Assembly: GCA_029288895.1 (NCBI GenBank)
Contig: JARIGK010000001.1
Span: 1,446 to 65,445 of the forward strand
Length of the DNA stretch: 64,000 nucleotides
Source: Candidatus Adlerbacteria bacterium
GTDB lineage: Bacteria; Patescibacteriota; Minisyncoccia; Phycocordibacterales; SBAW01
Reading direction: 5' to 3'
Below the pieces are notes generated by a model. That model was not told where the DNA came from. It did no database searches and worked only from the letters and a program-made list of their open reading frames with translations. Position numbers and translations under genes: made by a program. Below are positions 1-64,000 of the stretch, piece by piece. How positions within the stretch are numbered: position 1 is the stretch's first letter; each line of letters starts with the position of its first letter.

Positions 1-223
1 GCAACTTGGCATCCTGCTGCCGCTCGATGGGAATGTTTCACTTACAATAACGGTGATACGGATCTGTGGCGATACGTATCGTCTAGACCTGGACAATTTG
101 CTCACCGGCGTTATGAGTAGCTTGGACGACAAGCCTTTTATGCCAAGCGCACCGCTCTTGCGGGACGATGAACAAATAACGTCGGTGCATCTGAACCTCG
201 AGACCATTACCGGCGGCGCTTAA
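1..223 (+). CDS. 3' fragment of a RusA-family Holliday-junction resolvase-like gene (5' end outside the window)
   Basis: Frame 2 is open from position 2 to TAA at 221-223. It translates to ...TITVIRICGDTYRLDLDNLLTGVMSSLDDKPFMPSAPLLRDDEQITSVHLNLETITGGA. The DLDNL...DD.Q motif pattern resembles RusA. It is missing from the ORF track because it has no start codon in the window. Confidence 0.4.
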   Translation, partial: QLGILLPLDGNVSLTITVIRICGDTYRLDLDNLLTGVMSSLDDKPFMPSAPLLRDDEQITSVHLNLETITGGA

Positions 224-246
224 TTGCGCCGCCTTTTCTTTTGTTG
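208..246 (+). terminator. Rho-independent terminator
   Basis: GC hairpin ggcggcgc-ttaatt-gcgccgcc followed by ttttcttttg, directly after the TAA at 221-223. Confidence 0.7.
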
Positions 247-311
247 AGTCTGCGACTTAAATCTGGTACTGTAGCCATTGTTCAATAGGGTCTAAAAACG
301 TTCTAAAACAT

Positions 312-387
312 GCGCGCGTAGCTCAGTTGGTAGAGCATTCGACTGATACTCGAAAGGTCCTAGGTTCGATCCCTAGCGCGCGCACCA
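312..387 (+). tRNA. tRNA-Ile (anticodon GAT), CCA encoded
   Basis: Cloverleaf read by eye. Acceptor GCGCGCG/CGCGCGC, D-arm GCTC-AGTTGGTA-GAGC, anticodon stem TTCGA/TCGAA with loop CTGATAC (anticodon GAT), T-arm CTAGG-TTCGATC-CCTAG, discriminator A plus CCA. Confidence 0.9.
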
Positions 388-395
388 TAACCATT

Positions 396-827
396 ATGTC
401 CCTCGACGATCACCACAAACACTTTCTGGGTTATATAGCCCAGAAAGCGGTTATTGAGAAAGAGGGAAAAATTTTACTTGTTCAGTACCCGAATAATGGA
501 ACTCCTTTTGCTGGATATTGGGATTTGCCAGGTGGACGACTTAACGATTTTGAGACGGCGCTAGAAGGAGCTAAGCGGGAAGTGGAGGAAGAGATAGGGG
601 CCTCTGTAAACATCCATGAAGTTTTGGCCACAGGGGCCAATCGAGTTCGAGATGATTTCAAATTGTTTTATGTAATCTACCGAGCTTCCTTGGTTGATAC
701 AGAGCAGGGGCTTACGCCTGAAGTAGGAGAGATTGGCGCAATCGAATGGAAGGACAAGGCAGAATTCTTTAACACGCTTCCGTTGGTCTATAAAGGATAC
801 GCCGAAGCGCTCAAGGGCATAATCTAA
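396..827 (+). CDS. NUDIX hydrolase
   Basis: Nudix box GGRLNDFETALEGAKREVEEEIG. The track ORF begins inside the tRNA, so the start was moved to the first ATG after the tRNA (MSLDDHH...). Confidence 0.8.
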   Translation: MSLDDHHKHFLGYIAQKAVIEKEGKILLVQYPNNGTPFAGYWDLPGGRLNDFETALEGAKREVEEEIGASVNIHEVLATGANRVRDDFKLFYVIYRASLVDTEQGLTPEVGEIGAIEWKDKAEFFNTLPLVYKGYAEALKGII

Positions 828-896
828 ATTTTCGGTAGTGTGTAACCATAGCAGATTTTAGAAATATTTTATCTCCCGGAGAGTAGAGTAGGGTGT

Positions 897-1118
897 ATGT
901 ATAGCATTGCATCACCCTACTTTGTTTTGAACGACAAACCACAAAAGGAGAGTGAAAAGAAGGCGCGGCTCGAGCGGCAGTTTGCAGATTTGTACCATTT
1001 GTTTTTGCAGAAGGTTGCTTCGATGCCAGTGCAGAAAGCCGCCTCATACGAAGAAGAACAGCGCCTGTTGGCGCTGTTTTCCGAACTCCATGAATTGAAG
1101 CGCGAGCTTGAACGCTAG
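897..1118 (+). CDS. hypothetical small protein (73 aa, charged, predicted helical)
   Basis: ORF lying between the NUDIX gene and the convergent radC. Only ORF-level evidence. Confidence 0.3.
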   Translation: MYSIASPYFVLNDKPQKESEKKARLERQFADLYHLFLQKVASMPVQKAASYEEEQRLLALFSELHELKRELER

Positions 1119-1119
1119 C

Positions 1120-1866
1120 TTACTGGTAGGTGACAGGGACGCTCGAGTAGCCGTCCTTGGTAACGATGATGTGGTCGAGTATTTCGATGCCCATAATTTT
1201 GCCCGACTGGACAAGCTGCTTGGTAAATTCGATATCAGCCAAACTTGCCTGCATATTGCCCGAGGGGTGATTGTGTGCGAGCACAATAGCAACGGCCGAA
1301 TATTCGAGCGCGGGGCGGAATACTTCGCGCGGGTGCACCAAGTTGGCATCGATAGTGCCTATAGAAATGGCCTCGTCGTGGATGAGGCGGTGGTGGCTGT
1401 TTAAGTACAGTCCGCGCAACTGTTCTTTGGGAAGCGTGCGCATATCGTGCAAATATTCGTACGCATCTTGTGCTTCTTTAATGATGGTGCTGCCGGCATT
1501 GGACGGTTTAAAGAAGCGCTTGCCAAGCTCGGCACACGCCGCAAGCTGCAGCGCTTTGTTAAGCGGAATGCCGAGCGCTTTGCTCATCGCGTCAGGGTTG
1601 ATATTGCCTGTGATGCTTTGTTCGCCATACTCGCGTAGCATGCGTTTACTCATTGCGAGGACGTCTTCTTTAGTACTGCCGCGGCCAAGCACGATGGCCA
1701 GAAGTTCGGCATTAGAAAGTGCGCCTGCGCCCAGTGACAAAAACTTCTCACGAGGCTTTTGTTCAGGCGGAAGGTCGCGAAGTTTGTAGACGTGTTTTTT
1801 ATAGGTGCCGTCGAGGATATCGACCAAGAGCTGGTGGGAATCTTTAATCAAGTAGGTCTCTTTCAT
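1120..1866 (-). CDS. radC: RadC-family JAB/MPN domain protein
   Basis: HxHPSG JAMM motif (LAHNHPSGN) and an N-terminal HhH-like region (LSNAELLAIVLGRGS). The length is typical for the family. Confidence 0.9.
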   Translation of the reverse strand: MKETYLIKDSHQLLVDILDGTYKKHVYKLRDLPPEQKPREKFLSLGAGALSNAELLAIVLGRGSTKEDVLAMSKRMLREYGEQSITGNINPDAMSKALGIPLNKALQLAACAELGKRFFKPSNAGSTIIKEAQDAYEYLHDMRTLPKEQLRGLYLNSHHRLIHDEAISIGTIDANLVHPREVFRPALEYSAVAIVLAHNHPSGNMQASLADIEFTKQLVQSGKIMGIEILDHIIVTKDGYSSVPVTYQ

Positions 1867-1878
1867 ACTGAAAGCCTA

Positions 1879-3846
1879 TCACGAAATGAGCGGCAAACGC
1901 ATCAGGAGGGTAGTGCTTTGCCCCCATACGCTGTCCGCCTCGAGGCTCCCGCCGTGGCGCTCGGCGATGTGCCGCGCTAAGGCGAGCCCCAGGCCGCTGC
2001 CGCTGATATGTTCCGAGCCCTTTGCTCGCCAGAAGCGGTCAAAGATGTGGGGGAGGTCTCCGGGCGCAATACCGATACCTGTGTCTGTAATGGTCAGGAG
2101 GGCCGTGCCGCCATCTTTGGCCAGAGAGACGCTGATGGTCCGTTCGCCATCATCGCGCATATATTTGATGGAATTGCTCAAGAGCCCCACGACCGCCTCG
2201 CGGAGTTTATTGGCGTCGCCTTTGACATGAACATCCGCGGCGAGTGTGCTCTCCAAACGAATGCCGCGATCGGCCGCAATAATGTCGACTTCTTCAAGCA
2301 GGTCGGATAGGAGCGCCGAAAAATCAACATTGATGTGCGGTTCTTCCGCGCTATTTTCCAAACGTGCGAGCCGCAAGAAGTCGTTGATGAAAACAGAGAG
2401 TTCGCTAATGGACACTTCGAGTGCGCGAATGCCAGGGTCCTCGGGCGTCGTGGCTTTGAGGGTCTCGAGCTTGGTTTGGAGCACCGTCAGCGGCGTCTGC
2501 AGGTTATGAGAAATATCGAGCATCAGATGACGTTGGTCTTCTTGCAGTTGTTTGAGTTCTTGCGTGCGTTGTTCGACCTTATCTTCGAGTTCTGCTGCGT
2601 GTTCTTTTACCTGTTCGTAGAGGGTTGCGCGTGCGAGTGCCGTGGATGCTTGGAGTGCAAATGTCTCGAGTAGATGTTTGTCTTGCACGGTATAGTCATC
2701 CCCCGAGCGTTTGGCACCCAAAAATATATTCCCTACAACCTGGTCTTCAGACATGATGGGGATCGAAAGGACAGCGCCCAGTGCCACTTCGCTCCCTTGT
2801 ACCATAGACACTTTTTCCGCGCGCAAAATGCGCGTCAAATGATGTTCGCACTGGTATATCAACTCATTGATGTCGATGCTCGCATACAAACATTCTGTCA
2901 GTGTGCGCAGTGCCTGTGCGTAGTCATAGGTATCTTTGAAAAATATAGTGTCTGTGATCTTGCGGAACTGTTTCTCAAGGCGCGGGACTGTCAGAATGCC
3001 GATGAGTGTAGTTGCAACGGCGCTCGAAAACATACGGTCCGGGTCATCTTGGAAGAACATCGCAAGCATGCTTAATATCACTGAGTAGGAAGACACTACG
3101 AGTGCCAAGAGGGCGCTGTAGATAAGGCCGCGCTGGATGACGACGCGGATGTCGAGTAGTTGGTGGCGCACAATGGCGTATGCCGCTGCGGTTGCCATCA
3201 CGATTGCTGCAGAGGGTCCAAGCAAGATATACGAGAAGATGCCGAACGCGGGCAGAAGCGCATCGCCCAGCGCCGTGGCTGCGGCGCTTACGCCAACACC
3301 AAGCAACAGGTACGACAGCTGTGTGCGTTCGCGGCCCTGCGCGCGGAGATAATGGCGGACAAAAAGTGCCAAGCTTACACAGAGATACACGACAGTGGCA
3401 GTGGCGAAGACCCATACATACGGGCCATTGATTGGATGCCACGCACCATCTCTGCCGCGCTCCATGCTTTTGATGTAGGCGCCCGTGGAGCTAAATGCAA
3501 TAACGGCAAGTAATGGGAGCGAGCCCAGCAGTGCATAGCGCGGCAACTCTTTGCGGTCAGGGTAGACGCTCGAAAAAAGAAAGAGGCCGCCAAAGATAGG
3601 GAAGTCGCAATAGACAACAAATTGGCTATACCAAAAATTGCCCGTCAAAAGGAGTAACGATAGTAGTATCGACCACGCACCAAGCCCCCAAATAAAAAAG
3701 CAGAACAATTGGTTACTGCGACGTGTGGGCCCGTGCACAAGGACGAACAGTCCAATGCACACAAGCACGACCCCGACAACAATCTGTGCGTAATAAGCGT
3801 CCTGCATGGCGGTCCTACCCATTGTCTCAAGAAAAAGGGCCCGCAC
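1879..3846 (-). CDS. sensor histidine kinase with an N-terminal multi-TM (7TM-type) sensor, a GAF-like region and HisKA/HATPase_c domains
   Basis: Multiple hydrophobic helices at the N-terminus. H-box LDISHNLQTPLT; G-boxes ITDTGIGIAPGDLPHIFDRFWRA and GSGLGLALARHIAERHGGSL. Confidence 0.9.
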   Translation of the reverse strand: MRALFLETMGRTAMQDAYYAQIVVGVVLVCIGLFVLVHGPTRRSNQLFCFFIWGLGAWSILLSLLLLTGNFWYSQFVVYCDFPIFGGLFLFSSVYPDRKELPRYALLGSLPLLAVIAFSSTGAYIKSMERGRDGAWHPINGPYVWVFATATVVYLCVSLALFVRHYLRAQGRERTQLSYLLLGVGVSAAATALGDALLPAFGIFSYILLGPSAAIVMATAAAYAIVRHQLLDIRVVIQRGLIYSALLALVVSSYSVILSMLAMFFQDDPDRMFSSAVATTLIGILTVPRLEKQFRKITDTIFFKDTYDYAQALRTLTECLYASIDINELIYQCEHHLTRILRAEKVSMVQGSEVALGAVLSIPIMSEDQVVGNIFLGAKRSGDDYTVQDKHLLETFALQASTALARATLYEQVKEHAAELEDKVEQRTQELKQLQEDQRHLMLDISHNLQTPLTVLQTKLETLKATTPEDPGIRALEVSISELSVFINDFLRLARLENSAEEPHINVDFSALLSDLLEEVDIIAADRGIRLESTLAADVHVKGDANKLREAVVGLLSNSIKYMRDDGERTISVSLAKDGGTALLTITDTGIGIAPGDLPHIFDRFWRAKGSEHISGSGLGLALARHIAERHGGSLEADSVWGQSTTLLMRLPLIS

Positions 3847-3868
3847 AATGGCGGGCCCTCGAGAGAGC

Positions 3869-4456
3869 TTAAACGGGGCGGAACGTGTCGCACCGCATCC
3901 GGAAGAGGCACGGTGGCGGGTCGGACTGGTAGTATCGGCGCCCGGCTAGAGGTACTTTGCTCAGGTCAGGGAGCGAAGCAGCATTCTCTTCGAGAATGAT
4001 GCCAAGCTCGCGAAGTCGCTTAAAGGTGTACGGCCTCCCTTCGCTGATAAGCCACTCGATGCCTTGTGCCGCAGCAAAACGGCACGCCTCATGGAGTACC
4101 CGCAGCGACACAGAAGACTTTTGTTTGGATGAAAACCACCGTCCTGCTTGGGGATGGATACTTCGGCGATAGGTGATATCGCAGAAGAGTGCGGACACCG
4201 CGTCGTATCCGTACACTTCCTCAAGTGGATGCGGAGTGTGGTCATCGCGGAACTCGATATACATCGAGCCGACCACAACTTCGTCCTGCCATGCGCCAAA
4301 GAGGAACCCGCGCGGTGAGCACGGAGGAGCTTCGCACCCATGCGTGTTGTACGCATGGGTGCGGATGAAGGCATCGATCGCATCCCACTGGCCGGGCGTC
4401 CGAGCCAGGCGAGTTTCGATGCGTTCATCCGTGGGTAGGGCGGCACTCACCACCAC
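3869..4456 (-). CDS. hypothetical protein (195 aa), possibly a GNAT-fold or N-acyl-amino-acid-synthase-like acyltransferase
   Basis: The ORF overlaps the ThiF-like gene by 10 nt and ends 22 nt before the kinase gene, so it is co-operonic. There is no unambiguous motif and the fold assignment is tentative. Confidence 0.3.
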   Translation of the reverse strand: MVVSAALPTDERIETRLARTPGQWDAIDAFIRTHAYNTHGCEAPPCSPRGFLFGAWQDEVVVGSMYIEFRDDHTPHPLEEVYGYDAVSALFCDITYRRSIHPQAGRWFSSKQKSSVSLRVLHEACRFAAAQGIEWLISEGRPYTFKRLRELGIILEENAASLPDLSKVPLAGRRYYQSDPPPCLFRMRCDTFRPV

Positions 4457-5445
4457 ACCCCGGTGTGTGAGGTGGCCTTCATGTGCACCGCATCGAATGC
4501 CAAATATCCAGGCATCGAAGGGAGAGGCTCAAACATACGCGCACGCGCTGAGCGGGCGTACACGAGTTCAGTTATGATGCGATTGGCCATAAAGCCCGTC
4601 GCCATGGGAGGGTTCGACGCGATAATGCTCGCGCGGCCTTCACGGGTGAGGCGCTCCATAAAGGCATCCTTGGTGCTATAGGTACCGCCAGGGACCCCAT
4701 ATTCGGGTAGTGTGGGCACGAATGCCCGAAGGATGACTTCGATGATGTGGTCGCGGGTGGCCTGTTGCTCTGCCTCCGTACCCGCGCGGGTACGGATTGC
4801 ATGCTCGAGCTGCGTGGCTTTTTCATAGTTAAAGCCGAGCACTTCTTCAAGTGTCATGCTGTCGTGCGTGAACTTGAAGCAGAAGGTCGAGTGCCCAACC
4901 GTGTCGCAATTGAGTAGCGGGATCCGTTGCTCGCGGGCGCGAATGTGCAGCAGTACCCGTGCGCCGATCGAGAAGAACTCGATCTCGTCGGACACGAGGT
5001 CACATCCGTAGAGAAAATGCTCGACGGTGTCCTCGGTGATTCCTTGTGGATAGATCACTAAAGGAACATCATCCGAAATGGCGCGGATCATCCGGGCTGT
5101 TTCGAGCGCCTTAGACTTGCCGACGGTCGTACGGCCAGCGCCAAACTGCCGATTGATGTTCGACGTATCGAACTCTTCGCAATCGGCGATACGCACTTCG
5201 CCTACGCCTGCACGCACAAGCGTTGCAGCAATAAGTCCGCCCATACCGCCGCAGCCAGCAACGCCGACGACGGAGGTGTGCAGCATCTGCTGTTCGTCCG
5301 GTGCGAGCCATCCAATGTTGCGGTCGGTGCGTTCGCGGTAGTAGGCATCGCTCGCGTTCGTTGGCACAAGCCGGTAGATAACCCCAGGCTCTGCATGGTC
5401 GGGCACGTCAGTGCAGGTGACTATGCGCACACTTCGTTCACTCAT
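4447..5445 (-). CDS. ThiF/MoeB/E1-like adenylyltransferase family protein
   Basis: Rossmann motif VGVAGCGGMGGLIAATL with ADCEEFDTSNINRQ (E1-like ATP-binding signature). It carries N- and C-terminal extensions relative to minimal ThiF. Confidence 0.8.
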   Translation of the reverse strand: MSERSVRIVTCTDVPDHAEPGVIYRLVPTNASDAYYRERTDRNIGWLAPDEQQMLHTSVVGVAGCGGMGGLIAATLVRAGVGEVRIADCEEFDTSNINRQFGAGRTTVGKSKALETARMIRAISDDVPLVIYPQGITEDTVEHFLYGCDLVSDEIEFFSIGARVLLHIRAREQRIPLLNCDTVGHSTFCFKFTHDSMTLEEVLGFNYEKATQLEHAIRTRAGTEAEQQATRDHIIEVILRAFVPTLPEYGVPGGTYSTKDAFMERLTREGRASIIASNPPMATGFMANRIITELVYARSARARMFEPLPSMPGYLAFDAVHMKATSHTGVWW

Positions 5446-5596
5446 TGTGTACTCCTATGTAGAGGTGCTTTCAAAGGACGGAATCGTCCACCTCAAATCG
5501 TAAGAAAAAAGCGATAAAATCGGCCCAAGGTTTTTGTCAAAACTTTAAGTATTTTTTATAAATACTTTATAACTTTTATATCAAATGTTGTTCCGA

Positions 5597-6265
5597 TTAA
5601 ACCCCTATTTTGTAGCCGCGAGAGGGAACAGTTTGGATGATACGGCTCTTGCCCGAGTCGCCAATTTTCTTACGAAGCGATAGCATGTGCGACTCAATCG
5701 TATTGGAAAAGATGTCTGTGTTCATGTCCCAGACGTGCTCCAAGATCATGCCACGCGACAGCACGGTGCCTTCGTTTTGCATCAAATAATGCAGGAGCAT
5801 AAATTCTTTGCGCGTCAGGTAAATATCTTTTTTGCCGCGGCGCACCGTATATTTTTTTGCATCAAGCACGAGGTCACCGATCGTAAACATATCGCTTTCG
5901 ATTGGTTTGGGTCGGCGCAGCAGTGCGCGGACGCGCGCCAAAAGTTCGCTTAATACAAAGGGTTTTGTAAGGTAGTCGTCGGCGCCGGTATTTAAAAGGT
6001 CGACCTTTTTCAGTGCTTCGTTTGTCACCGACAATATTAAGATAGGTGTGGTGATGCCGCTCGTACGCACCTCGCGCAAGACCTCGATGCCTTCTTTTTT
6101 TGGCAACAGGTTGTCCAAAATAATGAGGTCGTACTCGTTGATGTGCGCCAGGTGGCTGCCTTGCTCGCCATCCTCTGCGACATCAACGGCAAAGTATTCT
6201 GCCTCGAGCGATTGCTTTATGAAATTCGCGATCTTTGGTTCGTCCTCGACCAGAAGTATCCTCAT
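5597..6265 (-). CDS. OmpR-family response regulator (receiver plus winged-helix domain)
   Basis: MRILLVEDEP...DLIILDNLLP receiver motifs. C-terminal TRKEFMLLHYLMQNEGTVLSR...RGYKIGV winged helix. Confidence 0.92.
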   Translation of the reverse strand: MRILLVEDEPKIANFIKQSLEAEYFAVDVAEDGEQGSHLAHINEYDLIILDNLLPKKEGIEVLREVRTSGITTPILILSVTNEALKKVDLLNTGADDYLTKPFVLSELLARVRALLRRPKPIESDMFTIGDLVLDAKKYTVRRGKKDIYLTRKEFMLLHYLMQNEGTVLSRGMILEHVWDMNTDIFSNTIESHMLSLRKKIGDSGKSRIIQTVPSRGYKIGV

Positions 6266-6329
6266 AAATTTATCGTTTTATTATCGCGGGCCTATGCCCA
6301 TCTTAGCACCGGCTCCCTATACTTTTTGT

Positions 6330-6461
6330 ATGGAACAAATACAGGACTACCGGTGTGCGTGCGGCAAATTACTCTGTAAGGGGGCACTTTTGGCAGGGCG
6401 TATCGAGATCAAATGCCGCCGGTGTGGCGAAATCGCTTCTCTACAGGTACGTTTGTTATAG
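6330..6461 (+). CDS. Com-like zinc-ribbon small protein (43 aa)
   Basis: MEQIQDYRCACGKLLCKGALLAGRIEIKCRRCGEIASLQVRLL has the CxC-GKLL...IEIKCRRC pattern of phage Mu Com-type zinc ribbons. It is the C-terminal part of track ORF 6048..6461, whose upstream part overlaps the response-regulator gene on the opposite strand. Confidence 0.5.
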   Translation: MEQIQDYRCACGKLLCKGALLAGRIEIKCRRCGEIASLQVRLL

Positions 6462-6468
6462 TGCGCGG

Positions 6469-7137
6469 ATGGACCGATGGGATGTTACTCCAAAAGAAGC
6501 GGTAGCGTTGCAGAAAACGCTTCGCTCGCAGGTGCAGCTTGTGCCCCTCAAAAAGAAACCAGCACTCATCGGTGGATGCGACGTGAGCATGAATAGATTC
6601 GCAAAGAACGGCTTTGCAGGGTTTGTGGTGCTTGACGCAGAGACGCTGCGGATGGTTGACCATGCTGTTATAGAAGACACCATTCCGTTTCCCTATATTC
6701 CAGGGTTACTTTCTTTTCGTGAGATCCCGATGCTTCTCAAAGCCTGGGAGAAACTCAAAACAAAACCTGATGTGATTGTGGTCGATGGTGTTGGTATTGC
6801 GCACCCGCGGCGGATGGGGATTGCAACGCATTTGGGATTGGTTTTGAATATTCCAACTATTGGCTGTGCCAAGAGCGTGCTGACAGGGGTGTACGATGAG
6901 CCGGGGGATGAGTTTGGTTCAGTCTCATATATGCATGACCCGAAGACAGACGAAGTGATTGGTGCTGCGCTGCGCACCAAAGTTGGAGTAACGCCCGTCT
7001 ACATTTCGGCTGGCAACGGAATCACTCTCGAAGAGTCGATCGGCATAGTACAACGATGCGTCATTAAGCACCGTCTGCCCGAACCGACGCGCCTGGCCCA
7101 CAATACGGTGAACGAATTTCGTCTTGCATCGCACTAA
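6469..7137 (+). CDS. nfi: endonuclease V (deoxyinosine 3' endonuclease)
   Basis: The start was moved to the internal ATG (MDRWDVTPKEA...). Conserved GCDVS...VVLD...LSFRE...VDGVGIAHPRRMGIATHLG signature of Nfi. Confidence 0.85.
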   Translation: MDRWDVTPKEAVALQKTLRSQVQLVPLKKKPALIGGCDVSMNRFAKNGFAGFVVLDAETLRMVDHAVIEDTIPFPYIPGLLSFREIPMLLKAWEKLKTKPDVIVVDGVGIAHPRRMGIATHLGLVLNIPTIGCAKSVLTGVYDEPGDEFGSVSYMHDPKTDEVIGAALRTKVGVTPVYISAGNGITLEESIGIVQRCVIKHRLPEPTRLAHNTVNEFRLASH

Positions 7138-7199
7138 TGCGTTTTGTATTCTGTACACGAATCAGTTGTTTTTATTTTGCTACCAGAAGGAGGTAGAGG

Positions 7200-7565
7200 A
7201 TGGGGAAGCCACACGAGATTCGTATTGCTGACGCCAAAAAAATAAAGCCGTCTGTGCGTGTACGTGAACCCGGACCGGCGGTTGATGAGAGCGAGTGCAA
7301 GCCGAAGATCTGGTTTGCCCCAAAGTCGCTCGTGCCACCCGCAGGCTGGGAACTCGGAAAAGTTATTGAAAATTTCCGGCCGGAGTACACCTACGGCTTC
7401 GTTGCTGTCGGGCGAAGGAGTGTCTACATCTCAAAATCTCTTTTTGATAGATGCCCTGGCTTTAAAGCCGGTGCTCAGGTTTTTGTGGAGATACAAGAAG
7501 GCTGCAATGGAGAGCGCCCACGAGTAAAGAATATATTGCTGGCAGTTTCTAAGCCGGCGACATAA
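7200..7565 (+). CDS. hypothetical protein with a possible cold-shock/OB-fold-like segment
   Basis: ORF preceded by a GGAGG at 7190-7194 and followed by a terminator. The GKVIENF...YGFV...VYISKS...GAQVFVEI pattern resembles cold-shock-domain topology. Confidence 0.45.
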   Translation: MGKPHEIRIADAKKIKPSVRVREPGPAVDESECKPKIWFAPKSLVPPAGWELGKVIENFRPEYTYGFVAVGRRSVYISKSLFDRCPGFKAGAQVFVEIQEGCNGERPRVKNILLAVSKPAT

Positions 7566-7567
7566 AG

Positions 7568-7600
7568 AAAAAGGGAGAAACTCTCCCTTATTTTTTTATG
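7568..7600 (+). terminator. Rho-independent terminator
   Basis: Hairpin agggagaaactctccct followed by tatttttttat. Confidence 0.7.
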
Positions 7601-7640
7601 TAAAGTACGGTATAAAAGAGAACACGTTCGTGCATTGTGT

Positions 7641-7723
7641 GGGCATGTGGCGGAATTTGGTATACGCGTACGTCTCAGAAGCGTATCCCGTAAGGGTTGG
7701 GAGTTCGAGTCTCCCCATGCCCA
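7641..7723 (+). tRNA. tRNA-Leu (anticodon CAG), class II with long variable arm; CCA not encoded
   Basis: Acceptor GGGCATG/CATGCCC, D-arm GCGG-AATTTGGTATA-CGC, anticodon stem TACGT/GCGTA with loop CTCAGAA (anticodon CAG), long variable arm TCCCGTAAGGGTT, T-arm GGGAG-TTCGAGT-CTCCC, discriminator A. Confidence 0.88.
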
Positions 7724-7825
7724 CAGAGCGCAGGAACCTGAAGAAATCTTCATAAAACATTCATCTGCTCTGCTATAGTTTTAATGGCGAGGAATAGCCT
7801 CGTATTTAAAAACTATTCTATTTGT

Positions 7826-8431
7826 ATGAACGAACAAAACAGGCCGTGGATTTGGGGCGGTGTCGCGGTGCTCGTGGTGCTGCTCGGGCTTTGGTGGTGG
7901 CACAGCGCACATACGTCTGCCGATTTGCAGGCGGCAGATTATGGCGCCCCAGCTGCGTCGTCGACCGATGCGCTCCAGGGCCCGACCACGTCAGTTGTGG
8001 CAGAAAATCGTGGCTCGTCGACCGTGATGGGGATACTGTCTAGCCTTTCAGGAGAGTCGCGCTTTGCTGGCCTCCTTGCCAATACGGGTGTCTCGGCAAG
8101 CATCTCGGGTAAGGGCCCGTACACGGTCTTTGTGCCAACCGATGCAAGCTTTGGCATGTTGCCCTCGGGCACCATCAACAACTTGAGCGCGTCGGAATTG
8201 AAGCGCTTGGTGCAATACCATGTCATCGCGGGCAAAGCGATTGATGTAAACGCACAAGTTGCAGGCACTGTCCCAGCATTATCGAAAGACATGCTTAACT
8301 TCAGCAAGAACGTCAATGATGTCAGTGCTCGCGTTAACAGCTCGGCTGTCATCCACGCATACAAAGCATCCAATGGCGTTGTGTATGTGATCGGAGCAGT
8401 ACTGTTGCCGCCCGTATCTACAACGCACTAA
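7826..8431 (+). CDS. fasciclin (FAS1) domain protein with an N-terminal signal anchor
   Basis: YTVFVPTDASFGMLP...LVQYHVIAGK FAS1 motifs plus a hydrophobic N-terminus. The start was chosen at the internal ATG 7826. Confidence 0.75.
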   Translation: MNEQNRPWIWGGVAVLVVLLGLWWWHSAHTSADLQAADYGAPAASSTDALQGPTTSVVAENRGSSTVMGILSSLSGESRFAGLLANTGVSASISGKGPYTVFVPTDASFGMLPSGTINNLSASELKRLVQYHVIAGKAIDVNAQVAGTVPALSKDMLNFSKNVNDVSARVNSSAVIHAYKASNGVVYVIGAVLLPPVSTTH

Positions 8432-9126
8432 TGCGCGTCACTTCGACTTACCTCGCGTAACAATTTGAGGTCGTCTGACCACTTCGAGCCGTCCCACCAT
8501 TGGAGCGGCTCGAAGTTCGTTTTATAAAGTGCATGTTCTCCGTACACAGTACCCAGATAGTAATATGTAAGGCCGCGCTCTTTCGCCGCGCGAATACAAT
8601 CGAGCATGAGCCACATGCCAAGCGACTGTCGTGCGTACTCGATATTGTAAAAGGAGTACCAGTAGTGGCCCATGTCGCCATCTTCGACTTCGAGCACGTA
8701 GGCCTCGATTACTCCATTAAGTGTGTAGGTGACGACGGTCGTGATAATGCCATACGCGAACAGTGCTTCGATGCGCGGGCGCGGCATAGCGTTGGCGCCG
8801 TGCTTTTGGGCAAAGTAGGTGAGCGACAAATCCCAGAAATGATCGTCTGGCACAAACTCAGCAAATGGGATGCGCTCTATGTCGAACGTGCCGTCGAAGC
8901 GCTTTGCGATGCGGCGGTTTTCGCTTGTGAGTTCAAACTTCGGCAGCACGACGCGGGCGCTGCGGCCAGAATAAAAAATGTCGGTGCTGTTCTTTGCGCC
9001 TGAATAGGGGAGATAGCCTTCTGCGTACACATGCGCGAGCGGCTCGCCTTCGCGCATAATCCACTTTGTATCTGGGCGCGCTATGTAGATGTCGAAATCT
9101 TTGTGGGGGAGCGAGATTGATTTCAT
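8428..9126 (-). CDS. arginyl/leucyl-tRNA--protein transferase (ATE/Bpt) family protein
   Basis: C-terminal LTYYYLGTVYGEHALYKTNFEPLQWWDG resembles the ATE1 C-terminal YYYLGYYIH...KMxYKxxFxP motif. Confidence 0.55.
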   Translation of the reverse strand: MKSISLPHKDFDIYIARPDTKWIMREGEPLAHVYAEGYLPYSGAKNSTDIFYSGRSARVVLPKFELTSENRRIAKRFDGTFDIERIPFAEFVPDDHFWDLSLTYFAQKHGANAMPRPRIEALFAYGIITTVVTYTLNGVIEAYVLEVEDGDMGHYWYSFYNIEYARQSLGMWLMLDCIRAAKERGLTYYYLGTVYGEHALYKTNFEPLQWWDGSKWSDDLKLLREVSRSDAH

Positions 9127-10538
9127 GCAGGAAATTGTTTCTCGGCCAATGCAGGAATGGATGCAAGCAACCCGTCGAAGCCGCCCGAGGTCAGCAACAG
9201 TACAGCGTCTGTACCTTGTAACTCGCCTTCAAGATGCGCGAGTGCTTCGGCAGGGCTCGTAATTGCCTCTGCGTCTATACCGCTTGCGTTGACGCGCGCA
9301 ACGATTTCTTCTTGTGAAAGTTGCTCGTGCGTGTCTTTGCCCTGCGATGCAGGCTCATATATATAGACACGGTCCGCACCCTGGAAGACATGGTCGTACC
9401 ACTCGAGTGCGGCGCGGTTTCGCCAACTAAACGTGTGCGGCTCAAACACGACAACAAGGCGGCGTTCGGGGAAATGTTTTTTCATCGCAGCGATGGCGCT
9501 CTTGGCCTTTTCGTACGACGAGCCAAAGCCTTCATACACAGGCACGCTTGAGCGGGGTGAGAGTAATTCCATGCGGCGCTTTACACCTTGGAACGATGCC
9601 ACACCGTGTGCCAATTCTTCCCGAGTGAGTGCGCCCTTTTCAAGCAAGAGGGCGCTTATGCCAACGATGTTTTCTATATTGTGTTCGCCAAGCAGTGTCG
9701 TTGAAAGAGAGATGATTTTTTCTTCTGCCTTCATCAGGTCAAACGTCGTGGTTGCGCCGTAGGAAATGTTTGCTGCGTGCCACGTCGATGCGTCGCGGAG
9801 CGAATACAGCACAATCTTTCCGGTATACGCGTCTGCTAATGCGCGTGCGTACTGTTCACCGCCGTTGGCAACAAGGAGGCCGTCTGCGGGGAGCGATGCG
9901 ATCAGTTGTGTAAATGGCGCGAGGTAGTCTGCGTGGGTGGGGTAGATGTTGACGTGGTCGTGCGTTGCAGATGTGAGCAAGATGCTCTGCGCGTTGTAGT
10001 GCAAAAATTTTGATTGTGCATCCCAGTTCGATGAGGGGTATTCGTCGCCTTCGAGCACAAACATAGTTCCTTGGCCGCGGTGGGCGTGCGCGTCAAAGCC
10101 GCGCGTCACTTCTCCAATAAAATAGCTCGGGTCTTTGCCTGCTTCTTTCAAACACCAGGCGAGCAATGCAGTGGATGTAGATTTCCCATAGCTGCCCGCA
10201 ACAACAATATTGTCAGTTTCTTTCGTGAGCTCTTCCAATACATCAGGGAATGACTTCACCGATTTACCGCTTTCAAATGCCGCTTGTACTTCTTCGTTTG
10301 TTTCAGGAACAAGTTTTGCGTTTTTACCGATCACTATAATGTCTGCATCAGCGGGGATATTCTCTTTTTTGTAGCCGTGGGAAAAGAGGATGTGCGCATG
10401 TTCAAGGTAGGTGCTTACGGGCGGGTAGAAGCCTTCGTCCGAGCCGCTAATGTCCCAGCCTGCTTCGCGCAAGAGTAGCGCCGTGGCGCTCATGCCTTTG
10501 CCAGCAATGCCAATAAAGTGGGCTTTCATATACGCCAT
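9123..10538 (-). CDS. mpl: Mur ligase of the Mpl/MurC family (UDP-N-acetylmuramate:L-alanyl-gamma-D-glutamyl-meso-DAP ligase-like)
   Basis: N-terminal HFIGIAGKGMSATALLLREAGWDISGSD, P-loop VAGSYGKSTSTALLAWCL, and DEYPSSNWDAQSKFLHYNAQSILLTSATHDH, which matches the Mpl-type SKFxHY block. Confidence 0.75.
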   Translation of the reverse strand: MAYMKAHFIGIAGKGMSATALLLREAGWDISGSDEGFYPPVSTYLEHAHILFSHGYKKENIPADADIIVIGKNAKLVPETNEEVQAAFESGKSVKSFPDVLEELTKETDNIVVAGSYGKSTSTALLAWCLKEAGKDPSYFIGEVTRGFDAHAHRGQGTMFVLEGDEYPSSNWDAQSKFLHYNAQSILLTSATHDHVNIYPTHADYLAPFTQLIASLPADGLLVANGGEQYARALADAYTGKIVLYSLRDASTWHAANISYGATTTFDLMKAEEKIISLSTTLLGEHNIENIVGISALLLEKGALTREELAHGVASFQGVKRRMELLSPRSSVPVYEGFGSSYEKAKSAIAAMKKHFPERRLVVVFEPHTFSWRNRAALEWYDHVFQGADRVYIYEPASQGKDTHEQLSQEEIVARVNASGIDAEAITSPAEALAHLEGELQGTDAVLLLTSGGFDGLLASIPALAEKQFPA

Positions 10539-10561
10539 GCTAGCACCTCATCAGATAAAGA

Positions 10562-10594
10562 AAAAACCGTTCCCTAGGTAGGGAACGGTTGATC
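10562..10594 (-). terminator. Rho-independent terminator (minus strand)
   Basis: Palindrome accgttccctaggtagggaacggt; on the minus strand it is followed by TTTTTTC. Confidence 0.7.
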
Positions 10595-11482
10595 TCACGA
10601 TTGTCGGACAGCAGCCATCAGACAGCGCAACTGCTTGTCGTTATTGCGCGTCGTATGGAAACCTTCGGGCAGATAGGCGTGGCGTGTTTCCACGTTGATG
10701 CGATAGTGCCCGAATTGTTCGCGAATGATCACGGGGAGGTCGATACCGAACATCGTGCCGTCCAGTTCTTTGAGAGCTTCGTCGCCGAAGCGAGACGGGA
10801 CATGCGTGTAGAGTTTCGGGTTGCGTCGCCTGTACTCCTCCTCTTTGACCTTCCGAGGATCGCGCTCGAAGTCGAAGTGCTCGGGCGGAATGGCCCACAT
10901 AACATGCGCTTCGACTTCTTGAGGTCTGAAAAGCGTACCTTTTGCCGTGCAGATGCCTTTCAGCTTCTGCACGGCTGAATCAACAACGCTCTCGTTTTCT
11001 CTTCCTCGTTCGGTGCCGTCGGAGTCGATCCACTTCTTGTCGACAAGGCACCAAAGCCCAGCGTGGAGGAAGAGGACGATGTGGCCGTAGATGAGTATGA
11101 TCATCGGGCAACCGCCGACACTAAAGACGCCTGCGTCGCCGGGGCGGCGCAGAAACGTCCCGTCGGCGTACACAGCTTTGTTCGTGCTCCGGTGCATCGT
11201 GATGTTGCGGCCAATAGGGAACGCGACATCAAGAGCGTCGGGGTCGATGATCTTGGCGTTGAAGTCGGTTGGGGTCGGTGCGTAGACATGGGTGGCGCCC
11301 ATGTCGCGCAGCGCCAGGCTCACGCGCCCACAGAGCTCCGACTTTTCTCGAGCCGCGGCTTCGCTGTAGAGGCCTGCAAGCGACCAGTTAGGGCCGCTCA
11401 TGCAGCTCATAGCGATTGTGACGCCGCTTCGGCTTTCGATGACGGTTTCAACGGGAGTGATTCCACGGGTCAGAATGTCCAC
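10595..11482 (-). CDS. DUF152/YfiH (PgeF-like peptidoglycan-editing, purine nucleoside phosphorylase LACC1) family protein
   Basis: AVYADGTFL...GDAGVFSVGGCPMIIL...HAGLWCL matches the ADG...GCxP...HAGWRG core of the YfiH/PgeF family. Confidence 0.55.
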   Translation of the reverse strand: MDILTRGITPVETVIESRSGVTIAMSCMSGPNWSLAGLYSEAAAREKSELCGRVSLALRDMGATHVYAPTPTDFNAKIIDPDALDVAFPIGRNITMHRSTNKAVYADGTFLRRPGDAGVFSVGGCPMIILIYGHIVLFLHAGLWCLVDKKWIDSDGTERGRENESVVDSAVQKLKGICTAKGTLFRPQEVEAHVMWAIPPEHFDFERDPRKVKEEEYRRRNPKLYTHVPSRFGDEALKELDGTMFGIDLPVIIREQFGHYRINVETRHAYLPEGFHTTRNNDKQLRCLMAAVRQS

Positions 11483-11571
11483 CGGTATCTCCTTTTGGGA
11501 TCAGTGAAAGGGCAGTTCGAACGTTAGAATGCGTAAATTTTCTTTAAATGTCAATCAAACTTCATGAAAAA

Positions 11572-11602
11572 GAAAAACCCAGGTCTTGGAAGACCTGGGT
11601 CA
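11572..11602 (-). terminator. Rho-independent terminator (minus strand)
   Basis: Hairpin cccaggtcttggaagacctggg; on the minus strand it is followed by a T-run (tttttctttttcat). Confidence 0.75.
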
Positions 11603-11632
11603 TGTTCAATTCGCTGCCCTGATGAGGCAAGG

Positions 11633-12154
11633 CTAGCCGTTGGCGCCGCCGACGGAGAGCTGGAGCGAACCGGACCAGCGATGGCCGAGCGGATAGTTGC
11701 CGGCCATGATCTGGTACTTCACCTTGTCGTGATATTGGTCACGAGCAACGCGTCCATCACCGCCGACGGGCCACTTGTTGATGCGACCGTTGCCATCCGC
11801 GGGCTTGATGACGCCGTTCTCGTTGCCGATTCCGCCCGTGCCGGTGCCCGGCCCGAACTTCATCTGCGCGACCAGGCCTTCGAAGGGATCCTTGAGCACT
11901 TCGCCGACACCTTCGCTCGCGGCGAGGATGTGCAGAGTGCCAGGATCGATGATCGTCTGTTCGATCGGCATCATGGAGATCTGGTTGGCCATCTTGATGG
12001 CGTCCAGGTTCATGCCGACGATCTTGTCGGTCGGTCCGATCACGACGATGTTGAACCCGCGCAGGTCGAGGTTCTTGTCGATCGCCAGGGCCGGTGCGCC
12101 CATCACGGGGAGCCCAATAAGCGCCACCGCTGTTACCAAAGCTTTCTTCATCAT
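11633..12154 (-). CDS. secreted hypothetical protein (signal peptide, Gly-rich C-terminus)
   Basis: N-terminal MMKKALVTAVALIGLPVMGAPALA signal peptide. No recognisable catalytic motif. Confidence 0.55.
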   Translation of the reverse strand: MMKKALVTAVALIGLPVMGAPALAIDKNLDLRGFNIVVIGPTDKIVGMNLDAIKMANQISMMPIEQTIIDPGTLHILAASEGVGEVLKDPFEGLVAQMKFGPGTGTGGIGNENGVIKPADGNGRINKWPVGGDGRVARDQYHDKVKYQIMAGNYPLGHRWSGSLQLSVGGANG

Positions 12155-12299
12155 CTCCTCCTGAGTGAGAGTTTAGACGCGTACGCTTTGCAAATCTAAA
12201 AAAGAACTCCACCCCCTTTCACCTATGAGCATTTCATAGTGGGCCAATTATGCAAGAGCTAGACGTGCATAAGGATGTCGTGTCTGGTATCACTTATGT

Positions 12300-12962
12300 A
12301 TGTCAAAGCTTTCTGTCGTCGCGACCCCTATAGGCAACTTGGAAGATATAACCCTCCGCGCGCTGCGCATATTAAAGGAGGCGGACATCGTCGCGTGCGA
12401 AGATACGCGCGTCACCAAAAAGCTGCTCGCGCACTTTGATATTCATACACCCACCGCAACGCATGCGCGCGTGCTATCACTTTTAGAAGAAGGTAAACAT
12501 GTGGCGCTTGTGTCTGATGCAGGGAGTCCTGGTGTGTCGGACCCAGGTTTGGAAATTGTTTCCCACGCTCGCGACGCGGGCCACACAATAGAAGTCATTC
12601 CAGGTGCTTCTGCACTTGCGGCTGCTATTTCTATCGCAGGCCTGCGCGCGCCAACATTTACCTTCTATGGGTTTTTGCCAACCAAAAAGGGGAGAGAAAC
12701 ACTCTTTAAAGAAATTGCAGAAAGTACTCGCGCAAGCGTCTTCTACGAATCACCGCACCGGATTGTTAAAACAGTCGAGAAGCTATACGAATTACTCGGC
12801 AGTACGGGTAAAGGGCACGTGAGGCGCGTGGGACTTTTCCGCGAGCTGACCAAGATGTTCGAAGAGCACATTGTAGGTACGCCGGCCGAGATTTTGGAGG
12901 CTTTCGAGAGTGACGCCAACAAGCAGCGGGGCGAATTTGTCGTCATTGTGGAGGCGGCCTAG
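12300..12962 (+). CDS. rsmI: 16S rRNA (cytidine1402-2'-O)-methyltransferase
   Basis: LSVVATPIGNLEDITLRALRILKEADIVACEDTRVT...SDAGSPGVSDPG tetrapyrrole-methylase-type RsmI signature. Confidence 0.9.
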   Translation: MSKLSVVATPIGNLEDITLRALRILKEADIVACEDTRVTKKLLAHFDIHTPTATHARVLSLLEEGKHVALVSDAGSPGVSDPGLEIVSHARDAGHTIEVIPGASALAAAISIAGLRAPTFTFYGFLPTKKGRETLFKEIAESTRASVFYESPHRIVKTVEKLYELLGSTGKGHVRRVGLFRELTKMFEEHIVGTPAEILEAFESDANKQRGEFVVIVEAA

Positions 12963-12983
12963 CGGTTGTGCTACCATGTGGGC

Positions 12984-13232
12984 ATGTCTCGAGAAATGAC
13001 GCTCATCGTGCTGGGTATTTTGACCATCGTTATTCCGTATACCGGCTTCCCAAGCGCATGGCGTACCGCAGCGCTTGTCTTGTGCGGCGCGGCAGTGGCA
13101 CTCATCGGCTTTATGATGCGCGGCCAAGCACTCGGCAAATCTTCTGCTACGAACGAACATCATCCATTTCAAGAAAGCATGCGCCCTGTAAGTGACATCC
13201 GTCCAAGTGGGATGGAAGAACAGCTGAGCTAA
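12984..13232 (+). CDS. small membrane protein (two predicted TM helices)
   Basis: Hydrophobic segments LIVLGILTIVIPYTGF and AALVLCGAAVALIGFMM. ORF-level evidence only. Confidence 0.35.
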   Translation: MSREMTLIVLGILTIVIPYTGFPSAWRTAALVLCGAAVALIGFMMRGQALGKSSATNEHHPFQESMRPVSDIRPSGMEEQLS

Positions 13233-13273
13233 AGTCTTTTCTTCATATTGTGCTGGTATACTTCTAGAAAGGT

Positions 13274-15076
13274 ATGCAGCAGGATCCGCAGAAAGTTACA
13301 TACATTGCACAAACAAACTCGCGCGGCAAAGCGATGCCGTTTGGTATTAAGCGCCGCGACCGCGAGCGCCACATGTATATCATCGGCAAGACGGGCATGG
13401 GTAAATCAACCTTGCTCGAGAACATGGCCATCCAGGATATCCGCAACGGCGAGGGTATGGCCTTTATCGACCCGCACGGCTCCACGGCAGACCGCTTGCT
13501 TGAATATGTACCAGAACACCGGATCAAAGACGTGGTGTACTTTGCGCCGTTCGATATGGACCACCCTGTGGCCTTTAACGTCATGGAAGACGTGGGCTAC
13601 GACAAGCGCCACTTAGTTGTCTCGGGGTTGCTTTCTGCGTTTAAAAAATTGTGGGTGGATGCATTTAGCGCCCGCATGGAGTACATCTTGTCCAACACAT
13701 TGTTGGCGCTTTTGGAGTACCCAGGCGCAACACTTCTGGATGTGAACCGCATGCTCGTCAACAAAAACTTCCGCAAAAAAGTTGTTGAGAATATCAGCGA
13801 TCCAGTTGTGAAGGCATTTTGGGCAGAAGAATTTGCAAACTACACCGACCGCTATACGCAAGAAGCGACGCCGGCAATTCAAAACAAAATCGGCCAGTTC
13901 ACGAGCAACCCTCTGATTCGCAACATTGTGGGGCAGCCCAAGTCGTCGTTCGACATACGCCAGCTGATGGATGAGAAAAAAATCATCATCATGAACCTCT
14001 CGAAGGGGCGCGTGGGCGAAGTAAATGCAAACCTGCTTGGCTCGATGCTCGTCACCAAAATTTATTTGGCAGCGATGTCGCGCGCCGATGTGCCGGCACG
14101 CACGCTTACTGAGCTTCCGTCATTCTACTTTTACGTCGACGAATTCCAGAACTTTGCGAACGAAAGCTTTGCCGACATTTTGTCGGAGGCTCGTAAATAT
14201 AAATTGAATCTCATCATCGCGCACCAATATATAGAACAGATGGAAGAAGAGGTGCGCAACGCCGTGTTCGGCAACGTTGGTACGACGGTGGCCTTCCGTG
14301 TGGGGCCCTTTGATGCCGAGGTGCTCGAGACCATCTTCCAGCCGCAGTTTAGCCAGTCGGACTTGGTGAACTTGGGGTTTGCGCAGGTGTATATGACGCT
14401 CATGATTGACGGCGTTGGTTCGCCGCCGTTTTCGGCAACGACAATGGCGCCGTTTGACCAGCCGCCTGCAAAATTTGTTGAACAAGTTATAGAAAGCTCG
14501 CGCTCGCAGTTTGCCAAGAGACGCCAGGATGTCGAAAAAGCGCTTGTAGAGTGGAGCGAGCCCGACAGCATGGTTCAGAAAAAAGCTCCAGCTCCAGCGG
14601 CACAGAAACCAGTTTCTCCCGAGCCTGCGCGAAACTTTTCGACCGGTGCTGCCGCGCCTACCAACGTTTCGGCTAAGCCTATTTCTGCTTCGCCCAAACA
14701 CGACGTGTCGCGGATGCCGAAGCAGAATTTTGCCGCGGTTCCCCAGAACCGATCGGAAAATTCTGCGCAGGCTTCGTCCACACCTATGAAGCCAAAGGCG
14801 CCAGAGAGGCCGCCGATAGAAGGTGCAACCAGTTTGAAAGAAGCACTTCTGCAGGCGCAAGCGCACGCAAAAAAACCAGACGAAAAGCCAGAGCAGCACG
14901 CAGTCGTTCGAGAGCCACAGATGCCGGCCGCACAACAACCCTCTTCAAACAATTATCAACCAACGCTTAAAGAAGCGCTTGGCAAAATAGTAGGGGACAA
15001 AACTCCTACATCAATGCCTGCAGAGACGCTCCGCGATATGCTTCGCGTCGATGAACCAGGTAAAACAGCTCAGTAA
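13274..15076 (+). CDS. TraG/TraD/VirD4-like type IV secretion coupling-ATPase-family protein, soluble, with a Pro/Ala/Gln/Lys-rich disordered C-terminal tail
   Basis: Walker A IIGKTGMGKST and Walker B FYFYVDEFQNF. The central region is typical of the T4SS DNA-binding-domain ATPases annotated in CPR genomes. There are no N-terminal TM helices. The last 190 aa or so are low-complexity. Confidence 0.7.
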   Translation: MQQDPQKVTYIAQTNSRGKAMPFGIKRRDRERHMYIIGKTGMGKSTLLENMAIQDIRNGEGMAFIDPHGSTADRLLEYVPEHRIKDVVYFAPFDMDHPVAFNVMEDVGYDKRHLVVSGLLSAFKKLWVDAFSARMEYILSNTLLALLEYPGATLLDVNRMLVNKNFRKKVVENISDPVVKAFWAEEFANYTDRYTQEATPAIQNKIGQFTSNPLIRNIVGQPKSSFDIRQLMDEKKIIIMNLSKGRVGEVNANLLGSMLVTKIYLAAMSRADVPARTLTELPSFYFYVDEFQNFANESFADILSEARKYKLNLIIAHQYIEQMEEEVRNAVFGNVGTTVAFRVGPFDAEVLETIFQPQFSQSDLVNLGFAQVYMTLMIDGVGSPPFSATTMAPFDQPPAKFVEQVIESSRSQFAKRRQDVEKALVEWSEPDSMVQKKAPAPAAQKPVSPEPARNFSTGAAAPTNVSAKPISASPKHDVSRMPKQNFAAVPQNRSENSAQASSTPMKPKAPERPPIEGATSLKEALLQAQAHAKKPDEKPEQHAVVREPQMPAAQQPSSNNYQPTLKEALGKIVGDKTPTSMPAETLRDMLRVDEPGKTAQ

Positions 15077-16469
15077 CGTTCTCTTTCTCGCAAGTGTGAT
15101 GTTCGTGTGCTGCACGCCCATAAGGGCGTTTGCGGCAGTGCAGATTACAGAAATTATGTACGACGTGCCAGGTACCGACACCGGTCGCGAATGGGTCGAA
15201 GTCACGAACACGGGCTCTGTGGCCGAAGACTTGGGTGCGTACAGATTATTCGAAGGCAATACCAACCACAGCATCACAGTGTTGTCGGGCAGCGGCATAT
15301 TGGTTGCGGGTGCATCTGCAGTAGTTGTCGAAGATGGTGCAAAGTTCGCTGCCGACTGGCCGTCGTATGCGGGGCCGGTGCTCAAAAGTTCGTTCTCACT
15401 TTCAAACACGGGCGAGACGATAGGGATAAAAGATTCGTCGCTCACGCTCGTTGATTCGGCGACGTACGATTCGAGTATGGGTGCCGCGGGCGATGGAAAT
15501 TCTTTGCAGCGCTCGGGCGCTACGTTTGCAGCAGGTGCGGCCAACCCGGGCACATATAGCGGCAGCGCATCACCGAGCACACCAAACCAACAACAGAGTT
15601 CGTCATCGCCCCCTGCTCCTGGGCAAACGCAGCAAGTGAGCGCAGGCACCGTAAGCGGACCTGCGTCCTTGTCAATTGATATCGATGCAGAACCATACGT
15701 GCTCGTAGGGGCGGGGTCGTTCTTTACTGGTTCGGCGAGCGATGACAAAGGCCAAAAATCAGACGCTCGGTACATCTGGAGCTTTGGCGACGGCGCAACA
15801 GAAATAGGGCAGACGGTCTTCCATTCATTCACATACCCGGGCACATATATAGTCGAGCTCTCTGCCGGATGGGGCGTGCAGGCTGGCATTGGTCGTATCA
15901 CTGTCGAAGCTGCGCCACCGCAGGTCGGGTTGCTTGTAGAACCTGATGGATCGATTGCTGTTATGAACAAAGCGCAGAACGAACTCAACCTTGGGCTTTG
16001 GAGCATTACTTCTGGCACAACAACGTTTGTGATCCCAGAACACACCATCCTCATGGCGCACGGCAGTGTCCGCTTCGCAACATCGGTAATGCATATGAGT
16101 GCAGGGCAGGACGCAGCACTCAGGTATCCCAATCAAACATTCGTCGCTGGAGCCATTCCGGTACATGCCGAGCCTGCGCAAAACTTTTCCAGCGGTTCTT
16201 CCGAACCGGGAGAAAGTTCTGCTTCGGCATCAGCTAAGTCTCGAGTAGGTTCTGCCGCAAAGATACAGGCCACTACAGAAAAGACTTCTTCAACTACGCC
16301 AACCATTCTTGTGGCTGCAGCTGGGCAGAGTGGATTTTCGCTGCCGCTGTGGTCGTATGTATTGGGTGGGGCAGGGTTCGTGTTTCTTGGGATTGGCGGG
16401 GCCTCGTATGTAGGCTTTCCGCGCCGCAAGGTAACTAATATCGGTACAGATGAGTTTGAGATAGAATAA
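15051..16469 (+). CDS. secreted lamin-tail-domain (LTD) plus PKD-domain protein with a C-terminal transmembrane anchor
   Basis: N-terminal signal peptide. LTD motif ITEIMYDVPGTDTGREWVEVTNTG...YRLFEGN. PKD-like YIWSFGDGATEIGQTVFHSFTYPGTYIVELSA. C-terminal hydrophobic LPLWSYVLGGAGFVFLGIGG. It overlaps the upstream ATPase gene by 26 nt. Confidence 0.75.
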   Translation: MNQVKQLSNVLFLASVMFVCCTPIRAFAAVQITEIMYDVPGTDTGREWVEVTNTGSVAEDLGAYRLFEGNTNHSITVLSGSGILVAGASAVVVEDGAKFAADWPSYAGPVLKSSFSLSNTGETIGIKDSSLTLVDSATYDSSMGAAGDGNSLQRSGATFAAGAANPGTYSGSASPSTPNQQQSSSSPPAPGQTQQVSAGTVSGPASLSIDIDAEPYVLVGAGSFFTGSASDDKGQKSDARYIWSFGDGATEIGQTVFHSFTYPGTYIVELSAGWGVQAGIGRITVEAAPPQVGLLVEPDGSIAVMNKAQNELNLGLWSITSGTTTFVIPEHTILMAHGSVRFATSVMHMSAGQDAALRYPNQTFVAGAIPVHAEPAQNFSSGSSEPGESSASASAKSRVGSAAKIQATTEKTSSTTPTILVAAAGQSGFSLPLWSYVLGGAGFVFLGIGGASYVGFPRRKVTNIGTDEFEIE

Positions 16470-16490
16470 GGCTACCCTTAGCCTTTTTCT

Positions 16491-17600
16491 ATGCTCGAAA
16501 AGAAGAAAATCCTTATTTTGAGCCTCGCATACTACCCTCATGTAGGTGGGGCGGAGGTTGCTATCAAAGAGATTACCGACCGAATTTCTGACATCGAATT
16601 CCACATGGTAACGATGCGCTTTTCGCCATCCGAACTGGCACAAGAACAAATCGGGAACATACTCGTGCATCGAATAGGGAATGGTAGTTCGATGCTCGAT
16701 AAATTCTTCTTCCAACTTCGTGCAGCACCATTCGCATCAGCATTACATCGCCAACATACGTACGATGCCGTGTGGGCGATGATGGCGCACTCGGCGGGTG
16801 TGCCCGCAGCATTGTTCAAGCAATCACATCCAGATGTGCCGTTGCTTCTTACACTTCAAGAAGGTGACCCGCCAAAACACATTGAGCGCACGATGGTGCC
16901 ATTGTGGCCACTCTTCACGCGCGCGTTCACAAAGGCCGACCGCGTACAAACAATTTCCAATTTCTTGGGTGTATGGGCACGAGCGCGCCACTTCAAGGGC
17001 CCGCTTATTGTCATACCAAACGGTGTTGATCTTCTGCATTTTGCAGGTGCATCTATTCCGCACGAGGGGACGGTGCTTGTGACAGCGTCGCGCTTGGTCC
17101 ACAAAAATGCAGTCGACGATATCATTCGCGCACTCAAACTTCTGCCTGACGTTCGCCTTTGTATTGCGGGCACTGGTAAGGAAGAATCTGCGCTTCGCAT
17201 GTTGGCACGTAGAGAGGGTGTAGAGCAGCGCATCGAGTTTATAGGCCACGTCGACCACGCACAGTTGCCAAACGTTTTGCACGCGTCCGATATCTTCATC
17301 CGTCCGTCGCGCTCGGAAGGTATGGGCAATGCATTTATCGAAGCGATGGCGGCGGGCATCCCAGTTATTGGCACCGCTGTTGGTGGTATCCCTGACTTTC
17401 TGCACGACAACGAAACTGGTTTTGTTGTCGAAGTAAATAATCCAAAAAGTATTGCCGCTGCAGTCCAAAAAATCATTTCTGACAAAACAAACACGGCGCG
17501 CATTGTCCAGAATGCAATGCAGCTTTCAAAGGAGTACGATTGGAATATTGTGGCAGAGCGGATGGAAAAGGAAGCGTTTGAACCTCTATGGCAAAAGTAA
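16491..17600 (+). CDS. glycosyltransferase family 4
   Basis: GT4 C-terminal motif RPSRSEGMGNAFIEAMAAGIPVIGTAVGGIPDFL. Confidence 0.8.
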   Translation: MLEKKKILILSLAYYPHVGGAEVAIKEITDRISDIEFHMVTMRFSPSELAQEQIGNILVHRIGNGSSMLDKFFFQLRAAPFASALHRQHTYDAVWAMMAHSAGVPAALFKQSHPDVPLLLTLQEGDPPKHIERTMVPLWPLFTRAFTKADRVQTISNFLGVWARARHFKGPLIVIPNGVDLLHFAGASIPHEGTVLVTASRLVHKNAVDDIIRALKLLPDVRLCIAGTGKEESALRMLARREGVEQRIEFIGHVDHAQLPNVLHASDIFIRPSRSEGMGNAFIEAMAAGIPVIGTAVGGIPDFLHDNETGFVVEVNNPKSIAAAVQKIISDKTNTARIVQNAMQLSKEYDWNIVAERMEKEAFEPLWQK

Positions 17601-18703
17601 TTTGTATTGCCACACCGCTCTATGCGCCGCAAATCGGCGGCCCTGCGACTCATGTCGCATTGCTTGAGCATGAACTTCCAAAAGAGGAGTTTGAACTGCG
17701 TATCGTGAAGTTTTCTGATGTGTTGCGCTTGCCCAAAGCACTTCGCCATATCGTGTACTTTTTTTCTGTACTTCATCATGCAAAAGATGCAGATTTCGTC
17801 TATGCGCTTGACCCGGTGAGCGTGGGGTTGCCCGCGTTGTTGGCAGCACGCGTGCGCGGCAAAAAAATGCTGCTGCGCGTTGGCGGCGACTACGCATGGG
17901 AGCAGGGGACGCAGCGCTTTGGTGTGGAAGAAACGCTTGATGAGTTTGTGACGCATCGACAGTCTTCACGCAGCGTCCGCCTTTTGCAATGGGTACAGAA
18001 TTTTGTTGCGCGCCGCGCCGCGCTTGTAATCGCACCAAGCGAATATTTGAGCGGCATAATACGAACGTGGGGAGTACACCAGAAAAACATTCGCGTTGTC
18101 TATAGCCAGCCAGAACTTTCTGCGGCGCACATCTCGCGCAGCGAAGCGCGCAAGAAACTAAATATTCACGAAGACGAAGAGCTCGTACTGTCGGCCGGGC
18201 GCCTCGTGCCGTGGAAAGGCTACGAAGGCCTTATCGATGCCGTGGCATTGGTGCGGCAGGAGCGTGCAGCGCGCCTCTATATCGCAGGCGATGGCCCGTA
18301 TCGAGCCGCTGTGGAGGCGCATATCAACAAACAGAATGCTGCTGAGTATGTCACATTGCTTGGGCAGCTGCCGCAGCAAGAATTGGCGCTGTGGATTGCA
18401 GCCGCTGATATGTTTGTGCTTAACACGCGCTACGAAGGGCTCTCGCACGTATTGCTCGAGGCGTTTGCCGTGGGCACACCCGTTATTACTACGCCAGTGG
18501 GCGGCAACCACGAGCTTGTGGAGGATGGTTCGACCGGCCTGCTTGTACGCTACAACGATATTCCGCTGCTCGCATCTGCTATACTTCGCCTGTTCAAGAA
18601 TAGAGATATGGCAATCGCCCTCGCGGGCCGTGCCCATGAATCGCTCGAGAAATTTTCTCCCGAGCGCGCGATAGGGCAGCTTCGTTCAATTTTCTTATCA
18701 TGA
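17588..18703 (+). CDS. glycosyltransferase family 4
   Basis: EGLSHVLLEAFAVGTPVITTPVGGNHELV GT4 motif. It overlaps the upstream gene by 13 nt. Confidence 0.8.
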   Translation: MAKVICIATPLYAPQIGGPATHVALLEHELPKEEFELRIVKFSDVLRLPKALRHIVYFFSVLHHAKDADFVYALDPVSVGLPALLAARVRGKKMLLRVGGDYAWEQGTQRFGVEETLDEFVTHRQSSRSVRLLQWVQNFVARRAALVIAPSEYLSGIIRTWGVHQKNIRVVYSQPELSAAHISRSEARKKLNIHEDEELVLSAGRLVPWKGYEGLIDAVALVRQERAARLYIAGDGPYRAAVEAHINKQNAAEYVTLLGQLPQQELALWIAAADMFVLNTRYEGLSHVLLEAFAVGTPVITTPVGGNHELVEDGSTGLLVRYNDIPLLASAILRLFKNRDMAIALAGRAHESLEKFSPERAIGQLRSIFLS

Positions 18704-19581
18704 AGGTATTGATGATCACAGGGGATGCTCGTTTTGGGCCCGGTAACCCGCGCTTTGACCTACAAAAATCAGCAGTAGGCCAGCTCTCCGTGTTGTATTG
18801 GGGCCGAGGCAATATACTCCCGCGCATCCCGCACGGTGTGTTTGATATTGTCACCGCACAAGACCCGTTTATGCGCGGACACTTAGCGTGGCATATTGCA
18901 CTGTTAAAAGATGCCCGCCTCAACATTCAGGTCCATACCGATTTGGATGCGCAGCCGTGGTGGAAGCGCCTCTTCGCTGCGTTCCAGTTGCGTCGTGCAC
19001 ACTCGGTGCGTGTTGTGTCAGAAAAAATAAAACAGCAAGTACTTGCACTGGCGCCGCATGCGAAGGTGTCGGTGCTGCCAGTGTTTATTGATACAGAGTC
19101 GTTCGCGCGCATGGCACACGTGGAAGATACAGAAAAGGTGGTGCTGTGGGTGGGCCGGTTCGAATCAGAAAAAGATCCGCTTGCGGCGCTCGACGTGATG
19201 CAGGATGTCAAAGGCGCAAAGCTTGTCATGTTGGGTGCAGGAAGTTTGGAGCAGCCGCTGCGGGCGGCGTCACGTGGGATGGCTGTCGAATTTGCGCCAT
19301 GGCAAGACCCAAAGCCTTTTTTGGCCAAGGCTGATGTTGTGCTCTCTACGTCACGCCACGAGAGTTATGGTGCATCTATTATCGAGGCGCTCGCGGCAGG
19401 CGTACCTGTAGTGGCGCCCGACGTTGGTGTTGCAAAAGAAGCGGGGGCACACGTCGTGCCGCGCAACCAATTGGCGCGAGGCGTAGTTTCATTGCTTGAG
19501 AGCGGCGAACGCGGCCATTTATTACTTGATATGCCTACTGCTGAAGAATGGAAACAACAATGGCTCGAAACCCTTCGTTAA
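18700..19581 (+). CDS. glycosyltransferase (GT4-like C-terminal domain)
   Basis: RHESYGASIIEALAAGVPVVAPDVG motif. ATGA overlap with the upstream gene. Confidence 0.65.
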   Translation: MKVLMITGDARFGPGNPRFDLQKSAVGQLSVLYWGRGNILPRIPHGVFDIVTAQDPFMRGHLAWHIALLKDARLNIQVHTDLDAQPWWKRLFAAFQLRRAHSVRVVSEKIKQQVLALAPHAKVSVLPVFIDTESFARMAHVEDTEKVVLWVGRFESEKDPLAALDVMQDVKGAKLVMLGAGSLEQPLRAASRGMAVEFAPWQDPKPFLAKADVVLSTSRHESYGASIIEALAAGVPVVAPDVGVAKEAGAHVVPRNQLARGVVSLLESGERGHLLLDMPTAEEWKQQWLETLR

Positions 19582-20570
19582 CAAAACGTACAGGGCCCGT
19601 GCTTGTAACCGGCGCTGCTGGTTTTATTGGCTATTCTGTATGCGACGCGCTCCTTCAGCGCGGGGAGCGCGTTATTGGGTTTGACGCGCTTACTCCCTAC
19701 AACGACCCGGCGCTCAAAAAGAAGCGTTTGAGTTTTTTGCAGGCGCACAAGAATTTTTCTTTTGTAAAAGGAGATCTTTCAAAAAGTGACACATTCCTTT
19801 CGCTCGTGAAAAAAGAAAAACCGCGCGCCATCATCCACTTGGCCGCGCAGGCAGGAGTCCGGTATAGCCAAGAAAATCCGCAGTCGTATATAGATTCCAA
19901 TATCACAGGGAGTCTTGCTGTATTTGAAGCCGCGCGGTTATTTGGCACACCAATCGTATACGCATCGTCGAGCTCAGTGTATGGCGACCGCGGAGGCGTG
20001 TTTAGAGAAACGGACAGAACGGATTCGCAGTCATCGCTCTACGCTGCCACGAAAAAAAGTACAGAGATTATTGCCGAAAATTATTACAACCTCTACCGTA
20101 TACCGCTTGTGGGGTTGCGCTTCTTTACCGTATATGGCCCATGGATGCGCACAGACTTGGCGATGTTTTCGTTTGCGCGCAAATTGCTGCTTGGCAAGGA
20201 AATACCATTGTTTGCCAATGGAAAGGGTAAGCGCAGCTATACGCACATATCGTTTGTAGTGGAAGGAGTACTTCGTGCGCTCGACCGCATGAAAGGAGGG
20301 CATACTATATATAACCTCGGTGAGGAGCGCACAGTCGAAACAAACCGCATGCTCGCATTGCTTTCAAAAGAATTCGGTGTAGCTGCAAAAACAAAACTTC
20401 TGCCGCCGCAAAAAGGTGATGTGATGATGACGCGTGCGTCAGGTGCAAAAGCAAAACGTGAGCTCGGGGTTTCATCAAAGATGCAACTTGAGCAAGGCGT
20501 TAAAGAATTTGCCATGTGGTTCCGTGAGAATGAGAAATTCTTACTCTCACTCAAGGATATGCACAGCTAG
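19548..20570 (+). CDS. NAD-dependent nucleotide-sugar epimerase (UDP-glucuronate/UDP-GlcNAc 4-epimerase-like, extended SDR)
   Basis: VTGAAGFIGYSVCDALLQRG Rossmann motif, YAATKKSTE catalytic YxxxK, and a C-terminal epimerase-type region. Confidence 0.85.
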   Translation: METTMARNPSLTKRTGPVLVTGAAGFIGYSVCDALLQRGERVIGFDALTPYNDPALKKKRLSFLQAHKNFSFVKGDLSKSDTFLSLVKKEKPRAIIHLAAQAGVRYSQENPQSYIDSNITGSLAVFEAARLFGTPIVYASSSSVYGDRGGVFRETDRTDSQSSLYAATKKSTEIIAENYYNLYRIPLVGLRFFTVYGPWMRTDLAMFSFARKLLLGKEIPLFANGKGKRSYTHISFVVEGVLRALDRMKGGHTIYNLGEERTVETNRMLALLSKEFGVAAKTKLLPPQKGDVMMTRASGAKAKRELGVSSKMQLEQGVKEFAMWFRENEKFLLSLKDMHS

Positions 20571-20571
20571 T

Positions 20572-21459
20572 ATGAAATTACTGATTTGCACGCAAGCTGT
20601 TGACCTTAATGACCCGATTCTCGGATTCTTTGTGCGATGGTTGGAAGAATTTGCAAAGCACTGCGAAACAGTAGACGTTATCTGTTTGCGAAAAGGAGAG
20701 TACGCGCTTCCACAAAACGTATCAGTGCACTCGCTCGGCACAGGCGGCAAACTTCCCCGTGCAATTCGTCTTTTGAGCCTTTCGGCAAAACTTCGCAATC
20801 ACTATACCCATGTGTTTGTACATATGAACCCCGAGTATCTCGTCGCTGCTGGCTGGTACTGGCGCCTCCGAGAGAAGAAGACAGCGTTATGGTACACGCA
20901 CAAAAACGTTGATACTAAACTTCGTATTGCAGAAAAATTCGCGGATGTAATTTTTACGGCATCGAAAGAAAGTTTTAGATTACCAAGTAAAAAAGTGCAG
21001 GTTGTAGGCCATGGCATTGATACGGAATTTTTCTGCCCCGACGCATCGGTGGCTCGCGAAGCGTGGGTACTTTCTGTCGGCCGACTAACCAAGAGCAAGC
21101 GCCACGATTTGGCGATAGAACATGCGCATAATGCTGGCAAAGAACTCCGTATTGCAGGCGATGGTCCGGAGCGCTCAGCGCTCGAAGTCTATGCACAAAC
21201 GCTGGGTGCTCAGGTGCAATTTTTGGGTGGCTTGAATCAAGTGCAGTTGCGCGATCTGTATCGGAAGGCGTCGTACATGATCCATACAAGTGAGACGGGG
21301 AGCTTGGACAAAGTGACGCTTGAGGCTGTGGCGTGCGGCTGCCCCATACGAACCAATGATCCGGCGCTCAAGTTTTTGGAAAAGGAAACACCCGAGTATG
21401 TGCAAACAAACCATTCGCTCGAACGCCTCATCCCTCGTATACTTTCGTTACTCGTATGA
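20572..21459 (+). CDS. glycosyltransferase family 4
   Basis: The start was moved to the ATG immediately after the epimerase stop (MKLLICTQAVDL...). GT4-like C-terminal ETGSLDKVTLEAVACGCP. Confidence 0.7.
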   Translation: MKLLICTQAVDLNDPILGFFVRWLEEFAKHCETVDVICLRKGEYALPQNVSVHSLGTGGKLPRAIRLLSLSAKLRNHYTHVFVHMNPEYLVAAGWYWRLREKKTALWYTHKNVDTKLRIAEKFADVIFTASKESFRLPSKKVQVVGHGIDTEFFCPDASVAREAWVLSVGRLTKSKRHDLAIEHAHNAGKELRIAGDGPERSALEVYAQTLGAQVQFLGGLNQVQLRDLYRKASYMIHTSETGSLDKVTLEAVACGCPIRTNDPALKFLEKETPEYVQTNHSLERLIPRILSLLV

Positions 21460-22085
21460 CCTACGCGCCTCAAGTCGATAGACGTCATTATGAAGGTTCG
21501 GCATATCGCTCAAGCGAGCGGTGGATGTCGTACTGGCATCAGCTTGAGCTTGTCCGTGCACAAAAGCCAGCCTCAGTACTCGAGGTTGGGGTAGGTGAAG
21601 GTGTGGTTGCGGAGCGCCTCAAGGCCGATGGCGCTGCAGTAACAACAATCGACATTGCAGAAGATCTGCATCCGGACGTTGTTGGGTCTGTCACCGCGAT
21701 GCCATTTGGCGACAATTCGTTCGACCTTGTGCTTGCTGCTGAAATTTTGGAACATATCGAGTGGAAGGATGTACCGCAGGCGCTATCGGAAATTGCACGC
21801 GTGTCCAAATCGCACGCAGTCATTTCCATCCCGCACCCAGGCTGGGTATTTTCTGCTATCGTCAAAATTCCTCTGTTTTCACGATTCGAACTGTTTTTCC
21901 AAATCCCATTTTTCTGGAAGAGCCACGAATTTAATGGCGAGCACTATTGGGAGCTGGGCAAAAATGGATACCAAATAAAAGAGTTCTTGAAGCGAGCCCA
22001 TGCCGCAGGCCTAGAGCTTGTTGTCTATAAAAAACATGCAGATGACCCGGCGCACCGGTTTTTTGTATTCGAGAAACGCGCATGA
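21456..22085 (+). CDS. class I SAM-dependent methyltransferase
   Basis: VLEVGVGEGVVAERL motif I and FDLVLAAEILEHI. Confidence 0.8.
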   Translation: MTYAPQVDRRHYEGSAYRSSERWMSYWHQLELVRAQKPASVLEVGVGEGVVAERLKADGAAVTTIDIAEDLHPDVVGSVTAMPFGDNSFDLVLAAEILEHIEWKDVPQALSEIARVSKSHAVISIPHPGWVFSAIVKIPLFSRFELFFQIPFFWKSHEFNGEHYWELGKNGYQIKEFLKRAHAAGLELVVYKKHADDPAHRFFVFEKRA

Positions 22086-23179
22086 AGATAGCCTACGTCG
22101 CAAATATCCGGTTTCCCACAGAGAAAGCGCACGGCATCCAAATTGCGAAAGCGTGCGAGGCACTCGCAAAAGCGGGGGAGGAAGTTGTGCTGCTCGTGCC
22201 GTCGCGGCACACTGATATACAGGAGCCTGCACTGCAGTACTACGGCATTAAAGAGTCGTTCCGTATCCAGTATGTTGCATCGGCTGACACGGCCTCGTGG
22301 GGCAAGCTTGGGTTTTGGCTACAGTCGCTATTGTTTGCGCTTTCTGTGCGTGTACATCTGCGCGATATAGAACCAGACGTCGTCTACGGGCGCGACGAAC
22401 TTGTGCTCTCCATACTTTCTCTGTGTGGCGTCACAAAAATTTTCTGGGAATCGCACGACGGCACCTGGAACATCGCATCCCGTTACATCGCAAAGCGTAT
22501 GGAAGGTGTGGTCGTTGTGTCTCGAGGCTTGAAAGCGCTGTACGAGCGTTTGGGTATTGCAGCAGAAAACATTTGCGCTGTGCCAAACGGCATCGACATG
22601 GCCGCATTCTCTGCGGTGGAAACAAAAGAGATCGCTCGCGAGAGGCTCCATCTTCCGCAGGATAAAAAAATTGCACTCTACATTGGCCGGCTCGATGGGT
22701 GGAAGGGGAGCGAGACGCTTCTTGAAGCGTCTAGGTTTCTTCCCGAAGATTTTTCTGTCGCCATAATTGGCGGCGAACTTGCGCAGATAGAAACACTCAA
22801 GAAAAAATATCCGGGCGTGCTGTTCTTGGGCTATAGGCCCTACAGCGAGCTCGCTAACAACCAAGCCGCAGCAGATGTCCTAGTGGTGCCAAACACTGCC
22901 AAAGACAAAGTCTCTGTTAGCTATACGTCGCCGCTCAAACTTATTGCACACATGGCGTCGCACAGGCCTATCGTCGCCTCCGACCTCCCAAGTATCCGCG
23001 AATTGGTCGACGACACATCCGCTGTCCTTGTTGCCCCAGACAGCCCACAGGCGCTTGCCGATGGCATACAGAAGGCCTATGGCAATACAGAGGTCGCTGA
23101 AGCGGCCTTTCAGAGGGCAGCGTCCCTCGACTGGCAGGCCCGAGCAAAAACTATTCTTTCGTTCCTTGCTTCGAAATAA
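22082..23179 (+). CDS. glycosyltransferase family 4
   Basis: N-terminal MKIAYVANIRFPTEKAHGIQI and GT4 architecture. Confidence 0.8.
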   Translation: MKIAYVANIRFPTEKAHGIQIAKACEALAKAGEEVVLLVPSRHTDIQEPALQYYGIKESFRIQYVASADTASWGKLGFWLQSLLFALSVRVHLRDIEPDVVYGRDELVLSILSLCGVTKIFWESHDGTWNIASRYIAKRMEGVVVVSRGLKALYERLGIAAENICAVPNGIDMAAFSAVETKEIARERLHLPQDKKIALYIGRLDGWKGSETLLEASRFLPEDFSVAIIGGELAQIETLKKKYPGVLFLGYRPYSELANNQAAADVLVVPNTAKDKVSVSYTSPLKLIAHMASHRPIVASDLPSIRELVDDTSAVLVAPDSPQALADGIQKAYGNTEVAEAAFQRAASLDWQARAKTILSFLASK

Positions 23180-23182
23180 TAC

Positions 23183-24097
23183 CTACCATGGGTAGATAGT
23201 GCGGAAGGGGTTACGCTTCCAGCGCTTGAGCGAATGCATATCTTTGTACCCAATCGCATTCTGCGAGAAGTGATTCAAGACAGGAATGTAGGTATATATA
23301 CGGTCAGGAATATTACGAAGGAGAGGTTTGAAATATCGTAATAGTGTATACAACTCAGCGTAGACAAGTTCTTTCTTTGAAACGTGTGCGCGTAACCATG
23401 CACGGTACTGCGCAGCGCTGTCGTAGTACTGCTTTGGATTTTTAACGCCGTTTGCGCTTGGTGTTTTTCTATACGCACCAAGCACTGTGTTTACGTGCCA
23501 CATGCGGGCGCCTGCAGCAAAGAAGTGGCACCAAAGCCCATAGTCTGCAGCCCAGCCAAGGCCGTAGTCCCATTTGCCTCCGGCGCGTTCAAACAAACTG
23601 CGGCGCCAAAAAGTTGATTCTGCCTGTACATTCCATGGCACATGGATGAGGTGTTCGTGCAGGTCTTTTCGCACGGGCGCGATTGAAATAATTTCACCGG
23701 TTTCGTTTACAACCGTTGTGATGCCACTGATCCATTCGACGTCTTTGTACTCTGCAAAAATGCGGCCAATAGTAAAGAGACTGCCTGGCAGCAACAGGCC
23801 TTTGTCGGTGATGTGCCCAACGATTTCGCCTTTTGCTTTTGAGAATCCATACTCAAGTTGCGGCTGGGCAGAGGTCGCGTGGATATTCATATTCTCGTAA
23901 TACCCCAGCTTGTCTTTATAGCTTTCGATAATCCCCCAACTTCCATCAGTCGATGCGTCATCAATGACCACCAAATCAATGTTCGGGTATCCTTGCGACA
24001 GCACAGATTCGATCGCTTGGCGTATAAACGGCGCTCGATTGTGGGAGGGGATTACGATTGAAATTGTTGGCAGGGGCTCCATATTACTGTTTTCCAT
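23183..24097 (-). CDS. glycosyltransferase family 2
   Basis: ISIVIPSHNRAPFIRQAIESVLSQGYPNIDLVVIDDASTDGS (GT2 DxD region). Confidence 0.85.
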   Translation of the reverse strand: MENSNMEPLPTISIVIPSHNRAPFIRQAIESVLSQGYPNIDLVVIDDASTDGSWGIIESYKDKLGYYENMNIHATSAQPQLEYGFSKAKGEIVGHITDKGLLLPGSLFTIGRIFAEYKDVEWISGITTVVNETGEIISIAPVRKDLHEHLIHVPWNVQAESTFWRRSLFERAGGKWDYGLGWAADYGLWCHFFAAGARMWHVNTVLGAYRKTPSANGVKNPKQYYDSAAQYRAWLRAHVSKKELVYAELYTLLRYFKPLLRNIPDRIYTYIPVLNHFSQNAIGYKDMHSLKRWKRNPFRTIYPW

Positions 24098-25109
24098 ATA
24101 GTACCGCTTTTATAAGTATCTGGGACACAACTTCGTGCCCGAAGGGTGTTAGGTGTGGGTCGCCTGGCCAGTGAACCGGTGCCGTTGAGCTTGCTGCGTT
24201 AAGTGCGGGCGCCACATCGACCAGAGCTATATTATTCACGCGTGCAAAAGTTTGGAGCGGCACAATGGATGCAGCCTTGAGTGTAGGGAAATTGACGATC
24301 ACCAGGTGCGATTTGTCTGCGTGGGTGTCATGTGCAAGCTGCGAAATAAGTGCGCCTGTTAAGCGCCAGGCGTTCTCTGTGCTCGATGGCGCTTCCTCTG
24401 CTGCCCCAAGTTTCGCCCCAGCAACGCTATTTGCATGGATAAAAAGAATATGGCGTATAAGTTCTGAGTGATCTTTTAAGAAATAGAGAATGCCCGGATA
24501 GAGCGTGGCGCGGTCCGCGAGCCTTTGTGAAATATGAGTTTTGTAACTTTCATCGAGCGATAGAGTTCCGTCTTTGAGTGCAAATGTTGGTGTAAATTGA
24601 TCTTGTCGGAACGCATTGTCGGAAAGGTCGTCGGTGTTGAACCCAAGCACAACCACGTCTGGGTGGTACTGTCTTCCAAAACATTCGTACGCTCGGAGTT
24701 CTTGGCCAGTGCTCCAGCTCGAGACACTCATGCTCATTATTTCAACATTGAGATGTTTTTCGTCTGCCTCTTTTTGGAGACGGCGCCAGAAAATATCTTC
24801 AAACGGTACTTGCAATGCTTCTGTGTACGAGTCGCCTAAAAAGAGTACGCGATAGATGCCGGCTGGTTTTGTTTGCTCGTGTTCAACATCGCGGAAGCCG
24901 ATTGAATTGATCGAGACAGGGATGCGGCCCATTGGCCCACCAGCGTAGCCGCGGGCGTCTGGGATGCCTTTGTATCCTACGCAGGAATCCAGAGTTATAA
25001 GAGGTGCTGGGTTCAAATGAAGCACGCGCGCACCCAATTCCCCAAACACAAAAACAAGAATGCATACGCCAAGCGCAAATACAGCCGTTCGCATATATTC
25101 GCGCTTCAT
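24084..25109 (-). CDS. SGNH/GDSL-family hydrolase, membrane-anchored (AlgX/AlgJ/DltD-like)
   Basis: N-terminal TM helix. VLFLGDSYTE GDS(L/Y) block; no other motif assigned. Confidence 0.6.
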   Translation of the reverse strand: MKREYMRTAVFALGVCILVFVFGELGARVLHLNPAPLITLDSCVGYKGIPDARGYAGGPMGRIPVSINSIGFRDVEHEQTKPAGIYRVLFLGDSYTEALQVPFEDIFWRRLQKEADEKHLNVEIMSMSVSSWSTGQELRAYECFGRQYHPDVVVLGFNTDDLSDNAFRQDQFTPTFALKDGTLSLDESYKTHISQRLADRATLYPGILYFLKDHSELIRHILFIHANSVAGAKLGAAEEAPSSTENAWRLTGALISQLAHDTHADKSHLVIVNFPTLKAASIVPLQTFARVNNIALVDVAPALNAASSTAPVHWPGDPHLTPFGHEVVSQILIKAVLYGKQ

Positions 25110-25121
25110 GTTGGGGCTATT

Positions 25122-26198
25122 ATGCCCTACAATACCCCCATGTTAAAGGTTGGGTATCTCTTCACGGGTTGGCGTACGCCCCACCTAGAAAAGGTCAAAC
25201 AGGGCCTAGAACAGGGGAATGGTTTTTGGGGGATGCTTCGGCTTCACTCCTTTAATGTCGACGCTTCACACATCGAATTAGAGCAATTCTATCCGATGTT
25301 CTTGGCACGATTTTTACGCAAACACCTCAGTGTGAATTGGGTGCATTTGCCCACATACCTAGCATTTTTTAGGTACGATATTATTTTCTCATCGACTGGG
25401 TACGGAACGCAGCTCGTACATACCTTGCTTCATATCAAGAGGCCGAAATGGGTCATGCACGACTTTAGCATCATGGGCACCATAGGGAATGAACAGACAT
25501 TCAAACAGAAGCTCTATGCGTGGATGGTTGCGCGCTGTGCGGGCATCGTCACTATTAGCAAAAAAGAAAAGCAACTTTTGGAAGAGAAATTTCCGAATTT
25601 GCGCGGCCGTGTCGAATTTATTCCCTATGGTGTCGATCTTGATTATTTCAAGCCGTCAGGCGCACTCGGCGAAGGTGCGATCTTTTCACCGGGCCGTGAC
25701 CCCGACCGTGATTTAAAACTTTTGTTTCAGGCAACAGAAGGGTTAGGTAAAGAAGTGATCATTACGACGCGTGAATCGCGTTTGGAAGCGCTTAAGCCTC
25801 TACCTGCGCACGTTGTACACAAGACATTCTCTGTGCCGGAACTAAAAGCTGCATATGATGATGCATCTGTTGTTGTTATACCGCTCGACACATCCTCAGG
25901 GCTCAACAATGAAATGGGTATCTCCGCGGTGTATGAAGCGCTGTCGATGGGTAAGGCTATTGTTGCCTCGCGCTCGCAGGGCATGGAAGCCTATATCGAA
26001 GAGGGCGTAAACGGTTTGCTCGTGCCGCAGCACGACGAGGCCGCTATGCGGCAAGCTATTTCACGCCTGCTGAATGACAAAGAGTTGCGCGAACGCTTGG
26101 GCAAAAACGCACGCGTGTTTGTAGAAGAGCATTTAAATCCTGATAGATGCACAGAGCGTCTCGCACAATTTTTCCAAAAAATTAGCGAACAAAAATAG
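25122..26198 (+). CDS. glycosyltransferase family 4-like
   Basis: C-terminal GISAVYEALSMGKAIVASRSQGMEAYIEEGVNGLL motif. The start was chosen downstream of the overlapping minus-strand gene. Confidence 0.65.
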   Translation: MPYNTPMLKVGYLFTGWRTPHLEKVKQGLEQGNGFWGMLRLHSFNVDASHIELEQFYPMFLARFLRKHLSVNWVHLPTYLAFFRYDIIFSSTGYGTQLVHTLLHIKRPKWVMHDFSIMGTIGNEQTFKQKLYAWMVARCAGIVTISKKEKQLLEEKFPNLRGRVEFIPYGVDLDYFKPSGALGEGAIFSPGRDPDRDLKLLFQATEGLGKEVIITTRESRLEALKPLPAHVVHKTFSVPELKAAYDDASVVVIPLDTSSGLNNEMGISAVYEALSMGKAIVASRSQGMEAYIEEGVNGLLVPQHDEAAMRQAISRLLNDKELRERLGKNARVFVEEHLNPDRCTERLAQFFQKISEQK

Positions 26199-26871
26199 AG
26201 TCCTGATAGAGCAGTTCACCGTTTTTTGGGTTGCGGTGTTCACTTGCCGCACCGCGGTACAAAAAGCCCAGGGCTTTCAATTGGTCGTGGATGTCGCCAA
26301 AGAGCGGCTGGCCTTCGTATAGTTCAACAAACGATGTTTCGATAAGAACGAGCGATGCGCGTTTGAATGTCTCTGTGCCTCCGCGAATGACAGCGTCTTC
26401 AAATCCTTGCACATCAATTTTGATCATCATATTTCCATGGATATGTGCGTCTCTCATAACCTCATCGAGGCGCGCTACCGTAATAGTTTCTTTCTGCATC
26501 CCTGCAGTTTTAGGGTAGAGATCCTTATGGAGTTTTGCCATCGTACGAAGTGATGATGAGGGGTGGAAGCTGCTACGCTGCATCTCCATTTCACCTGCGC
26601 TGTCGCCAAGCGCGACCTGCATCGCGTGCATGTGCGGATTGTTAATAAATGCGTTTTTGAGTGTGGCAAAGCAGTCGGGGAGTGGCTCGAATGCGTACAC
26701 CTCGGCATCGGGTAGATGGGCGAATATTTCTTTTGAGAACTCACCGTTGTTAGCGCCAATGTCCAGTACGGTTTTGATATGCATCGGCAGTACAGCTGTA
26801 TCCCAAAACGAATAGTAGCGGCGTACATCATAGCCATACTTCCGCAAGAATTGTTTTACGCGCATCAACAT
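26182..26871 (-). CDS. FkbM-family methyltransferase
   Basis: VLDIGANNGEFS...EVYAFEPLP FkbM signature. Confidence 0.8.
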   Translation of the reverse strand: MLMRVKQFLRKYGYDVRRYYSFWDTAVLPMHIKTVLDIGANNGEFSKEIFAHLPDAEVYAFEPLPDCFATLKNAFINNPHMHAMQVALGDSAGEMEMQRSSFHPSSSLRTMAKLHKDLYPKTAGMQKETITVARLDEVMRDAHIHGNMMIKIDVQGFEDAVIRGGTETFKRASLVLIETSFVELYEGQPLFGDIHDQLKALGFLYRGAASEHRNPKNGELLYQDSIFVR

Positions 26872-26873
26872 AC

Positions 26874-27779
26874 TTATCGAATATAAAACGTTTTCATATT
26901 TTTTTGAACAACGCAGCCTTCTTCAATAGTGAGGTATGGGCGCGGCGTGAATGGGAAGAGAAATGGATACAGAGCTTCGAGGATTTTTTGCACACCGCGT
27001 GATGTATGGAAGTATGGCCAGAAAAAGAGGCGTGGAATCCATGCGCCTAAAGGGCGCGGACCGCGTGCTTGCTTCTTTTGGGCAAGAAGTCGGTCGGCAT
27101 TGACGCGGCTGTCTTGGCCGGCGCGTTTGCGGAAGCAGCTAAGCGGCGCGTCGATGCTCGTGAGTTCTGCATACTTTGCCATCTGCGGCCACAGCCAATA
27201 GTCGCCTGAGCTTTTAAAGTAGGCAGGAAAAGGGCCAGCCTTCTTCCAGACCTCGGGCCGCCAAAAGACGCTGTCCTGCTCGACATGATATGCCTCCATG
27301 CCGTATACGCCCATTTTGAGCCAATCGCGACGGTATGTGCGGCACTGGCCGCTCACGAGCTTATTGCCTTTTTCGTCTATTACCGAGGTGATGCCTTTGA
27401 GCCAGAGCACATCTGGGCGAGCTTTGAAGGTGCGGGCTACTACATCGAATGCGCCTGGCTCATAAATGTCGTCGCCCGCGATCCAGGCACAGATGTCGCC
27501 CGTCGTTGCATCAAATCCTTTGTTAAGTGCGACATACATGCCTTCTGCTATTTCAGGTTCGATCACGCGCATCGAAATGTTGTTACACTTCGGTTTGTAT
27601 TCGCCTGACGCAACGCGTGCGGCATAGTCTTTCGCAACTGCCACTGTGCTGTCCTTTGATGCGTCTGCGACGACAATATATTCAATAGAAAAATCTCCGG
27701 CCTGTGACAAGACGCTCTCAATAGTTGTGGGGAGCCATTCGGCAACTTCCCACGCTGGCGTGACGATAGAGAATTTCAT
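26874..27779 (-). CDS. glycosyltransferase family 2
   Basis: FSIVTPAWEVAEWLPTTIESVLSQAG...YIVVADASKDST. Confidence 0.8.
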   Translation of the reverse strand: MKFSIVTPAWEVAEWLPTTIESVLSQAGDFSIEYIVVADASKDSTVAVAKDYAARVASGEYKPKCNNISMRVIEPEIAEGMYVALNKGFDATTGDICAWIAGDDIYEPGAFDVVARTFKARPDVLWLKGITSVIDEKGNKLVSGQCRTYRRDWLKMGVYGMEAYHVEQDSVFWRPEVWKKAGPFPAYFKSSGDYWLWPQMAKYAELTSIDAPLSCFRKRAGQDSRVNADRLLAQKKQARGPRPLGAWIPRLFFWPYFHTSRGVQKILEALYPFLFPFTPRPYLTIEEGCVVQKNMKTFYIR

Positions 27780-28633
27780 ACGATGTATTTCTCATATCCG
27801 ACATAGTCCGGATTTTCTATATTTGCATTCCAAAGGTAGAGCGGAAGTTTAAACACCCATGTATTTTTAAATACGTGGGTGACGTTGTAGGCGAAATCGC
27901 GCCCTGAGCCGCGGCCCGAAGGGATGCCCCATGTACGCTTATTGCGTGGGCGGAAGTAGACGCCTTTATCGATAACTTCACGATTAAACATCATACAGTT
28001 ATCTGCGCCGGGGAATGGAGTTGTGTCGCGGTAAAATAGCCTGCGCGTATAGGGAAACCATTTAATAGGAAATGGAATGAACTGGTGCAACGGTTCAAGC
28101 ATCAAGATACCGCGGCGCTGCCGTGGCAAATCATTTACTTTTTCAGGGCGAAGTACAACCTGCGCTTCGCCTTTTTCTCCAAAAATTCTTTCAACGTCGA
28201 GTTTCTTGTCTAGCAATTCGGGTTTCAGCCGTTGATACTGAATCATGACCATGGTCGCGTTGTATTTTTGTGCGAGCTTGTATTGTTCTTCGATGCGATT
28301 GGCGAGGGACGCGTCGTCGGCATCTTGTGTGGTAATCCATTCGCCTTTTGAAATTGAAAAGCCATAATTGCGTGCAGCAAAACCAGCATTGATGTCATAC
28401 CCGCGCCAGTTGGTGCGGGGCGACTTCCATGGATTGTCGTAGAATGATATGCGCGGATCTGTTTTTGCAATGTCTTTGACAATATCTTGTGTGCCGTCTG
28501 TAGAGCCATCGTCAACCACAATAATTTCTAGGTTCTTCCACGTCTGGTTTTGCATAGACTGAATCGCCCGTGCGATTCGGTCCTTTTCATTCCAGACGGG
28601 TATGACAACCGAGATAAGTTCTTGTTTAGGCAT
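27776..28633 (-). CDS. glycosyltransferase family 2
   Basis: ISVVIPVWNEKDRIARAIQSMQNQTWKNLEIIVVDDGSTDGT. Confidence 0.85.
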   Translation of the reverse strand: MPKQELISVVIPVWNEKDRIARAIQSMQNQTWKNLEIIVVDDGSTDGTQDIVKDIAKTDPRISFYDNPWKSPRTNWRGYDINAGFAARNYGFSISKGEWITTQDADDASLANRIEEQYKLAQKYNATMVMIQYQRLKPELLDKKLDVERIFGEKGEAQVVLRPEKVNDLPRQRRGILMLEPLHQFIPFPIKWFPYTRRLFYRDTTPFPGADNCMMFNREVIDKGVYFRPRNKRTWGIPSGRGSGRDFAYNVTHVFKNTWVFKLPLYLWNANIENPDYVGYEKYIV

Positions 28634-29753
28634 GTAGTGTATCTAAGAATACCCGATAGTTTTTTGCAAATTCCTCGCGTGTATGGTGCGCACGCGCATA
28701 CTCCCATGTGCGGCGAGCTCTTTCTTTGAGTGTGTCAGTAGGCAGTACCGAAAGGTTTTTTAGTGCACTCTGGAGCGTTTCAACATCTGAGTTAGGAAGT
28801 AGTGTTCCAAAATCCCCAACATCAACAGATGATTCGTAATTAACAAGTGGGATAAGCCCTGCGTGCATGCCTGTGATGACGCTACCGCCTCCGCCTTCCG
28901 AACATGAAAGAGAAACAACACCAACAGACTCGCTACATACCTGTGCAAATTCCTTACTACCTTGATCCACAAAGCCCAGCATCTTGATGTTTGGTGTGTG
29001 ATAAAGCTCTTGTGTAAACGCCTGCGCAAACGGGTCTTCTGGTGCGAGCTTGGCACACACTACTAGTGTGTAGTCTCGCATCCCCACAAAGGCTTCGAGC
29101 ACAAGGTCCAAACCTTTATGGAGTGGTCCTGCGCCGCCGATCCAGACAAATTGTTTTTTTGCAGCGTTGAAATCTTTATGTTCAGGAGAAGGGAAGAGAT
29201 GAGTTGCAGAAATAGGAATGCGGGCTATTGGTTTCTTTGCATAGGCATAGGTGTCGGTAGTAAAACGGTTACCAAGCGCTGTGCCGCACTCGGCCAATTC
29301 AAGCGTCTTAACTTCGGGGATATTTCTATCTGGTGCGAGTGTTATGCCGCGACGATGTTTAAGAGCGTCGGCGCGCATCTGCCCTGCATGATTCTGGAAC
29401 TTCGGTTCTGCGTTCGTAATATGAAATATTTTTTTACATGATGGCGGGAGAAGGGGTGCGAGGCGCTGCATATTACCTGCATTGTCGACAAAGAAATCGT
29501 AGTTCTTGCGTGGAAGAAAACTTTGGTTCGTTGAGTCGATAACATCGACCGCGTATCCGCGCTCAATAAATGCGTCGACCATATTTTTTCCTTCCCAATA
29601 ATTTGTGTGGCTATCCCACGGACCAGGGCGCAACCATGGAAGCGTAACGTACGAAAAAAGAACGGTGCCTTTTGGAGTGCCTTTGGGCGTGAGCGAGATA
29701 ACTCTGCCGTGGAGGCGAAAGAAAATCCGTTTTAAAAATTCACTACTCTGCAT
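28626..29753 (-). CDS. glycosyltransferase (GT-B, group 1-like)
   Basis: C-terminal SCSEGGGGSVITGMHAGLIPLV motif. ORF overlaps with both neighbours. Confidence 0.6.
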   Translation of the reverse strand: MQSSEFLKRIFFRLHGRVISLTPKGTPKGTVLFSYVTLPWLRPGPWDSHTNYWEGKNMVDAFIERGYAVDVIDSTNQSFLPRKNYDFFVDNAGNMQRLAPLLPPSCKKIFHITNAEPKFQNHAGQMRADALKHRRGITLAPDRNIPEVKTLELAECGTALGNRFTTDTYAYAKKPIARIPISATHLFPSPEHKDFNAAKKQFVWIGGAGPLHKGLDLVLEAFVGMRDYTLVVCAKLAPEDPFAQAFTQELYHTPNIKMLGFVDQGSKEFAQVCSESVGVVSLSCSEGGGGSVITGMHAGLIPLVNYESSVDVGDFGTLLPNSDVETLQSALKNLSVLPTDTLKERARRTWEYARAHHTREEFAKNYRVFLDTLHA

Positions 29754-31497
29754 GAGTTTTTAACCACACCTCTAAGCACAATAGCGTCCATAGTTGGTAG
29801 TACGCTTTTGGTTTCTGCCCAGCGAGTGTTTCGCGGACGAATGTCTGTATGCGTTCACGGTCGAGATACTGGTAGACGCGCGCATTCTCAAATGTCTTTT
29901 CGACATAGGCACGCAGTGTAGGCTCGGCGAGCCATTTGCGTATCGGCGCACCGAAGCCTTGTTTTTTACGGTCGACGAATTCGCGTGGCATGATATCGGC
30001 GAGCATATCTTTCAAAATAAGTTTGCCAGTCTTGCCATCGGTTTTGTATTCGATAGGTAGGTTGAATGCAAATTCGGCAAGTTTGTAGTCCAAAAATGGA
30101 CAGCGGATTTCCAAACCATGCATCATGCCCATTTCGTCGACTTTAGTAAGCAACTGGCCTTGCATGTGCGTTGTGATGTCGAACAGGTCCATCTTTTCTA
30201 CTGCGGAGCCAACAAAATTTTTAACCAATGTGTCTATCTGTTCGGTCCAAAGGTTGCCCGAATTTTTTTGGAGATTTTTGCGTAGCGAAAGAGGGAAGAC
30301 AGTGCTCTGCTTTAAGAAATCTTTGTACTGATTTGAGAATAACGCATTGCGCAGGCGGGACAGTTTGTTGGTATGCCAGTACGAGAAATAGCGGCCGTAC
30401 CCCAAGAACATTTCATCACCGCCTTCGCCCGACAGTGCCACTTTGACGTGCTTGGCAGTTTCGCGTGAGAGAAGGTGTTGCGGGAAGTCAGCAGGGTCAC
30501 CGTGTGGTTCGTCGAAGTAGGCAAGCGCGGCTTCTAGCTCGTGGATAAGGTCCGCGGATGCCTGCAGCGTTTGATGTTTGGTGCCAACTTTTTTGGCGAG
30601 CTGTTCTGCAAAGGGAAGTTCGTCTATCAAATCGCCATAACCAAGCGAAAAAGTTTGGAGCGGGCGCGTGAGTTCTTTCTGTGCGTAGGCGACAACAAGC
30701 GACGAGTCGACACCTCCCGAAAGAAATGCACCAACTTCGACATCGGCAGCGATCATGCGCTTTTTGACTGCATCAGCAAAGAGGCGCTTTGCTTCTACTT
30801 TTGCTTCGTCGTAGGAAAGAGTGAGCGGCTTTCGTTCGAGCTTCCAGTATTGGGTGACGTTGAGTGCCCCGTCTTTGTACGTTGCAGCATGGCCGCCCAA
30901 AATGGTGTGGACGTTTTTGTATATCGTGCGCCACGGCGGCACGTACATAAGCGCCAGGTATGCATCTATGCCTTGTGGGTCGATTTCTGGCTTCACCCCC
31001 GCGGCGATAAGCGCTTTGATCTCGGAGCTTACCGCAAGTTTCCCATCAGGTGTGTGTGCATAGAAAAGCGGTTTCTTTCCAAAACGGTCGCGCGCCATAA
31101 AGGCCTGTTTTTTCTCGTCATCCCAAATGACAAACGCGAACATGCCATCGAGATACTTCGGACATTCGGACCCGTACCCTTCGTATGCTTTTAAAATGAC
31201 TTCTGTGTCGGACTGGGTAGAAAATATGTAGCCTTTTTTCTCGAGTTCTGCGCGCAACTCTTTGTAGTTATAGATTTCGCCGTTAAATGTGATAGCAATA
31301 TTTTTTGCATTGTCGCGCATTGGCTGGTGGCCAGAAGGCGAGAGGTCGATGATAGCCAGGCGCGTATGGCCAAGTGCGGCGTCGCCGAACGCCATCGTGC
31401 CGTGGCTATCTGGCCCGCGATGGGCGAGCATGTTGAGCGCCTTATCAAGAGATGTGTTGCCGGCATCTGTGCCGATAATACTGATGATGCCGCACAT
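29743..31497 (-). CDS. asnB: asparagine synthase (glutamine-hydrolysing) family amidotransferase
   Basis: N-terminal MCGIISIIG (Ntn Cys2) and SGGVDSS PP-loop. Confidence 0.9.
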   Translation of the reverse strand: MCGIISIIGTDAGNTSLDKALNMLAHRGPDSHGTMAFGDAALGHTRLAIIDLSPSGHQPMRDNAKNIAITFNGEIYNYKELRAELEKKGYIFSTQSDTEVILKAYEGYGSECPKYLDGMFAFVIWDDEKKQAFMARDRFGKKPLFYAHTPDGKLAVSSEIKALIAAGVKPEIDPQGIDAYLALMYVPPWRTIYKNVHTILGGHAATYKDGALNVTQYWKLERKPLTLSYDEAKVEAKRLFADAVKKRMIAADVEVGAFLSGGVDSSLVVAYAQKELTRPLQTFSLGYGDLIDELPFAEQLAKKVGTKHQTLQASADLIHELEAALAYFDEPHGDPADFPQHLLSRETAKHVKVALSGEGGDEMFLGYGRYFSYWHTNKLSRLRNALFSNQYKDFLKQSTVFPLSLRKNLQKNSGNLWTEQIDTLVKNFVGSAVEKMDLFDITTHMQGQLLTKVDEMGMMHGLEIRCPFLDYKLAEFAFNLPIEYKTDGKTGKLILKDMLADIMPREFVDRKKQGFGAPIRKWLAEPTLRAYVEKTFENARVYQYLDRERIQTFVRETLAGQKPKAYYQLWTLLCLEVWLKTHAE

Positions 31498-31539
31498 AGT
31501 GTGAGTTCAGTATATATGACTCCTCGCTCTAGAAAAATG

Positions 31540-32145
31540 TTACATTAAGGCTTCGATTTCCCGGGCCACATCCTCTGCAGTAGGGACTGTGCCGTCTGTC
31601 CGACGCGCCAGTAAGTTTCTTACACCCTCCGGCAAATTTTTATTAAGGCCGCCTGGCAGAAAAGGCGGGGCGATTTCGTAAACACGGATGCCTTTCTCGC
31701 TCCATTGCTCGCGCAGCGCGGAGAGTAATTCGCGAAGTTTTTGTTTCGCAGGTATGTATGCACCGATGTTTTTCTCCGGCTCTGCTTTATCGAGTGATGC
31801 AGTTGTAATGCCTAGAAAAAGGGAACCATGCTTCATGTGCGGCAAAAACGTGTTGGCCAAAATTTCTGCAGCCGTGACAGTGACTGCAAACTCGTCAGCA
31901 ACTTCTTTCTCTGTTGTATCTTCGAGCGCCTTGCGTGTAGTCGCCATGCTCGCCATATGGATGACGCAATCAGGCGCGCCACGTTCTTCTAAGATTTTCT
32001 CTGTTATCTGCGTAAGAGCTGTGGCGTCTCGCACGTCGCAGATTTCTCTGCCGATATTGAATACATCAAACCCATGCGTACGGAGCATCTGCGTAACTGC
32101 ACTTCCAACGTAGCCTGAGCCGCCTGTAACTACTGCGGTTTTCAT
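31540..32145 (-). CDS. SDR-family NAD(P)-dependent oxidoreductase (short, atypical)
   Basis: TAVVTGGSGYVGSAV Rossmann motif. YxxxK-like AYIPAKQK. Confidence 0.7.
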   Translation of the reverse strand: MKTAVVTGGSGYVGSAVTQMLRTHGFDVFNIGREICDVRDATALTQITEKILEERGAPDCVIHMASMATTRKALEDTTEKEVADEFAVTVTAAEILANTFLPHMKHGSLFLGITTASLDKAEPEKNIGAYIPAKQKLRELLSALREQWSEKGIRVYEIAPPFLPGGLNKNLPEGVRNLLARRTDGTVPTAEDVAREIEALM

Positions 32146-32561
32146 AGAACTTTTGTGTAGACAGTTCCTTGGACAAGAATATCTGTGTCGCGACGGATTG
32201 TTATGTCGAGCGAAAGTATACGCCCTGCTTCGCTCTTGTGTGCAATGACGCCCTCTACCTGTACGGTGTCACCGGCGAATGCGGGGAGTTTAAATACAAG
32301 CGACTCCTGCATGAGCAGGCATCTCTTGCCTGGAATATGCATACCAACAAGTTGTGATACAAGTGCGCCGAGAAACATCCCATGCACGACGGGTTTATTA
32401 AATTGCGTTGTTGCAGCGTATTCTGCATCAGTGTGCAATGGATTATTGTCACCTGAAAGCTGCGCAAATGTAGAGACGTCGCCCGCGCTAATTGTTCGTG
32501 TTAGTGCGCATGTTTCGCCAACCACGAATGATTCAAATGTTCTGTCGGCGGCTTGGTTCAT
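32142..32561 (-). CDS. MaoC-like (R)-hydratase/dehydratase, hotdog fold
   Basis: GDNNPLHTD...PVVHGMFLGALVSQLVG motif of MaoC/PhaJ dehydratases. Confidence 0.8.
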   Translation of the reverse strand: MNQAADRTFESFVVGETCALTRTISAGDVSTFAQLSGDNNPLHTDAEYAATTQFNKPVVHGMFLGALVSQLVGMHIPGKRCLLMQESLVFKLPAFAGDTVQVEGVIAHKSEAGRILSLDITIRRDTDILVQGTVYTKVL

Positions 32562-32788
32562 ACATTCGCACCCTTTGTTTTCAGGGCTGTACGCACGGCG
32601 CCCAAACTTTCAGCAGAGAGCACTTCGTCCATGGTGAATGTGACGTTATATTCTTTCTCGAGTTCTGCAATAAAAAGCAGATAATTCATGGAGTCCCAAT
32701 CAGGTACGTCCTTGGGTGTGAGGACGTCACTAATATTCTCGCGAGGGATATGCAGCTGTTCGAACACAATATCTTCAAATGATTTCAT
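32558..32788 (-). CDS. acyl/peptidyl carrier protein (DltC/ACP-like)
   Basis: 76 aa with DVPDWDSMNYLLFIAELE, the DSL/DSM phosphopantetheine-attachment motif. Confidence 0.7.
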   Translation of the reverse strand: MKSFEDIVFEQLHIPRENISDVLTPKDVPDWDSMNYLLFIAELEKEYNVTFTMDEVLSAESLGAVRTALKTKGANV

Positions 32789-32794
32789 ACGGTG

Positions 32795-33838
32795 TTATGT
32801 AATAGTAATCCATTCTGGCTTGTGCACATCATGCGCATCCAACATGCCATTGTTGAAGCGTGTCTCGGCAAATGTGCGAGCAGGTTCATTTTTCTCACTT
32901 GGTACGACAGGCAAGGCAAGCATGTGTGCACCTTCTGCCTGTGCAGCTTGTGCAATAGCGTACAGTAAGGCGTCCTCGATGCCTCGTTCAAATACGCGGC
33001 AGCTCATAAGCATAGTTTCAATGACCCAGGTAGTCTCTTCTTTTGTAACTATCGCGAGCGCCACAATACCGTGGTCGCCGAAGCGGTCGAGTGCGTGCGC
33101 ATGGAAGACTTCGTGTAAGCCATCCTGCATAAAGCTGTGCAGTGTATCTTCCGAGTGAGGGATTTTATTGGTATTGAATTGATTTGTTTTTTCAGTCATC
33201 TGCGCAAGGCGTGCGAGGGCGCTTTCGTCGTTGCGCCCGATGCGAACTTCTAACGACAAACTTTTCAAAAATTCATTCTTATTCTCGAACTTCTTTTCTG
33301 CCTCGCGGCGCAGGCGTTCAGTAACATACATATTGCCGCGCATCTTGTCCTCGTCCGTTACGGCGTTTGATGCAAAGTAGGGGAGCGAATGCAACATGCG
33401 CGTGTACTCGCGTGGGTCCGCCGGGAGGTCAGGCACGGCAACGTCCGGAAGTGCTGTACGCACGAGCTCGCGCTCAACAGGGTTGTCGTCGAGGAACACC
33501 ATCGAGTCAAGCCCGATGTTTAGCTCTTGTGCGAGTTCTTTGATATTTTCTGCCTTTTCTTTCCAGTTAATGCGATGTGCTGCAAAATGCGGCTCTTTCA
33601 AAATCATGTTCGGATGCGTGCGGATGGCGTCGAGCGCATCTGCTTCGTTATTTTTACTGCTGATTGCAAGCAAGATGCCACGGTCGTACAGATCACGCAG
33701 CGCCTGCTGAAACGATACAAATGATGCGCCGGGTTCTTCAAGCGAGAGCGCTATACCGTTTATGCCGTCTTCGCCAACGACGCCGCCCCAGAGCGTATTA
33801 TCCAAATCAAGCACAATGCATTTCTTTTGCTCAGCCAT
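32795..33838 (-). CDS. FkbH-like domain protein (HAD-superfamily IIIC phosphatase plus C-terminal GNAT-like transferase domain)
   Basis: N-terminal KCIVLDLDNTLWGGVVGEDG HAD motif I, SSKN motif II, VFLDDNPVERE motif III, and a C-terminal domain of roughly 150 aa. Confidence 0.75.
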   Translation of the reverse strand: MAEQKKCIVLDLDNTLWGGVVGEDGINGIALSLEEPGASFVSFQQALRDLYDRGILLAISSKNNEADALDAIRTHPNMILKEPHFAAHRINWKEKAENIKELAQELNIGLDSMVFLDDNPVERELVRTALPDVAVPDLPADPREYTRMLHSLPYFASNAVTDEDKMRGNMYVTERLRREAEKKFENKNEFLKSLSLEVRIGRNDESALARLAQMTEKTNQFNTNKIPHSEDTLHSFMQDGLHEVFHAHALDRFGDHGIVALAIVTKEETTWVIETMLMSCRVFERGIEDALLYAIAQAAQAEGAHMLALPVVPSEKNEPARTFAETRFNNGMLDAHDVHKPEWITIT

Positions 33839-33841
33839 ATT

Positions 33842-34171
33842 TTAGTGTGCTACTGCAACTGCTGTGGCGAGTGTGTCAGTGTGAGAAATCGAAATAGAGA
33901 CCAGGTCACTCTTTGTGCCGCCAAACCACACTTCTGGTTTACCACTTTCGTTGCGACGTATCTCGATATCTTTAAATAACGAAAAATCTCCCGTTGCTTT
34001 GCGAACGGCTTCTTTTGCTGCAAACGTACCTGCAAAATGCACTGCTTTGTTTGTGTAGGAATTACAGTACTCCTGTTCGAGTTTTGAAAATGTATTGTCC
34101 ATAAATTGCTGCTGGCCCAAGGCCTGTTCCATGCGTGCAACTTCCACCAAGTCTATACCGACGCCTGCCAT
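33842..34171 (-). CDS. acpS: holo-[acyl-carrier-protein] synthase (4'-phosphopantetheinyl transferase)
   Basis: MAGVGIDLVEVARM...FAAKEAVRKA...ISISHT: classic AcpS motifs in 109 aa. Confidence 0.85.
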   Translation of the reverse strand: MAGVGIDLVEVARMEQALGQQQFMDNTFSKLEQEYCNSYTNKAVHFAGTFAAKEAVRKATGDFSLFKDIEIRRNESGKPEVWFGGTKSDLVSISISHTDTLATAVAVAH

Positions 34172-34189
34172 AGCTGTGCCGCTATGATA

Positions 34190-35182
34190 CTAGTTCGAGG
34201 AGACTTTTAAAAGTTTAGGAAGGAGTGGTGTAATGATGCGTATCATCTCTTGTGTCCGAGCCTCTTTCCCGGCCTCATTTGGATGTTCCGCATCGAGGTA
34301 CATCGAATACGGAAAGGCAAAATCATCCTCTGTCCCAAGTACTGTGCTTGTGCCAATTGCATTTTGTATTTGTTCTATCTGGGCAGCAATAAGTGCGGTG
34401 TTTGCCGCGACGATCTCTTCTGGGGCGCTCGGCGGCATATAGAACACATGAATACCACGTGCCTGTGATTGTTGAACAAATGACTTCATGTCCGCCAACA
34501 CGCCTGAATCTACAGGACTGATAAAACCTGCAGCATCTGCATATGCGGCTTCACGTGTCATATGCTTCTCTCCTGCAAGCTCGGTATTAACATCGCCATA
34601 GTTATTAAATGCCTCGAGCGTGTTCATTCTGTCGGCCGCAGTAAGGGTGCGATGAGGGAAGAAGAGTGCCAGATAAAATTTATATGCTTGTGCCTGCAAC
34701 CATGATGGTGAGTGCCGTAGCATCACAACAATGGTATGAAGCGACAGCACAGCGCGCGCCTGTTCAGGATTTGAATGCAGCATTTCAAGTAGATAAAACC
34801 CATCACCATAGTCTGGCTGCTGCAATACGACGTGTTCGGGGCTAAGTACGACGATATCGCCCGGTCGGAGATTGTCCGTAAGTTCGTGCAGCATAAACTT
34901 CAATCCCAATGCACCATATATACCCATGTTGATGGGATGGAGGCCCGTTTCTTTTTCTATAAGAGGTGAGTCTATACCAAGTGCAACACCCGAGCCTCCA
35001 ACAAAAATAATTCGCGGGCTTTCTGTTGTATCGAGTAAGGCAATTTTTTCTTTAAGACTCGACGCGTAATCGTGTGAGTTGTAACTCACAGCCCACACTC
35101 CTGCACAAAATAAGAGTATAAGTAAAAAACATCCTACAGCTTCTCCTGCGTACACAAGAAATTGTGAGAATTCGCTCCGCAT
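34190..35182 (-). CDS. DltD/AlgJ-like SGNH-fold protein, membrane-anchored, paralogue 1
   Basis: N-terminal TM helix followed by a periplasmic/extracellular domain of about 300 aa with the DltD-like IIFVGGSG block. Confidence 0.5.
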   Translation of the reverse strand: MRSEFSQFLVYAGEAVGCFLLILLFCAGVWAVSYNSHDYASSLKEKIALLDTTESPRIIFVGGSGVALGIDSPLIEKETGLHPINMGIYGALGLKFMLHELTDNLRPGDIVVLSPEHVVLQQPDYGDGFYLLEMLHSNPEQARAVLSLHTIVVMLRHSPSWLQAQAYKFYLALFFPHRTLTAADRMNTLEAFNNYGDVNTELAGEKHMTREAAYADAAGFISPVDSGVLADMKSFVQQSQARGIHVFYMPPSAPEEIVAANTALIAAQIEQIQNAIGTSTVLGTEDDFAFPYSMYLDAEHPNEAGKEARTQEMIRIITPLLPKLLKVSSN

Positions 35183-35187
35183 AGCAA

Positions 35188-36180
35188 CTATTGCTTTTTC
35201 AAGCGTGACATAAGAAGCGGTAGAAGTTTTGCAGTGTATTCTTTTCTACCCTGATCGGTTAAGTGAGAAGATGTATCTAAAAATTCCGTGTCCGGCATTA
35301 CAAATGTGCTTATGGTGCCTACGAGAATGCTTGTGCCGAGCTCATTCTCGACCTGCGTCTCGCGTGCTGCAGCGCGCGTAGGGTTGGCGTCATAGACAGA
35401 CTGTGCGAGGGGAGGCCATACAACAAGAACATGCACGCCACGCGTTTGTAGGTTCTGTATTGTGTGGGCAAGATAGGAGAGTGTTTGTGGATCCGCGCCG
35501 CGGTCGCCTATTTGTCCCGCATCGTTTGTAAGAACCTCTGCCGTTGTTAGATGTGCGTCGCCAGCGACGGTTGATATGGTGTCGCCATAGATATTAAAGT
35601 TATGCTTGCTGTATAACAAAACACTTAGCGGTTTTGGTTGTGCGCAGAACGGTAGCCCAGATCTCAAACAAAGTGCGTTTGCTTTTTCCTGCATCCAATT
35701 GGGAAGGTGTCGCACCATAACAACAATGCCGTGCGGTGTTGCTCCTGTTGGGATGTATTGCGGGTTTGCTTGCAGCGTGTCGAGCAATGCTGCGCCATCG
35801 CCGTAATAGGGTTGCTGGATTACCTGCTCCTCCATTAGATATAGGATAGTGTCGCCAGCATGTAATCTGCTATCTATCGACGCAAACATAAATCGCAATC
35901 CGAGCCCGGCCGAAGAGCCCATGTTGACGGGGTTGTAGTGCGTTTTGTCGTAGATCATTTGAGAGTCGATATCCATTGCGCCGCTTGAACCCGCAACAAC
36001 AATAATGCGTGGATCAGGTGCCGTGGCCATGCGCGTATCTTTTGGGGAAAGATTGTAATACGAATCGTGGTTATAGCTTATGACAGCAAGAAAGAGTACG
36101 AACGAGCATACCAGCATGGCGCATCCGACCATAGAGAATACGAAGCGTGCAAACTGCTTCCGCTCATCTGAGAACATCAT
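35188..36180 (-). CDS. DltD/AlgJ-like SGNH-fold protein, membrane-anchored, paralogue 2
   Basis: Same architecture and recognisable similarity to 34190..35182 (IIVVAGSSGAMDID vs IIFVGGSGVALGID; VHVLVVWPPLAQSVYDANP vs IHVFYMPPSAPEEIVAANT). The start was set at an internal ATG to avoid overlap with the MBOAT gene. Confidence 0.5.
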   Translation of the reverse strand: MMFSDERKQFARFVFSMVGCAMLVCSFVLFLAVISYNHDSYYNLSPKDTRMATAPDPRIIVVAGSSGAMDIDSQMIYDKTHYNPVNMGSSAGLGLRFMFASIDSRLHAGDTILYLMEEQVIQQPYYGDGAALLDTLQANPQYIPTGATPHGIVVMVRHLPNWMQEKANALCLRSGLPFCAQPKPLSVLLYSKHNFNIYGDTISTVAGDAHLTTAEVLTNDAGQIGDRGADPQTLSYLAHTIQNLQTRGVHVLVVWPPLAQSVYDANPTRAAARETQVENELGTSILVGTISTFVMPDTEFLDTSSHLTDQGRKEYTAKLLPLLMSRLKKQ

Positions 36181-36185
36181 GAGAT

Positions 36186-37643
36186 TTAGAATTGGAAGTA
36201 AATAAACTGTACGCCCGAGCTGAATGAGCCCAAAAGTAAAATGGCACAAATAGCCCCTGCGTAGAGAGTCATGCGTGCAAATTCAGGAGTGCGTATGAGA
36301 CGCGGTATAAGTACGCCACGCGCGTGCAATGCTTCGACTAGCTCAAGTGCGACAATGCCCGCTAGGCCAACGATGGTTGGCCATATAGCGCTGTCCATAA
36401 ACACAACGTGGGAGAGTCCTGCGACTGACGTAAGGCTTGCAAAAAACGATGGGATGCCACGGCCAAGGCCTGCAAGTATAGAAAGTGCAATGTTGATTGT
36501 GGGCGAGCGGAAAAATACATAGGTGGTACAGACAAGAGCGAATACGGTGAGTTGTTTTAAGAATCGTGGTGTGTGGATATACGTCGAGCGCCATCTGCCG
36601 GTGAGGCCGCCGACGACGAGATACATACCATGGAGTGCGCCAAATACGACATACGTCCAATTTGCGCCATGCCAAAGGCCGATGAGTGTAAGCGTTACAA
36701 AGAGACTTGTGTAAATCCGGGTTGGTGTGATGCGTTTGCTGCTAAATACCAGTGGTTGGTAGAGATATTCGCGTAACCAACTTGTGAGCGAGATATGCCA
36801 ACGATTCCAAAAATCTGTCATTGATATTGCATGGAATGGGCGATTGAAGTTGATCATCAACTCATAGCCAAAGAATCGTGCAGCGCCCCGCGCAATGTCG
36901 GTGTAGCCAGAAAAGTCGCAATAGATCTGATAGGCAAATAGTGCTGTTGCAAGTACGAGGCTGGGCCCGGGGTACAGAGACGAGTGTGCGTACACGGCGC
37001 TCACCGCCGTGGCTATATTGTCGGCGATGACCAATTTTTTAAAGAAGCCCCAAAGCATGAGACGCGTGCCGCTTTGTGCCATCTCAAGGGAGAATTGGCG
37101 ACCTTCGACAATTTGTTTGAGCAACCCCTGCGGGCGTTCAATGGGGCCTGCAGCCAGCTGCGGGAAGAAGCTCACATATAGCGCGAACTTTCCAAAATGT
37201 TTTACAGGAGTGAATTTGCGACGGTACACCTCTATGGTGTAGCTCATGCTTTGGAATATATGGAAGGAGATGCCAATCGGCAGAATTATATTCAAAAGCG
37301 GGAAATGTGTTGCGATGCCAGCAGCGCCCAGCACTTCGTGGAGCGATGTAAAAAAGAAGTTGAAGTATTTAAAGTAGAACAAAATACCCAGGTTGGCACA
37401 TATACTTGCTGCCAAGTAGAGGCGGCGGCGGTGTTCATTCTGGTCGGCGCCCATAGCGAGGCCGGCGACATAATCTATGCAGGTAATGGCAAACAAAAGC
37501 AATCCGTAGGATGCTTTAAATGCCATATAGAAGATATAGCTTGCGATGAGCAGCGGTACCCAGCGAAAACGCTTGGGAGTAAGCATCCATAACACAAGAA
37601 CAGTTGGGAAGAAGAAGACGAAGCGTACGTCGACAAAGCTCAT
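36186..37643 (-). CDS. MBOAT-family membrane-bound O-acyltransferase (DltB/AlgI-like)
   Basis: Multi-pass membrane protein with MBOAT hallmarks: the WHISLTSWLREYLYQPL region containing the conserved His, and FRSP-type segments. Confidence 0.85.
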   Translation of the reverse strand: MSFVDVRFVFFFPTVLVLWMLTPKRFRWVPLLIASYIFYMAFKASYGLLLFAITCIDYVAGLAMGADQNEHRRRLYLAASICANLGILFYFKYFNFFFTSLHEVLGAAGIATHFPLLNIILPIGISFHIFQSMSYTIEVYRRKFTPVKHFGKFALYVSFFPQLAAGPIERPQGLLKQIVEGRQFSLEMAQSGTRLMLWGFFKKLVIADNIATAVSAVYAHSSLYPGPSLVLATALFAYQIYCDFSGYTDIARGAARFFGYELMINFNRPFHAISMTDFWNRWHISLTSWLREYLYQPLVFSSKRITPTRIYTSLFVTLTLIGLWHGANWTYVVFGALHGMYLVVGGLTGRWRSTYIHTPRFLKQLTVFALVCTTYVFFRSPTINIALSILAGLGRGIPSFFASLTSVAGLSHVVFMDSAIWPTIVGLAGIVALELVEALHARGVLIPRLIRTPEFARMTLYAGAICAILLLGSFSSGVQFIYFQF

Positions 37644-37650
37644 AAGTAGA

Positions 37651-38523
37651 TTACAGAGATAATACTATCCAGTGGGAGGGGAGTAAATCGACGCTATCGA
37701 GTTTTGCGTTCCAATGCTTGGGCGCAATGGTGATGCCGGTTCTGTAATGGTCAGAAAGCCATGAGCCCCACCACCCAAAGGTGCTGTTTGCGAGAATGTG
37801 GTGGTGGCATAGGCGCATGAGTTCAAGATCCTCATAATTTTTCTCCGCGCCTTGCCCTACGAATTCAGTCGGGAATCCAGTCTTAATATGTTCTTGCGCC
37901 CAGGGTAGGTCGTCCGAAAAGACAAAAAATATTGGGTCTTCGACCCGTTCTCGTATTATGGCTATCGCCGCTTCGTAATATTCCATAGACGCTGTACCAA
38001 GTATTTTGTTAAAGCGGGGGACAGAGACGAAGTCGCCGCGGCGTACATGCAACATGACTGGTGCACGTGCAGACCGTATCTTGTGAGCCATATCCTCTGC
38101 GTAAGGGCCAAGTGGTTCTCGCAATGTAAACTCTGTACGCAAAAGAGGTTCTATCTCAAGAAAATATTTTTCTGTCTGCCAATAGCCATCCACCTCGCAC
38201 GGAGCTTCAAGGTCCATCATTTCCGGAGAAAATGTAAATTTCGGCTCAACGACATACTTGGTAGTATCAGCGAAAAAGCGATTTAAGCGCCGCCCTATGC
38301 GCCCGCTGCGTGGTTTGTATCGTACAAACTTCGCTAAATCTTCTTTAGTGGCGATGTGCTCGTCTATATTAAGGTGTCCGAGGCTGTATGAGTGATACTC
38401 ATAATTATCAAATAGCGATATATCGAGTTTTAGCTCGGTATTATTTCGGAGTGCGAGCATGCGCCCAAACGCATATTGGAACATTGTGTTGCCAAGGCCG
38501 CCTTGTAATTTCGTTATAATCAT
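37651..38523 (-). CDS. alpha-1,2-fucosyltransferase (glycosyltransferase family 11)
   Basis: N-terminal IITKLQGGLGNTMFQYAFG is the GT11 hallmark. C-terminal HVRRGDF motif. Confidence 0.85.
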   Translation of the reverse strand: MIITKLQGGLGNTMFQYAFGRMLALRNNTELKLDISLFDNYEYHSYSLGHLNIDEHIATKEDLAKFVRYKPRSGRIGRRLNRFFADTTKYVVEPKFTFSPEMMDLEAPCEVDGYWQTEKYFLEIEPLLRTEFTLREPLGPYAEDMAHKIRSARAPVMLHVRRGDFVSVPRFNKILGTASMEYYEAAIAIIRERVEDPIFFVFSDDLPWAQEHIKTGFPTEFVGQGAEKNYEDLELMRLCHHHILANSTFGWWGSWLSDHYRTGITIAPKHWNAKLDSVDLLPSHWIVLSL

Positions 38524-38598
38524 GGACGTCGTACAGTAATTGTCGCACAGTAGGAATTTTAAATCTATGTGCTATGCTTTCCTCATACTTTAGAAAAT

Positions 38599-39621
38599 AT
38601 GGCTGCAGCAAAGAAAAAAACGGCTCCCAAAAAGCCTGCTCGTACTACTCAGAAAGGCAAGACCGCTATTATTACAGGTGTTACAGGTCAGGATGGTTCG
38701 TATCTCGCGGAACTTTTGCTCGGAAAAGGATACCAAGTGTATGGTGTTATGCGCCGCGTGTCGTCGTTTGGTTCAACAGGGAGAATTGATCATCTCCTAG
38801 ATAACCCTAATTTCCATAAAGTCTACGCAGATCTTGATGATGGCCCTTCTATAGATGCGCTTGTTGCAAAAGTTAAGCCGGACGAATTTTATAACTTGGG
38901 CGCTATGTCGCATGTTCGAGTCTCATTTGAAGTGCCGCGCTATACGATAGCGACGAATACACTTGGCGTACTCACTGCCCTTGAAGCAATCCGTCAGCAT
39001 TCTCCACACACCAAGTTCTACCAGGCCTCAAGTTCAGAAATGTTCGGCGACCCAGGTGTGCCGGTGCCATTTAATGAAAAGACGCCGATGATACCTCAGA
39101 GCCCTTATGGCGTATCAAAACTCGCGTCATATCACCTTGTGCAGCAATATAAAAACGGCTACGGACTATTTGCCACCACGGGCATTCTCTTCAATCACGA
39201 AAGTCCGCGCCGTGGAGAAAACTTTGTTACTAAAAAAATTAGCTTAGCTGTCGCACGCATCAAAAAAGGCCTGCAAGACAAACTTGAACTTGGTAACTTG
39301 GATGCGAAACGTGATTGGGGATGGTCGCCAGAATTCGTCGAGGCGATTTACCAGATTATGCAGCACGACAAACCAGATACTTTCGTCGTTGCAACGGGCG
39401 AGACGCATACGATTCGTGAGTTCGTTGAAGAAGCGTTCAAACATGTAGGACTTAACTGGAAAGACTACGTTACATTCCATGAGAAACTGTTGCGCCCAAA
39501 TGAAGTGCCTAAGCTTTTGGGTGACGCTACAAAAATCCGTAAAACACTCGGGTGGAAACCTGCAAAGAAGTTCAAAGACATAGTCCGGGAAATGGTCGAC
39601 CACGATCTTCAAAATCTATGA
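38599..39621 (+). CDS. gmd: GDP-mannose 4,6-dehydratase with a Lys-rich N-terminal extension
   Basis: KTAIITGVTGQDGSYLAELLLGKGYQVYGVMRRVSSF..., SSSEMFG, YGVSKL catalytic motifs. The start is at 38599 (MAAAKKKTAPKKPARTTQKGK...). Confidence 0.92.
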   Translation: MAAAKKKTAPKKPARTTQKGKTAIITGVTGQDGSYLAELLLGKGYQVYGVMRRVSSFGSTGRIDHLLDNPNFHKVYADLDDGPSIDALVAKVKPDEFYNLGAMSHVRVSFEVPRYTIATNTLGVLTALEAIRQHSPHTKFYQASSSEMFGDPGVPVPFNEKTPMIPQSPYGVSKLASYHLVQQYKNGYGLFATTGILFNHESPRRGENFVTKKISLAVARIKKGLQDKLELGNLDAKRDWGWSPEFVEAIYQIMQHDKPDTFVVATGETHTIREFVEEAFKHVGLNWKDYVTFHEKLLRPNEVPKLLGDATKIRKTLGWKPAKKFKDIVREMVDHDLQNL

Positions 39622-40007
39622 TCCGCGAGTTGGTCGCTGGTGGGCAGGTTGTTGCTAAAGTCTTTGATGGGACACCCACGCAACTGGGTGTCGAAGCTGC
39701 TTCTGATGCGGCAGCGCCTTTGCAGGTATTGCGCATGCAACGCGAGAAAGGATATGTCGTTGCAAAACATGGGCATGCGCAGATGGTTCGAACAACGAAT
39801 GCACGGCAGAAAGCCCTTGTGGTGATTTCGGGTTCGATTGATGTGGTCGTGTGCGATACCAAAGGAGTCGATGGCGATGCGCATACGCTAACACCCGGCC
39901 AATGCCTGTACCTTATGGACGGCGGCTATTCGCTGACGTGCGCCGAAGATACAGTGTTTTATGAATTTAAAAACGGTCCTCATGCCGATGATAAAATAAC
40001 GCTATGA
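39618..40007 (+). CDS. cupin-domain protein (probable nucleotide-sugar epimerase/isomerase)
   Basis: ATGA overlap with the gmd stop. About 129 aa of beta-rich cupin-like sequence (KHGHAQ...GSIDVVVCD...). Confidence 0.5.
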   Translation: MIRELVAGGQVVAKVFDGTPTQLGVEAASDAAAPLQVLRMQREKGYVVAKHGHAQMVRTTNARQKALVVISGSIDVVVCDTKGVDGDAHTLTPGQCLYLMDGGYSLTCAEDTVFYEFKNGPHADDKITL

Positions 40008-41209
40008 ATGTAACTGCATGCCATCTGTGTGGATCGTCTAATTTAGTTAAGACTATTGATCTTGGCTTCCATCCGCTCGCCGATTTCTTTGTGAAAGAAC
40101 ATCAACTTAATGAGATGGAACGTCGCTACCCGCTATCGGTACTTCTGTGTCGAGAGTGCGGGCATTCGATGAACAGTTACGTTGTCCCGGCAGAAGTACG
40201 CTACCAGGAAAATGACTATAGCTACGATTCAAGTAATTCAAAAATAGCCATTCAGCATTTTACTGATATGGCTCGTGAGGTGAGTGAGCGGGCCGGGTCT
40301 GCGCCTGGCGATTTGGTTGTTGATATTGGAAGCAACGTGGGAACGCTTCTTGCCGGGTTTAAAGCGCTTGGGATGAGAGTGCAAGGCGTGGACCCGTCAC
40401 ACAATATTGCCGCCCTTGCAGTCGAGAACGGCATTCCAACCATTAATGATTTTTGGAGCGAGGCGGCGTCAGGAGAAATTCAAAAGCTTGGGAAAGCAAA
40501 AGTTATTACTATGACGAATGCGTTTAACCACGTGAGCGATCTCCATGCGTTTATGAAAGCGCTTGTGCCGGCGCTGCGCGATGACGGGGTGTTTGTTATC
40601 GAACTCCCGTATTACCTCACGCTACTGCTTAAATATCACTTCGATACGATTTATCTCGAGCATGTCTCGTACGTGTCTGTAAAACCTCTTATGGCATTCT
40701 TTGAGAGATTCGGTCTTACTGTCCTCCACGCAGAGGAGAATGACTATATGAGCGGTTCTGTCCGTATCTTTGTAGGCAAAGGGCAGAGCGATGCCACTGT
40801 CGCTGAACTCATAGAAAAAGAAAAAGCCGCAGGTCTCTTTGAAGAACAGACGTATATTGAATTTTGTAAAAAACTCGAAGCGCTTAAAGTGCACCTGCTC
40901 GGGGAGCTTGTTGCTGCACGGAAGGCGGGTGGCAAAATTGTAGCGATTGGTGCCGCTGCAAAAGGGAATACGCTTCTCAATTATTGCGGCATTGATCGGA
41001 CGCTTATCGATTTTGCAACGGATGCATCGCCGCTTAAAGTCGGCAAATATACTCCTGGTTCGCATTTGCCAATAAAGAGCGATGACGCGATAGACGACAC
41101 AGTGACGCACGCGCTTATTTTGGCGTGGAATATCGCTGATTTCTTGATAGGGAAGATTGGCCCAAAGCATCCTCACCTAGACTTCATTACCCCGCATGTT
41201 ATAAAGTGA
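40004..41209 (+). CDS. nucleotide-sugar C-methyltransferase family protein (TylCIII/NovU-like; N-terminal Zn-ribbon plus SAM-MTase)
   Basis: N-terminal CHLCGSS...CRECGH zinc-binding motif, VVDIGSNVGTLL SAM motif, and a C-terminal C-methyltransferase-type domain. Confidence 0.65.
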   Translation: MNVTACHLCGSSNLVKTIDLGFHPLADFFVKEHQLNEMERRYPLSVLLCRECGHSMNSYVVPAEVRYQENDYSYDSSNSKIAIQHFTDMAREVSERAGSAPGDLVVDIGSNVGTLLAGFKALGMRVQGVDPSHNIAALAVENGIPTINDFWSEAASGEIQKLGKAKVITMTNAFNHVSDLHAFMKALVPALRDDGVFVIELPYYLTLLLKYHFDTIYLEHVSYVSVKPLMAFFERFGLTVLHAEENDYMSGSVRIFVGKGQSDATVAELIEKEKAAGLFEEQTYIEFCKKLEALKVHLLGELVAARKAGGKIVAIGAAAKGNTLLNYCGIDRTLIDFATDASPLKVGKYTPGSHLPIKSDDAIDDTVTHALILAWNIADFLIGKIGPKHPHLDFITPHVIK

Positions 41210-41213
41210 CATT

Positions 41214-41681
41214 ATGAAGATAGAAAAGAGAAAGATTAATTTTGAAGATGCTCGTGGCACCATTTCTGATATTTTTGAAAGCCAGCCCAAAGAGCACTGC
41301 ACAATCATTCATTCCAATAAAAATTCTGTCCGTGGCAACCATTACCATAAGCAGACAGTTCAGTGGGACTACATGGTGCAAGGTCGCATGCTCGCCATTC
41401 ATGAGAAGCTTGGCAGCGGTGTAGTTGAAGAACACATCTTGGAACCAGGAGACTTCGTTGAGTGGCCTGCGAACGAAGTGCATGAGTTTATCGCCCTTGA
41501 TGATGTTATTTTCATCACGTTCCACAATGGCCCGCGCGGCGGCGACAATTACGAAAACGATACATTCCGCGTTGATGTCCCGCTCCACGAACGCTTGGGT
41601 AAGAAAATCGAAAACGGTATCTTTGTAGACCCGACTTTGTACGCACGCATCGCCGCACAGCGCGCAGCAGAAGGTAAGTAA
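41214..41681 (+). CDS. cupin-fold sugar 3,4-ketoisomerase-like protein (FdtA/WxcM C-terminal domain family)
   Basis: FEDARGTISDIFE...HYH...H pattern typical of FdtA/QdtA-type ketoisomerases. Confidence 0.55.
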   Translation: MKIEKRKINFEDARGTISDIFESQPKEHCTIIHSNKNSVRGNHYHKQTVQWDYMVQGRMLAIHEKLGSGVVEEHILEPGDFVEWPANEVHEFIALDDVIFITFHNGPRGGDNYENDTFRVDVPLHERLGKKIENGIFVDPTLYARIAAQRAAEGK

Positions 41682-43436
41682 TTATCGCTTTGTAGCGAGG
41701 TAGTCGCCAATAGCGAGCACATCTATCATCCCGCTGGTGAGGGATTTAAGCGCGTCATCTGGCGTGCATACGATCGGTTCTTCATGGACGTTGAAACTTG
41801 TATTGATAACGAGCGGTAAACCCGTGAGTTTTTTATATTCTGTAAGTAGGGCATGGAAACGCGGGTTCGTATCCTGGCGAACAAGCTGCGGGCGGGCGGT
41901 ACCGTCTACGTGTGCAACGGCAGACGCTTTTTCTACCCACTCCTTTTTCATATCAAATGTTATGGTCATAAATTCGGCAGGACGTTTCATTGATGATTTT
42001 TCCATATGAAAAAGTTCTTCCGAAGCTTCATATAAGCAGCTTGGGGCAAAGGGCATAAATTCAGTGCGCTTCATGCGATCGTTGAGCCACTTGTTTATTG
42101 ATGCGTCGGTTGGGTGTGCGAGTACGCTTCTGTTGCCAAGTGCGCGAGGCCCATATTCCATACGGCCTTGGAACCAGCCAACAATCTTTTTTTCTGCAAT
42201 CAGCGCAGCAGTTTCTTGTTCTATAGTGTCTGTTTTTCTATAGACGATTAACGATTCTGCGGAAAGCGCGCGCTCTATTGCTGCATCATCAAATTGGGGC
42301 CCAAGGTACGCATCTTTCATTCGCCGTTCTTGCGGCGTGTATGGATGCGTCCTGTGGTAGGCAAGCATTGCTGCTCCATAGGCATTGCCGCCATCGCCCA
42401 TGTCGGGGAAGACAAACAAACTCTGCACTGACGGCATTTCAGAAATACGCTGGTTGAGTTTGACGTTGGCAAAGATGCCGCCTGCAAGCACAAGGTTCTG
42501 TTTCCCAGTTTTTTGTACCCAATAGGAAATGAATTCGCACGCTCGCTGCTCAAGCGCATACTGGACCGCTGCGGCCATATCTTTTTGCGGGAGATGCGAG
42601 ATGCTGTCGATAATAATACGCCACGGGTTTGAGCTGTAAGGAATTAGTTTCAATTTCATCCGAACGCGATTATAAAATTTCCACAGCGGCGTAGAGTGCG
42701 GATATATAATCGCTCCATCTTCTACAAGGATTTGTTTCTTGAGAATCTCCCATCCTTGTTCTGGGTTTCCCAATGCTGCAAGGCCAGTAATTTTTCCTTC
42801 ATGCCGCGAAACTTTAAATCCGCAAAAACGAGTCATCTCTGAATAGAGCCAGCCCAGCGATGCAGAAGAGGGTACTGTTGTAAGTGTCTCCATCTGGCCC
42901 TTTGAGCAGACCCGCACAGAGCCGGAGCACAAGTCTCCCTCTCCATCGAGCGTTATTGCAAGTACGTCATCCTCGCCGCTTGCATAGTATGCGCTTGCTG
43001 CGTGGCACGCGTGATGGTCGAAAAATGCTATCTCAGCAGAAATGCCTACTGCCAAAAGGAGTGTGCGGATTTTTTTCTCGACATACGCTTTACACTCTTC
43101 GTCGCTTTGCACAGCCTTCCATTCTTTGTCATTAAGATAAAAATCAGGCCCAGGTTTTTCGTTTTGCAAATCGTAATACTGTTTATCTTCCGTAAGCAAA
43201 AATGCCATAGTGCGCGCCCATTCTTTTTTAAATGTACCCATCGAGACGGCAACAACATCAACTTCTTTCGGGTCGACTATCTTTTCTTTGATGATGTAGC
43301 GCAAACTTTCAAACGGAAAGCCAGTGTATGCCTTTATGCGGTTAAGGCGCTCTTCTGCAATAGAAAAAATATGCGAACCGTCGCGGATGACGGTCAGTGT
43401 ACCGTCGTGGGAAGGTGAAATGCCAAGTATGGTCAT
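41682..43436 (-). CDS. carbamoyltransferase (NodU/CmcH/NovN family)
   Basis: N-terminal ILGISPSHDGTLTVIRDGSHIFSIAEERLNRIK and the C-terminal domain typical of O-carbamoyltransferases. Confidence 0.85.
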   Translation of the reverse strand: MTILGISPSHDGTLTVIRDGSHIFSIAEERLNRIKAYTGFPFESLRYIIKEKIVDPKEVDVVAVSMGTFKKEWARTMAFLLTEDKQYYDLQNEKPGPDFYLNDKEWKAVQSDEECKAYVEKKIRTLLLAVGISAEIAFFDHHACHAASAYYASGEDDVLAITLDGEGDLCSGSVRVCSKGQMETLTTVPSSASLGWLYSEMTRFCGFKVSRHEGKITGLAALGNPEQGWEILKKQILVEDGAIIYPHSTPLWKFYNRVRMKLKLIPYSSNPWRIIIDSISHLPQKDMAAAVQYALEQRACEFISYWVQKTGKQNLVLAGGIFANVKLNQRISEMPSVQSLFVFPDMGDGGNAYGAAMLAYHRTHPYTPQERRMKDAYLGPQFDDAAIERALSAESLIVYRKTDTIEQETAALIAEKKIVGWFQGRMEYGPRALGNRSVLAHPTDASINKWLNDRMKRTEFMPFAPSCLYEASEELFHMEKSSMKRPAEFMTITFDMKKEWVEKASAVAHVDGTARPQLVRQDTNPRFHALLTEYKKLTGLPLVINTSFNVHEEPIVCTPDDALKSLTSGMIDVLAIGDYLATKR

Positions 43437-44068
43437 GAGAGTCTCGAAACTATGCTGACTTGTTCGTCCTGTACGCGGATGATGTCGCCGCTAAGGTACT
43501 CACTCTGTTCGCCGACTAGCTGCTGTACTAGTGCTGCGACAACGTCTGGGCTTTGCTTTGTTGCTGCGTCATGGGCGATACGTTCGCGCATTGCTGTGTT
43601 TGTGGGTCCGGGACAGACAGAGAAGAATTTTTTATCGGATTTATTGCGCGCCAGTGCTTGCGCGAGAGAGTTCACTGCGGCTTTTGAAGCCGAGTATGCC
43701 GCAAGCCGCCCGTTTGCATTAATGCCCGCGGTCGAAGAAATAAATATCATGCCGCCTCCGGCAGAAATCTGGTCCATAAACACTTTTGCTATATAGAAGA
43801 GCGAAAGCGTATTTACTTCGAATGTCTTCTGCATATTTTCGGGCGTCTGTTCATCGATGCTCAAGCTGTCATCCACAAAACCGTGGGTGCAGATAAGCCA
43901 GCCGATTGCCTCCTGGTGTGCTATGCGGAGTTTTTCTACAGCAGAGAACGACGAAAGATCTGCATCTTTGTGAGAAATAGGAATGACTCTGCAGCCAGTT
44001 TTTTCTAAGGCATTCACAATCGCTGAACCTATGCCTCCTGAAGCGCCAGTAACCAGAACAGTTTTCAT
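43433..44068 (-). CDS. SDR-family oxidoreductase
   Basis: TVLVTGASGGIGSAIVNAL. YSASKAA catalytic YxxxK. Confidence 0.8.
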   Translation of the reverse strand: MKTVLVTGASGGIGSAIVNALEKTGCRVIPISHKDADLSSFSAVEKLRIAHQEAIGWLICTHGFVDDSLSIDEQTPENMQKTFEVNTLSLFYIAKVFMDQISAGGGMIFISSTAGINANGRLAAYSASKAAVNSLAQALARNKSDKKFFSVCPGPTNTAMRERIAHDAATKQSPDVVAALVQQLVGEQSEYLSGDIIRVQDEQVSIVSRLS

Positions 44069-44077
44069 GTAGCTATA

Positions 44078-45334
44078 CTACAATGTTTTGTAGATTAGGT
44101 AGAGCGCAAGGGCTGCGCCAGCTTCCGAAAGTATGGTTGCCCACACAGCGCCCCAGAGTCCAAATAAAGGGATAAGGGCGCAGAACAAGACAAATTCTAC
44201 TGCCTGGCTTGAGAGGACGGCTACATATCGCTTCTTTATCTCGCCGTGGGCAATGATGTAGGTGTCTATAATGCCGCGCGGCTGGAACAAGATAATGAGT
44301 GCGAGTACCTGACTCACAAGAATAGATGGCAGATATTTAGGGAAGAGGAATGTAAAGAGGAAGGGAATAAGCACGATATAGCCAATCGTCCCGACTATGG
44401 CCATTACGGTTAATTGTTTGAGGCGCAAAGAGAGGCCTTTTTTTGCTTCTTCCTTTTCTTTTGCAGCAAGTTTAGGAAATAAGATAGACAAAACGTTATC
44501 AAGCAAGTTGCGAGCTTCTTGCACTGGCGTTAGCGCAAGTGCGTAGACCGCTAATGCGGTAGCACCTACGAAATGGAATAGAAGCAATTGATCTATTTGC
44601 CCGGAAATAAGAACGAAAAATCCAAGTACGCTCAGCTGTTTGCCAAACCGGACTGTATCATCAACGTCTGCATGTGATGCGTGGATATCGTATCGGCGCA
44701 AGATAATGAGATATTGGACATAGCTTGCAAGTGCGTTGGAGAAAAAGTATGCGGCTAAAATCCAGATGATGTTGTGTGTAAGGTAGAGCGTTGCGACGAT
44801 GACCGCGACAGGGAAGCCGCTGCGTGCAACCCCTTGCCAAAAGGCTCGCCCAAATTGAGCTTTTGCAAGGATGACAGATTTAGATAATCCATACCCATTC
44901 GACAATATGTTGAACAGGGCAATAAAGATAAATCCGTATCCAAGCGTCGTGTTGTGGTGATAGAAATAGTAGCCGCCAATACCTGCGCTCATAAGAGCGG
45001 CAGGTACGCTCCACCACATCATTGCTTTGACTACGCCAGGGACGACGTGTTGTTTGCCTTGTGCGACAGCGCGCATAAGAGCGCCGCTCATATTGTTGAG
45101 AGTAAATGCGCCAACGACGCTCGCGGCGGCCAGCACGTATTGATAGGTACCGAACGATTCTTGTGAAAGAAGGTTTGCGAAGGCGGTTGTGAGTATAAGA
45201 CCCATCCCAAGCGAAATGATTCTGCCTAAATTGAGCCACACATTACTTACGAAGAAGTACACCATATCCGTTTTGGTGTACTTCTCGCTCCAGCGCAGGA
45301 GGGAATAGAGGCGGGTTTTTGTCCAGGTAAACAT
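44078..45334 (-). CDS. wzx: oligosaccharide flippase (Wzx, MOP superfamily)
   Basis: 12 or more predicted TM helices and a polysaccharide-biosynthesis-protein family pattern. The start is uncertain: 45334 was chosen, but the track ORF extends to 45379. Confidence 0.75.
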   Translation of the reverse strand: MFTWTKTRLYSLLRWSEKYTKTDMVYFFVSNVWLNLGRIISLGMGLILTTAFANLLSQESFGTYQYVLAAASVVGAFTLNNMSGALMRAVAQGKQHVVPGVVKAMMWWSVPAALMSAGIGGYYFYHHNTTLGYGFIFIALFNILSNGYGLSKSVILAKAQFGRAFWQGVARSGFPVAVIVATLYLTHNIIWILAAYFFSNALASYVQYLIILRRYDIHASHADVDDTVRFGKQLSVLGFFVLISGQIDQLLLFHFVGATALAVYALALTPVQEARNLLDNVLSILFPKLAAKEKEEAKKGLSLRLKQLTVMAIVGTIGYIVLIPFLFTFLFPKYLPSILVSQVLALIILFQPRGIIDTYIIAHGEIKKRYVAVLSSQAVEFVLFCALIPLFGLWGAVWATILSEAGAALALYLIYKTL

Positions 45335-45398
45335 GGGGTTACCAGCAGTATAACCGTTCTTGGAGGCAGAATGGCACATCTGTTACAATGCGGCGTAT

Positions 45399-47708
45399 AT
45401 GTCGTATACACGCCTGTTGCGCTCGAGCCTGCTTGTGGGCCTTGCTGCGGTCTTTTTTATACCGTTTGTTATTGCCGATGGTGGCTCGGGTTTTTCGAAC
45501 TCTGGTCTCTCCAACCTCTACATCCCGTTCTTCGGGATGTTCTTCCCATTTATTACAGGTAAGAACTTCGTCTTCCGTATCATCGTCGAAATAGTGTGTG
45601 CGCTCTACGTGTTGCTTGCCTTGCGCGAGCCGAAGTACCGCCCACGCGCATCGCACGTGATGTGGGTGCTTGGCGCGTTCGTATTGTGGATCGGCGTCTC
45701 GACTATCTTCAGTGTGGACCCGGTCAAAAGCTTCTGGAGCAACCTTGAGCGTATGGAAGGGTATGTCACGATGCTGCATCTCTTTGTGTACTTCACTATT
45801 GTTGGTGCTGTTGTCGCAGCAGAAGAGTGGTGGGACAAATTGTTTAAAGTTTCTATCGCATCGTCGGTGTTGATGGGCTTGTATGCAGTGCTCCAACTTT
45901 CGCACATCTTTCCGATTAGCAGCCAGAGCGGTACCCGCGTGGACGGTACCTTCGGCAATGCGATCTACTTGGCAGTGTTTATGCTCTGCAACTTGTTCCT
46001 GACATTGTTTATGTTGGTGCGCCGCCGCCACACTCCGACAAACCAGGCGCTCTATGGCGTAGCGCTCGTACTCCAGTTTGCTGGACTCTTCTTTACTGAA
46101 ACCCGCGGTGCGTTGCTTGGCTTTATCGGCGGCCTTATCATCGCCGCGCTCTATATTGTATGGAAAGGCCGTTCGGCCGAGGTGCGCCCGCTGCGCCGCA
46201 TCGCGATGTGGGGGCTCGGCATTCTCGCAATCCTTATTGTTGCCTTTGTTGCGCTACGCTCGACACCATTTCTCCAGCACAGCAGCACATTAGGCCGCCT
46301 CGCATCTATCTCGCTTAACGACACCACAACTCGTGCACGCCTCTTCTATATATGGCCAATTGCGCTGAAGGGTGCGACAGAAAGTCCGCGCGCAATGATC
46401 GTGGGCCACGGCGAAGAAAACTTTAACTTCGTCTTCAACAAATACTATGTACCGCAGATGTACAACCAAGAGCAGTGGTTTGACCGCGCACACAACCAAT
46501 TCCTCGACTGGTTGATTGCGGGCGGCATCCCAGCCTTCCTTCTCTACGTTGCGCTGTTTGGTGTCATGGTGTGGATCATCATGGGCTCAGCTCTGAGCGT
46601 GCCAGAACAGGCGATACTGCTTGGCCTCCTTGGTGCGTATGCATTCAACAACCTCACAGTGTTCGACGACATCATGAGCTCGATCTACTTCATGCTCGTG
46701 CTCGCGTTTGTACACTCGCTTACCAAAAAGAATCCGCCGCGCTGGATGTTTATGACGCGCCCAGCAAACGATCAGGCACTTGCTATTGCTGCACCGATTG
46801 TTGCTATCGCAGCCGTGTTTGTAATTTGGGTGACGAATGCGCCAGCTATGGCCCGTGCAGAAAATCTCCTCACGGCGCTCACAACGCAGGTGGCGATACC
46901 AAACGGCCAAGGTGGCTTCACGGCACAGCAAAAAGATGCAAAGACGATTTTGGCAAATTACCAAACAGCACTTGGCGCTGGCGTATGGCCAGGTACCGAG
47001 CTTGGACGCCAAGAGGTGACAGAGCAGTTGCTGCAGTATGCGTCGGGCTTGGCATCGTCTAACTCAGTCGACCCGGCAGTCAAACAAGATACGGCAAGCG
47101 CAGCGCAGAATGCTATTACATCGCTGATGCAGCAGCGTCCGCATGACGCACGCCTCGAACTCTTCAACGGTGCATTTCTGGATAGCTTTGGCCAGTATCC
47201 GCAGGCAATAGAAATCTTGAAGCAGGCGCTCGCCGACTCGCCAAACAAACAGCAGATTATGTTTGAAATGGGCGTGTCGTACTTGAATGCAGGGCAGAAT
47301 GCACAGGCGTTGCCAATATTGAAAGCAGCGTTCGATGAAGAGCCAGACTTTGCTGATGCACGCATTCTCTATGCGTCGGGCCTCTACTATACGGGGGACA
47401 AAGCAGATGCAGATGCGTTGCTCACGGCGGGCTTTGGTTCGGTACTCGTTGATGACTCGCGCTTAATGCAGGTCTACGTTAACACGAAGCAGTACGACCG
47501 CGTCGTCGGTATCTGGAAGCTTCGCGTGCAGAAAGACCCGGGCAACGTGCAGTATGTGTTGGGGCTTGCGGCTGCATATTTCACCGCGGGTGACAAAACA
47601 AATGCTATCGCACAGCTTGAGCGTGCAGCACAGCTCGACCCTGCATTGAACTCACAGATTCAAGCCGTCATTACGCAAATCAAAAACGGCACCCTCAAAA
47701 CTCAGTAA
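45399..47708 (+). CDS. O-antigen ligase/polymerase-like (Wzy_C) membrane protein with C-terminal TPR repeats
   Basis: Multi-TM N-terminal half with a large extracytoplasmic loop. The C-terminal part of about 300 aa has TPR-like repeats (QYPQAIEILKQALADSPN..., GDKTNAIAQLERAAQLDP). The start was chosen at MSYTRLL. Confidence 0.7.
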   Translation: MSYTRLLRSSLLVGLAAVFFIPFVIADGGSGFSNSGLSNLYIPFFGMFFPFITGKNFVFRIIVEIVCALYVLLALREPKYRPRASHVMWVLGAFVLWIGVSTIFSVDPVKSFWSNLERMEGYVTMLHLFVYFTIVGAVVAAEEWWDKLFKVSIASSVLMGLYAVLQLSHIFPISSQSGTRVDGTFGNAIYLAVFMLCNLFLTLFMLVRRRHTPTNQALYGVALVLQFAGLFFTETRGALLGFIGGLIIAALYIVWKGRSAEVRPLRRIAMWGLGILAILIVAFVALRSTPFLQHSSTLGRLASISLNDTTTRARLFYIWPIALKGATESPRAMIVGHGEENFNFVFNKYYVPQMYNQEQWFDRAHNQFLDWLIAGGIPAFLLYVALFGVMVWIIMGSALSVPEQAILLGLLGAYAFNNLTVFDDIMSSIYFMLVLAFVHSLTKKNPPRWMFMTRPANDQALAIAAPIVAIAAVFVIWVTNAPAMARAENLLTALTTQVAIPNGQGGFTAQQKDAKTILANYQTALGAGVWPGTELGRQEVTEQLLQYASGLASSNSVDPAVKQDTASAAQNAITSLMQQRPHDARLELFNGAFLDSFGQYPQAIEILKQALADSPNKQQIMFEMGVSYLNAGQNAQALPILKAAFDEEPDFADARILYASGLYYTGDKADADALLTAGFGSVLVDDSRLMQVYVNTKQYDRVVGIWKLRVQKDPGNVQYVLGLAAAYFTAGDKTNAIAQLERAAQLDPALNSQIQAVITQIKNGTLKTQ

Positions 47709-47717
47709 TATAGGAGG

Positions 47718-48728
47718 ATGAAGGTAGAAGAAAATATCGCGTTGGCTCCGTATACGACATTTCGTATAGGCGGGCCGGCGCGATTTTTCGCTGTCGCAAA
47801 ATCAATCGACGATATACGCGAAGCCGTTCGTTTTGCGAACGAACACTCGTGCGCCGTTTTTATTCTTGGTGGCGGCTCAAACGTACTTGTTGATGATGCA
47901 GGGTTCGATGGGCTTGTACTTAAAGTCGAGCTTCAGGGCGTGGATGTAGACAAGAACGAAAAAGAAGTTCGTATAACAGCGTCGGCGGGTGAGGTGTGGG
48001 ACGAAGTTGTTGCACGTGCAGTCGGGGAAGATGCGTGGGGCATTGAAAATCTTTCGGGTGTGCCGGGCACTGTGGGAGGCGCGGTGGTGCAAAACATTGG
48101 CGCCTATGGCGCAGCGCTTTCGCAAACCCTTACAAGCGTAGAGGTATTTGATACGCGTACGAATGATGTAAAAACACGTTCTGTTGGTGAATGTAAGTTC
48201 GGATATCGTGGAAGTATCTTTAAAGAAGAAGAGGGGAGATATGTGGTGCTTACTGCAACATTCGTACTTTCAAAGAACCCTGCGCCTAATATCTCGTACA
48301 AAGATTTGAAGGCCCGCTTCGGGGATTCGAGCATGGATATACGAGCCATTCGCGATGCGGTGTTGGCGATACGTGCTGCGAAATTCCCTGATTTGCATGT
48401 TGAAGGCACGGCCGGTTCGTTCTTTAAAAACCCTATTATGTCGCGTGCTGATGCGGATGCACTTAAAGCCACGTACCCTGATATGCCGTTATTTGATATG
48501 CCAGAAACGGATGGCGTAAAAGTGCCGCTTGCATGGCTTCTTGATAATGCATTGCATATGAAAGGTGCAACGGTTGGCGGCGCACGTTTGTTTGAAAACC
48601 AAGTGCTCGTGATCGCAGCAAAGAGAAATACGCACGCGCGTGATGTGAAAGAACTTGCATCGAATGTGCAGAAAAAAGTTTTTGAAGAATTAAAAATTGA
48701 AATAGAACCAGAAGTAAAAATTTTATAA
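47718..48728 (+). CDS. murB: UDP-N-acetylenolpyruvoylglucosamine reductase
   Basis: TFRIGGPARFF...ILGGGSNVLV FAD-binding motif and MurB C-terminal domain. Confidence 0.92.
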   Translation: MKVEENIALAPYTTFRIGGPARFFAVAKSIDDIREAVRFANEHSCAVFILGGGSNVLVDDAGFDGLVLKVELQGVDVDKNEKEVRITASAGEVWDEVVARAVGEDAWGIENLSGVPGTVGGAVVQNIGAYGAALSQTLTSVEVFDTRTNDVKTRSVGECKFGYRGSIFKEEEGRYVVLTATFVLSKNPAPNISYKDLKARFGDSSMDIRAIRDAVLAIRAAKFPDLHVEGTAGSFFKNPIMSRADADALKATYPDMPLFDMPETDGVKVPLAWLLDNALHMKGATVGGARLFENQVLVIAAKRNTHARDVKELASNVQKKVFEELKIEIEPEVKIL

Positions 48729-48905
48729 AAACTTTTTTAGAAAAAAGTTATCCACAGAAAAAAAATAATTTTCATTGTATCTACAATTTATTTTCGTGAT
48801 ACTTACAACAGAGCATCGAGATTGCTCTTGAAATTTCCGCGGAGGTTTCTTGAAGCAAGGTCGGTCGATGTCCAAAACAATTTGCGACGAAAGTTGCACA
48901 CAATT

Positions 48906-48947
48906 ATGGCAAAGAAGAAGAAAGCAGCAAAGAAGAAGCGCCGCTAA
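48906..48947 (+). CDS. polybasic micro-ORF (MAKKKKAAKKKRR), speculative
   Basis: ATG...TAA reading frame of 13 codons in a 345-bp intergenic spacer, followed 50 nt later by a strong intrinsic terminator. Confidence 0.2.
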   Translation: MAKKKKAAKKKRR

Positions 48948-48993
48948 CCGCGTTTCTCTCCTGCAGTTCTATGCAGGACATCCTCTCGAAAGA

Positions 48994-49028
48994 AAAGTCT
49001 CCCGCCCCGGCGGGGGATTTTTCTTTGT
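48994..49028 (+). terminator. Rho-independent terminator
   Basis: tctcccgccccggcgggggatttttctttg: GC hairpin followed by a T-run, upstream of secA. Confidence 0.75.
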
Positions 49029-49073
49029 ACTGCGCCTGCGTAAATGGGTCATTTGTGGTAGTCTGGTTTAATC

Positions 49074-51539
49074 ATGATTTCCCTGAAATCTCTCTTTGGC
49101 GGAGGCTCTAACCGGGTGGTGAAAGACACGGCGAGGGCGGTGGCACGTATCAATGCCTTGGAGCCAGAATTCCAAGCGCTGTCAGACGAGGGGCTTACGG
49201 CAAAAACCGCTGAATTCCGGGTACGCTTGGGACAGGGGGCAACATTGGATGAGCTTTTGCCTGAGGCGTTTGCTGCTGTACGGGAAAGCGCCCGCCGTAC
49301 TCTTAAATTGCGCCCTTTTGACGTACAGCTTATTGGCGGCATCGTGATGCATAACCGCGGCATTGCCGAGATGCGCACGGGCGAAGGCAAGACACTTGTC
49401 GCAACATTACCAACCTACTTGAATGCCCTCGCAGGAAAAGGCGTGCACGTGGTTACCGTCAACGACTACTTGGCCCGCCGCGACGCAGTATGGATGGGGC
49501 AGGTATATGCAGCGCTTGGATTGACGGTGGGCGTCATCAACCACGACGCGTCATTTATATATGACGAGACCCACAAAGAGAACGATGCCATCCGCGACGA
49601 AGAAGCGAGCTTCCATGTCTTCCATGAATTTTTGCGCCCGTGCACACGCGCGCAGGCGTACGAAGCCGACATTACCTACGGCACCAACAGCGAATACGGC
49701 TTTGACTATTTGCGCGACAACATTGCGTACAACTCAAATGAGTTGCGCCAACGCGGCCACTACTTTGCTGTGGTCGACGAAATCGACTCTATATTGATCG
49801 ACGAAGCGCGCACGCCGCTTATTATTTCGGCGCCTGCCGCAGAGTCGGAAGACTTGTACCGCACCTTTGCTGACTTGGCCGGAAAGTTGAACCCTTCGAC
49901 CGATTACACCGTCGACGAAAAGCAGAAAGCCATCCAGATGACTGATGCGGGCATTGAGCATGCCGAAAAATTACTTGGCATCGAAAATATCTATACCGAA
50001 AAGGGCATTAAGTACGTGCATCATTTGGAAACTGCGGTGCGAGCACGTGCCTTGTTTGAGCGCGACAAGCAATATGTCGTCAAAGACGGCGAGGTTGTTA
50101 TTGTCGACGAATTTACGGGCCGTATGCAGCCGGGCCGCCGCTGGAGCGAGGGTTTGCATCAGGCAATTGAGGCAAAAGAACATGTGACGGTACAGAAAGA
50201 GTCGCGCACCTACGCGTCGATTACGTACCAAAACTATTTCCGCCTCTACGAAAAGTTGGCGGGTATGACGGGTACTGCCAAGACCTCTGCAGAAGAGTTC
50301 TACAAAGTGTATGGATTGGAGGTCGTCGATATCCCGACCAACAAACCGGTAGTACGAGAAGATCGCCACGACTTTATCTTCCAAACAGAGAACGGTAAGT
50401 TCAAAGCGCTTGCACGCAAAATAAAAGAATTGCACAAAAAAGGCCAGCCTGTCTTGGTAGGTACCGTTTCAATCGAGAAGAACGAGTTGCTGTCTGCATA
50501 CTTGAAGCAAGAAGGTATCCCGCACGAATTGTTGAACGCAAAGAACCACGAGCGCGAAGGCGAGATTGTGGCCGAGGCAGGCAAGAAGGGGAGAGTCACG
50601 GTTGCCACTAACATGGCAGGCCGCGGCGTCGACATTAAATTGGGCGGCATTGCAGCCACCAAAGAAGAGGCCGATGAGATACGCGCGATGGGCGGGCTCT
50701 TTGTGCTTGGCACTGAACGCCACGAGGCACGCCGCATCGACAACCAATTGCGCGGCCGCTCGGGCCGCCAAGGCGACCCAGGCGAGACGCAGTTTTTCGT
50801 ATCGCTTGAGGACAGCTTGATGCGCATTTTTGCCTCCGATTCTATTAAAGGGTTAATGGGGCGCTTTGGTATTGCAGAAGACGAGCCGATTACTAATTCG
50901 CTCGTGTCGCGCGCACTTGAAAGTGCACAGACAAAGATCGAGGGTTTTAACTTCGATGCCCGCAAGCACGTGCTTGAGTTCGACAATGTGCTGGACCGCC
51001 AGCGCAAAGCCGTGTACGACCGCCGCCGCAAAGTACTTATTGGTACGCTCGACGATGTTGAAGATGTATTGAAAGAGCTTGCAGGCGAAAGTGAGGCGGC
51101 GCTTGAAGTACTCAAGAAAAAAGAAATTGAGCTTGGCCGCGAGGTGATGCTTGGCGCTGCACGCATGATGGTGCTTCAGACACTCGACATGCTCTGGGTC
51201 GAGCATTTGGAATCAATGGAATATTTGCGCGGCAGCGTCAACTTGCGTGCCTATGGCCAGCGCGACCCGCTCACGGAGTATCGCAAAGAAGGCACGCGCA
51301 TCTACAAAGACATGGAGTACATGTTGGCAGCGCGCGTTTTTGAGATGCTCGAGAATCTCACTAAAGAATCGATGCAGCCAGCGCCTGTGCCTGTGATTAC
51401 CTTGGAAGTCCCGCCCGGCGGGGAAGAGGTGGGCCGCAACGATAAAGTGACTATCACCAACGGTACCGAAACTCAGGAACTAAAATATAAAAAAGCAGAA
51501 CCGCTCTTGAAGCAGGGCTGGCGTATTGTCGAAAAATAG
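49074..51539 (+). CDS. secA: preprotein translocase ATPase SecA
   Basis: GEGKTLVATLP Walker A, VTVNDYLARRD, DEIDSILIDEARTPLIIS, GRSGRQGDPG motifs. Confidence 0.97.
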   Translation: MISLKSLFGGGSNRVVKDTARAVARINALEPEFQALSDEGLTAKTAEFRVRLGQGATLDELLPEAFAAVRESARRTLKLRPFDVQLIGGIVMHNRGIAEMRTGEGKTLVATLPTYLNALAGKGVHVVTVNDYLARRDAVWMGQVYAALGLTVGVINHDASFIYDETHKENDAIRDEEASFHVFHEFLRPCTRAQAYEADITYGTNSEYGFDYLRDNIAYNSNELRQRGHYFAVVDEIDSILIDEARTPLIISAPAAESEDLYRTFADLAGKLNPSTDYTVDEKQKAIQMTDAGIEHAEKLLGIENIYTEKGIKYVHHLETAVRARALFERDKQYVVKDGEVVIVDEFTGRMQPGRRWSEGLHQAIEAKEHVTVQKESRTYASITYQNYFRLYEKLAGMTGTAKTSAEEFYKVYGLEVVDIPTNKPVVREDRHDFIFQTENGKFKALARKIKELHKKGQPVLVGTVSIEKNELLSAYLKQEGIPHELLNAKNHEREGEIVAEAGKKGRVTVATNMAGRGVDIKLGGIAATKEEADEIRAMGGLFVLGTERHEARRIDNQLRGRSGRQGDPGETQFFVSLEDSLMRIFASDSIKGLMGRFGIAEDEPITNSLVSRALESAQTKIEGFNFDARKHVLEFDNVLDRQRKAVYDRRRKVLIGTLDDVEDVLKELAGESEAALEVLKKKEIELGREVMLGAARMMVLQTLDMLWVEHLESMEYLRGSVNLRAYGQRDPLTEYRKEGTRIYKDMEYMLAARVFEMLENLTKESMQPAPVPVITLEVPPGGEEVGRNDKVTITNGTETQELKYKKAEPLLKQGWRIVEK

Positions 51540-51577
51540 TCGGTATACTAAAGCTCTATAAGTCTAGTTTTTATAGT

Positions 51578-51961
51578 ATGAACATGATGCGTAGTCGTGC
51601 GTATGAGATGGGTGCTACTTGGATAGCGCGCATATTTTTAGCAGCACAATTTGGTGTTGCGGCATATTTTAAAATAATCGGCTTTTCGGGCGAGGCAGCA
51701 ATGACCGCCTCTGTGGGCGTACCATTTGCCACAGTCGCCGTGGGCGCTGCGCTCGTGCTTGAAATTGTTGGCGTTATCGCACTTCTTTCGGGCGTTATGA
51801 TCCGCCAGGTGTCGCTCGTGCTTGCGCTCTATGTCGCGCTCTTGGCCGTACTTTTCTACCACAACTGGGCAGACCAGATGAGCTTCGGTTTCTTCATGAG
51901 CCACCTTGGCCTTGTCGCCGCACTGCTCTATGTTTCTGTCTTTGGCGCGCACAAGCACTAA
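51578..51961 (+). CDS. DoxX-family membrane protein
   Basis: Four predicted TM helices in 127 aa. Confidence 0.6.
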   Translation: MNMMRSRAYEMGATWIARIFLAAQFGVAAYFKIIGFSGEAAMTASVGVPFATVAVGAALVLEIVGVIALLSGVMIRQVSLVLALYVALLAVLFYHNWADQMSFGFFMSHLGLVAALLYVSVFGAHKH

Positions 51962-52025
51962 GCTCGACAGTTTGCCAAAATTCTAAAAATAACGTATAGT
52001 ATTTTTGGAATTGGGAGATTGAAGA

Positions 52026-52412
52026 ATGACTATTCCATTCGACCGGCACACGCCGGGCTGTAAGCCCACCTCACCTTGCCGGAACTGCGAGTTTTGGAAA
52101 CTGCTCAAAGAGGCGGTCAAAGAAAATCACGACTACGACAAATTAGTCGCATTGGCCCACGGGAACGAGTACGACTCTCAACTTCGAGAGAAACTCGAAC
52201 TTTCGATCCATGACTCAGGGTTTGGATTGCTGGGAGCTACCCGCAAGCTTTTGGAAGGCCAAGGTATTTCTCGTTTGCGAGATTTGGTTCCAAAGGAGGA
52301 ATCTGAACTTCTTCGGATTCCAAACCTTGGGAAGAAAAAGCTCATAGACATCAAGGATCGTTTGATGGCTCAAGGGTTGCATTTGGGCATGGATATCAGT
52401 CGCGCGGCTTAA
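52026..52412 (+). CDS. stand-alone protein with an RNA polymerase alpha-subunit C-terminal-domain-like HhH module and an N-terminal Cys cluster
   Basis: LELSIHDSGFGLLGATRKLLEGQGISRLRDLVPKEESELLRIPNLGKKKLIDIKDRLMAQGLHLGM closely mirrors RpoA alpha-CTD (LEL...S.R..N.L....I.T..DL......EL..I.NFGKKSL.EI...L...GL.LGM). The N-terminus carries C-x5-C-x2-C. Confidence 0.6.
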   Translation: MTIPFDRHTPGCKPTSPCRNCEFWKLLKEAVKENHDYDKLVALAHGNEYDSQLREKLELSIHDSGFGLLGATRKLLEGQGISRLRDLVPKEESELLRIPNLGKKKLIDIKDRLMAQGLHLGMDISRAA

Positions 52413-52435
52413 TAGGCCGCGCTTTTTTCTTTTGG
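52402..52435 (+). terminator. Rho-independent terminator
   Basis: gcgcggc-ttaatag-gccgcgc followed by ttttttcttttgg; overlaps the stop codon. Confidence 0.75.
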
Positions 52436-52442
52436 TACACTC

Positions 52443-52868
52443 ATGTATATGAGAGACACTGCAGGTGGCATCGTTAAAGGACCGGATGGAAGGATTGTCT
52501 TGGTGAATCAAGGCAGCAATGTGTGGTCATTCCCAAAAGGAGGTATTGAGCCAGGTGAAGATATTCAGAAGGCTGCCGAGCGCGAAGTAGAAGAAGAAAC
52601 TGGTATTACACAGCTCGAATGTGTAGAGGAACTTGGGTCGTATGAGCGATACAGAATAGGGAAGGGCGGCGTGGGCGAAGACATCGCTGCTGGGCTTATG
52701 AAACGCACCATATTCTTTTTCCGCACAAATCAACATGCGCTGCATCCTAAAGATGCGCAGGAAATTATAGATGTGCGCTACGTCACGCTTGACGAAGCGT
52801 ACGAACTTTTGACGCACCCGAAGGATAAAGAGTTTTTGAAGTCAGTTTGGAGTAAAATAGAAGAGTAA
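52443..52868 (+). CDS. NUDIX hydrolase
   Basis: GGIEPGEDIQKAAEREVEEETGI Nudix box. Confidence 0.85.
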   Translation: MYMRDTAGGIVKGPDGRIVLVNQGSNVWSFPKGGIEPGEDIQKAAEREVEEETGITQLECVEELGSYERYRIGKGGVGEDIAAGLMKRTIFFFRTNQHALHPKDAQEIIDVRYVTLDEAYELLTHPKDKEFLKSVWSKIEE

Positions 52869-53626
52869 TGCCCGACGCACTTACTTTGGCACCTGCCGCA
52901 TTCTTGGCCGGCCTTTTGATGTTCTTAGCTCCGTGCACGTTGCCGCTTGTGCCGGGCTACTTGGCATTTATCGCAGGCGTTCCTGAGACAGAGGTTGCAA
53001 AAACAGGCGCCCGCGAAGCCAAGCGTCGCGTGATGAAAAACGCATTCGCGTTCGTGCTTGGCTTCTCGTTCATATTTGTTGGGCTTGGGTTGTTTGCCGG
53101 AAGTATTGGTGCGTTACTCTTGCCGTGGCGAGATCTCGTCAGCCGTGGGGCAGGCGTGCTGCTTATTATCTTTGGGCTCACCATGCTTGGTGCGCTCAAG
53201 ATCCCATTTCTGATGAACGAGAAGCACATCAAACTTCCGCGTTTTATTACTATCGGGCGCCCTGAAAGTTCGTTCCTCATTGGTGCCTTGTTTGCGCTCG
53301 GGTGGACGCCTTGTATCGGGCCTATATTAGGAACAGTACTTTTGTTTGCATCGGCGTCTGCCACCGCGCTCCAAGGCGCACTACTTCTGTGTCTCTTTTC
53401 TCTTGGCCTAGCGCTTCCGTTTCTCGTCACCGCGTACCTCATCGGTACCGCAGGGCCTTTCTTTGCCCGCATGCAGGGTGCTGTGGCGCTGCTTTCCAAG
53501 GTTGCAGGGGGCATGCTCGTGGTATTTGGTGTCTATATGCTCGTGGGGTACATGGCGTTCTTCATGGCATGGACAGAAAACCTCTTTTCGCCCGAGATAT
53601 ATCGTTCATTGCTCAACCATCTGTGA
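52868..53626 (+). CDS. ccdA: cytochrome c-type biogenesis / thiol-disulfide transporter CcdA (DsbD transmembrane-domain family)
   Basis: FLAPCTLPLVPGYLAF and a second LGWTPCIGPILG half-site: the two conserved Cys of CcdA in a 6-TM protein. Confidence 0.85.
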   Translation: MPDALTLAPAAFLAGLLMFLAPCTLPLVPGYLAFIAGVPETEVAKTGAREAKRRVMKNAFAFVLGFSFIFVGLGLFAGSIGALLLPWRDLVSRGAGVLLIIFGLTMLGALKIPFLMNEKHIKLPRFITIGRPESSFLIGALFALGWTPCIGPILGTVLLFASASATALQGALLLCLFSLGLALPFLVTAYLIGTAGPFFARMQGAVALLSKVAGGMLVVFGVYMLVGYMAFFMAWTENLFSPEIYRSLLNHL

Positions 53627-53644
53627 GATAGTACGATTGCCTAT

Positions 53645-53845
53645 ATGATCAAGGCGCTCATACATACAGCCATTCTTGTTGGGGCAGTGCTTGTGCTTGC
53701 CCAGTTTGTGCCCTTTGTTGCGGCGCACGAGCAGCTGATGCTTATAGTTGCCGTTGTTATCGGCCTGGCGAGTTTTGTGCTGCGCTCGGTATTTATCTTG
53801 ATTCTGGTGGCGCTGGCAGCTGCCGCGTTTTACTTCTTCTCATAA
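53645..53845 (+). CDS. small hydrophobic membrane protein (66 aa)
   Basis: Two predicted TM helices. ORF-level evidence only. Confidence 0.4.
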   Translation: MIKALIHTAILVGAVLVLAQFVPFVAAHEQLMLIVAVVIGLASFVLRSVFILILVALAAAAFYFFS

Positions 53846-53848
53846 CCT

Positions 53849-54817
53849 ATGGCGTTCGTTGATGAAATGACAATAGCCGCACGCGCGGGCAACGGAGGAG
53901 ACGGCGTCGTGCGCTGGCTGCACTTAAAGGCACAAGAATTTTCTGGGCCTGCAGGCGGCAACGGTGGCAACGGTGGCGATTTCTATATCCAAGGCGTACG
54001 CGACATTAACTTGCTTGCGCGCTACCGCGGTGAGAAAAAGTTCCAAGCAGAAGATGGGCATGAGGGCCAAAATCGCCACAAAGCTGGCGCGGGCGGCAAA
54101 GACTTTACGCTCAACTTGCCTGTGGGCTCTATTGTCACCAATAAAAACACGGGCGAAGTCTTTGAACTTGTTGAAGAGAATAAACCAATCCTTGTGCTCA
54201 AAGGTGGCCGAGGCGGAGCCGGAAACATGGCATTTAAATCATCGACGAATCAAAGCCCGATGGAATCGACGCCGGGCGCACGTGGCGAAGAGGCAGAACT
54301 CCATGTCGAGCTGCGCCTCATAGCAGACGCAGGGCTTGTAGGCTTGCCCAACGCGGGCAAATCATCACTGTTGAATTCACTTACGGGCGCCTCGGCTAAA
54401 GTAGGTGCGTACGCCTTTACCACGCTCGACCCAAACTTGGGTGCTCTGTACGGATATGTGATAGCCGATATTCCTGGGTTAATCGATGGCGCATCGTCGG
54501 GGAAGGGTCTCGGTTTCCAATTTTTGCGTCACATCGCGCGGACGAAATTGCTCGTACACTGCGTGTCGCTTGAATCAGAAGACCCACTTGGCGACTACAA
54601 ACGTATCCGCAGCGAACTTGAACAATTTGAGGGCGGCATGCTCTCGGCAAAGCAAGAACTCGTTGTACTTACTAAATCTGATGCCCGCGACGCTGCCTAT
54701 ATAGAAGAAGTGCAGGCGCAGTTCAAAAAAGAGGGGAGGGAGACCCATACAGTGACTGTGCTCGACGACGAATCGGTCAAGAATTTCCGGGATACACTTA
54801 TTGCCGCATTGCGGTAA
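53849..54817 (+). CDS. obg: GTPase Obg
   Basis: Gly-rich N-terminal Obg fold (GGNGGNGGD), G1 GLPNAGKSSLL, G3 DIPGLI, G4 TKSD. Confidence 0.92.
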   Translation: MAFVDEMTIAARAGNGGDGVVRWLHLKAQEFSGPAGGNGGNGGDFYIQGVRDINLLARYRGEKKFQAEDGHEGQNRHKAGAGGKDFTLNLPVGSIVTNKNTGEVFELVEENKPILVLKGGRGGAGNMAFKSSTNQSPMESTPGARGEEAELHVELRLIADAGLVGLPNAGKSSLLNSLTGASAKVGAYAFTTLDPNLGALYGYVIADIPGLIDGASSGKGLGFQFLRHIARTKLLVHCVSLESEDPLGDYKRIRSELEQFEGGMLSAKQELVVLTKSDARDAAYIEEVQAQFKKEGRETHTVTVLDDESVKNFRDTLIAALR

Positions 54818-54829
54818 TATAGGGAAGAT

Positions 54830-56179
54830 ATGAGCGAATATCGGCCTACGATAGGCTTGGAAATCCATGCCGAACTCTCGACGCGCACAAAGATGTTTTG
54901 CGCGTGCCTAAACGACGCCGACGAGAAGCGCCCTAACACCAACATCTGCCCGGTATGTATGGCACACCCGGGCTCATTGCCCGTGATCAACAAAGAGGCG
55001 GTGCGCCATGTGCTCCGCGTAGGGAAGGCCTTGGGTGCAAAACTCGCCGACTATACCGAGTTCGACCGCAAGAACTATTTTTACCCAGATATTCCAAAGG
55101 GCTATCAGTTGAGCCAGTTTGCATTTCCATTGGTAAGCGGCGGCTCGCTTCGCAACGTCGACATCACACGCGTCCACTTGGAAGAGGACACAGCGCGCTC
55201 GCAACACGAGGGCAATGCAAGCCTTGTCGACTATAACCGCGCAGGTGTGCCTTTGATGGAGCTTGTAACGGAACCTGTCGTGCACACAGCCGAAGATGCT
55301 GGCGCCTTTGCAAAAGAACTGCAACTCTTACTGCGCTCACTTCGCGCAGGGGAGGCAAACATGGAAAAGGGCGAGATGCGCGTCGAGGCAAACATTTCAG
55401 TAAGTAAAACCGACACCTTTGGTACAAAGGTGGAAGTGAAGAACTTGAACTCCTTCCGCAGCGTCGAGCGTGCAATTGCGTACGAAGTTAAGCGCCAGAT
55501 CGAAGTGCTCGAAAGCGGCGGCACCGTTGTGCAAGAGACCCGTGGCTGGGACGAAGCAAAGCAGCAGACCTTCTCGCAGCGCAAGAAAGAAAGTAGCCAC
55601 GACTACCGCTACTTCCCAGACCCAGATTTGCCAAAACTTACACTTTCCGAGATCTCGGAATTCAAAGATCTAGAATTGCCAGAACTTCCGTGGCAGAAGC
55701 GTGCACGCTTAGCCGAGCTCGGCTTCTTGCAAACACAAGATATCGAACAGCTCATCGGAGACGAAAAGTTGGGTGCCTTGTTTGCACAGATGGAGGATGA
55801 TCTCGGCTCGCCCGAGCTTTTGAAAGTTGCAGCAAACTTTATCTTGAACGATATCGCTGGCCAGCGTAAAAAGGATGCGATGTGGATGCCAACTCCGGCA
55901 CTCCTCAAACAGGTGGTTGAACAGTATGCGGCGGGCACACTTGCGTCGCCGCAAGCAAAGCAATCTATCCTCACGGGCACACTTGTCGTTGCTGGCGATG
56001 CGAGCGCCTTGCCAGAACTCGTGCAAAAAATCATCGCGGCACACCCGGGGCCTGTAGCCGAGTACAAAGCAGGGAAGGAATCGACCCTCCAGTTTTTGGT
56101 AGGCATGGGTATGCGCGAAAGCAAAGGTTCGGCAAACCCGTCGGCGCTTGCTGAGGAATTTAAAAAGGCGCTTCTCTAG
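54830..56179 (+). CDS. gatB: Asp-tRNA(Asn)/Glu-tRNA(Gln) amidotransferase subunit B
   Basis: IGLEIHAELSTRTKMFCAC...ICPVCMAHPGSLPV and the remainder of the GatB signature. Confidence 0.95.
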   Translation: MSEYRPTIGLEIHAELSTRTKMFCACLNDADEKRPNTNICPVCMAHPGSLPVINKEAVRHVLRVGKALGAKLADYTEFDRKNYFYPDIPKGYQLSQFAFPLVSGGSLRNVDITRVHLEEDTARSQHEGNASLVDYNRAGVPLMELVTEPVVHTAEDAGAFAKELQLLLRSLRAGEANMEKGEMRVEANISVSKTDTFGTKVEVKNLNSFRSVERAIAYEVKRQIEVLESGGTVVQETRGWDEAKQQTFSQRKKESSHDYRYFPDPDLPKLTLSEISEFKDLELPELPWQKRARLAELGFLQTQDIEQLIGDEKLGALFAQMEDDLGSPELLKVAANFILNDIAGQRKKDAMWMPTPALLKQVVEQYAAGTLASPQAKQSILTGTLVVAGDASALPELVQKIIAAHPGPVAEYKAGKESTLQFLVGMGMRESKGSANPSALAEEFKKALL

Positions 56180-56197
56180 AGATACACGCTTGCACTC

Positions 56198-56231
56198 TAC
56201 ACATCCCGCCCATGGCGGGATTTTTGTTTGC
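56198..56231 (+). terminator. Rho-independent terminator
   Basis: cccgcccatggcggg followed by atttttgtttg, downstream of gatB. Confidence 0.7.
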
Positions 56232-56247
56232 CGATATACTGTATGCA

Positions 56248-57057
56248 ATGGACGAACTAGAAATCTCGGGTAAGCGATACATCTCGTCTAAGCGTATCGC
56301 CAAGGAAAATAAGTACCACCCCGACTATATGGGCCAGCTTATCCGTGCCGGCCGCGTCGCGGGCACGAAGGTGGGCCGGGCCTGGTACGTGGAGGAACAG
56401 TCCTTCCTCGACTACCTCGGCAAAGAGAGAGGGCCACAGGTTGTAACCGAGCCCGCTCTGGTAGCCGCAAGCAATGTTGTCGATGCAGGGGCTCCGCAGG
56501 GCGACGGCCCGAGGACTGAGCAGATTCCTAGCAAGGAATCTGTGTACCCGGAATCGACACACGTTGCTGAAGTTTTTGTTCCGGCTGAAGTTTCTGTTCC
56601 AGCTGAAGTGCACGTGCCAATCGTCGAAGAGAAAATTTTTATTCCAGAAATAAAAAAAGAAGAACCAAAAAAAGAAGAGCCGAAGGTGGCGCCAATTATG
56701 CGCAAGCCGACACTCACATATATTTCTGACTCAAGCCCACTCTTCCCTGAAATCTCTAAACGTCCAATAGTAAAAAAACAATTTGTTTCTCCTGCCCCTG
56801 CAGCAGCGCCTGTTCAAACAATAGCCGCTGCAGTTGAGATACATCCACAGATTGTAGAGAAGAAGGGTGGCTTGGTACGCAAAACGTTTGCAATCGCATC
56901 ACTCACCTTGGCGGCAGTAGCAATATTTTCTGTAGCATTTTTTGGCTCGCTTGATGTTAATACCACTGTCTTGGTAGAGCAGGGCAAACCTGCAAGCGTT
57001 GCGTTTTCGCAAAATAAAACATTGTGCTTCATTTTTGGAACATGTCAAAACGACTAA
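56248..57057 (+). CDS. membrane protein with an N-terminal HTH-like (excisionase/MerR-like) module, Pro/Glu/Lys-rich linker and C-terminal TM segment
   Basis: The start was moved past the terminator hairpin to MDELEISGKRYISSKRIAKENKYHPDYMGQLIRAGRVAGTKVGRAWYVEEQSF. Repetitive PAEVxVP and KKEEPKKEEPK linker. C-terminal hydrophobic FAIASLTLAAVAIFSVAFFG. Confidence 0.6.
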   Translation: MDELEISGKRYISSKRIAKENKYHPDYMGQLIRAGRVAGTKVGRAWYVEEQSFLDYLGKERGPQVVTEPALVAASNVVDAGAPQGDGPRTEQIPSKESVYPESTHVAEVFVPAEVSVPAEVHVPIVEEKIFIPEIKKEEPKKEEPKVAPIMRKPTLTYISDSSPLFPEISKRPIVKKQFVSPAPAAAPVQTIAAAVEIHPQIVEKKGGLVRKTFAIASLTLAAVAIFSVAFFGSLDVNTTVLVEQGKPASVAFSQNKTLCFIFGTCQND

Positions 57058-57098
57058 TGTAGAGAAAATAAGCGGAGAAAATACCATCAAATAAATTA

Positions 57099-57133
57099 TC
57101 CCCCGGACAATATGGTCCGGGGGATTTTTTGTT
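57099..57133 (+). terminator. Rho-independent terminator
   Basis: tcccccggac-aatat-gtccggggga followed by ttttttgtt. Confidence 0.8.
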
Positions 57134-57449
57134 CCGAGATATGGCTCTGCTAGGCGAGATCTCGGCACGGCAAGACGATAAAACTATAATTTGCAATGTA
57201 GAAAATTTACAAAAATCTCGTCACAAAATGAGATGAAAGTTGAAATAAAAATGCAAAATAATTTTTTATATGAGCCATGAGTCGCATGTTGAAAATAAAT
57301 TTGTCTAGCAACGTTTTAATGAATTTTTGTTTGCATTTCTATCCACAGATTTTTGTGAAATTTTACTGAAGAAAAGCGCATTTGTTTCGTAAAATATATT
57401 GTAGTGCTCTCCTCGAAATCACTGCATAAACAAAAGCATTATCGGACCT
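57134..57449 (+). promoter_or_regulatory. AT-rich (about 30% GC) leader/promoter region upstream of the giant surface-protein gene
   Basis: A sharp composition drop relative to flanking coding DNA. It contains several TTG...TAnAAT-like hexamers (for example ttgcat...tgtgaaat). No single confident -35/-10 pair was identified. Confidence 0.35.
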
Positions 57450-60400
57450 ATGTCACCTAATAAAAAAATACTCGACACACATGGTGACCCGATGCTTTCC
57501 GCACGCAAGGCGGCACTCCGTTTGCGTTGCGCATCCGACTACGTTTCGAAGCTTTGCCGCGAGGGTAAACTCGACGGCCAGCTCGTGGACGGGCAGTGGT
57601 TTGTAGCCCCAGCTTCTATCAAGGCTTTTGAAGAAGCTCGTATCCGTGCGAAGCAAGAACGTTCGCAGCAGCTTGCAGAACAGCGCCGCAAGGAGAATTT
57701 TGAATATAAAAAAACATATGGTTCGTTTGGTACGCGCACATTGTTGCGAGCACGCGCACTCGCTGTCAGTGCGCCTATAGGTGCGATTGCGGGTGGTGCG
57801 ATGTTGTTCGGTGCAGTTGTCTTTGCGTCGACGATGCATACGCCGGCGCATTCGCAGCTTGCGTCTGTGTCTTCCGCAGAGTCGGCATTTTTCGGCACAC
57901 AACCTCCGGCAGTACATGTCTCGGGTGCAGCATTTGAAAATGCATCGAACTTTTTGCGCGGCACATTTGCAACTTTGTTTGGTTCGTCAAAAAACAACAC
58001 AATTGAACTCGCGCAGAATTCAAGCCCGTCTCAACGCGGAGAATTGTCTGCTGACAATTCTCCTATGTCCGGCGCCGTCGCGCCTGCCAACGTTTCGACT
58101 GGGCTTAATTCTGCTTCAGCACCTGTCGTCCAGAACATCACGAACACATACCCTGTCATCCAGCGCACGGTGGTGCAGCAGGTTGCATCTGCGGGCGTGA
58201 GCGAAGACTACGTCACGCTGCGCCTCCAGGACCTCTACAACCGCATCGCGGTCCAGCTCTCGAACCTGCAGAACCCGGGCCGCGAAAGCCCGCTGCAAAA
58301 CTTTGCAGTGTCACAGGTCATTAACAACCTTTCCAACGTGCGCCTTAATGGGCTCTCAACCGCAGATGATATCAACGCGCACACGATCAACAGCGGCAGC
58401 CTTTCTATCACAGGTGATGCATCGTTTGGCGGGACAAACAATTTCAATACGGTACATATCGCCGGCATACTTACTGCGGCGACCACCACTACGGGTGCGT
58501 TGACCGTCAACGGTAATGCAACAACCACGGGCGTTGCGTACTTCCAGAATGATGTAAATATCGGCGGCAATACGGTCATCGCAGGCAACCTTACAGTGCT
58601 CAACAATAACGGCAACCCAGGTACTGCATTTGCTGGTACCACCACCGTAACGAACCTTGGTGTAACCAACCTTTCGACCTCGACGTTTGCAGGCTCACTC
58701 CAGACAGGTGGCGCGCTTGCGGTAGGCGGTAATCAATACAGCGGTTTTAAGCTCAGCGTAAATGGTTTGGCATACATCGGCGACCCAGCTGCACCGTACC
58801 CAGGCCTTGTTCCTGGCGACGAGATGGAAGCGCAGCTTGTTATCCGCCGCGATGCGAACCCCGCAACGATGGTGTTGCGCAATATGAATGCATTGACTGA
58901 TGCGGCAGATATCATTTCGTTTGCAAACAGCAGTGACGACCAGGACGGCAAACTGCAGCTCAACGGCGTAGCTGCAACAAGTTTGAGCGGCAGCCGCTCG
59001 TTTAACATCATGTCGAACTTTGGTGACATTGGGTTTTGGCGCAATTACTCAGGCGCAGGTACGCCGACCAACTCGTTGACCATCAAGGGCGCAAGCGCAG
59101 GTACAACGGCAGGATTTGTTGGCATCGGTACGCAAAGCCCACAGGCAAAACTCGACGTGCGCGACCAGATCTTTGTTCGCAACACCGATGGTCTTGTCGG
59201 CACCAATGACGGCGTAGAAATTGCAACCGACTCAAGCGTGCCGCGCATAAGCATCGTGGCGGGTAACCGCTACGTTGGCCTCTTTGGCGGAACTGCATCG
59301 GGTGATGTGCTTGTTCAAAATTCGGCAGGCGGCTCGACGATTTTTAAGGGCGGGTCGGGCGGCAATGTCGAACTTGCACGCATCACCAACGATGGAAATT
59401 TTGGCCTTGGCACTGCGAATCCAAATTACAAACTTTCGATAGAGAATGGTTCGGCCCCGGGCGCATCGTTCCCAACGAGCGGCTTCGGCTTTGTCCTTTC
59501 TGGCACTGGGTTTGCAAATGCAAACAATCGCTTTGCGTCGGTAGAAGGCAACAAGGCAACCTACTTCCTCACGCGCGACACAGGGGTCTCGACCGGTGAA
59601 CTTTCGACCTACGACTATGGTGCAGGAGTTGGGATGCCACTTCTGTTGAACGCAAACGGAGGAAATGTTTCCATTGGCTCTGCGACTGTTGCACAATCGA
59701 CCCTCGATGTGTTTGGTTCACTTGCTCTTGGAAGTTATGCAGGTGTAAACGCTGCACCAACAAACGGGTTTATTGTGAGCGGCAATGTTGGCATCGGCAC
59801 GACGACGCCAGCTACAACGTTCGCGGTGCAAGGCAACGGCCTTGTTTCGGGCACGTTTACTGCAGGCAGCATCATTGCAACATCAAGCTTTACGCTTAAT
59901 GGCTCGGGCACGATCAATGGCGGGTTTGCTGCGTACGCATCATCAACTATCGGCAACGGCAACCAAAACGGCGGCCTCACTATCTTCGGTGGCGCAACGA
60001 CGACGGGCAATGCATTGTTTACTGGCGGTGTTGGGATTGGCGTCGCAACCTCGGCCGCTGGCACATTGCAGGTTGCAAACAACGCCTACTTTGGCGGCAA
60101 CTTGTTTGTTGGCGGCAACTCCACAACCATCGGCAATAGCACATCCAACAGCTTGGTCATTAATTCGAGCATCAAGTCCGACCTTGTACCCGACCAGAAC
60201 ATCACCCGCGACTTGGGCTCGCCATCGTTCTACTGGCGCAATGTGTATGTCGGCAACATCGTTGCAAATAATATCTCCGCTGCATCGACTACAATTTCTG
60301 GTACCAACTCGGCAACGTTTACTATCAACGCAGACAACGTCACATCGGACACTGAAGATCAGGATCTTATCTTCTTCCGCGGCAACGTGGTGCCAAATGC

Positions 60401-63400
60401 GTTACTTTCGTGGAAAACTACGCCAAAGCGTTTTGAATTTAACCAGCCATTGTTTATCCAAAACAACACAAACAACACGCTCGGCAACACGACGCTCGAT
60501 TTGAAGGGCGAAACAGGGCAAACGGGAGCACTCTTTAACGTTGCGTCATCGACCGGTACAAGTTACTTCAATATCGCAAACACAGGCCTAACAACCCTTG
60601 CGCAAGGGTTTATCTCGCAGGCCTCATCGACGGTCAACGGTTCTCTCACCGTCAACGGCAGCGCAATAACAAACGGCACTATCACTGCAAGCAACATTAT
60701 CGCGACTTCAACATTGACGGTTAACGGCCTTGCTATTTTCTCTAACGGCATCTCGCTTACCTCATCAACAACCATTGGCAACGGTAATCAAAACGGAGGT
60801 CTGACGATCTTTGGTGGCGCAACGACGACGGGTAATGCGCTGTTTTCAGGCGCGTTGACTGCTGCTGGCAACTCGCTGTTTTCAAACGCAACCTCGACAA
60901 ACTTCTTCTCGACTACCGCATCAAGCACAAATCTATTTGCAGCAAATGCATCGTTTGGTACCGCAGCGGCGCAGTATCTTACAACAACTGCTGGTGCAAA
61001 TATCGACAACTACATCACGCTTGGGAAGAATATTTTCGGCGCTGGTGGCCATGGTGACTTTGACGGCGGTATACGTTTTAACGACACTGGCACAAATATC
61101 CCGCGCGGTATTACCTCGGCAAGCAATGGCACCGCGATGGCGATTGGCATTAATGGCAATAACTTTGGTTCTCAGGCTCTTTCCAATCAAGGCGTGCAAA
61201 TGTATTTTGACGCACGCGGACCGTATGGACGCTTTGATGTGTACACCTATGAAGCAGGCACTGGGGCAGAGAATGCTCCTATTTCGCTTTCGAGCGTTAA
61301 CACGTTGAATATTGGTGACGGCGCCCCAACCAATTCGCAGGTGGCAACGCTCTACGTTAAAGACAACACGAGCCTTGCTTCGGTGCCAACGTTCCGTATC
61401 GATCAAAACGGAAATGGTACAAGCGATTTGATGCAATGGTTTACAAGCGGCGGCGTACAGTTGGGTGCAATAAAGGCAAATGGCAACCTTGGTATTGGAA
61501 CATCGACTGCATCGCAAGCTCTCTCCGTCCAAGGCAACGGCCTCTTCTCAGGAAACATTTCTGCAGCTGCGATTACTGCAACATCGACCTTGAATGTCAC
61601 AGGTCTTTCGTCATTCTTTAACGGTATTCTTGCAACTGCATCTTCAACAATTGGCAACGGCAATCAAAACGGCGGCCTCACTATTAACGGCGGCGCAACA
61701 ACGACAGGCAGCGCATACTTTGCATCCAATGTCGGCATCGGCACGGCGAACCCAGGTTACACGCTCGATGTGAACGGCAGCTTCCATGCCAACAGCATGT
61801 TTTTGACTGGTGGCGGCAATTCGCTGAGCTTCGGCACTTCGAATGCAAACGCACGAATCACTGGCGATAACGCATCATCGGCAAACTACCTCGACTTTTA
61901 CACCGAAGGCTTCTCTCGATTACATATTTCGGATAACGGCAACGTTGGCATCGGTACAACAACCCCATCACAACTCTTCGCAGTGCAGGGTAATCAGTAC
62001 ACCTCCGGCACTGCCTTCTTCGGCGGCGCAATTACCGCAACATCGACATTGAATGTCACCGGCCTCTCAACGCTCGGTTCACTTTCAGTCACAGGTAACA
62101 CCACGCTCGCTAACGCAACATCGACGAACTTCTTCTCGACGGTTGCGTCGTCAACAAACTTGTTCGCACAAACAGGTTCTATCGGTACACTCAATGCGCA
62201 AGCACTGACGGTGTCTGGAAATACCACCCACACTGGCACACTCACTCAAACAGGTCTTGCAACCTTCACAAACGGCTTTGTGTCGCAGGCATCGTCAACC
62301 GTCAGTGGCGGCCTCTTTACTGCAAACGGTGGAGCATCAACCACAGTACTTTCTGCAAGTGGCAGCGCATACTTTGCAACTTCAGGCGGTAACGTGGGTA
62401 TTGGGCAAAACTCACCGAAAGAAAAACTTGATTCCAATGGAGCTGGAATTTTTAGCGGAGATTTCGCCACCGGTATAAATGCAGAAAATTACGCGGCGGC
62501 TGTGCTTATTTCCACAAATAGTGGTGCAACTACAGGCAGAATTAGTGCTGCTTCAAACGGAGCAAACAACGTAGATTTGGAACTCCGCGCCCTGAACGCA
62601 GGGTCTTCAAATAGTGGGCAATTATATCTTAAATCAAACGGCAATGTTGGTATCGGTACAACATCGCCGTTCTATAAACTTTCTGTCGAAGGTAGCTCGA
62701 CATTAGGCAATCAGGCAATCGCGGGCTTCTTTAATGCAACATCGACAACCGCAACATCAACATTCTCAGGAGGTCTCACTGTCGGCGGCAGCAACTTCAA
62801 CGTCACACCAAACGGTAATGTCGGCATTGGCGCCGCAACAGACGGCAGCTTCCCATTTGAAGTCAGCAACGCAGGTGGTTCTTTCGCACAATTTACCCGC
62901 TCAAGTGTGGGGACATGGATATTGGGTATGACAGGAAGCTTTGGGGCGAGCGCAGGAAGCTATCATGACAATGGAGATTTCCAGATAGCTGGAAGTGGTA
63001 CCGTTGCCGGCCAAGGTTTGATTATACAGACTCGCAACACAGGTAATAGTTTAATAAACGCTCTCTATCTGAACGGTTCGGGAGCTGTTGGCATCGGAAC
63101 CACAACAACAAACGTAAGTCAGAGCGGCTTGCTCACGGTCAATGCAAATCCATCAACATATTTGCCAAATGCATTTGTTGTGAGCTCGACAACAGCTGCG
63201 GGTGTGACAAGCAACCTCTTCAATGTATTAGCAAACGGCACTGTTGGTGTCGGTACATCGTCACCTGCAACAACTCTTTCAGTGCAGGGAAATGGGTACT
63301 TTACTGGCAACGTCGGCGTCGGCCTCTCGAGCCCAACCGCATTGCTTGAAGTGGCCGGTAATGCAAACTCTTCTGACTTCCGTGTAAGCCGCATAGGCAA

Positions 63401-64000
63401 TGCCTCATCATATTTCTCGATTGCTGCAACGGGTGGCAACAACAATGCCTCGGTATTTGGCGTTAACGGAACATCCGTGCTTGCTCTTCAGTTAAACGGT
63501 GGCATCCAAGTGGGCAGCTATGTGAACATTTCAAACACGCTTGTTGCAGCTCCTGCAAACGGTCTTATCATGGCGGGAAGCTTGGGCATCGGTACAACGT
63601 CTCCAAACTCCGCACTTCAAATTGCAGGTGTGGGCCAGACAACGGCAAATATGACTGACAGCGGCGTACAGACCGCAACGCTCAATATTGAAGACAATAA
63701 CGCATCAAATCCAGCTGGTGCCGGCGGCGCACTTGTCTTTTCATCAGCGGCAACTGCGGGGACTTATGCGCAGGCTGCAATTAAAGCGCTTATCACAAAT
63801 GGTGGCGGTAGAGGCATCGGCGACCTTGCGTTCTCGACACGTAACGCAACAAGCGATACAAACCTTACTGAGCGTTTGCGCATTACAGCGGGAGGTAACA
63901 TCGGCATCGGTACGACATCGCCATACGCAACGTTTGCAGTAAACGGAAATTCTGACTTGGGCACCAGCGCAACAGCTGGCTACTTCACTGCAACCTCAAC
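57450..64000 (+). CDS. giant repetitive Gly/Asn/Thr/Ser-rich cell-surface protein, 5' partial (at least 2183 codons, continues beyond the window)
   Basis: Frame 0 (positions 3n) has a TAG at 57402-57404 and the first ATG at 57450, then no stop codon through position 64000. This was checked codon-by-codon and confirmed at checkpoints 57780, 58020, 60000 and 63000. Product: N-terminal HTH-like module (MSPNKKILDTHGDPMLSARKAALRLRCASDYVSKLCREGKLDGQLVDGQWFVAPASIKAF), one TM helix (ALAVSAPIGAIAGGAMLFGAVVFA), then repeats such as GNVGIGTTSP, IGNGNQNGGLTIFGGATTTGNA and ATSTNFFSTxASSTNLFA, reminiscent of tail-fibre and beta-helical adhesin repeats. The ORF track does not list it because no stop codon occurs in the window. 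Confidence 0.85.
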   Translation, partial: MSPNKKILDTHGDPMLSARKAALRLRCASDYVSKLCREGKLDGQLVDGQWFVAPASIKAFEEARIRAKQERSQQLAEQRRKENFEYKKTYGSFGTRTLLRARALAVSAPIGAIAGGAMLFGAVVFASTMHTPAHSQLASVSSAESAFFGTQPPAVHVSGAAFENASNFLRGTFATLFGSSKNNTIELAQNSSPSQRGELSADNSPMSGAVAPANVSTGLNSASAPVVQNITNTYPVIQRTVVQQVASAGVSEDYVTLRLQDLYNRIAVQLSNLQNPGRESPLQNFAVSQVINNLSNVRLNGLSTADDINAHTINSGSLSITGDASFGGTNNFNTVHIAGILTAATTTTGALTVNGNATTTGVAYFQNDVNIGGNTVIAGNLTVLNNNGNPGTAFAGTTTVTNLGVTNLSTSTFAGSLQTGGALAVGGNQYSGFKLSVNGLAYIGDPAAPYPGLVPGDEMEAQLVIRRDANPATMVLRNMNALTDAADIISFANSSDDQDGKLQLNGVAATSLSGSRSFNIMSNFGDIGFWRNYSGAGTPTNSLTIKGASAGTTAGFVGIGTQSPQAKLDVRDQIFVRNTDGLVGTNDGVEIATDSSVPRISIVAGNRYVGLFGGTASGDVLVQNSAGGSTIFKGGSGGNVELARITNDGNFGLGTANPNYKLSIENGSAPGASFPTSGFGFVLSGTGFANANNRFASVEGNKATYFLTRDTGVSTGELSTYDYGAGVGMPLLLNANGGNVSIGSATVAQSTLDVFGSLALGSYAGVNAAPTNGFIVSGNVGIGTTTPATTFAVQGNGLVSGTFTAGSIIATSSFTLNGSGTINGGFAAYASSTIGNGNQNGGLTIFGGATTTGNALFTGGVGIGVATSAAGTLQVANNAYFGGNLFVGGNSTTIGNSTSNSLVINSSIKSDLVPDQNITRDLGSPSFYWRNVYVGNIVANNISAASTTISGTNSATFTINADNVTSDTEDQDLIFFRGNVVPNALLSWKTTPKRFEFNQPLFIQNNTNNTLGNTTLDLKGETGQTGALFNVASSTGTSYFNIANTGLTTLAQGFISQASSTVNGSLTVNGSAITNGTITASNIIATSTLTVNGLAIFSNGISLTSSTTIGNGNQNGGLTIFGGATTTGNALFSGALTAAGNSLFSNATSTNFFSTTASSTNLFAANASFGTAAAQYLTTTAGANIDNYITLGKNIFGAGGHGDFDGGIRFNDTGTNIPRGITSASNGTAMAIGINGNNFGSQALSNQGVQMYFDARGPYGRFDVYTYEAGTGAENAPISLSSVNTLNIGDGAPTNSQVATLYVKDNTSLASVPTFRIDQNGNGTSDLMQWFTSGGVQLGAIKANGNLGIGTSTASQALSVQGNGLFSGNISAAAITATSTLNVTGLSSFFNGILATASSTIGNGNQNGGLTINGGATTTGSAYFASNVGIGTANPGYTLDVNGSFHANSMFLTGGGNSLSFGTSNANARITGDNASSANYLDFYTEGFSRLHISDNGNVGIGTTTPSQLFAVQGNQYTSGTAFFGGAITATSTLNVTGLSTLGSLSVTGNTTLANATSTNFFSTVASSTNLFAQTGSIGTLNAQALTVSGNTTHTGTLTQTGLATFTNGFVSQASSTVSGGLFTANGGASTTVLSASGSAYFATSGGNVGIGQNSPKEKLDSNGAGIFSGDFATGINAENYAAAVLISTNSGATTGRISAASNGANNVDLELRALNAGSSNSGQLYLKSNGNVGIGTTSPFYKLSVEGSSTLGNQAIAGFFNATSTTATSTFSGGLTVGGSNFNVTPNGNVGIGAATDGSFPFEVSNAGGSFAQFTRSSVGTWILGMTGSFGASAGSYHDNGDFQIAGSGTVAGQGLIIQTRNTGNSLINALYLNGSGAVGIGTTTTNVSQSGLLTVNANPSTYLPNAFVVSSTTAAGVTSNLFNVLANGTVGVGTSSPATTLSVQGNGYFTGNVGVGLSSPTALLEVAGNANSSDFRVSRIGNASSYFSIAATGGNNNASVFGVNGTSVLALQLNGGIQVGSYVNISNTLVAAPANGLIMAGSLGIGTTSPNSALQIAGVGQTTANMTDSGVQTATLNIEDNNASNPAGAGGALVFSSAATAGTYAQAAIKALITNGGGRGIGDLAFSTRNATSDTNLTERLRITAGGNIGIGTTSPYATFAVNGNSDLGTSATAGYFTATS
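59948..61716 (+). repeat. three copies of a roughly 66-nt intragenic repeat spaced about 830-880 nt apart, reflecting an approximately 280-aa module duplication inside the giant gene
   Basis: The repeat core attggcaacggcaa(c/t)caaaacgg(c/a)gg(c/t)ct...ggcgcaac(g/a)acgac(g/a)gg encodes IGNGNQNGGLTI(F/N)GGATTTG. Copies lie at about 59948-60013, 60774-60839 and 61651-61716. A second repeat, acatcgac(g/a)aacttcttctcgac...aa(a/c)(c/t)t(a/g)tt(t/c)gca, lies at about 60890-60945 and 62117-62170. Confidence 0.8.

Follow-up and report, generated by a model that had tools for sequence, protein, structure and literature searches.

Two consecutive genes on the plus strand of a 64,000-nucleotide stretch of a Candidatus Adlerbacteria genome (the window, by which we mean all of the DNA analysed) encode proteins that begin with related helix-turn-helix (HTH) modules and are each predicted to cross the membrane once. 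The first, which we call gene A, encodes 269 amino acids; the second encodes a giant protein whose C-terminus lies beyond the window, so that only its first 2183 residues were analysed. The N-terminal peptides that the initial annotation quoted for both proteins are encoded where it placed them. Gene A and its flanks contain the following features, all on the plus strand:

56203-56225, plus strand: intrinsic terminator of the upstream gene gatB, found by scan (8-pair stem and T run)
56235-56240, plus strand: TATACT, a -10-like hexamer 7 nt upstream of the ATG of gene A
56248-57057, plus strand: gene A (ORF and translation; 269 aa comprising HTH, disordered linker, transmembrane helix and short outside tail)
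56248-56427, plus strand: A-type winged HTH module, aa 1-60 (AF2, pLDDT 83-95)
56506-56556, plus strand: el1, an in-frame palindromic mini-element in the A linker, peptide GPRTEQIPSKESVYPES (blastn)
56713-56754, plus strand: conserved cytoplasmic linear motif LTYISDSSPLFPEI in the A linker (alignment A1)
56887-56952, plus strand: single transmembrane helix of A, aa 214-235 (Kyte-Doolittle peak 2.35; AF2 helix)
56974-57045, plus strand: short extracytoplasmic tail of A, with a conserved VExGKPASV motif and a Cys pair (alignment A1)
57098-57130, plus strand: intrinsic terminator 3' of gene A (11-pair stem and T run)

In the AF2 model the head of A has the topology β-β-α-α-β-β-α, and 24 of its alignment columns are invariant (alignment A1). 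It is followed by an acidic linker that is disordered except for a short motif with the consensus LTYIxDxxPLFPxI, in which no variation is seen at L156 and Y158 and conservation at D161 and P167 is 90% or higher (alignment A1), and which the distant A-type protein of locus L082 has as well. The sole hydrophobic segment of A comprises residues 212-236, with a net charge of +3 on its N-terminal flank; AF2 places the transmembrane helix at 208-234 (pLDDT about 90) and a β-hairpin at 239-253 in the tail, leaving ~35 residues outside. In 62 of 69 orthologous loci a TAnnnT hexamer precedes the start of gene A and ends 6-8 nt from the ATG (4-9 nt in 67 of 69), an SD-like 4-mer is found upstream in just 2 of the 69, and the mRNA of gene A is predicted from these sequences to be leaderless. 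A TCG codon among the first codons of gene A is invariant. A 'CGAACT...TCGG' string shared between these first codons and the leader of the giant gene was dropped as a candidate element because CGAACT is not conserved at synonymous sites.

The spacer that follows and the giant gene carry these features:

57339-57348, plus strand: DnaA-box-like motif CTATCCACAG, upstream of the giant promoter and fixed in position
57390-57395, plus strand: -10-like TAAAAT of the giant gene (TAxAAT conserved in the 40-locus alignment A5)
57412-57445, plus strand: conserved 5'UTR block CTCGAAATCACTGCATAAACAAAAGCATTATCGG (consensus across about 45 loci)
57450-64000, plus strand: giant gene, N-terminal 2183 codons, open at the window end (ORF, frame +3)
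57450-57635, plus strand: N-terminal extension and winged HTH module of the giant protein, aa 1-62 (AF2, Foldseek, HTH_17 in orthologues)
57609-57764, plus strand: long basic helix leading from the HTH to the membrane, aa 54-105 (one helix in AF2)
57756-57836, plus strand: single transmembrane helix of the giant protein, aa 103-129 (hydropathy)
57852-57896, plus strand: outside juxtamembrane motif SQLASVSSAESAFFG (alignments A2 and A3; family consensus AALxQxxSPFFG)
58020-58097, plus strand: el2, an in-frame palindromic mini-element, peptide SSPSQRGELSADNSPMSGAVAPANVS (matches in loci L002 and L007)

The giant frame is free of stops from 57405 to 63998; the start at 57450 gives MSPNKKIL..., and MLSARK begins at 57492. 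AF2 models residues 8-90 with pLDDT >90. Four residues of the basic helix (R71, L75, R79 and E82) are invariant across the giant-type and type C proteins, and the juxtamembrane motif has QLASVS as its aligned counterpart in type C. Residues 103-129 are the one hydrophobic segment in all 2183, with a net charge of +4 on the N-terminal flank. Both proteins had been described as having a linker followed by a hydrophobic helix, which stands as far as the one transmembrane segment in each is concerned, but the linkers themselves are unlike, that of A being ~150 residues, acidic and disordered and that of the giant protein a single basic helix of about 45 residues. The description of both as membrane-anchored with a cytoplasmic DNA-binding-like head agrees with hydropathy and flank charge; a single transmembrane helix, a basic N-flank and no signal peptide ahead of the head all support an orientation with the head in the cytoplasm and the C-terminus outside for the two proteins alike.

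Pairwise alignment and profile HMMs of the two N-termini both give similarity above chance, bearing out the homology that had been proposed for the modules. BLASTP aligns them with 13 identities in 45 positions (29%, E 3e-6), and in a phmmer comparison of all 932 six-frame segments of the window they are each other's best non-self matches (E 0.004 and 0.07). HMMs built from orthologues match the opposite family at E 1e-7 to 1e-20, and hhalign joins the two family alignments over 51 columns with 98.7% probability (E 4.2e-16). Three subtypes can be aligned without gaps, with D, Y, L, R, W and V invariant throughout.

The assignment to an HTH_17 or excisionase-like fold is likewise upheld by the AF2 winged HTH models, by Foldseek matches to Xis and BldC, and by HTH_17 matches in most orthologues. 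The best Foldseek match of the A module is Xis of Pukovnik (4j2n; TM score 0.71, rmsd 1.5), with BldC also matched, while the giant module matches BldC (6amk; TM score 0.84, rmsd 1.3 Å) and Xis (TM score 0.76); the match to Xis has a probability of 1.00, and the other close matches (TraN, RacA, pSK1 Par and RdfS) are all DNA-binding winged HTH proteins of the MerR-like/excisionase class. HTH_17 (PF12728) is the only Pfam match of the window proteins, below its cut-off of 27 bits in both A (15.6 bits) and the giant protein (14.6-17.1 bits), but it is found at E≤0.01 in 37 of 43 giant-type and 15 of 28 A-type orthologues, and the cut-off is exceeded in the complete giant proteins P0133 (31.2 bits) and P0134 (28.1 bits), the best E being 3.6e-9. 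PHROGs identifies A as an excisionase relative (8e-5). A search of PDB sequences with the family profiles gave no true relatives, and an NCBIfam search gave nothing meaningful. A classical MerR regulator was considered and rejected, since Pfam finds neither MerR nor MerR_1 in the family, there is no effector domain, and the long helix of the giant protein leads into the membrane.

The pair is not peculiar to this genome. Gene A followed by the giant gene is kept in 65 of 69 related species-level Paceibacteria loci, its order and orientation are conserved across the Paceibacteria, and the surrounding genes, secA-obg-gatB ... gap-rpiB, form a conserved housekeeping neighbourhood in which no integrase lies near the pair. 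All 342 homologues of gene A come from CPR/Paceibacteria sources, and going by source names a family confined to the CPR fits the data. For the giant N-terminus, a word-indexed protein search returned 2 and 9 matches, its candidate list saturated by low-complexity words, and an exhaustive HMMER search and the genome loci were used. What the initial annotation called a small family is in fact large and class-wide, a profile search of the whole library recovering 5,336 cluster representatives at E≤1e-10. Neither Pfam nor NCBIfam nor the searchable literature (CPR giant proteins, HTH_17 with membrane, Minisyncoccia) yielded a description of it, and the conserved pair appears to be previously undescribed.

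It might be thought that 29% identity over 45 residues reflects chance, or that the modules are remnants of mobile-element excisionases combined with signal anchors of the ordinary kind, HTH_17 being typical of phage and ICE excisionases. The profile-profile score, the confidently predicted HTH fold, the conservation of the pair among housekeeping genes and the absence of the module pattern from the 2.9 million viral contigs of IMG/VR refute that explanation, and we give it virtually no credence. An origin in a mobile element or phage was rejected because of the integrase-free housekeeping context and the absence from IMG/VR, and a function as recombination directionality factor of a mobile element was rejected on these grounds and on the presence of the transmembrane anchor.

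Outside the membrane the giant protein has the composition of a fibre, with G, T, A, S and N making up 60% of the ectodomain. Its first 2183 residues match no Pfam family at E≤0.1 and the fibre is recognised by PHROGs only, through tail-fibre families at 1.9e-13 and 9.4e-13. Orthologues are 3277-5533 aa long and carry tail-fibre, Gp34_trimer, C1q, Ig-like or LVIVD domains, so the ectodomains vary in kind and size on a constant N-terminal base. The tail-fibre PHROGs and the Gp34_trimer, C1q and Ig-like domains of orthologues liken the giant protein to phage long tail fibres and trimeric fibrous adhesins, and the outside fibre is phage-tail-fibre-like and probably trimeric, its trimeric state being read from the domain matches in orthologues only. 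It differs from such fibres in its N-terminal inner-membrane helix and cytoplasmic head and in being absent from viral contigs. JGI labels one orthologue 'trimeric autotransporter adhesin', an identity that we reject given an N-terminus of HTH and transmembrane helix without signal peptide, and given that the complete orthologues P0133 and P0134 have no YadA-type C-terminal anchor.

In some lineages the HTH, helix and transmembrane segment form a separate small protein encoded directly upstream of a giant protein with an ordinary signal peptide, a fusion or fission seen in L082/L083 that ties the HTH-transmembrane module to the fibre; the separate membrane protein has an outside part of roughly 110 residues. 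In some lineages the HTH head is duplicated in tandem. The split arrangement also invites the view that the module serves biogenesis or anchoring only, as an unusual, extended signal-anchor or membrane base that targets, orients or holds giant fibres and may be cleaved from them after export, the HTH being a stable cytoplasmic plug free of ligand. The module is found on ectodomains of very diverse kinds and sizes, the outside part of the separate protein could hold a fibre exported by a normal signal peptide, an outside juxtamembrane motif is conserved (SPFFG, QLASV or GKPASV), and the V-x-A-like ends of the transmembrane helices, as read from sequence, are possible signal-peptidase sites. Yet protein A, nearly without cargo, has the most conserved head, a plug would have no need for basic residues to be conserved on its surface or for the wing motif to be intact, and tandem duplication of the head has no obvious use in export; we consider a purely anchoring function unlikely.

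The DNA between the two genes is also conserved in parts. The two genes form separate transcription units, each with its own -10-like element. About 45 nt upstream of the giant -10 box, TATCCACA is found in 39-40 of 43 spacers, compared with at most 11 when spacers are shuffled; DnaA is a simpler explanation of this DnaA-box-like motif than the HTH heads are. An oriC in the long AT-rich spacer was rejected, there being one box per spacer, no cluster of boxes in the window, and co-oriented flanking genes. The 5'UTR block, with the consensus CCGAACT..AAACAAAAG..TTTTCGG, occurs once per locus and at this place only (about 45 loci). A structured RNA or riboswitch in this leader was rejected, because RNAalifold predicts no pairs in the block and the Rfam matches on the leader are all sub-threshold and located on the terminator hairpin.

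The closest structural relatives suggest what the heads may do. The small MerR-like HTH_17 proteins BldC, phage Xis and RdfS have the same fold (rmsd 1.3-1.8 Å over about 50 residues) and share the signature ...V.(K/R)L.R.GKL....W... with the A and giant heads, but they are soluble proteins of 50-90 residues, often in mobile elements, whereas the heads described here are fused to a transmembrane helix and once to a fibre of >3000 residues; two features set the A/giant family apart, an extra N-terminal β-hairpin and a 'DY' where the recognition helix begins. BldC contacts DNA through Lys33 (phosphate), Arg30 (base-reading) and Arg47 (wing) and binds as head-to-tail multimers (PMC5859096). Basic residues at its phosphate- and base-contact positions recur in the A and giant heads: the equivalent of Lys33 is an Arg invariant in all subtypes, that of Arg30 is Lys in the giant type and Arg in type C (an invariant Gln in A), and that of the wing Arg47 is the invariant Arg44 of A (KVGRAWY), the giant-type wing being without the basic residues present in BldC and the A type. 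The HTH cores have a positive net charge (median +2 to +3), and so does the stalk helix of the giant protein (+3).

The initial annotation had proposed either an anchoring or sorting module or a membrane-tethered regulator pair, and either may hold. The retained contact positions favour DNA binding and the split arrangement speaks for a genuine connection with the fibre, and our preferred reading, to which we give a probability of roughly 0.45, is that the heads are functional DNA-binding domains tethered at the membrane that couple the fibre base to the chromosome, as regulator or tether. They would bind DNA as head-to-tail multimers, in the manner of BldC and Xis, with multivalency coming from the likely trimeric fibre, from tandem modules in some lineages and from protein A as a second component; tandem or multivalent heads would suit the multimers of BldC (PMC5859096), and the changes in head copy number fit cooperative multimer binding. 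Protein A carries its head on the long acidic leash and the giant protein holds one on a rigid basic helix beside the membrane, with >2000 residues of fibre outside, an assembly that would couple the base of the surface fibre with the chromosome. It could be a membrane-bound one-component regulator following the logic of ToxR and CadC, possibly acting on the giant gene's own conserved promoter and leader, or a RacA-like tether of chromosome to envelope; candidate targets are the invariant non-coding blocks in the long AT-rich spacer upstream of the giant gene. Several points count against DNA binding: a structural role could account for every one of the invariant residues (D, Y, L, R, W and V), the HTH_17 scores of the window proteins are below the cut-off, the family is without a sequence-similar solved structure, and the wing of the giant type lacks the basic residues of BldC and the A type. 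An ectodomain of 3000-5000 residues would, moreover, be an odd sensor for a regulator.

ToxR, CadC, TcpP and BcrR have an N-terminal cytoplasmic DNA-binding domain, one transmembrane helix and a C-terminal outside domain, some with a second small membrane partner. By hydropathy, flank charge and AF2 the A and giant proteins have this layout of head, single transmembrane helix and outside domain, although those regulators combine an OmpR/PhoB or XRE DNA-binding domain with a small outside sensor and not an HTH_17-like head with a giant fibre, and Pfam finds no OmpR/PhoB-type winged helix (Trans_reg_C) in 71 family members. RacA and pSK1 Par, which anchor or partition DNA with a MerR-like winged HTH and a coiled coil, belong to the same structural class of winged HTH followed by a long helix and embody the same concept of DNA tethered to the envelope, but RacA contacts the membrane through DivIVA and not by a transmembrane helix of its own, neither protein has sequence similarity to the A/giant family, and centromere-like repeats were not found here.

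HTH folds can also take on the binding of proteins; that of RodZ binds MreB (PMC6052060, PMC9804626), and this analogy too counts against the DNA-binding reading. The heads might be adaptors that dock a cytoplasmic protein (cytoskeletal, divisome or secretion) to the fibre base without binding DNA, the leash motif of A recruiting a further partner. Cytoplasmic HTH, basic juxtamembrane segment, one transmembrane helix and outside domain form the RodZ layout in the giant type and type C, a motif such as LTYIxDxxPLFPxI within a disordered linker is typical of protein-protein docking, and a conserved protein partner would be in keeping with the extreme conservation seen in the head of A. The fold, however, is excisionase/MerR-like and not the XRE type of RodZ; sequence similarity to RodZ is nil, Pfam scans find no DUF4115, HTH_25-like or other RodZ-type HTH domain, and the long linker of A is cytoplasmic, not periplasmic. 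Every close structural neighbour is a DNA-binding protein, the basic positions for DNA contact are retained, and the neighbourhood holds no co-conserved partner genes, all of which makes such an adaptor, in our judgement, rather unlikely.

Like the rest of the CPR, Paceibacteria are symbionts of ultra-small size that for the most part have not been cultured, the first cultured relative being Minisyncoccus, and no function has been assigned to the majority of their conserved genes; to our knowledge, their means of host attachment and sensing are not known. As judged from sequence, a class-wide gene pair here physically links a cytoplasmic domain of DNA-binding type with a giant surface fibre, which adds a place in membrane proteins to the known uses of the excisionase/BldC fold and, whether regulator, nucleoid tether or docking device, makes the pair a testable candidate for coupling envelope to interior, with the fusion/fission case, the invariant promoter and leader elements and the leaderless partner gene as experimental handles. 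A more specific and decidedly improbable version of membrane-tethered DNA binding would make the fibre a contact sensor, in which contact or tension at the tip is passed through the anchor to DNA-bound heads, or heads are freed by Notch-like proteolysis at the conserved juxtamembrane motif, with the leash-borne head of A as partner or competitor and with output through the invariant promoter/leader block of the fibre gene and through host-interaction genes, adjusting transcription of both. If true, this would be a new kind of sensor and the first proposed signalling route for host attachment in Paceibacteria.

The two genes also have small palindromic elements in common with those of related loci. 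el1, with a hairpin at 56520-56543, matches the giant gene of L002 by blastn (95% identity over 43 nt) and is also present in L015. el2, with a perfect 11-bp hairpin at 58038-58063, is 88% identical over 77 nt to a part of gene A of L002, and gene A of L007 carries it inverted. A change in the sign of the GC skew at ~58 kb coincides with the compositionally odd giant gene.

The initial annotation proposed that two consecutive genes, gene A and the gene of a giant fibre-like surface protein downstream of it, share an N-terminal module, and the resemblance proves to be above chance by BLASTP, phmmer, HMM cross-matches and hhalign. The peptides it quoted lie precisely where it had placed them, and the layout of the pair in the window is as follows:

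56203–56225: intrinsic terminator after gatB, on the upstream side of gene A
56248–57057, + strand: gene A, 269 amino acids, starting MDELEISGKRY
57098–57130: intrinsic terminator downstream of gene A
392 nt between gene A and the giant gene: spacer, 34% GC vs 51% for the window
57450 onward, frame +3: giant ORF, starting MSPNKKILDTHGDPMLSARK..., with no stop by base 63998 (2183 codons)

A longer gene A ORF starting at 56212 has no support from orthologues. Compared directly, the two N-termini have 13 identities in 45 positions (BLASTP, E 3e-6), and in a phmmer search of the six-frame translated window (932 segments in total) each is the best non-self match of the other (E 0.004 and 0.07). An HMM of the A-type head recovers giants at E 1e-9 to 1e-20, the giant-type head HMM recovers A proteins at E 1e-7 to 1e-9, and the two family alignments match with 98.7% probability (hhalign, E 4.2e-16) over 51 columns, A 6–56 against giant 10–60. 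When three subtypes are aligned without gaps, the D-Y, L, R, W and V positions are invariant and one S is nearly so. Chance similarity and an excisionase relic are both excluded. Giant-type heads also carry a cysteine pair (giant residues 27 and 36, window 57528–57557, in LxC-APDYVxKL-C-REGKL) that is at least 90% conserved and corresponds to Tyr and Ile in A-type heads; these cysteines may belong to the core or form a redox pair.

A word-indexed search returned 342 homologues of gene A, whose named sources are all Adlerbacteria, Paceibacterota or Parcubacteria. In a species-level scan with one genome each, 107 loci were found and 79 kept, labelled Adlerbacteria, Nomurabacteria, Kaiserbacteria, Giovannonibacteria, Paceibacterota, Minisyncoccia and, in some automated assemblies, 'Saccharibacteria'. 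Where at least 900 nt were present downstream of A, a giant-type ORF lies next to it on the same strand in 65 of 69 loci, and 61 of these 65 ORFs are still open where the fetched DNA stops (median >1592 aa). One locus, L001, has secA called as six fragments (2245–4754), which suggests frameshift-prone sequencing in that assembly, where protein lengths need care. The head profile matched 10,346 of 1.84 billion cluster representatives at E<=1e-3, 5,336 at <=1e-10 and 191 at <=1e-30 (HMMER). The best 150 of these library matches (P0131–P0280) all have two tandem heads and are ~300–350 or 1692–5533 aa long, with the heads followed by a hydrophobic segment in 130 cases; the head is likewise tandemly duplicated in five giants of the scan (L003, L004, L012, L013, L049) and, in its A-type form, in Kaiserbacteria-like lineages (L075–L080). 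The giant-type pattern was found in none of 2.9 million viral contigs. Public annotations read 'hypothetical protein' or 'helix-turn-helix domain-containing protein', with one orthologue called 'trimeric autotransporter adhesin'. The HTH_17 domain is already known, as is the general idea of HTH proteins tethered to the membrane; the family itself, with its giant-fibre fusion, its A partner and its class-wide conservation, has no description in Pfam, NCBIfam or the searchable literature.

The HTH_17/excisionase-like fold that had been proposed for the module is backed by structural models, their neighbours and profile matches. AlphaFold2 models residues 1–60 of A (28-sequence alignment) at pLDDT 83–95 as strand, strand, helix, helix, strand, strand, helix, followed by disorder over 61–205, a confident helix at 208–234 and a small outside hairpin. 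Residues 8–90 of the giant (10-sequence alignment, pLDDT >90) form a winged HTH as in A, the last helix of which extends into a single long helix, 54–105, toward the membrane. The top PDB matches found with Foldseek are exclusively DNA-binding proteins of the excisionase/MerR-like class, with BldC (TM 0.84, rmsd 1.3 A, 22% identity) and mycobacteriophage Pukovnik Xis (TM 0.71–0.76, rmsd 1.5–1.8 A) joined by TraN, RacA, pSK1 Par and RdfS; the E-values are weak (~0.03) because the domain is small, and the probabilities are 0.97–1.00. By sequence, family-profile searches of the PDB found no similar solved structure. HTH_17 is the sole Pfam match, and the window copies score 15.6 and 14.6–17.1 bits, under the 27-bit cut-off, which is exceeded by two complete giants of the protein library (P0133 and P0134); at E<=0.01 it matches 37 of 43 giant-type and 15 of 28 A-type orthologues. 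The gene A protein also falls to an excisionase family in PHROGs (8e-5).

Each protein has one hydrophobic segment (A 212–236, giant 103–129) and none ahead of the head, with a net charge of +3 (A) and +4 (giant) on the N-side flank and of +1 and -1 on the C-side. Such a pattern is characteristic of a single-pass anchor with N-in/C-out orientation, which places the HTH heads in the cytoplasm and agrees with the earlier proposal of a membrane anchor bearing a cytoplasmic head. Net charge is positive for the heads (+2 to +3) and for the stalk helix of the giant (+3), and the A linker is acidic, with a family median of net -5.5.

We favour the reading that the heads bind DNA, to which we give a probability of roughly 45%. 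Xis-type proteins form head-to-tail multimers on direct repeats. All close structural neighbours of the heads bind DNA, A retains a complete HTH_17 wing motif (K-V-G-R-x-W), and the DNA-contacting residues of BldC map onto conserved head residues. BldC also forms head-to-tail multimers on direct repeats, and its contacts comprise the phosphate-contacting Lys33, the base-reading Arg30 and Arg47 of the wing (PMC5859096). When the heads are aligned to BldC, whose sequence was verified, Lys33 corresponds to an invariant Arg of the heads, Arg30 to Lys in giants, Arg in type C (a small stand-alone head-helix-TM protein) and an invariant Gln in A, and Arg47 to the invariant Arg44 of A. The otherwise disordered cytoplasmic linker of A contains a conserved linear motif, LTYIxDxxPLFPxI (residues 156–169, window 56713–56754), which is kept in distant A-type proteins (as KITYTTDEGDLIPNI in locus L082) and has what we take to be a loose likeness to FtsZ C-terminal peptides. 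This motif would suit docking and, together with a layout the same as that of RodZ, speaks for heads that serve as RodZ-like protein adaptors, a reading we consider doubtful beside the structural neighbours and the mapped contacts.

Outside the membrane the family is far from uniform. The ectodomain of the window giant is 60% G/T/A/S/N; its first 2183 residues have no Pfam match and match two tail-fibre PHROGs (1.9e-13, 9.4e-13). Among complete orthologues, the outside domains are Gp34_trimer, C1q and bacterial Ig-like in P0133, seven LVIVD repeats in P0134 and Gly_rich_2 in L001. Such variety points to a constant base with a variable outside part that is probably trimeric and in many cases a fibre. 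The giant-type protein of L060 is short, with just ~180 outside residues on the module, and downstream of it lie secreted proteins with dockerin-like repeats and cohesin-like domains (7880–11024), a hint that this Paceibacteria genome encodes a surface assembly of the cohesin-dockerin kind. Two loci with the same synteny of secA, holin-like, obg, gatB and A-type genes (L082 6652–16738; L083 7016–8937) have the parts split: after the A-type protein comes a type C protein of 241–245 aa, consisting of head, basic helix, TM and ~110 outside residues, and then a 3823-aa giant that lacks a head and starts with a short signal peptide of ordinary type (MVVALVFASIPAAAFPTLVAAAP). Type C aligns with the window giant over head, helix, TM and a QLASVS motif (E 2e-13), and the stand-alone giant shares with the window giant the fibre repeat NGxVGIGTxSPxxxLxVxG. 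The fused and split forms, the alignment and the common repeat indicate that head-TM unit and fibre are one functional system, covalent or not. A module for export or anchoring alone would account for cargo that varies, for the split loci and for the conservation of the juxtamembrane motif on the outside; with the DNA-binding-like features of the head in view, we regard it as the least likely of the three readings. If the heads do bind DNA, the tandem heads of some lineages, a fibre that is probably a trimer and the additional head that A carries on its long leash could supply multivalency, and the outcome would be a membrane-bound regulator in the manner of ToxR/CadC or a tether resembling RacA.

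In all loci an AT-rich spacer of 310–930 nt precedes the giant gene, and its layout is conserved, with these elements:

57339–57348: DnaA-box-like motif TATCCACAG, in 39–40 of 43 loci, at a fixed ~45 nt upstream of the giant -10 box
~20 nt past that motif: -35-like TTGCA with TATATAGA
giant gene -10 box: TAxAAT
57412–57445: leader block CCGAACTnnCTGnnnAAACAAAAGnnTTTTCGG, ~20 nt past the -10 box and 3–6 nt before the giant ATG

The DnaA-box-like motif, of the form (T/C/A)TATCCACA(G), suggests that the fibre gene is controlled by DnaA or the cell cycle; an origin in the spacer was rejected since the box occurs singly. The leader block, 32–34 nt long, is nearly invariant in ~45 loci (e.g. L009 4095–4125), is kept across species with proteins only 35–45% identical and occurs once per locus, solely there; no RNA structure was predicted for it and no Rfam family matched. 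These spacer elements are candidate targets of the heads. The spacer before type C in L082/L083 is long and AT-rich like the others, but lacks the TATCCACAG and leader motifs. A further motif, (TAG)CCGAGATAT(CG) (window 57134–57144), recurs in 17–25 of 43 loci about 300 nt ahead of the giant start codon and resembles CCGAGATATACT, the gene A -10 region, so that the spacer may hold a second promoter.

In 62 of 69 loci, 6–8 nt separate the ATG of gene A from the end of an upstream TAnnnT hexamer, which reads TATACT in 46 loci; the distance is 4–9 nt in 67, and an SD-like 4-mer is present in only two; from this arrangement the mRNA appears to be leaderless (window 56235–56250). The promoter begins immediately after the gatB stop codon or terminator. 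Serine codon 7 (56266–56268) is TCG in 67 of 69 species, a codon used for only 33% of serines in window genes, and the adjoining synonymous sites vary freely, which suggests that the nucleotide sequence itself (ATMTCGGG) is constrained close to the 5' end of the predicted leaderless message.

Two small palindromic elements of 45–80 nt, with perfect 9–11-bp hairpins, lie in-frame in disordered regions of gene A or the giant:

window: 56506–56556 and 58020–58097
L002: 7816–7858 and 6260–6336
L007: 6426–6478
L015: 4610–4675

Their copies in related genomes lie in the partner gene or are reversed in orientation, and the elements resemble the Rickettsia palindromic elements, which insert into ORFs. 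GC skew flips sign at ~58 kb, being positive over 1–58 kb and negative inside the giant gene (window 56000–64000), a change that probably reflects the amino-acid composition of the giant rather than a replication landmark.

What the first reader, a model, noticed from the sequence alone, without database searches (positions are those of the whole stretch)
57450..64000. Hidden giant ORF: a highly repetitive surface protein of at least 2183 codons with an N-terminal HTH-like cytoplasmic module, absent from the ORF track
A single reading frame is open from the first ATG at 57450 to the end of the window, 6551 nt with no stop. The supplied ORF track shows only short opposite-strand and off-frame shadow ORFs here. 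The predicted product has an N-terminal module of about 60 aa that looks like an excisionase/MerR-type HTH, then one TM helix. After that comes more than 2000 aa dominated by Gly, Asn, Thr and Ser, with recurring motifs: NVGIGTTSP, IGNGNQNGGLTIFGGATTTGNA and ATSTNFFSTVASSTNLFA. These resemble repeats in phage tail fibres, beta-helical adhesins and giant cell-surface proteins of episymbiotic CPR bacteria. Its position right after a large glycan-biosynthesis island suggests it could be the major surface or S-layer-like protein, or an adhesin, and a glycosylation substrate. The architecture, a cytoplasmic DNA-binding-like head on a giant extracellular fibre, is unusual.
Basis: seen in the sequence. 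Interest (0 to 1): 0.85.

Follow-up and report, generated by a model that had tools for sequence, protein, structure and literature searches.

The report
Membrane-anchored giant tail-fibre-like surface protein
The open frame is a real gene for a 3103-residue, phage-tail-fibre-like surface fibre of an ultrasmall (Patescibacteria/CPR) bacterium. It is held in the membrane by a conserved, DNA-binding-type domain on the cytoplasmic side, an anchoring design that is widespread in these bacteria and that I did not find described.

Summary
The frame from 57450 to 64000 (+) has 2183 codons and no stop. It is identical to the first 2183 residues of a 3103-aa database protein, P0035.

Anatomy:
- A winged helix-turn-helix of the excisionase/MerR type at aa 15-64. 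The AF2 model has block-mean pLDDT 94-98 over aa 11-90, and its best PDB matches are BldC, Xis, TraN and RacA.
- A long basic helix, then one transmembrane segment at aa 103-127 with an N-in topology.
- A conserved juxtamembrane stem.
- About 2800 aa of divergent fibre modules. Their model matches Bdellovibrio MAT trimeric fibres (Foldseek E 1e-6) and phage tail fibres.

The gene sits in a conserved housekeeping neighbourhood (MurB-SecA-Obg-GatB) in at least nine Patescibacteria contigs. In distant relatives the HTH-TM anchor and the fibre are separate adjacent genes. A profile of the N-terminus finds 7391 cluster representatives, many of them 2000-5800 aa long.

Best reading: a membrane-anchored, probably trimeric, mosaic adhesin fibre. 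What the cytoplasmic HTH binds (DNA or a protein partner) is unresolved. The S-layer and glycosylation ideas have no support. It is a new variant of a known kind.

The parts
57450..64000 (+). Giant ORF. The first 2183 of 3103 codons are in the window, and the frame runs off the window end.
   Evidence: The prefix is identical to P0035.
57492..57641 (+). Cytoplasmic winged HTH (aa 15-64) of the excisionase/MerR (HTH_17) type. The family motif is RLxCAPDYVSKLCREGKL...WFV...SI..FE.
   Evidence: Pfam. AF2 block-mean pLDDT 97-98 over aa 11-80. Foldseek matches to BldC, Xis, TraN, RacA and RdfS with TM-score (target-normalised) 0.58-0.84. Invariant residues.
57609..57764 (+). One long, strongly basic alpha-helix (aa 54-105; 13 K/R vs 6 D/E) that links the HTH to the membrane.
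57756..57830 (+). Single transmembrane segment (aa 103-127), N-in/C-out. It ends in V-F-A|S, a possible signal peptidase I site.
   Evidence: Hydropathy. Positive-inside rule, 4 vs 0 K/R. The same pattern holds in 16 giant homologues.
57861..57983 (+). Conserved extracellular juxtamembrane element: 'A.laQ.ESPFFG' followed by 'F..xFAxLFG' (aa 138-178).
   Evidence: Alignments.
58140..58352 (+). Conserved stem after a Pro/Ser-rich linker: 'NTYPVIxRTV...G-V(S/T)..L..L..L.N.....Q.I..L.N' (aa 231-301).
58353..63998 (+). Fibre shaft. It is built of divergent modules of about 50-150 aa punctuated by G-N-V-G-I-G-T-x-x-P...L.V motifs, plus IGNGNQNGGLTI.GGATTTG and ATSTNFFST.ASSTNLFA elements.
   Evidence: PHROGs tail-fibre families, E 1.9e-13 and 9.4e-13. 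PDB sequence hit to Bd2133.
63222..63998 (+). The two modules that were modelled (aa 1925-2183). The better-predicted C-terminal module is a beta-rich fold matching MAT and tail-fibre beta-helix domains.
   Evidence: AF2 pLDDT 72.8 overall, block means 63-95 for model residues 111-240 (about protein aa 2035-2164). Foldseek PDB: the top 14 hits are all Bdellovibrio MAT fibres, E down to 1.1e-6. BFVD: 125 hits at E <= 1e-3.
56212..57057 (+). Partner gene (281 aa): a paralogous HTH module, a Pro/Glu/Lys-rich linker of about 150 aa, one TM segment (aa 226-246), and an extracellular tail of about 35 aa. It lies immediately upstream of the giant gene in all syntenic loci.
   Evidence: hmmsearch E 2.6e-11, with the same gene present in L002-L006, L008 and L009. 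hhalign probability 96%, E 2e-9.
57098..57133 (+). Intrinsic-terminator-like hairpin plus T-run that ends the partner gene. The giant gene therefore probably has its own promoter.
57162..57190 (+). Promoter-like TCGGCA-17-TATAAT. It overlaps the conserved CGAGAT(A/C)TCGG element.
   Evidence: consensus match only.
57340..57348 (+). Conserved TATCCACAG box (DnaA-box-like), 110 nt upstream of the ATG.
   Evidence: Present at -108 to -137 in 7 of 7 syntenic loci and also in L009 and L010.

Best explanation
The gene encodes a type-II (N-in, C-out) single-pass membrane protein of a Paceibacteria/Adlerbacteria-like Patescibacterium. Its roughly 2970 extracellular residues form a long, probably trimeric, phage-tail-fibre-like shaft of the same structural class as the Bdellovibrio MAT fibres. 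The shaft is built of divergent beta-helix modules and ends in a lineage-variable tip. Its most likely role is adhesion to, or recognition of, a host cell or surface.

The fibre is rooted in the membrane by a conserved base: one (two in some relatives) cytoplasmic winged HTH, a basic helix, a TM segment and a conserved juxtamembrane stem. A small paralogous HTH-TM protein encoded immediately upstream is a constant partner.

Shown here:
- the ORF and its full length;
- the HTH fold class and the single hydrophobic segment with positive-inside charge;
- the homology of the modules to trimeric fibres;
- the conserved synteny and the conserved gene pair;
- the existence of split (anchor + fibre) versions;
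- the size of the family.

Inferred:
- Trimer state, surface display and adhesion.
- The role of the HTH. I take it to be a common cytoplasmic docking module that ties the fibre base to a conserved ligand. I put DNA/nucleoid at about 0.4, a conserved cytoplasmic protein (RodZ-like) at about 0.4, and other at about 0.2.
For: ORF and identity with the 3103-aa P0035.

HTH:
- Pfam HTH_17 hits 10 of 11 members and passes the cut-off in homologues.
- The AF2 model has strand-helix-helix-hairpin with block-mean pLDDT 97-98 over aa 11-80.
- The Foldseek top hits are all MerR/excisionase-type DNA binders, with rmsd 1.3-2.1 A over about 50 residues for the best ones.

Topology: one hydrophobic segment; K/R 4 before vs 0 after; the same in 16 giants.

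Fibre:
- PHROGs tail-fibre families, E 1.9e-13 and 9.4e-13, rising to 7e-19 and 4e-18 on the full length.
- The module model matches Bd1334, Bd3182, Bd2439 and Bd2133 (E 1e-6 to 6e-3) and then T5 pb1.
- It also matches 125 viral proteins, mostly tail-fibre, S74-chaperone or C1q proteins.
- Module homologues carry Peptidase_S74, C1q and YadA_stalk.
- The homologue P0027, which has the same base, has Gp34_trimer at E 3.8e-21, plus C1q and Bact_surface_Ig-like.
- MAT fibres are trimeric, surface-displayed mosaic adhesins (PMC10769870).

Family and context:
- Seven genome loci, all Patescibacteria, share MurB-SecA-Obg-GatB-small HTH-TM-giant.
- The profile search finds 7391 representatives, about 20 of the top 150 being at least 1500 aa.
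- L011 and L013 have the anchor and a signal-peptide fibre as adjacent separate genes at the same locus position.
- No relative was found in viral contigs.
Against: - Trimerisation was not modelled; only a monomer was predicted. The first module of that model is poor (block-mean pLDDT 46-55 over model residues 51-110).
- No experimental evidence of expression or surface location was available.
- Pfam and NCBIfam give nothing significant for the 3103-aa protein itself.
- The wing of the HTH lacks the basic residues usual in HTH_17. It reads G-Q-W-F-V rather than the R-W-R-like consensus (read from the sequence against the Pfam consensus as I recall it).
- The recognition helix is almost invariant across thousands of proteins. 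This fits a single conserved ligand better than diverse operator sites.
- The conserved (V/A)-(F/Y)-A|(S/G) at the TM end could be a signal-peptidase site. Cleavage there would detach the fibre from the HTH.
- The split fibres of L011 and L013 share only motif-level similarity with this protein (E 5e-5).
Confidence: 0.72

Rival explanations
1. Membrane-tethered DNA-binding signalling protein. The fibre senses contact. The cytoplasmic HTH, three copies per trimer, either acts on DNA while tethered (ToxR/CadC-like) or is released by regulated proteolysis (Notch- or RsgI-like). The conserved upstream boxes are possible targets. This view is compatible with the adhesin reading; it rivals only the 'passive anchor' reading.
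For: - The fold matches only DNA-binding proteins.
- The HTH has a net charge of +3, and the adjoining helix has 13 K/R vs 6 D/E.
- Tandem HTH copies occur in relatives, as in TraN.
- Conserved non-coding boxes lie upstream of the gene and of secA.
- A conserved juxtamembrane element could be a processing site.
Against: - The recognition helix is the same in thousands of paralogues and orthologues.
- The wing is not basic.
- The TATCCACA box is absent from L001/L007, L011 and L013, which also encode the module.
- No protease or release site has been shown.
Confidence: 0.2
2. RodZ-like coupling. The HTH is a protein-protein docking module that binds a conserved cytoplasmic partner (cytoskeleton, division or secretion machinery) in order to place or assemble fibres. 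It does not bind DNA.
For: - The HTH-TM-ectodomain layout is that of RodZ, whose HTH binds MreB (my knowledge).
- The extreme conservation of the helix DY(V/I)(S/G)(K/Q)LCREGK across the family implies one common ligand.
- The partner gene carries the same module on a flexible linker of about 150 aa.
- There is conserved linkage to secA.
Against: All structural neighbours are DNA binders. No candidate partner has been identified. There is no RodZ-type HTH_25 or DUF4115 signal.
Confidence: 0.3
3. The first 127 residues or so are an extra-long cleavable leader. Signal peptidase I cuts after V-F-A(127) and the fibre is released or re-attached by other means. The HTH only delays or targets export.
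For: - There is a conserved small-x-Ala pattern at the outer end of the hydrophobic segment in most giants.
- The split versions use an ordinary signal peptide for the fibre.
Against: - The hydrophobic stretch of about 25 residues is long for a signal-peptide h-region.
- A 100-aa folded n-region would be unprecedented.
- The conserved juxtamembrane stem right after the TM segment suggests a retained base.
- No cleavage predictor was available.
Confidence: 0.15
4. It is the S-layer or major envelope protein and a substrate of the nearby glycan island.
For: A glycan-synthesis island lies at about 16-47.7 kb. The protein is rich in Thr, Ser and Asn.
Against: - No SLH or other S-layer domain was found.
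- Fibre modules and mosaic tips are typical of adhesins.
- Six housekeeping genes separate the gene from the island.
- Sequons are not enriched.
- Orthologue sizes and tips vary widely (2139 to more than 3749 codons).
Confidence: 0.05
5. It is a prophage or tailocin tail-fibre gene, not a cellular surface protein.
For: Homology to tail fibres. HTH_17 domains are common in phages.
Against: - It sits in a conserved housekeeping neighbourhood in at least nine contigs.
- There are no phage genes nearby.
- It has an N-terminal TM anchor.
- No relative was found in 2.9 million viral contigs, although the scan used a narrow pattern.
Confidence: 0.03

Closest known systems
Bdellovibrio bacteriovorus MAT (mosaic adhesive trimer) fibres: Bd1334, Bd2133, Bd2439, Bd3182 (PMC10769870)
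   Same: The beta-helix fibre modules carry the GN(L/V)G(L/I)GT..P...L.V motif and are the best structural matches. Both are long surface fibres of a bacterium that lives on other bacteria. Both have a conserved base and swapped, mosaic tips across the family.
   Different: MAT proteins are about 1000 aa and are exported with a signal peptide. Their conserved N-terminal domain has no PDB homologue and is presumed to bind an unknown surface element. Here the protein is 3103 aa and its N-terminus is a cytoplasmic wHTH plus a TM anchor. No S74 chaperone is present in this member.
Phage tail fibres with an S74 intramolecular chaperone or C1q heads, T4 gp34, and T5 pb1
   Same: They share module fold and motifs. 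Family members carry Gp34_trimer, C1q and S74-like C-termini.
   Different: This is a cellular chromosomal gene in a housekeeping context. The protein is membrane-anchored rather than attached to a virion, and it is far longer.
RodZ (cytoplasmic HTH, one TM segment, periplasmic domain)
   Same: The overall topology is the same. RodZ is a precedent for an HTH that binds a protein (MreB) rather than DNA (my knowledge).
   Different: RodZ has an XRE-type HTH_25 and a DUF4115 ectodomain. Neither was detected here.
RacA, BldC, Xis, TraN (pIP501) and RdfS: small MerR/excisionase-type wHTH DNA binders
   Same: They are the best fold matches to aa 15-64. RacA also has a long helical extension and tethers DNA to the envelope (my knowledge). 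TraN has two tandem wHTH folds, as some relatives here do.
   Different: All of them are soluble. None is fused to a TM segment or an extracellular domain.
ToxR, TcpP and CadC membrane-bound transcription factors
   Same: They have a cytoplasmic DNA-binding domain, one TM segment and an outside sensor.
   Different: Their wHTH is of the OmpR/PhoB type, and their outside domains are small.
Trimeric autotransporter adhesins (the name JGI gives to the homologue P0055)
   Same: They are long trimeric adhesin fibres. A YadA_stalk hit occurs in one module homologue.
   Different: TAAs are anchored by a C-terminal outer-membrane beta-barrel. No such domain was detected here, and the anchor is N-terminal.

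Membership tests
Pfam HTH_17 / excisionase-MerR winged HTH | Sequence match at or above the Pfam gathering score (27 bits) | tested here: inconclusive
   The window protein scores 18 bits, E 0.0035, covering profile positions 1-50 of 51. Ten of 11 family N-termini hit, best E 8.5e-7. The homologues P0027 (31.2 bits) and P0109 (36.1 bits) pass the cut-off.
Pfam HTH_17 / excisionase-MerR winged HTH | Fold: helix-turn-helix followed by a beta-hairpin wing | tested here: met
   AF2 gives H18-25, H29-38, E43-46 and E49-52 with block-mean pLDDT 97-98. Foldseek matches BldC, Xis, TraN, RacA and RdfS with probability 0.96-1.0 and TM-score (target-normalised) up to 0.84.
Pfam HTH_17 / excisionase-MerR winged HTH | Binds DNA | not testable with these tools
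   Only indirect evidence: positive charge and a non-basic wing (read from the sequence).
MAT / tail-fibre-type trimeric beta-helix fibres | Beta-helix fibre module fold | tested here: met
   The top 14 Foldseek PDB hits are all MAT fibres, E 1.1e-6 to 7e-2. phmmer hit to Bd2133, E 0.0084. BFVD tail fibres.
MAT / tail-fibre-type trimeric beta-helix fibres | Homotrimer | not testable with these tools
   Only a monomer was predicted. Indirect support comes from homologues and module relatives that carry Gp34_trimer, C1q and S74.
MAT / tail-fibre-type trimeric beta-helix fibres | Conserved MAT N-terminal domain, exported via a signal peptide, with no PDB homologue | tested here: not met
   The N-terminus here is a wHTH with clear PDB homologues, followed by a TM anchor.
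MAT / tail-fibre-type trimeric beta-helix fibres | Mosaic, exchangeable C-terminal tips on a conserved base | tested here: met
   Giants with the same base end in different domains: LVIVD, Gly-rich, S74-like, C1q, Ig-like, or the P0035/P0088-specific tip.
Trimeric autotransporter adhesin | C-terminal YadA-type membrane anchor | tested here: not met
   No Pfam hit at E <= 0.01 on the full-length P0035.
S-layer protein | SLH or another known S-layer anchoring or lattice domain | tested here: not met
   No such Pfam or NCBIfam hit.
RodZ | HTH_25 (XRE) plus a DUF4115 ectodomain | tested here: not met
   Not among the Pfam hits.

The most novel reading that the evidence does not exclude
The wHTH-helix-TM module is a Patescibacteria-wide device. 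It physically couples tail-fibre-like host-contact fibres, whether fused or separately encoded, to the nucleoid or to gene expression. Pulling on the fibre or cleaving it at the conserved juxtamembrane stem would then signal host contact to the DNA of a cell with very few classical regulators. This would be a bacterial analogue of Notch, RsgI or adhesion-GPCR mechanosignalling.
Probability: 0.12. Interest if true: 0.9.

Novelty: new variant of a known kind. Interest (0 to 1): 0.66.

Why it matters
How ultrasmall episymbiotic Patescibacteria recognise and hold on to hosts is largely unknown beyond type IV pili. Tn-seq in Saccharibacteria points to 'multiple adhesins' without a mechanism (PMC10633639, PMC11665869).

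This locus defines a large, conserved family of giant tail-fibre-like surface proteins that is annotated only generically, and it gives the family a testable anatomy:
- a conserved cytoplasmic HTH base;
- a constant small partner protein;
- fused and split forms;
- mosaic tips.

It also suggests where to look for the still-unidentified anchoring partner of MAT-type fibres. Finally, it raises a concrete question that biochemistry can answer: does a DNA-binding-type domain tie a surface fibre to the nucleoid, to a cytoplasmic hub, or to nothing?

Tried and rejected
- Exact-sequence contig look-ups for the 281-aa neighbour and for P0035 found nothing on record. I therefore could not fetch the DNA beyond the window. 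The 3' end is known only from the P0035 protein.
- DNA tandem repeats: none of any size.
- Profile of the N-terminus against PDB sequences: no hit. NCBIfam: no hit for the window protein. Pfam on the full-length P0035: no hit at E <= 0.01. PDB sequence search with the C-terminal tip of P0035: only weak, probably spurious FtsZ hits.
- The word-index homologue searches returned only short or truncated proteins. The giants appeared only in the exhaustive profile search.
- The afdb50 fold library was unavailable.
- Viral contig scan: nothing found.
- Rfam: only two tRNAs in the window, and nothing in the 5' region of the gene.
- Literature: no paper in the library links HTH_17/PF12728 with Patescibacteria or describes HTH-anchored fibres.
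- I considered and rejected an oriC reading of the AT-rich 392-nt upstream region. It has a DnaA-like box, and the GC skew changes sign at about 58 kb. However, there is only one box per intergenic region, and the skew change coincides with the Thr/Ala/Ser-rich coding sequence.
- I considered a link between the conserved Cys27/Cys36 pair and redox or metal binding. Cys27 is replaced by Tyr, Phe or Leu in distant members while Cys36 stays, so these are more likely core positions.
- Glycosylation sequon enrichment: none.

Full report
**1. The observation**

Translating window 57450-64000 (+) gives 2183 codons without a stop. The nearest upstream in-frame stop is at 57402, and the first ATG is the one at 57450. 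With stops at 3/64 per random codon, such a run has a chance probability of about 1e-45 (my arithmetic). The ORF tool does not list ORFs that run off an end of the source, which is why the frame is missing from the ORF list. Over this stretch the list holds only shorter ORFs in other frames and on the opposite strand. The 2183 residues are identical to the start of P0035, a 3103-aa protein from an NCBI contig of 219 kb. The gene is therefore real, and the window holds about 70% of it.

The repeats are divergent protein modules of 30-56% identity. They are not DNA tandem repeats.

**2. Context and organism**

The window is cellular chromosome. A glycan-synthesis island lies at about 16-47.7 kb. 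It holds GT4 and GT2 glycosyltransferases, an MBOAT acyltransferase, a sugar C-methyltransferase, a carbamoyltransferase, a flippase and a Wzy_C-TPR protein. It is followed by MurB, SecA, DsbD, Obg, GatB, a 281-aa gene, and then the giant gene.

A scan of one genome per species with the N-terminal alignment found seven loci, all in Patescibacteria MAGs (Adlerbacteria, Minisyncoccia, 'Patescibacteria group', and some labelled Saccharibacteria). Six of the seven share the order (MurB-)SecA-Obg-GatB-small gene-giant gene. The seventh, the Adlerbacteria contig L007 (= L001), carries the homologue in a different neighbourhood. Named cluster members are from Candidatus Paceibacterota and Adlerbacteria.

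The orthologous frames vary in length:
- L003: 2139 codons, complete.
- L002: 2884 codons, then an in-frame TAA, then at least 768 more codons.
- L006: at least 3097 codons.
- L008: at least 3749 codons.

Nanopore-type assemblies (L001/L007, L009, L010) show the same gene broken by frameshifts.

**3. The N-terminal base**

Pfam HTH_17 matches aa 15-64 over the whole profile but below threshold (18 bits against a cut-off of 27). At family level the match is solid. Ten of 11 N-termini hit, with a best E of 8.5e-7, and homologues exceed the cut-off.

An AF2 model built on 24 sequences has block-mean pLDDT 94-98 for residues 11-90. It shows strand, helix 18-25, helix 29-38 and hairpin 43-52. These are followed by one uninterrupted helix, 54-105, and a helix at 117-129. 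Foldseek places the domain with BldC, mycobacteriophage Xis, TraN of pIP501, RacA and RdfS. For the best of these the rmsd is 1.3-2.1 A over about 50 residues, and the target-normalised TM-score reaches 0.84.

The hydrophobic segment, aa 103-127, is the only one in the protein. It has 4 K/R in the 15 residues before it and none after. Sixteen giant homologues show the same pattern. The N-terminus is therefore a folded cytoplasmic domain, not an ordinary signal peptide.

The module is the most conserved part of the protein. The invariant residues are D30, Y31, V32, L35, C36, R37, G43, W50, V52 and S56, and the motif is RLxCAPDYVSKLCREGKL. In L003, L008 and many giants it is duplicated in tandem.

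Beyond the membrane the family shares three further elements:
- an 'LAQxESPFFG ... FxxxFAFLFG' element;
- a Pro-rich linker;
- an 'NTYPVIERTVE ... L..L..L.N' stem.

One caveat applies. The outer end of the TM segment reads (V/A)-(F/Y)-A followed by S or G in most members, so signal-peptidase cleavage cannot be excluded.

**4. The shaft**

PHROGs assigns two tail-fibre families, at E 1.9e-13 and 9.4e-13 for the window part and 7e-19 and 4e-18 for the full length. The only PDB sequence hit at E below 0.01 is Bd2133, a Bdellovibrio MAT fibre. The alignment runs over the GN(L/V)G(L/I)GT..P...L.V modules, which lie in the trimeric beta-helix region of that structure.

An AF2 model of aa 1925-2183, built on 57 sequences, has pLDDT 72.8. 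The second module is well predicted and the first is poor. Its Foldseek results are:
- PDB: the top 14 hits are all MAT fibres (Bd1334, Bd3182, Bd2439, Bd2133; E 1.1e-6 to 7e-2), followed by the T5 L-shaped tail fibre.
- BFVD: 125 viral proteins at E <= 1e-3. The best are tail-fibre-like proteins with S74 intramolecular chaperones or C1q heads.

Sequence homologues of the module carry Peptidase_S74, C1q or YadA_stalk. P0027, which has the same base and stem, has a T4 Gp34 trimerisation domain (E 3.8e-21), C1q and a C-terminal Ig-like domain.

Across the giants the tips differ. They include LVIVD propeller repeats, Gly-rich domains, S74-like ends, Ig-like ends, and the P0035/P0088-specific tip. 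This is the 'conserved base, mosaic tip' logic described for MAT fibres.

The trimer state itself was not modelled and remains an inference. If packing resembles Bd2133, which spans about 145 A per 370 residues, the shaft would be of the order of 100 nm. That figure is an extrapolation.

**5.

(a) The 281-aa gene immediately upstream (56212-57057) has the same HTH module (hmmsearch E 2.6e-11; hhalign probability 96%, E 2e-9). The module is followed by a Pro/Glu/Lys-rich linker, one TM segment and a short outside tail. This gene precedes the giant gene in L002-L006, L008 and L009, so the two form a conserved pair. A terminator-like hairpin separates them.

(b) In more distant relatives (L011/L012 and L013) the same locus reads SecA-...-Obg-GatB-small HTH-TM, followed by two separate genes. 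The first encodes an HTH-helix-TM protein of 232-236 aa. The second encodes a large fibre protein with its own classical signal peptide and GNVGIGT modules. Anchor and fibre thus occur fused or split at the same position, which argues that they work together. The split fibres share only motif-level similarity with the window protein.

(c) A profile of the N-terminus finds 7391 cluster representatives at E <= 1e-3 and 4811 at E <= 1e-10. About 20 of the top 150 are at least 1500 aa, the longest being 5777 aa. There is also a large class of proteins of about 300-400 aa with two HTH copies. No relative was found in viral contigs.

**6. Mechanism**

The best-supported reading is a membrane-rooted, probably trimeric, tail-fibre-like adhesin with an exchangeable tip. 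It would be used by an ultrasmall bacterium to bind a host or a surface.

What the cytoplasmic HTH binds is open.
- For DNA: every structural neighbour is a DNA binder. The domain and the adjoining helix are basic. Tandem copies recall TraN, BldC and Xis.
- For a protein ligand: the recognition helix is nearly invariant across thousands of proteins. The wing lacks the usual basic residues. RodZ shows that an HTH-TM protein can use its HTH to bind a cytoskeletal protein (my knowledge).

I rate these at about 0.4 each. A signalling version, in which contact sensing is relayed to DNA, is the most novel reading that is not excluded.

**7. Regulatory DNA (noticed, partly followed up)**

The 390-690-nt upstream regions are AT-rich (27-34% GC). 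They share TATCCACA(G) at -108 to -137 from the ATG in all seven syntenic sequences and in L009 and L010. The same box, there a perfect TTATCCACA, sits upstream of secA in the window (48749) and in L002, L003, L005, L006 and L008. CGAGAT(A/C)TCG elements recur at -280 to -500 and overlap a promoter-like site. The box matches the DnaA-box consensus (my knowledge). There is only one box per intergenic region, so I do not read this as an origin of replication. It suggests that secA and the giant gene are co-regulated by an unknown factor.

**8. Comparison and novelty**

The shaft is a member of the MAT/tail-fibre structural class. The N-terminal base differs from the MAT N-domain and from every anchoring mode I know of: signal peptide with a surface receptor, LPXTG, SLH, or the TAA barrel.

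Databases name these proteins only generically, as 'helix-turn-helix domain-containing', 'immunoglobulin-like domain-containing' or 'trimeric autotransporter adhesin'. The literature searches found no description of them. I therefore rate this a new variant of a known kind. The S-layer and glycosylation ideas are unsupported.

Noticed in passing
window 56212-57057 (+): A small 281-aa protein with the same HTH module, a Pro/Glu/Lys-rich linker, one TM segment and a short outside tail with two Cys. It always lies directly upstream of the giant gene in syntenic loci, forming a conserved gene pair.
   Followed up: yes
window 57340-57348 and 48749-48757 (+); L002 9891 and 1920; L003 7817 and 62; L005 9893 and 335; L006 9864 and 1904; L008 9865 and 2405; L004 9877; L009 9896; L010 458: A DnaA-box-like TATCCACA(G) is conserved at a fixed distance upstream of the giant gene and also upstream of secA (as TTATCCACA). 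It is absent from L001/L007, L011 and L013. It may be a shared regulatory site for secA and the fibre gene.
   Followed up: partly
window 57131-57168; the equivalent -280 to -500 regions of L002, L003, L004, L006 and L008: Repeated CGAGAT(A/C)TCG(G) elements, partly palindromic, lie in the far-upstream region. In the window one overlaps a promoter-like TCGGCA-17-TATAAT.
   Followed up: partly
L011 4787-8662; L013 4681-8714: A split architecture at the same locus position: a small HTH-TM gene, then a 232-236-aa HTH-helix-TM protein with an 'SFSDPV.V...PVF...Y.YVLVPV' ectodomain, then a separate fibre gene of at least 649 aa with a classical signal peptide and an 'INYQGKLTD' N-domain.
   Followed up: yes
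L003 7906-14322; L008 9956-21202; P0027, P0028, P0030, P0032, P0055, P0069: Two tandem copies of the HTH module precede the TM segment in many relatives. A large class of proteins of about 300-400 aa with two HTH copies also exists.
   Followed up: partly
L002 18596-18598: The orthologous giant frame is interrupted by a single in-frame TAA and then continues open for at least 768 codons. This could be a sequencing error, a pseudogene, two genes, or read-through. It was not resolved.
   Followed up: no
L001 1-16689 (Adlerbacteria contig_72594): A cluster of several very large fibre-like genes surrounds the HTH-anchored homologue. They include a 3594-aa Gly_rich_2 protein and two Bact_surface_Ig-like proteins. 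The contig has many frameshifts.
   Followed up: no
window 13274-15076 (+): A VirD4/TrwB-like type IV secretion coupling protein lies just upstream of the glycan island.
   Followed up: no
window about 56000-64000: Cumulative GC skew rises across 1-58 kb and turns negative inside the giant gene. This is probably a codon-composition effect of the Thr/Ala/Ser-rich ORF rather than a replication landmark.
   Followed up: no
P0035 aa 27, 36, 2829, 2834 (window aa 27 and 36 = nt 57528-57530 and 57555-57557): The 3103-aa protein has only four cysteines. Two are in the HTH and are conserved among close relatives. The other two form a C-x4-C pair near the tip, also present in P0088.
   Followed up: partly
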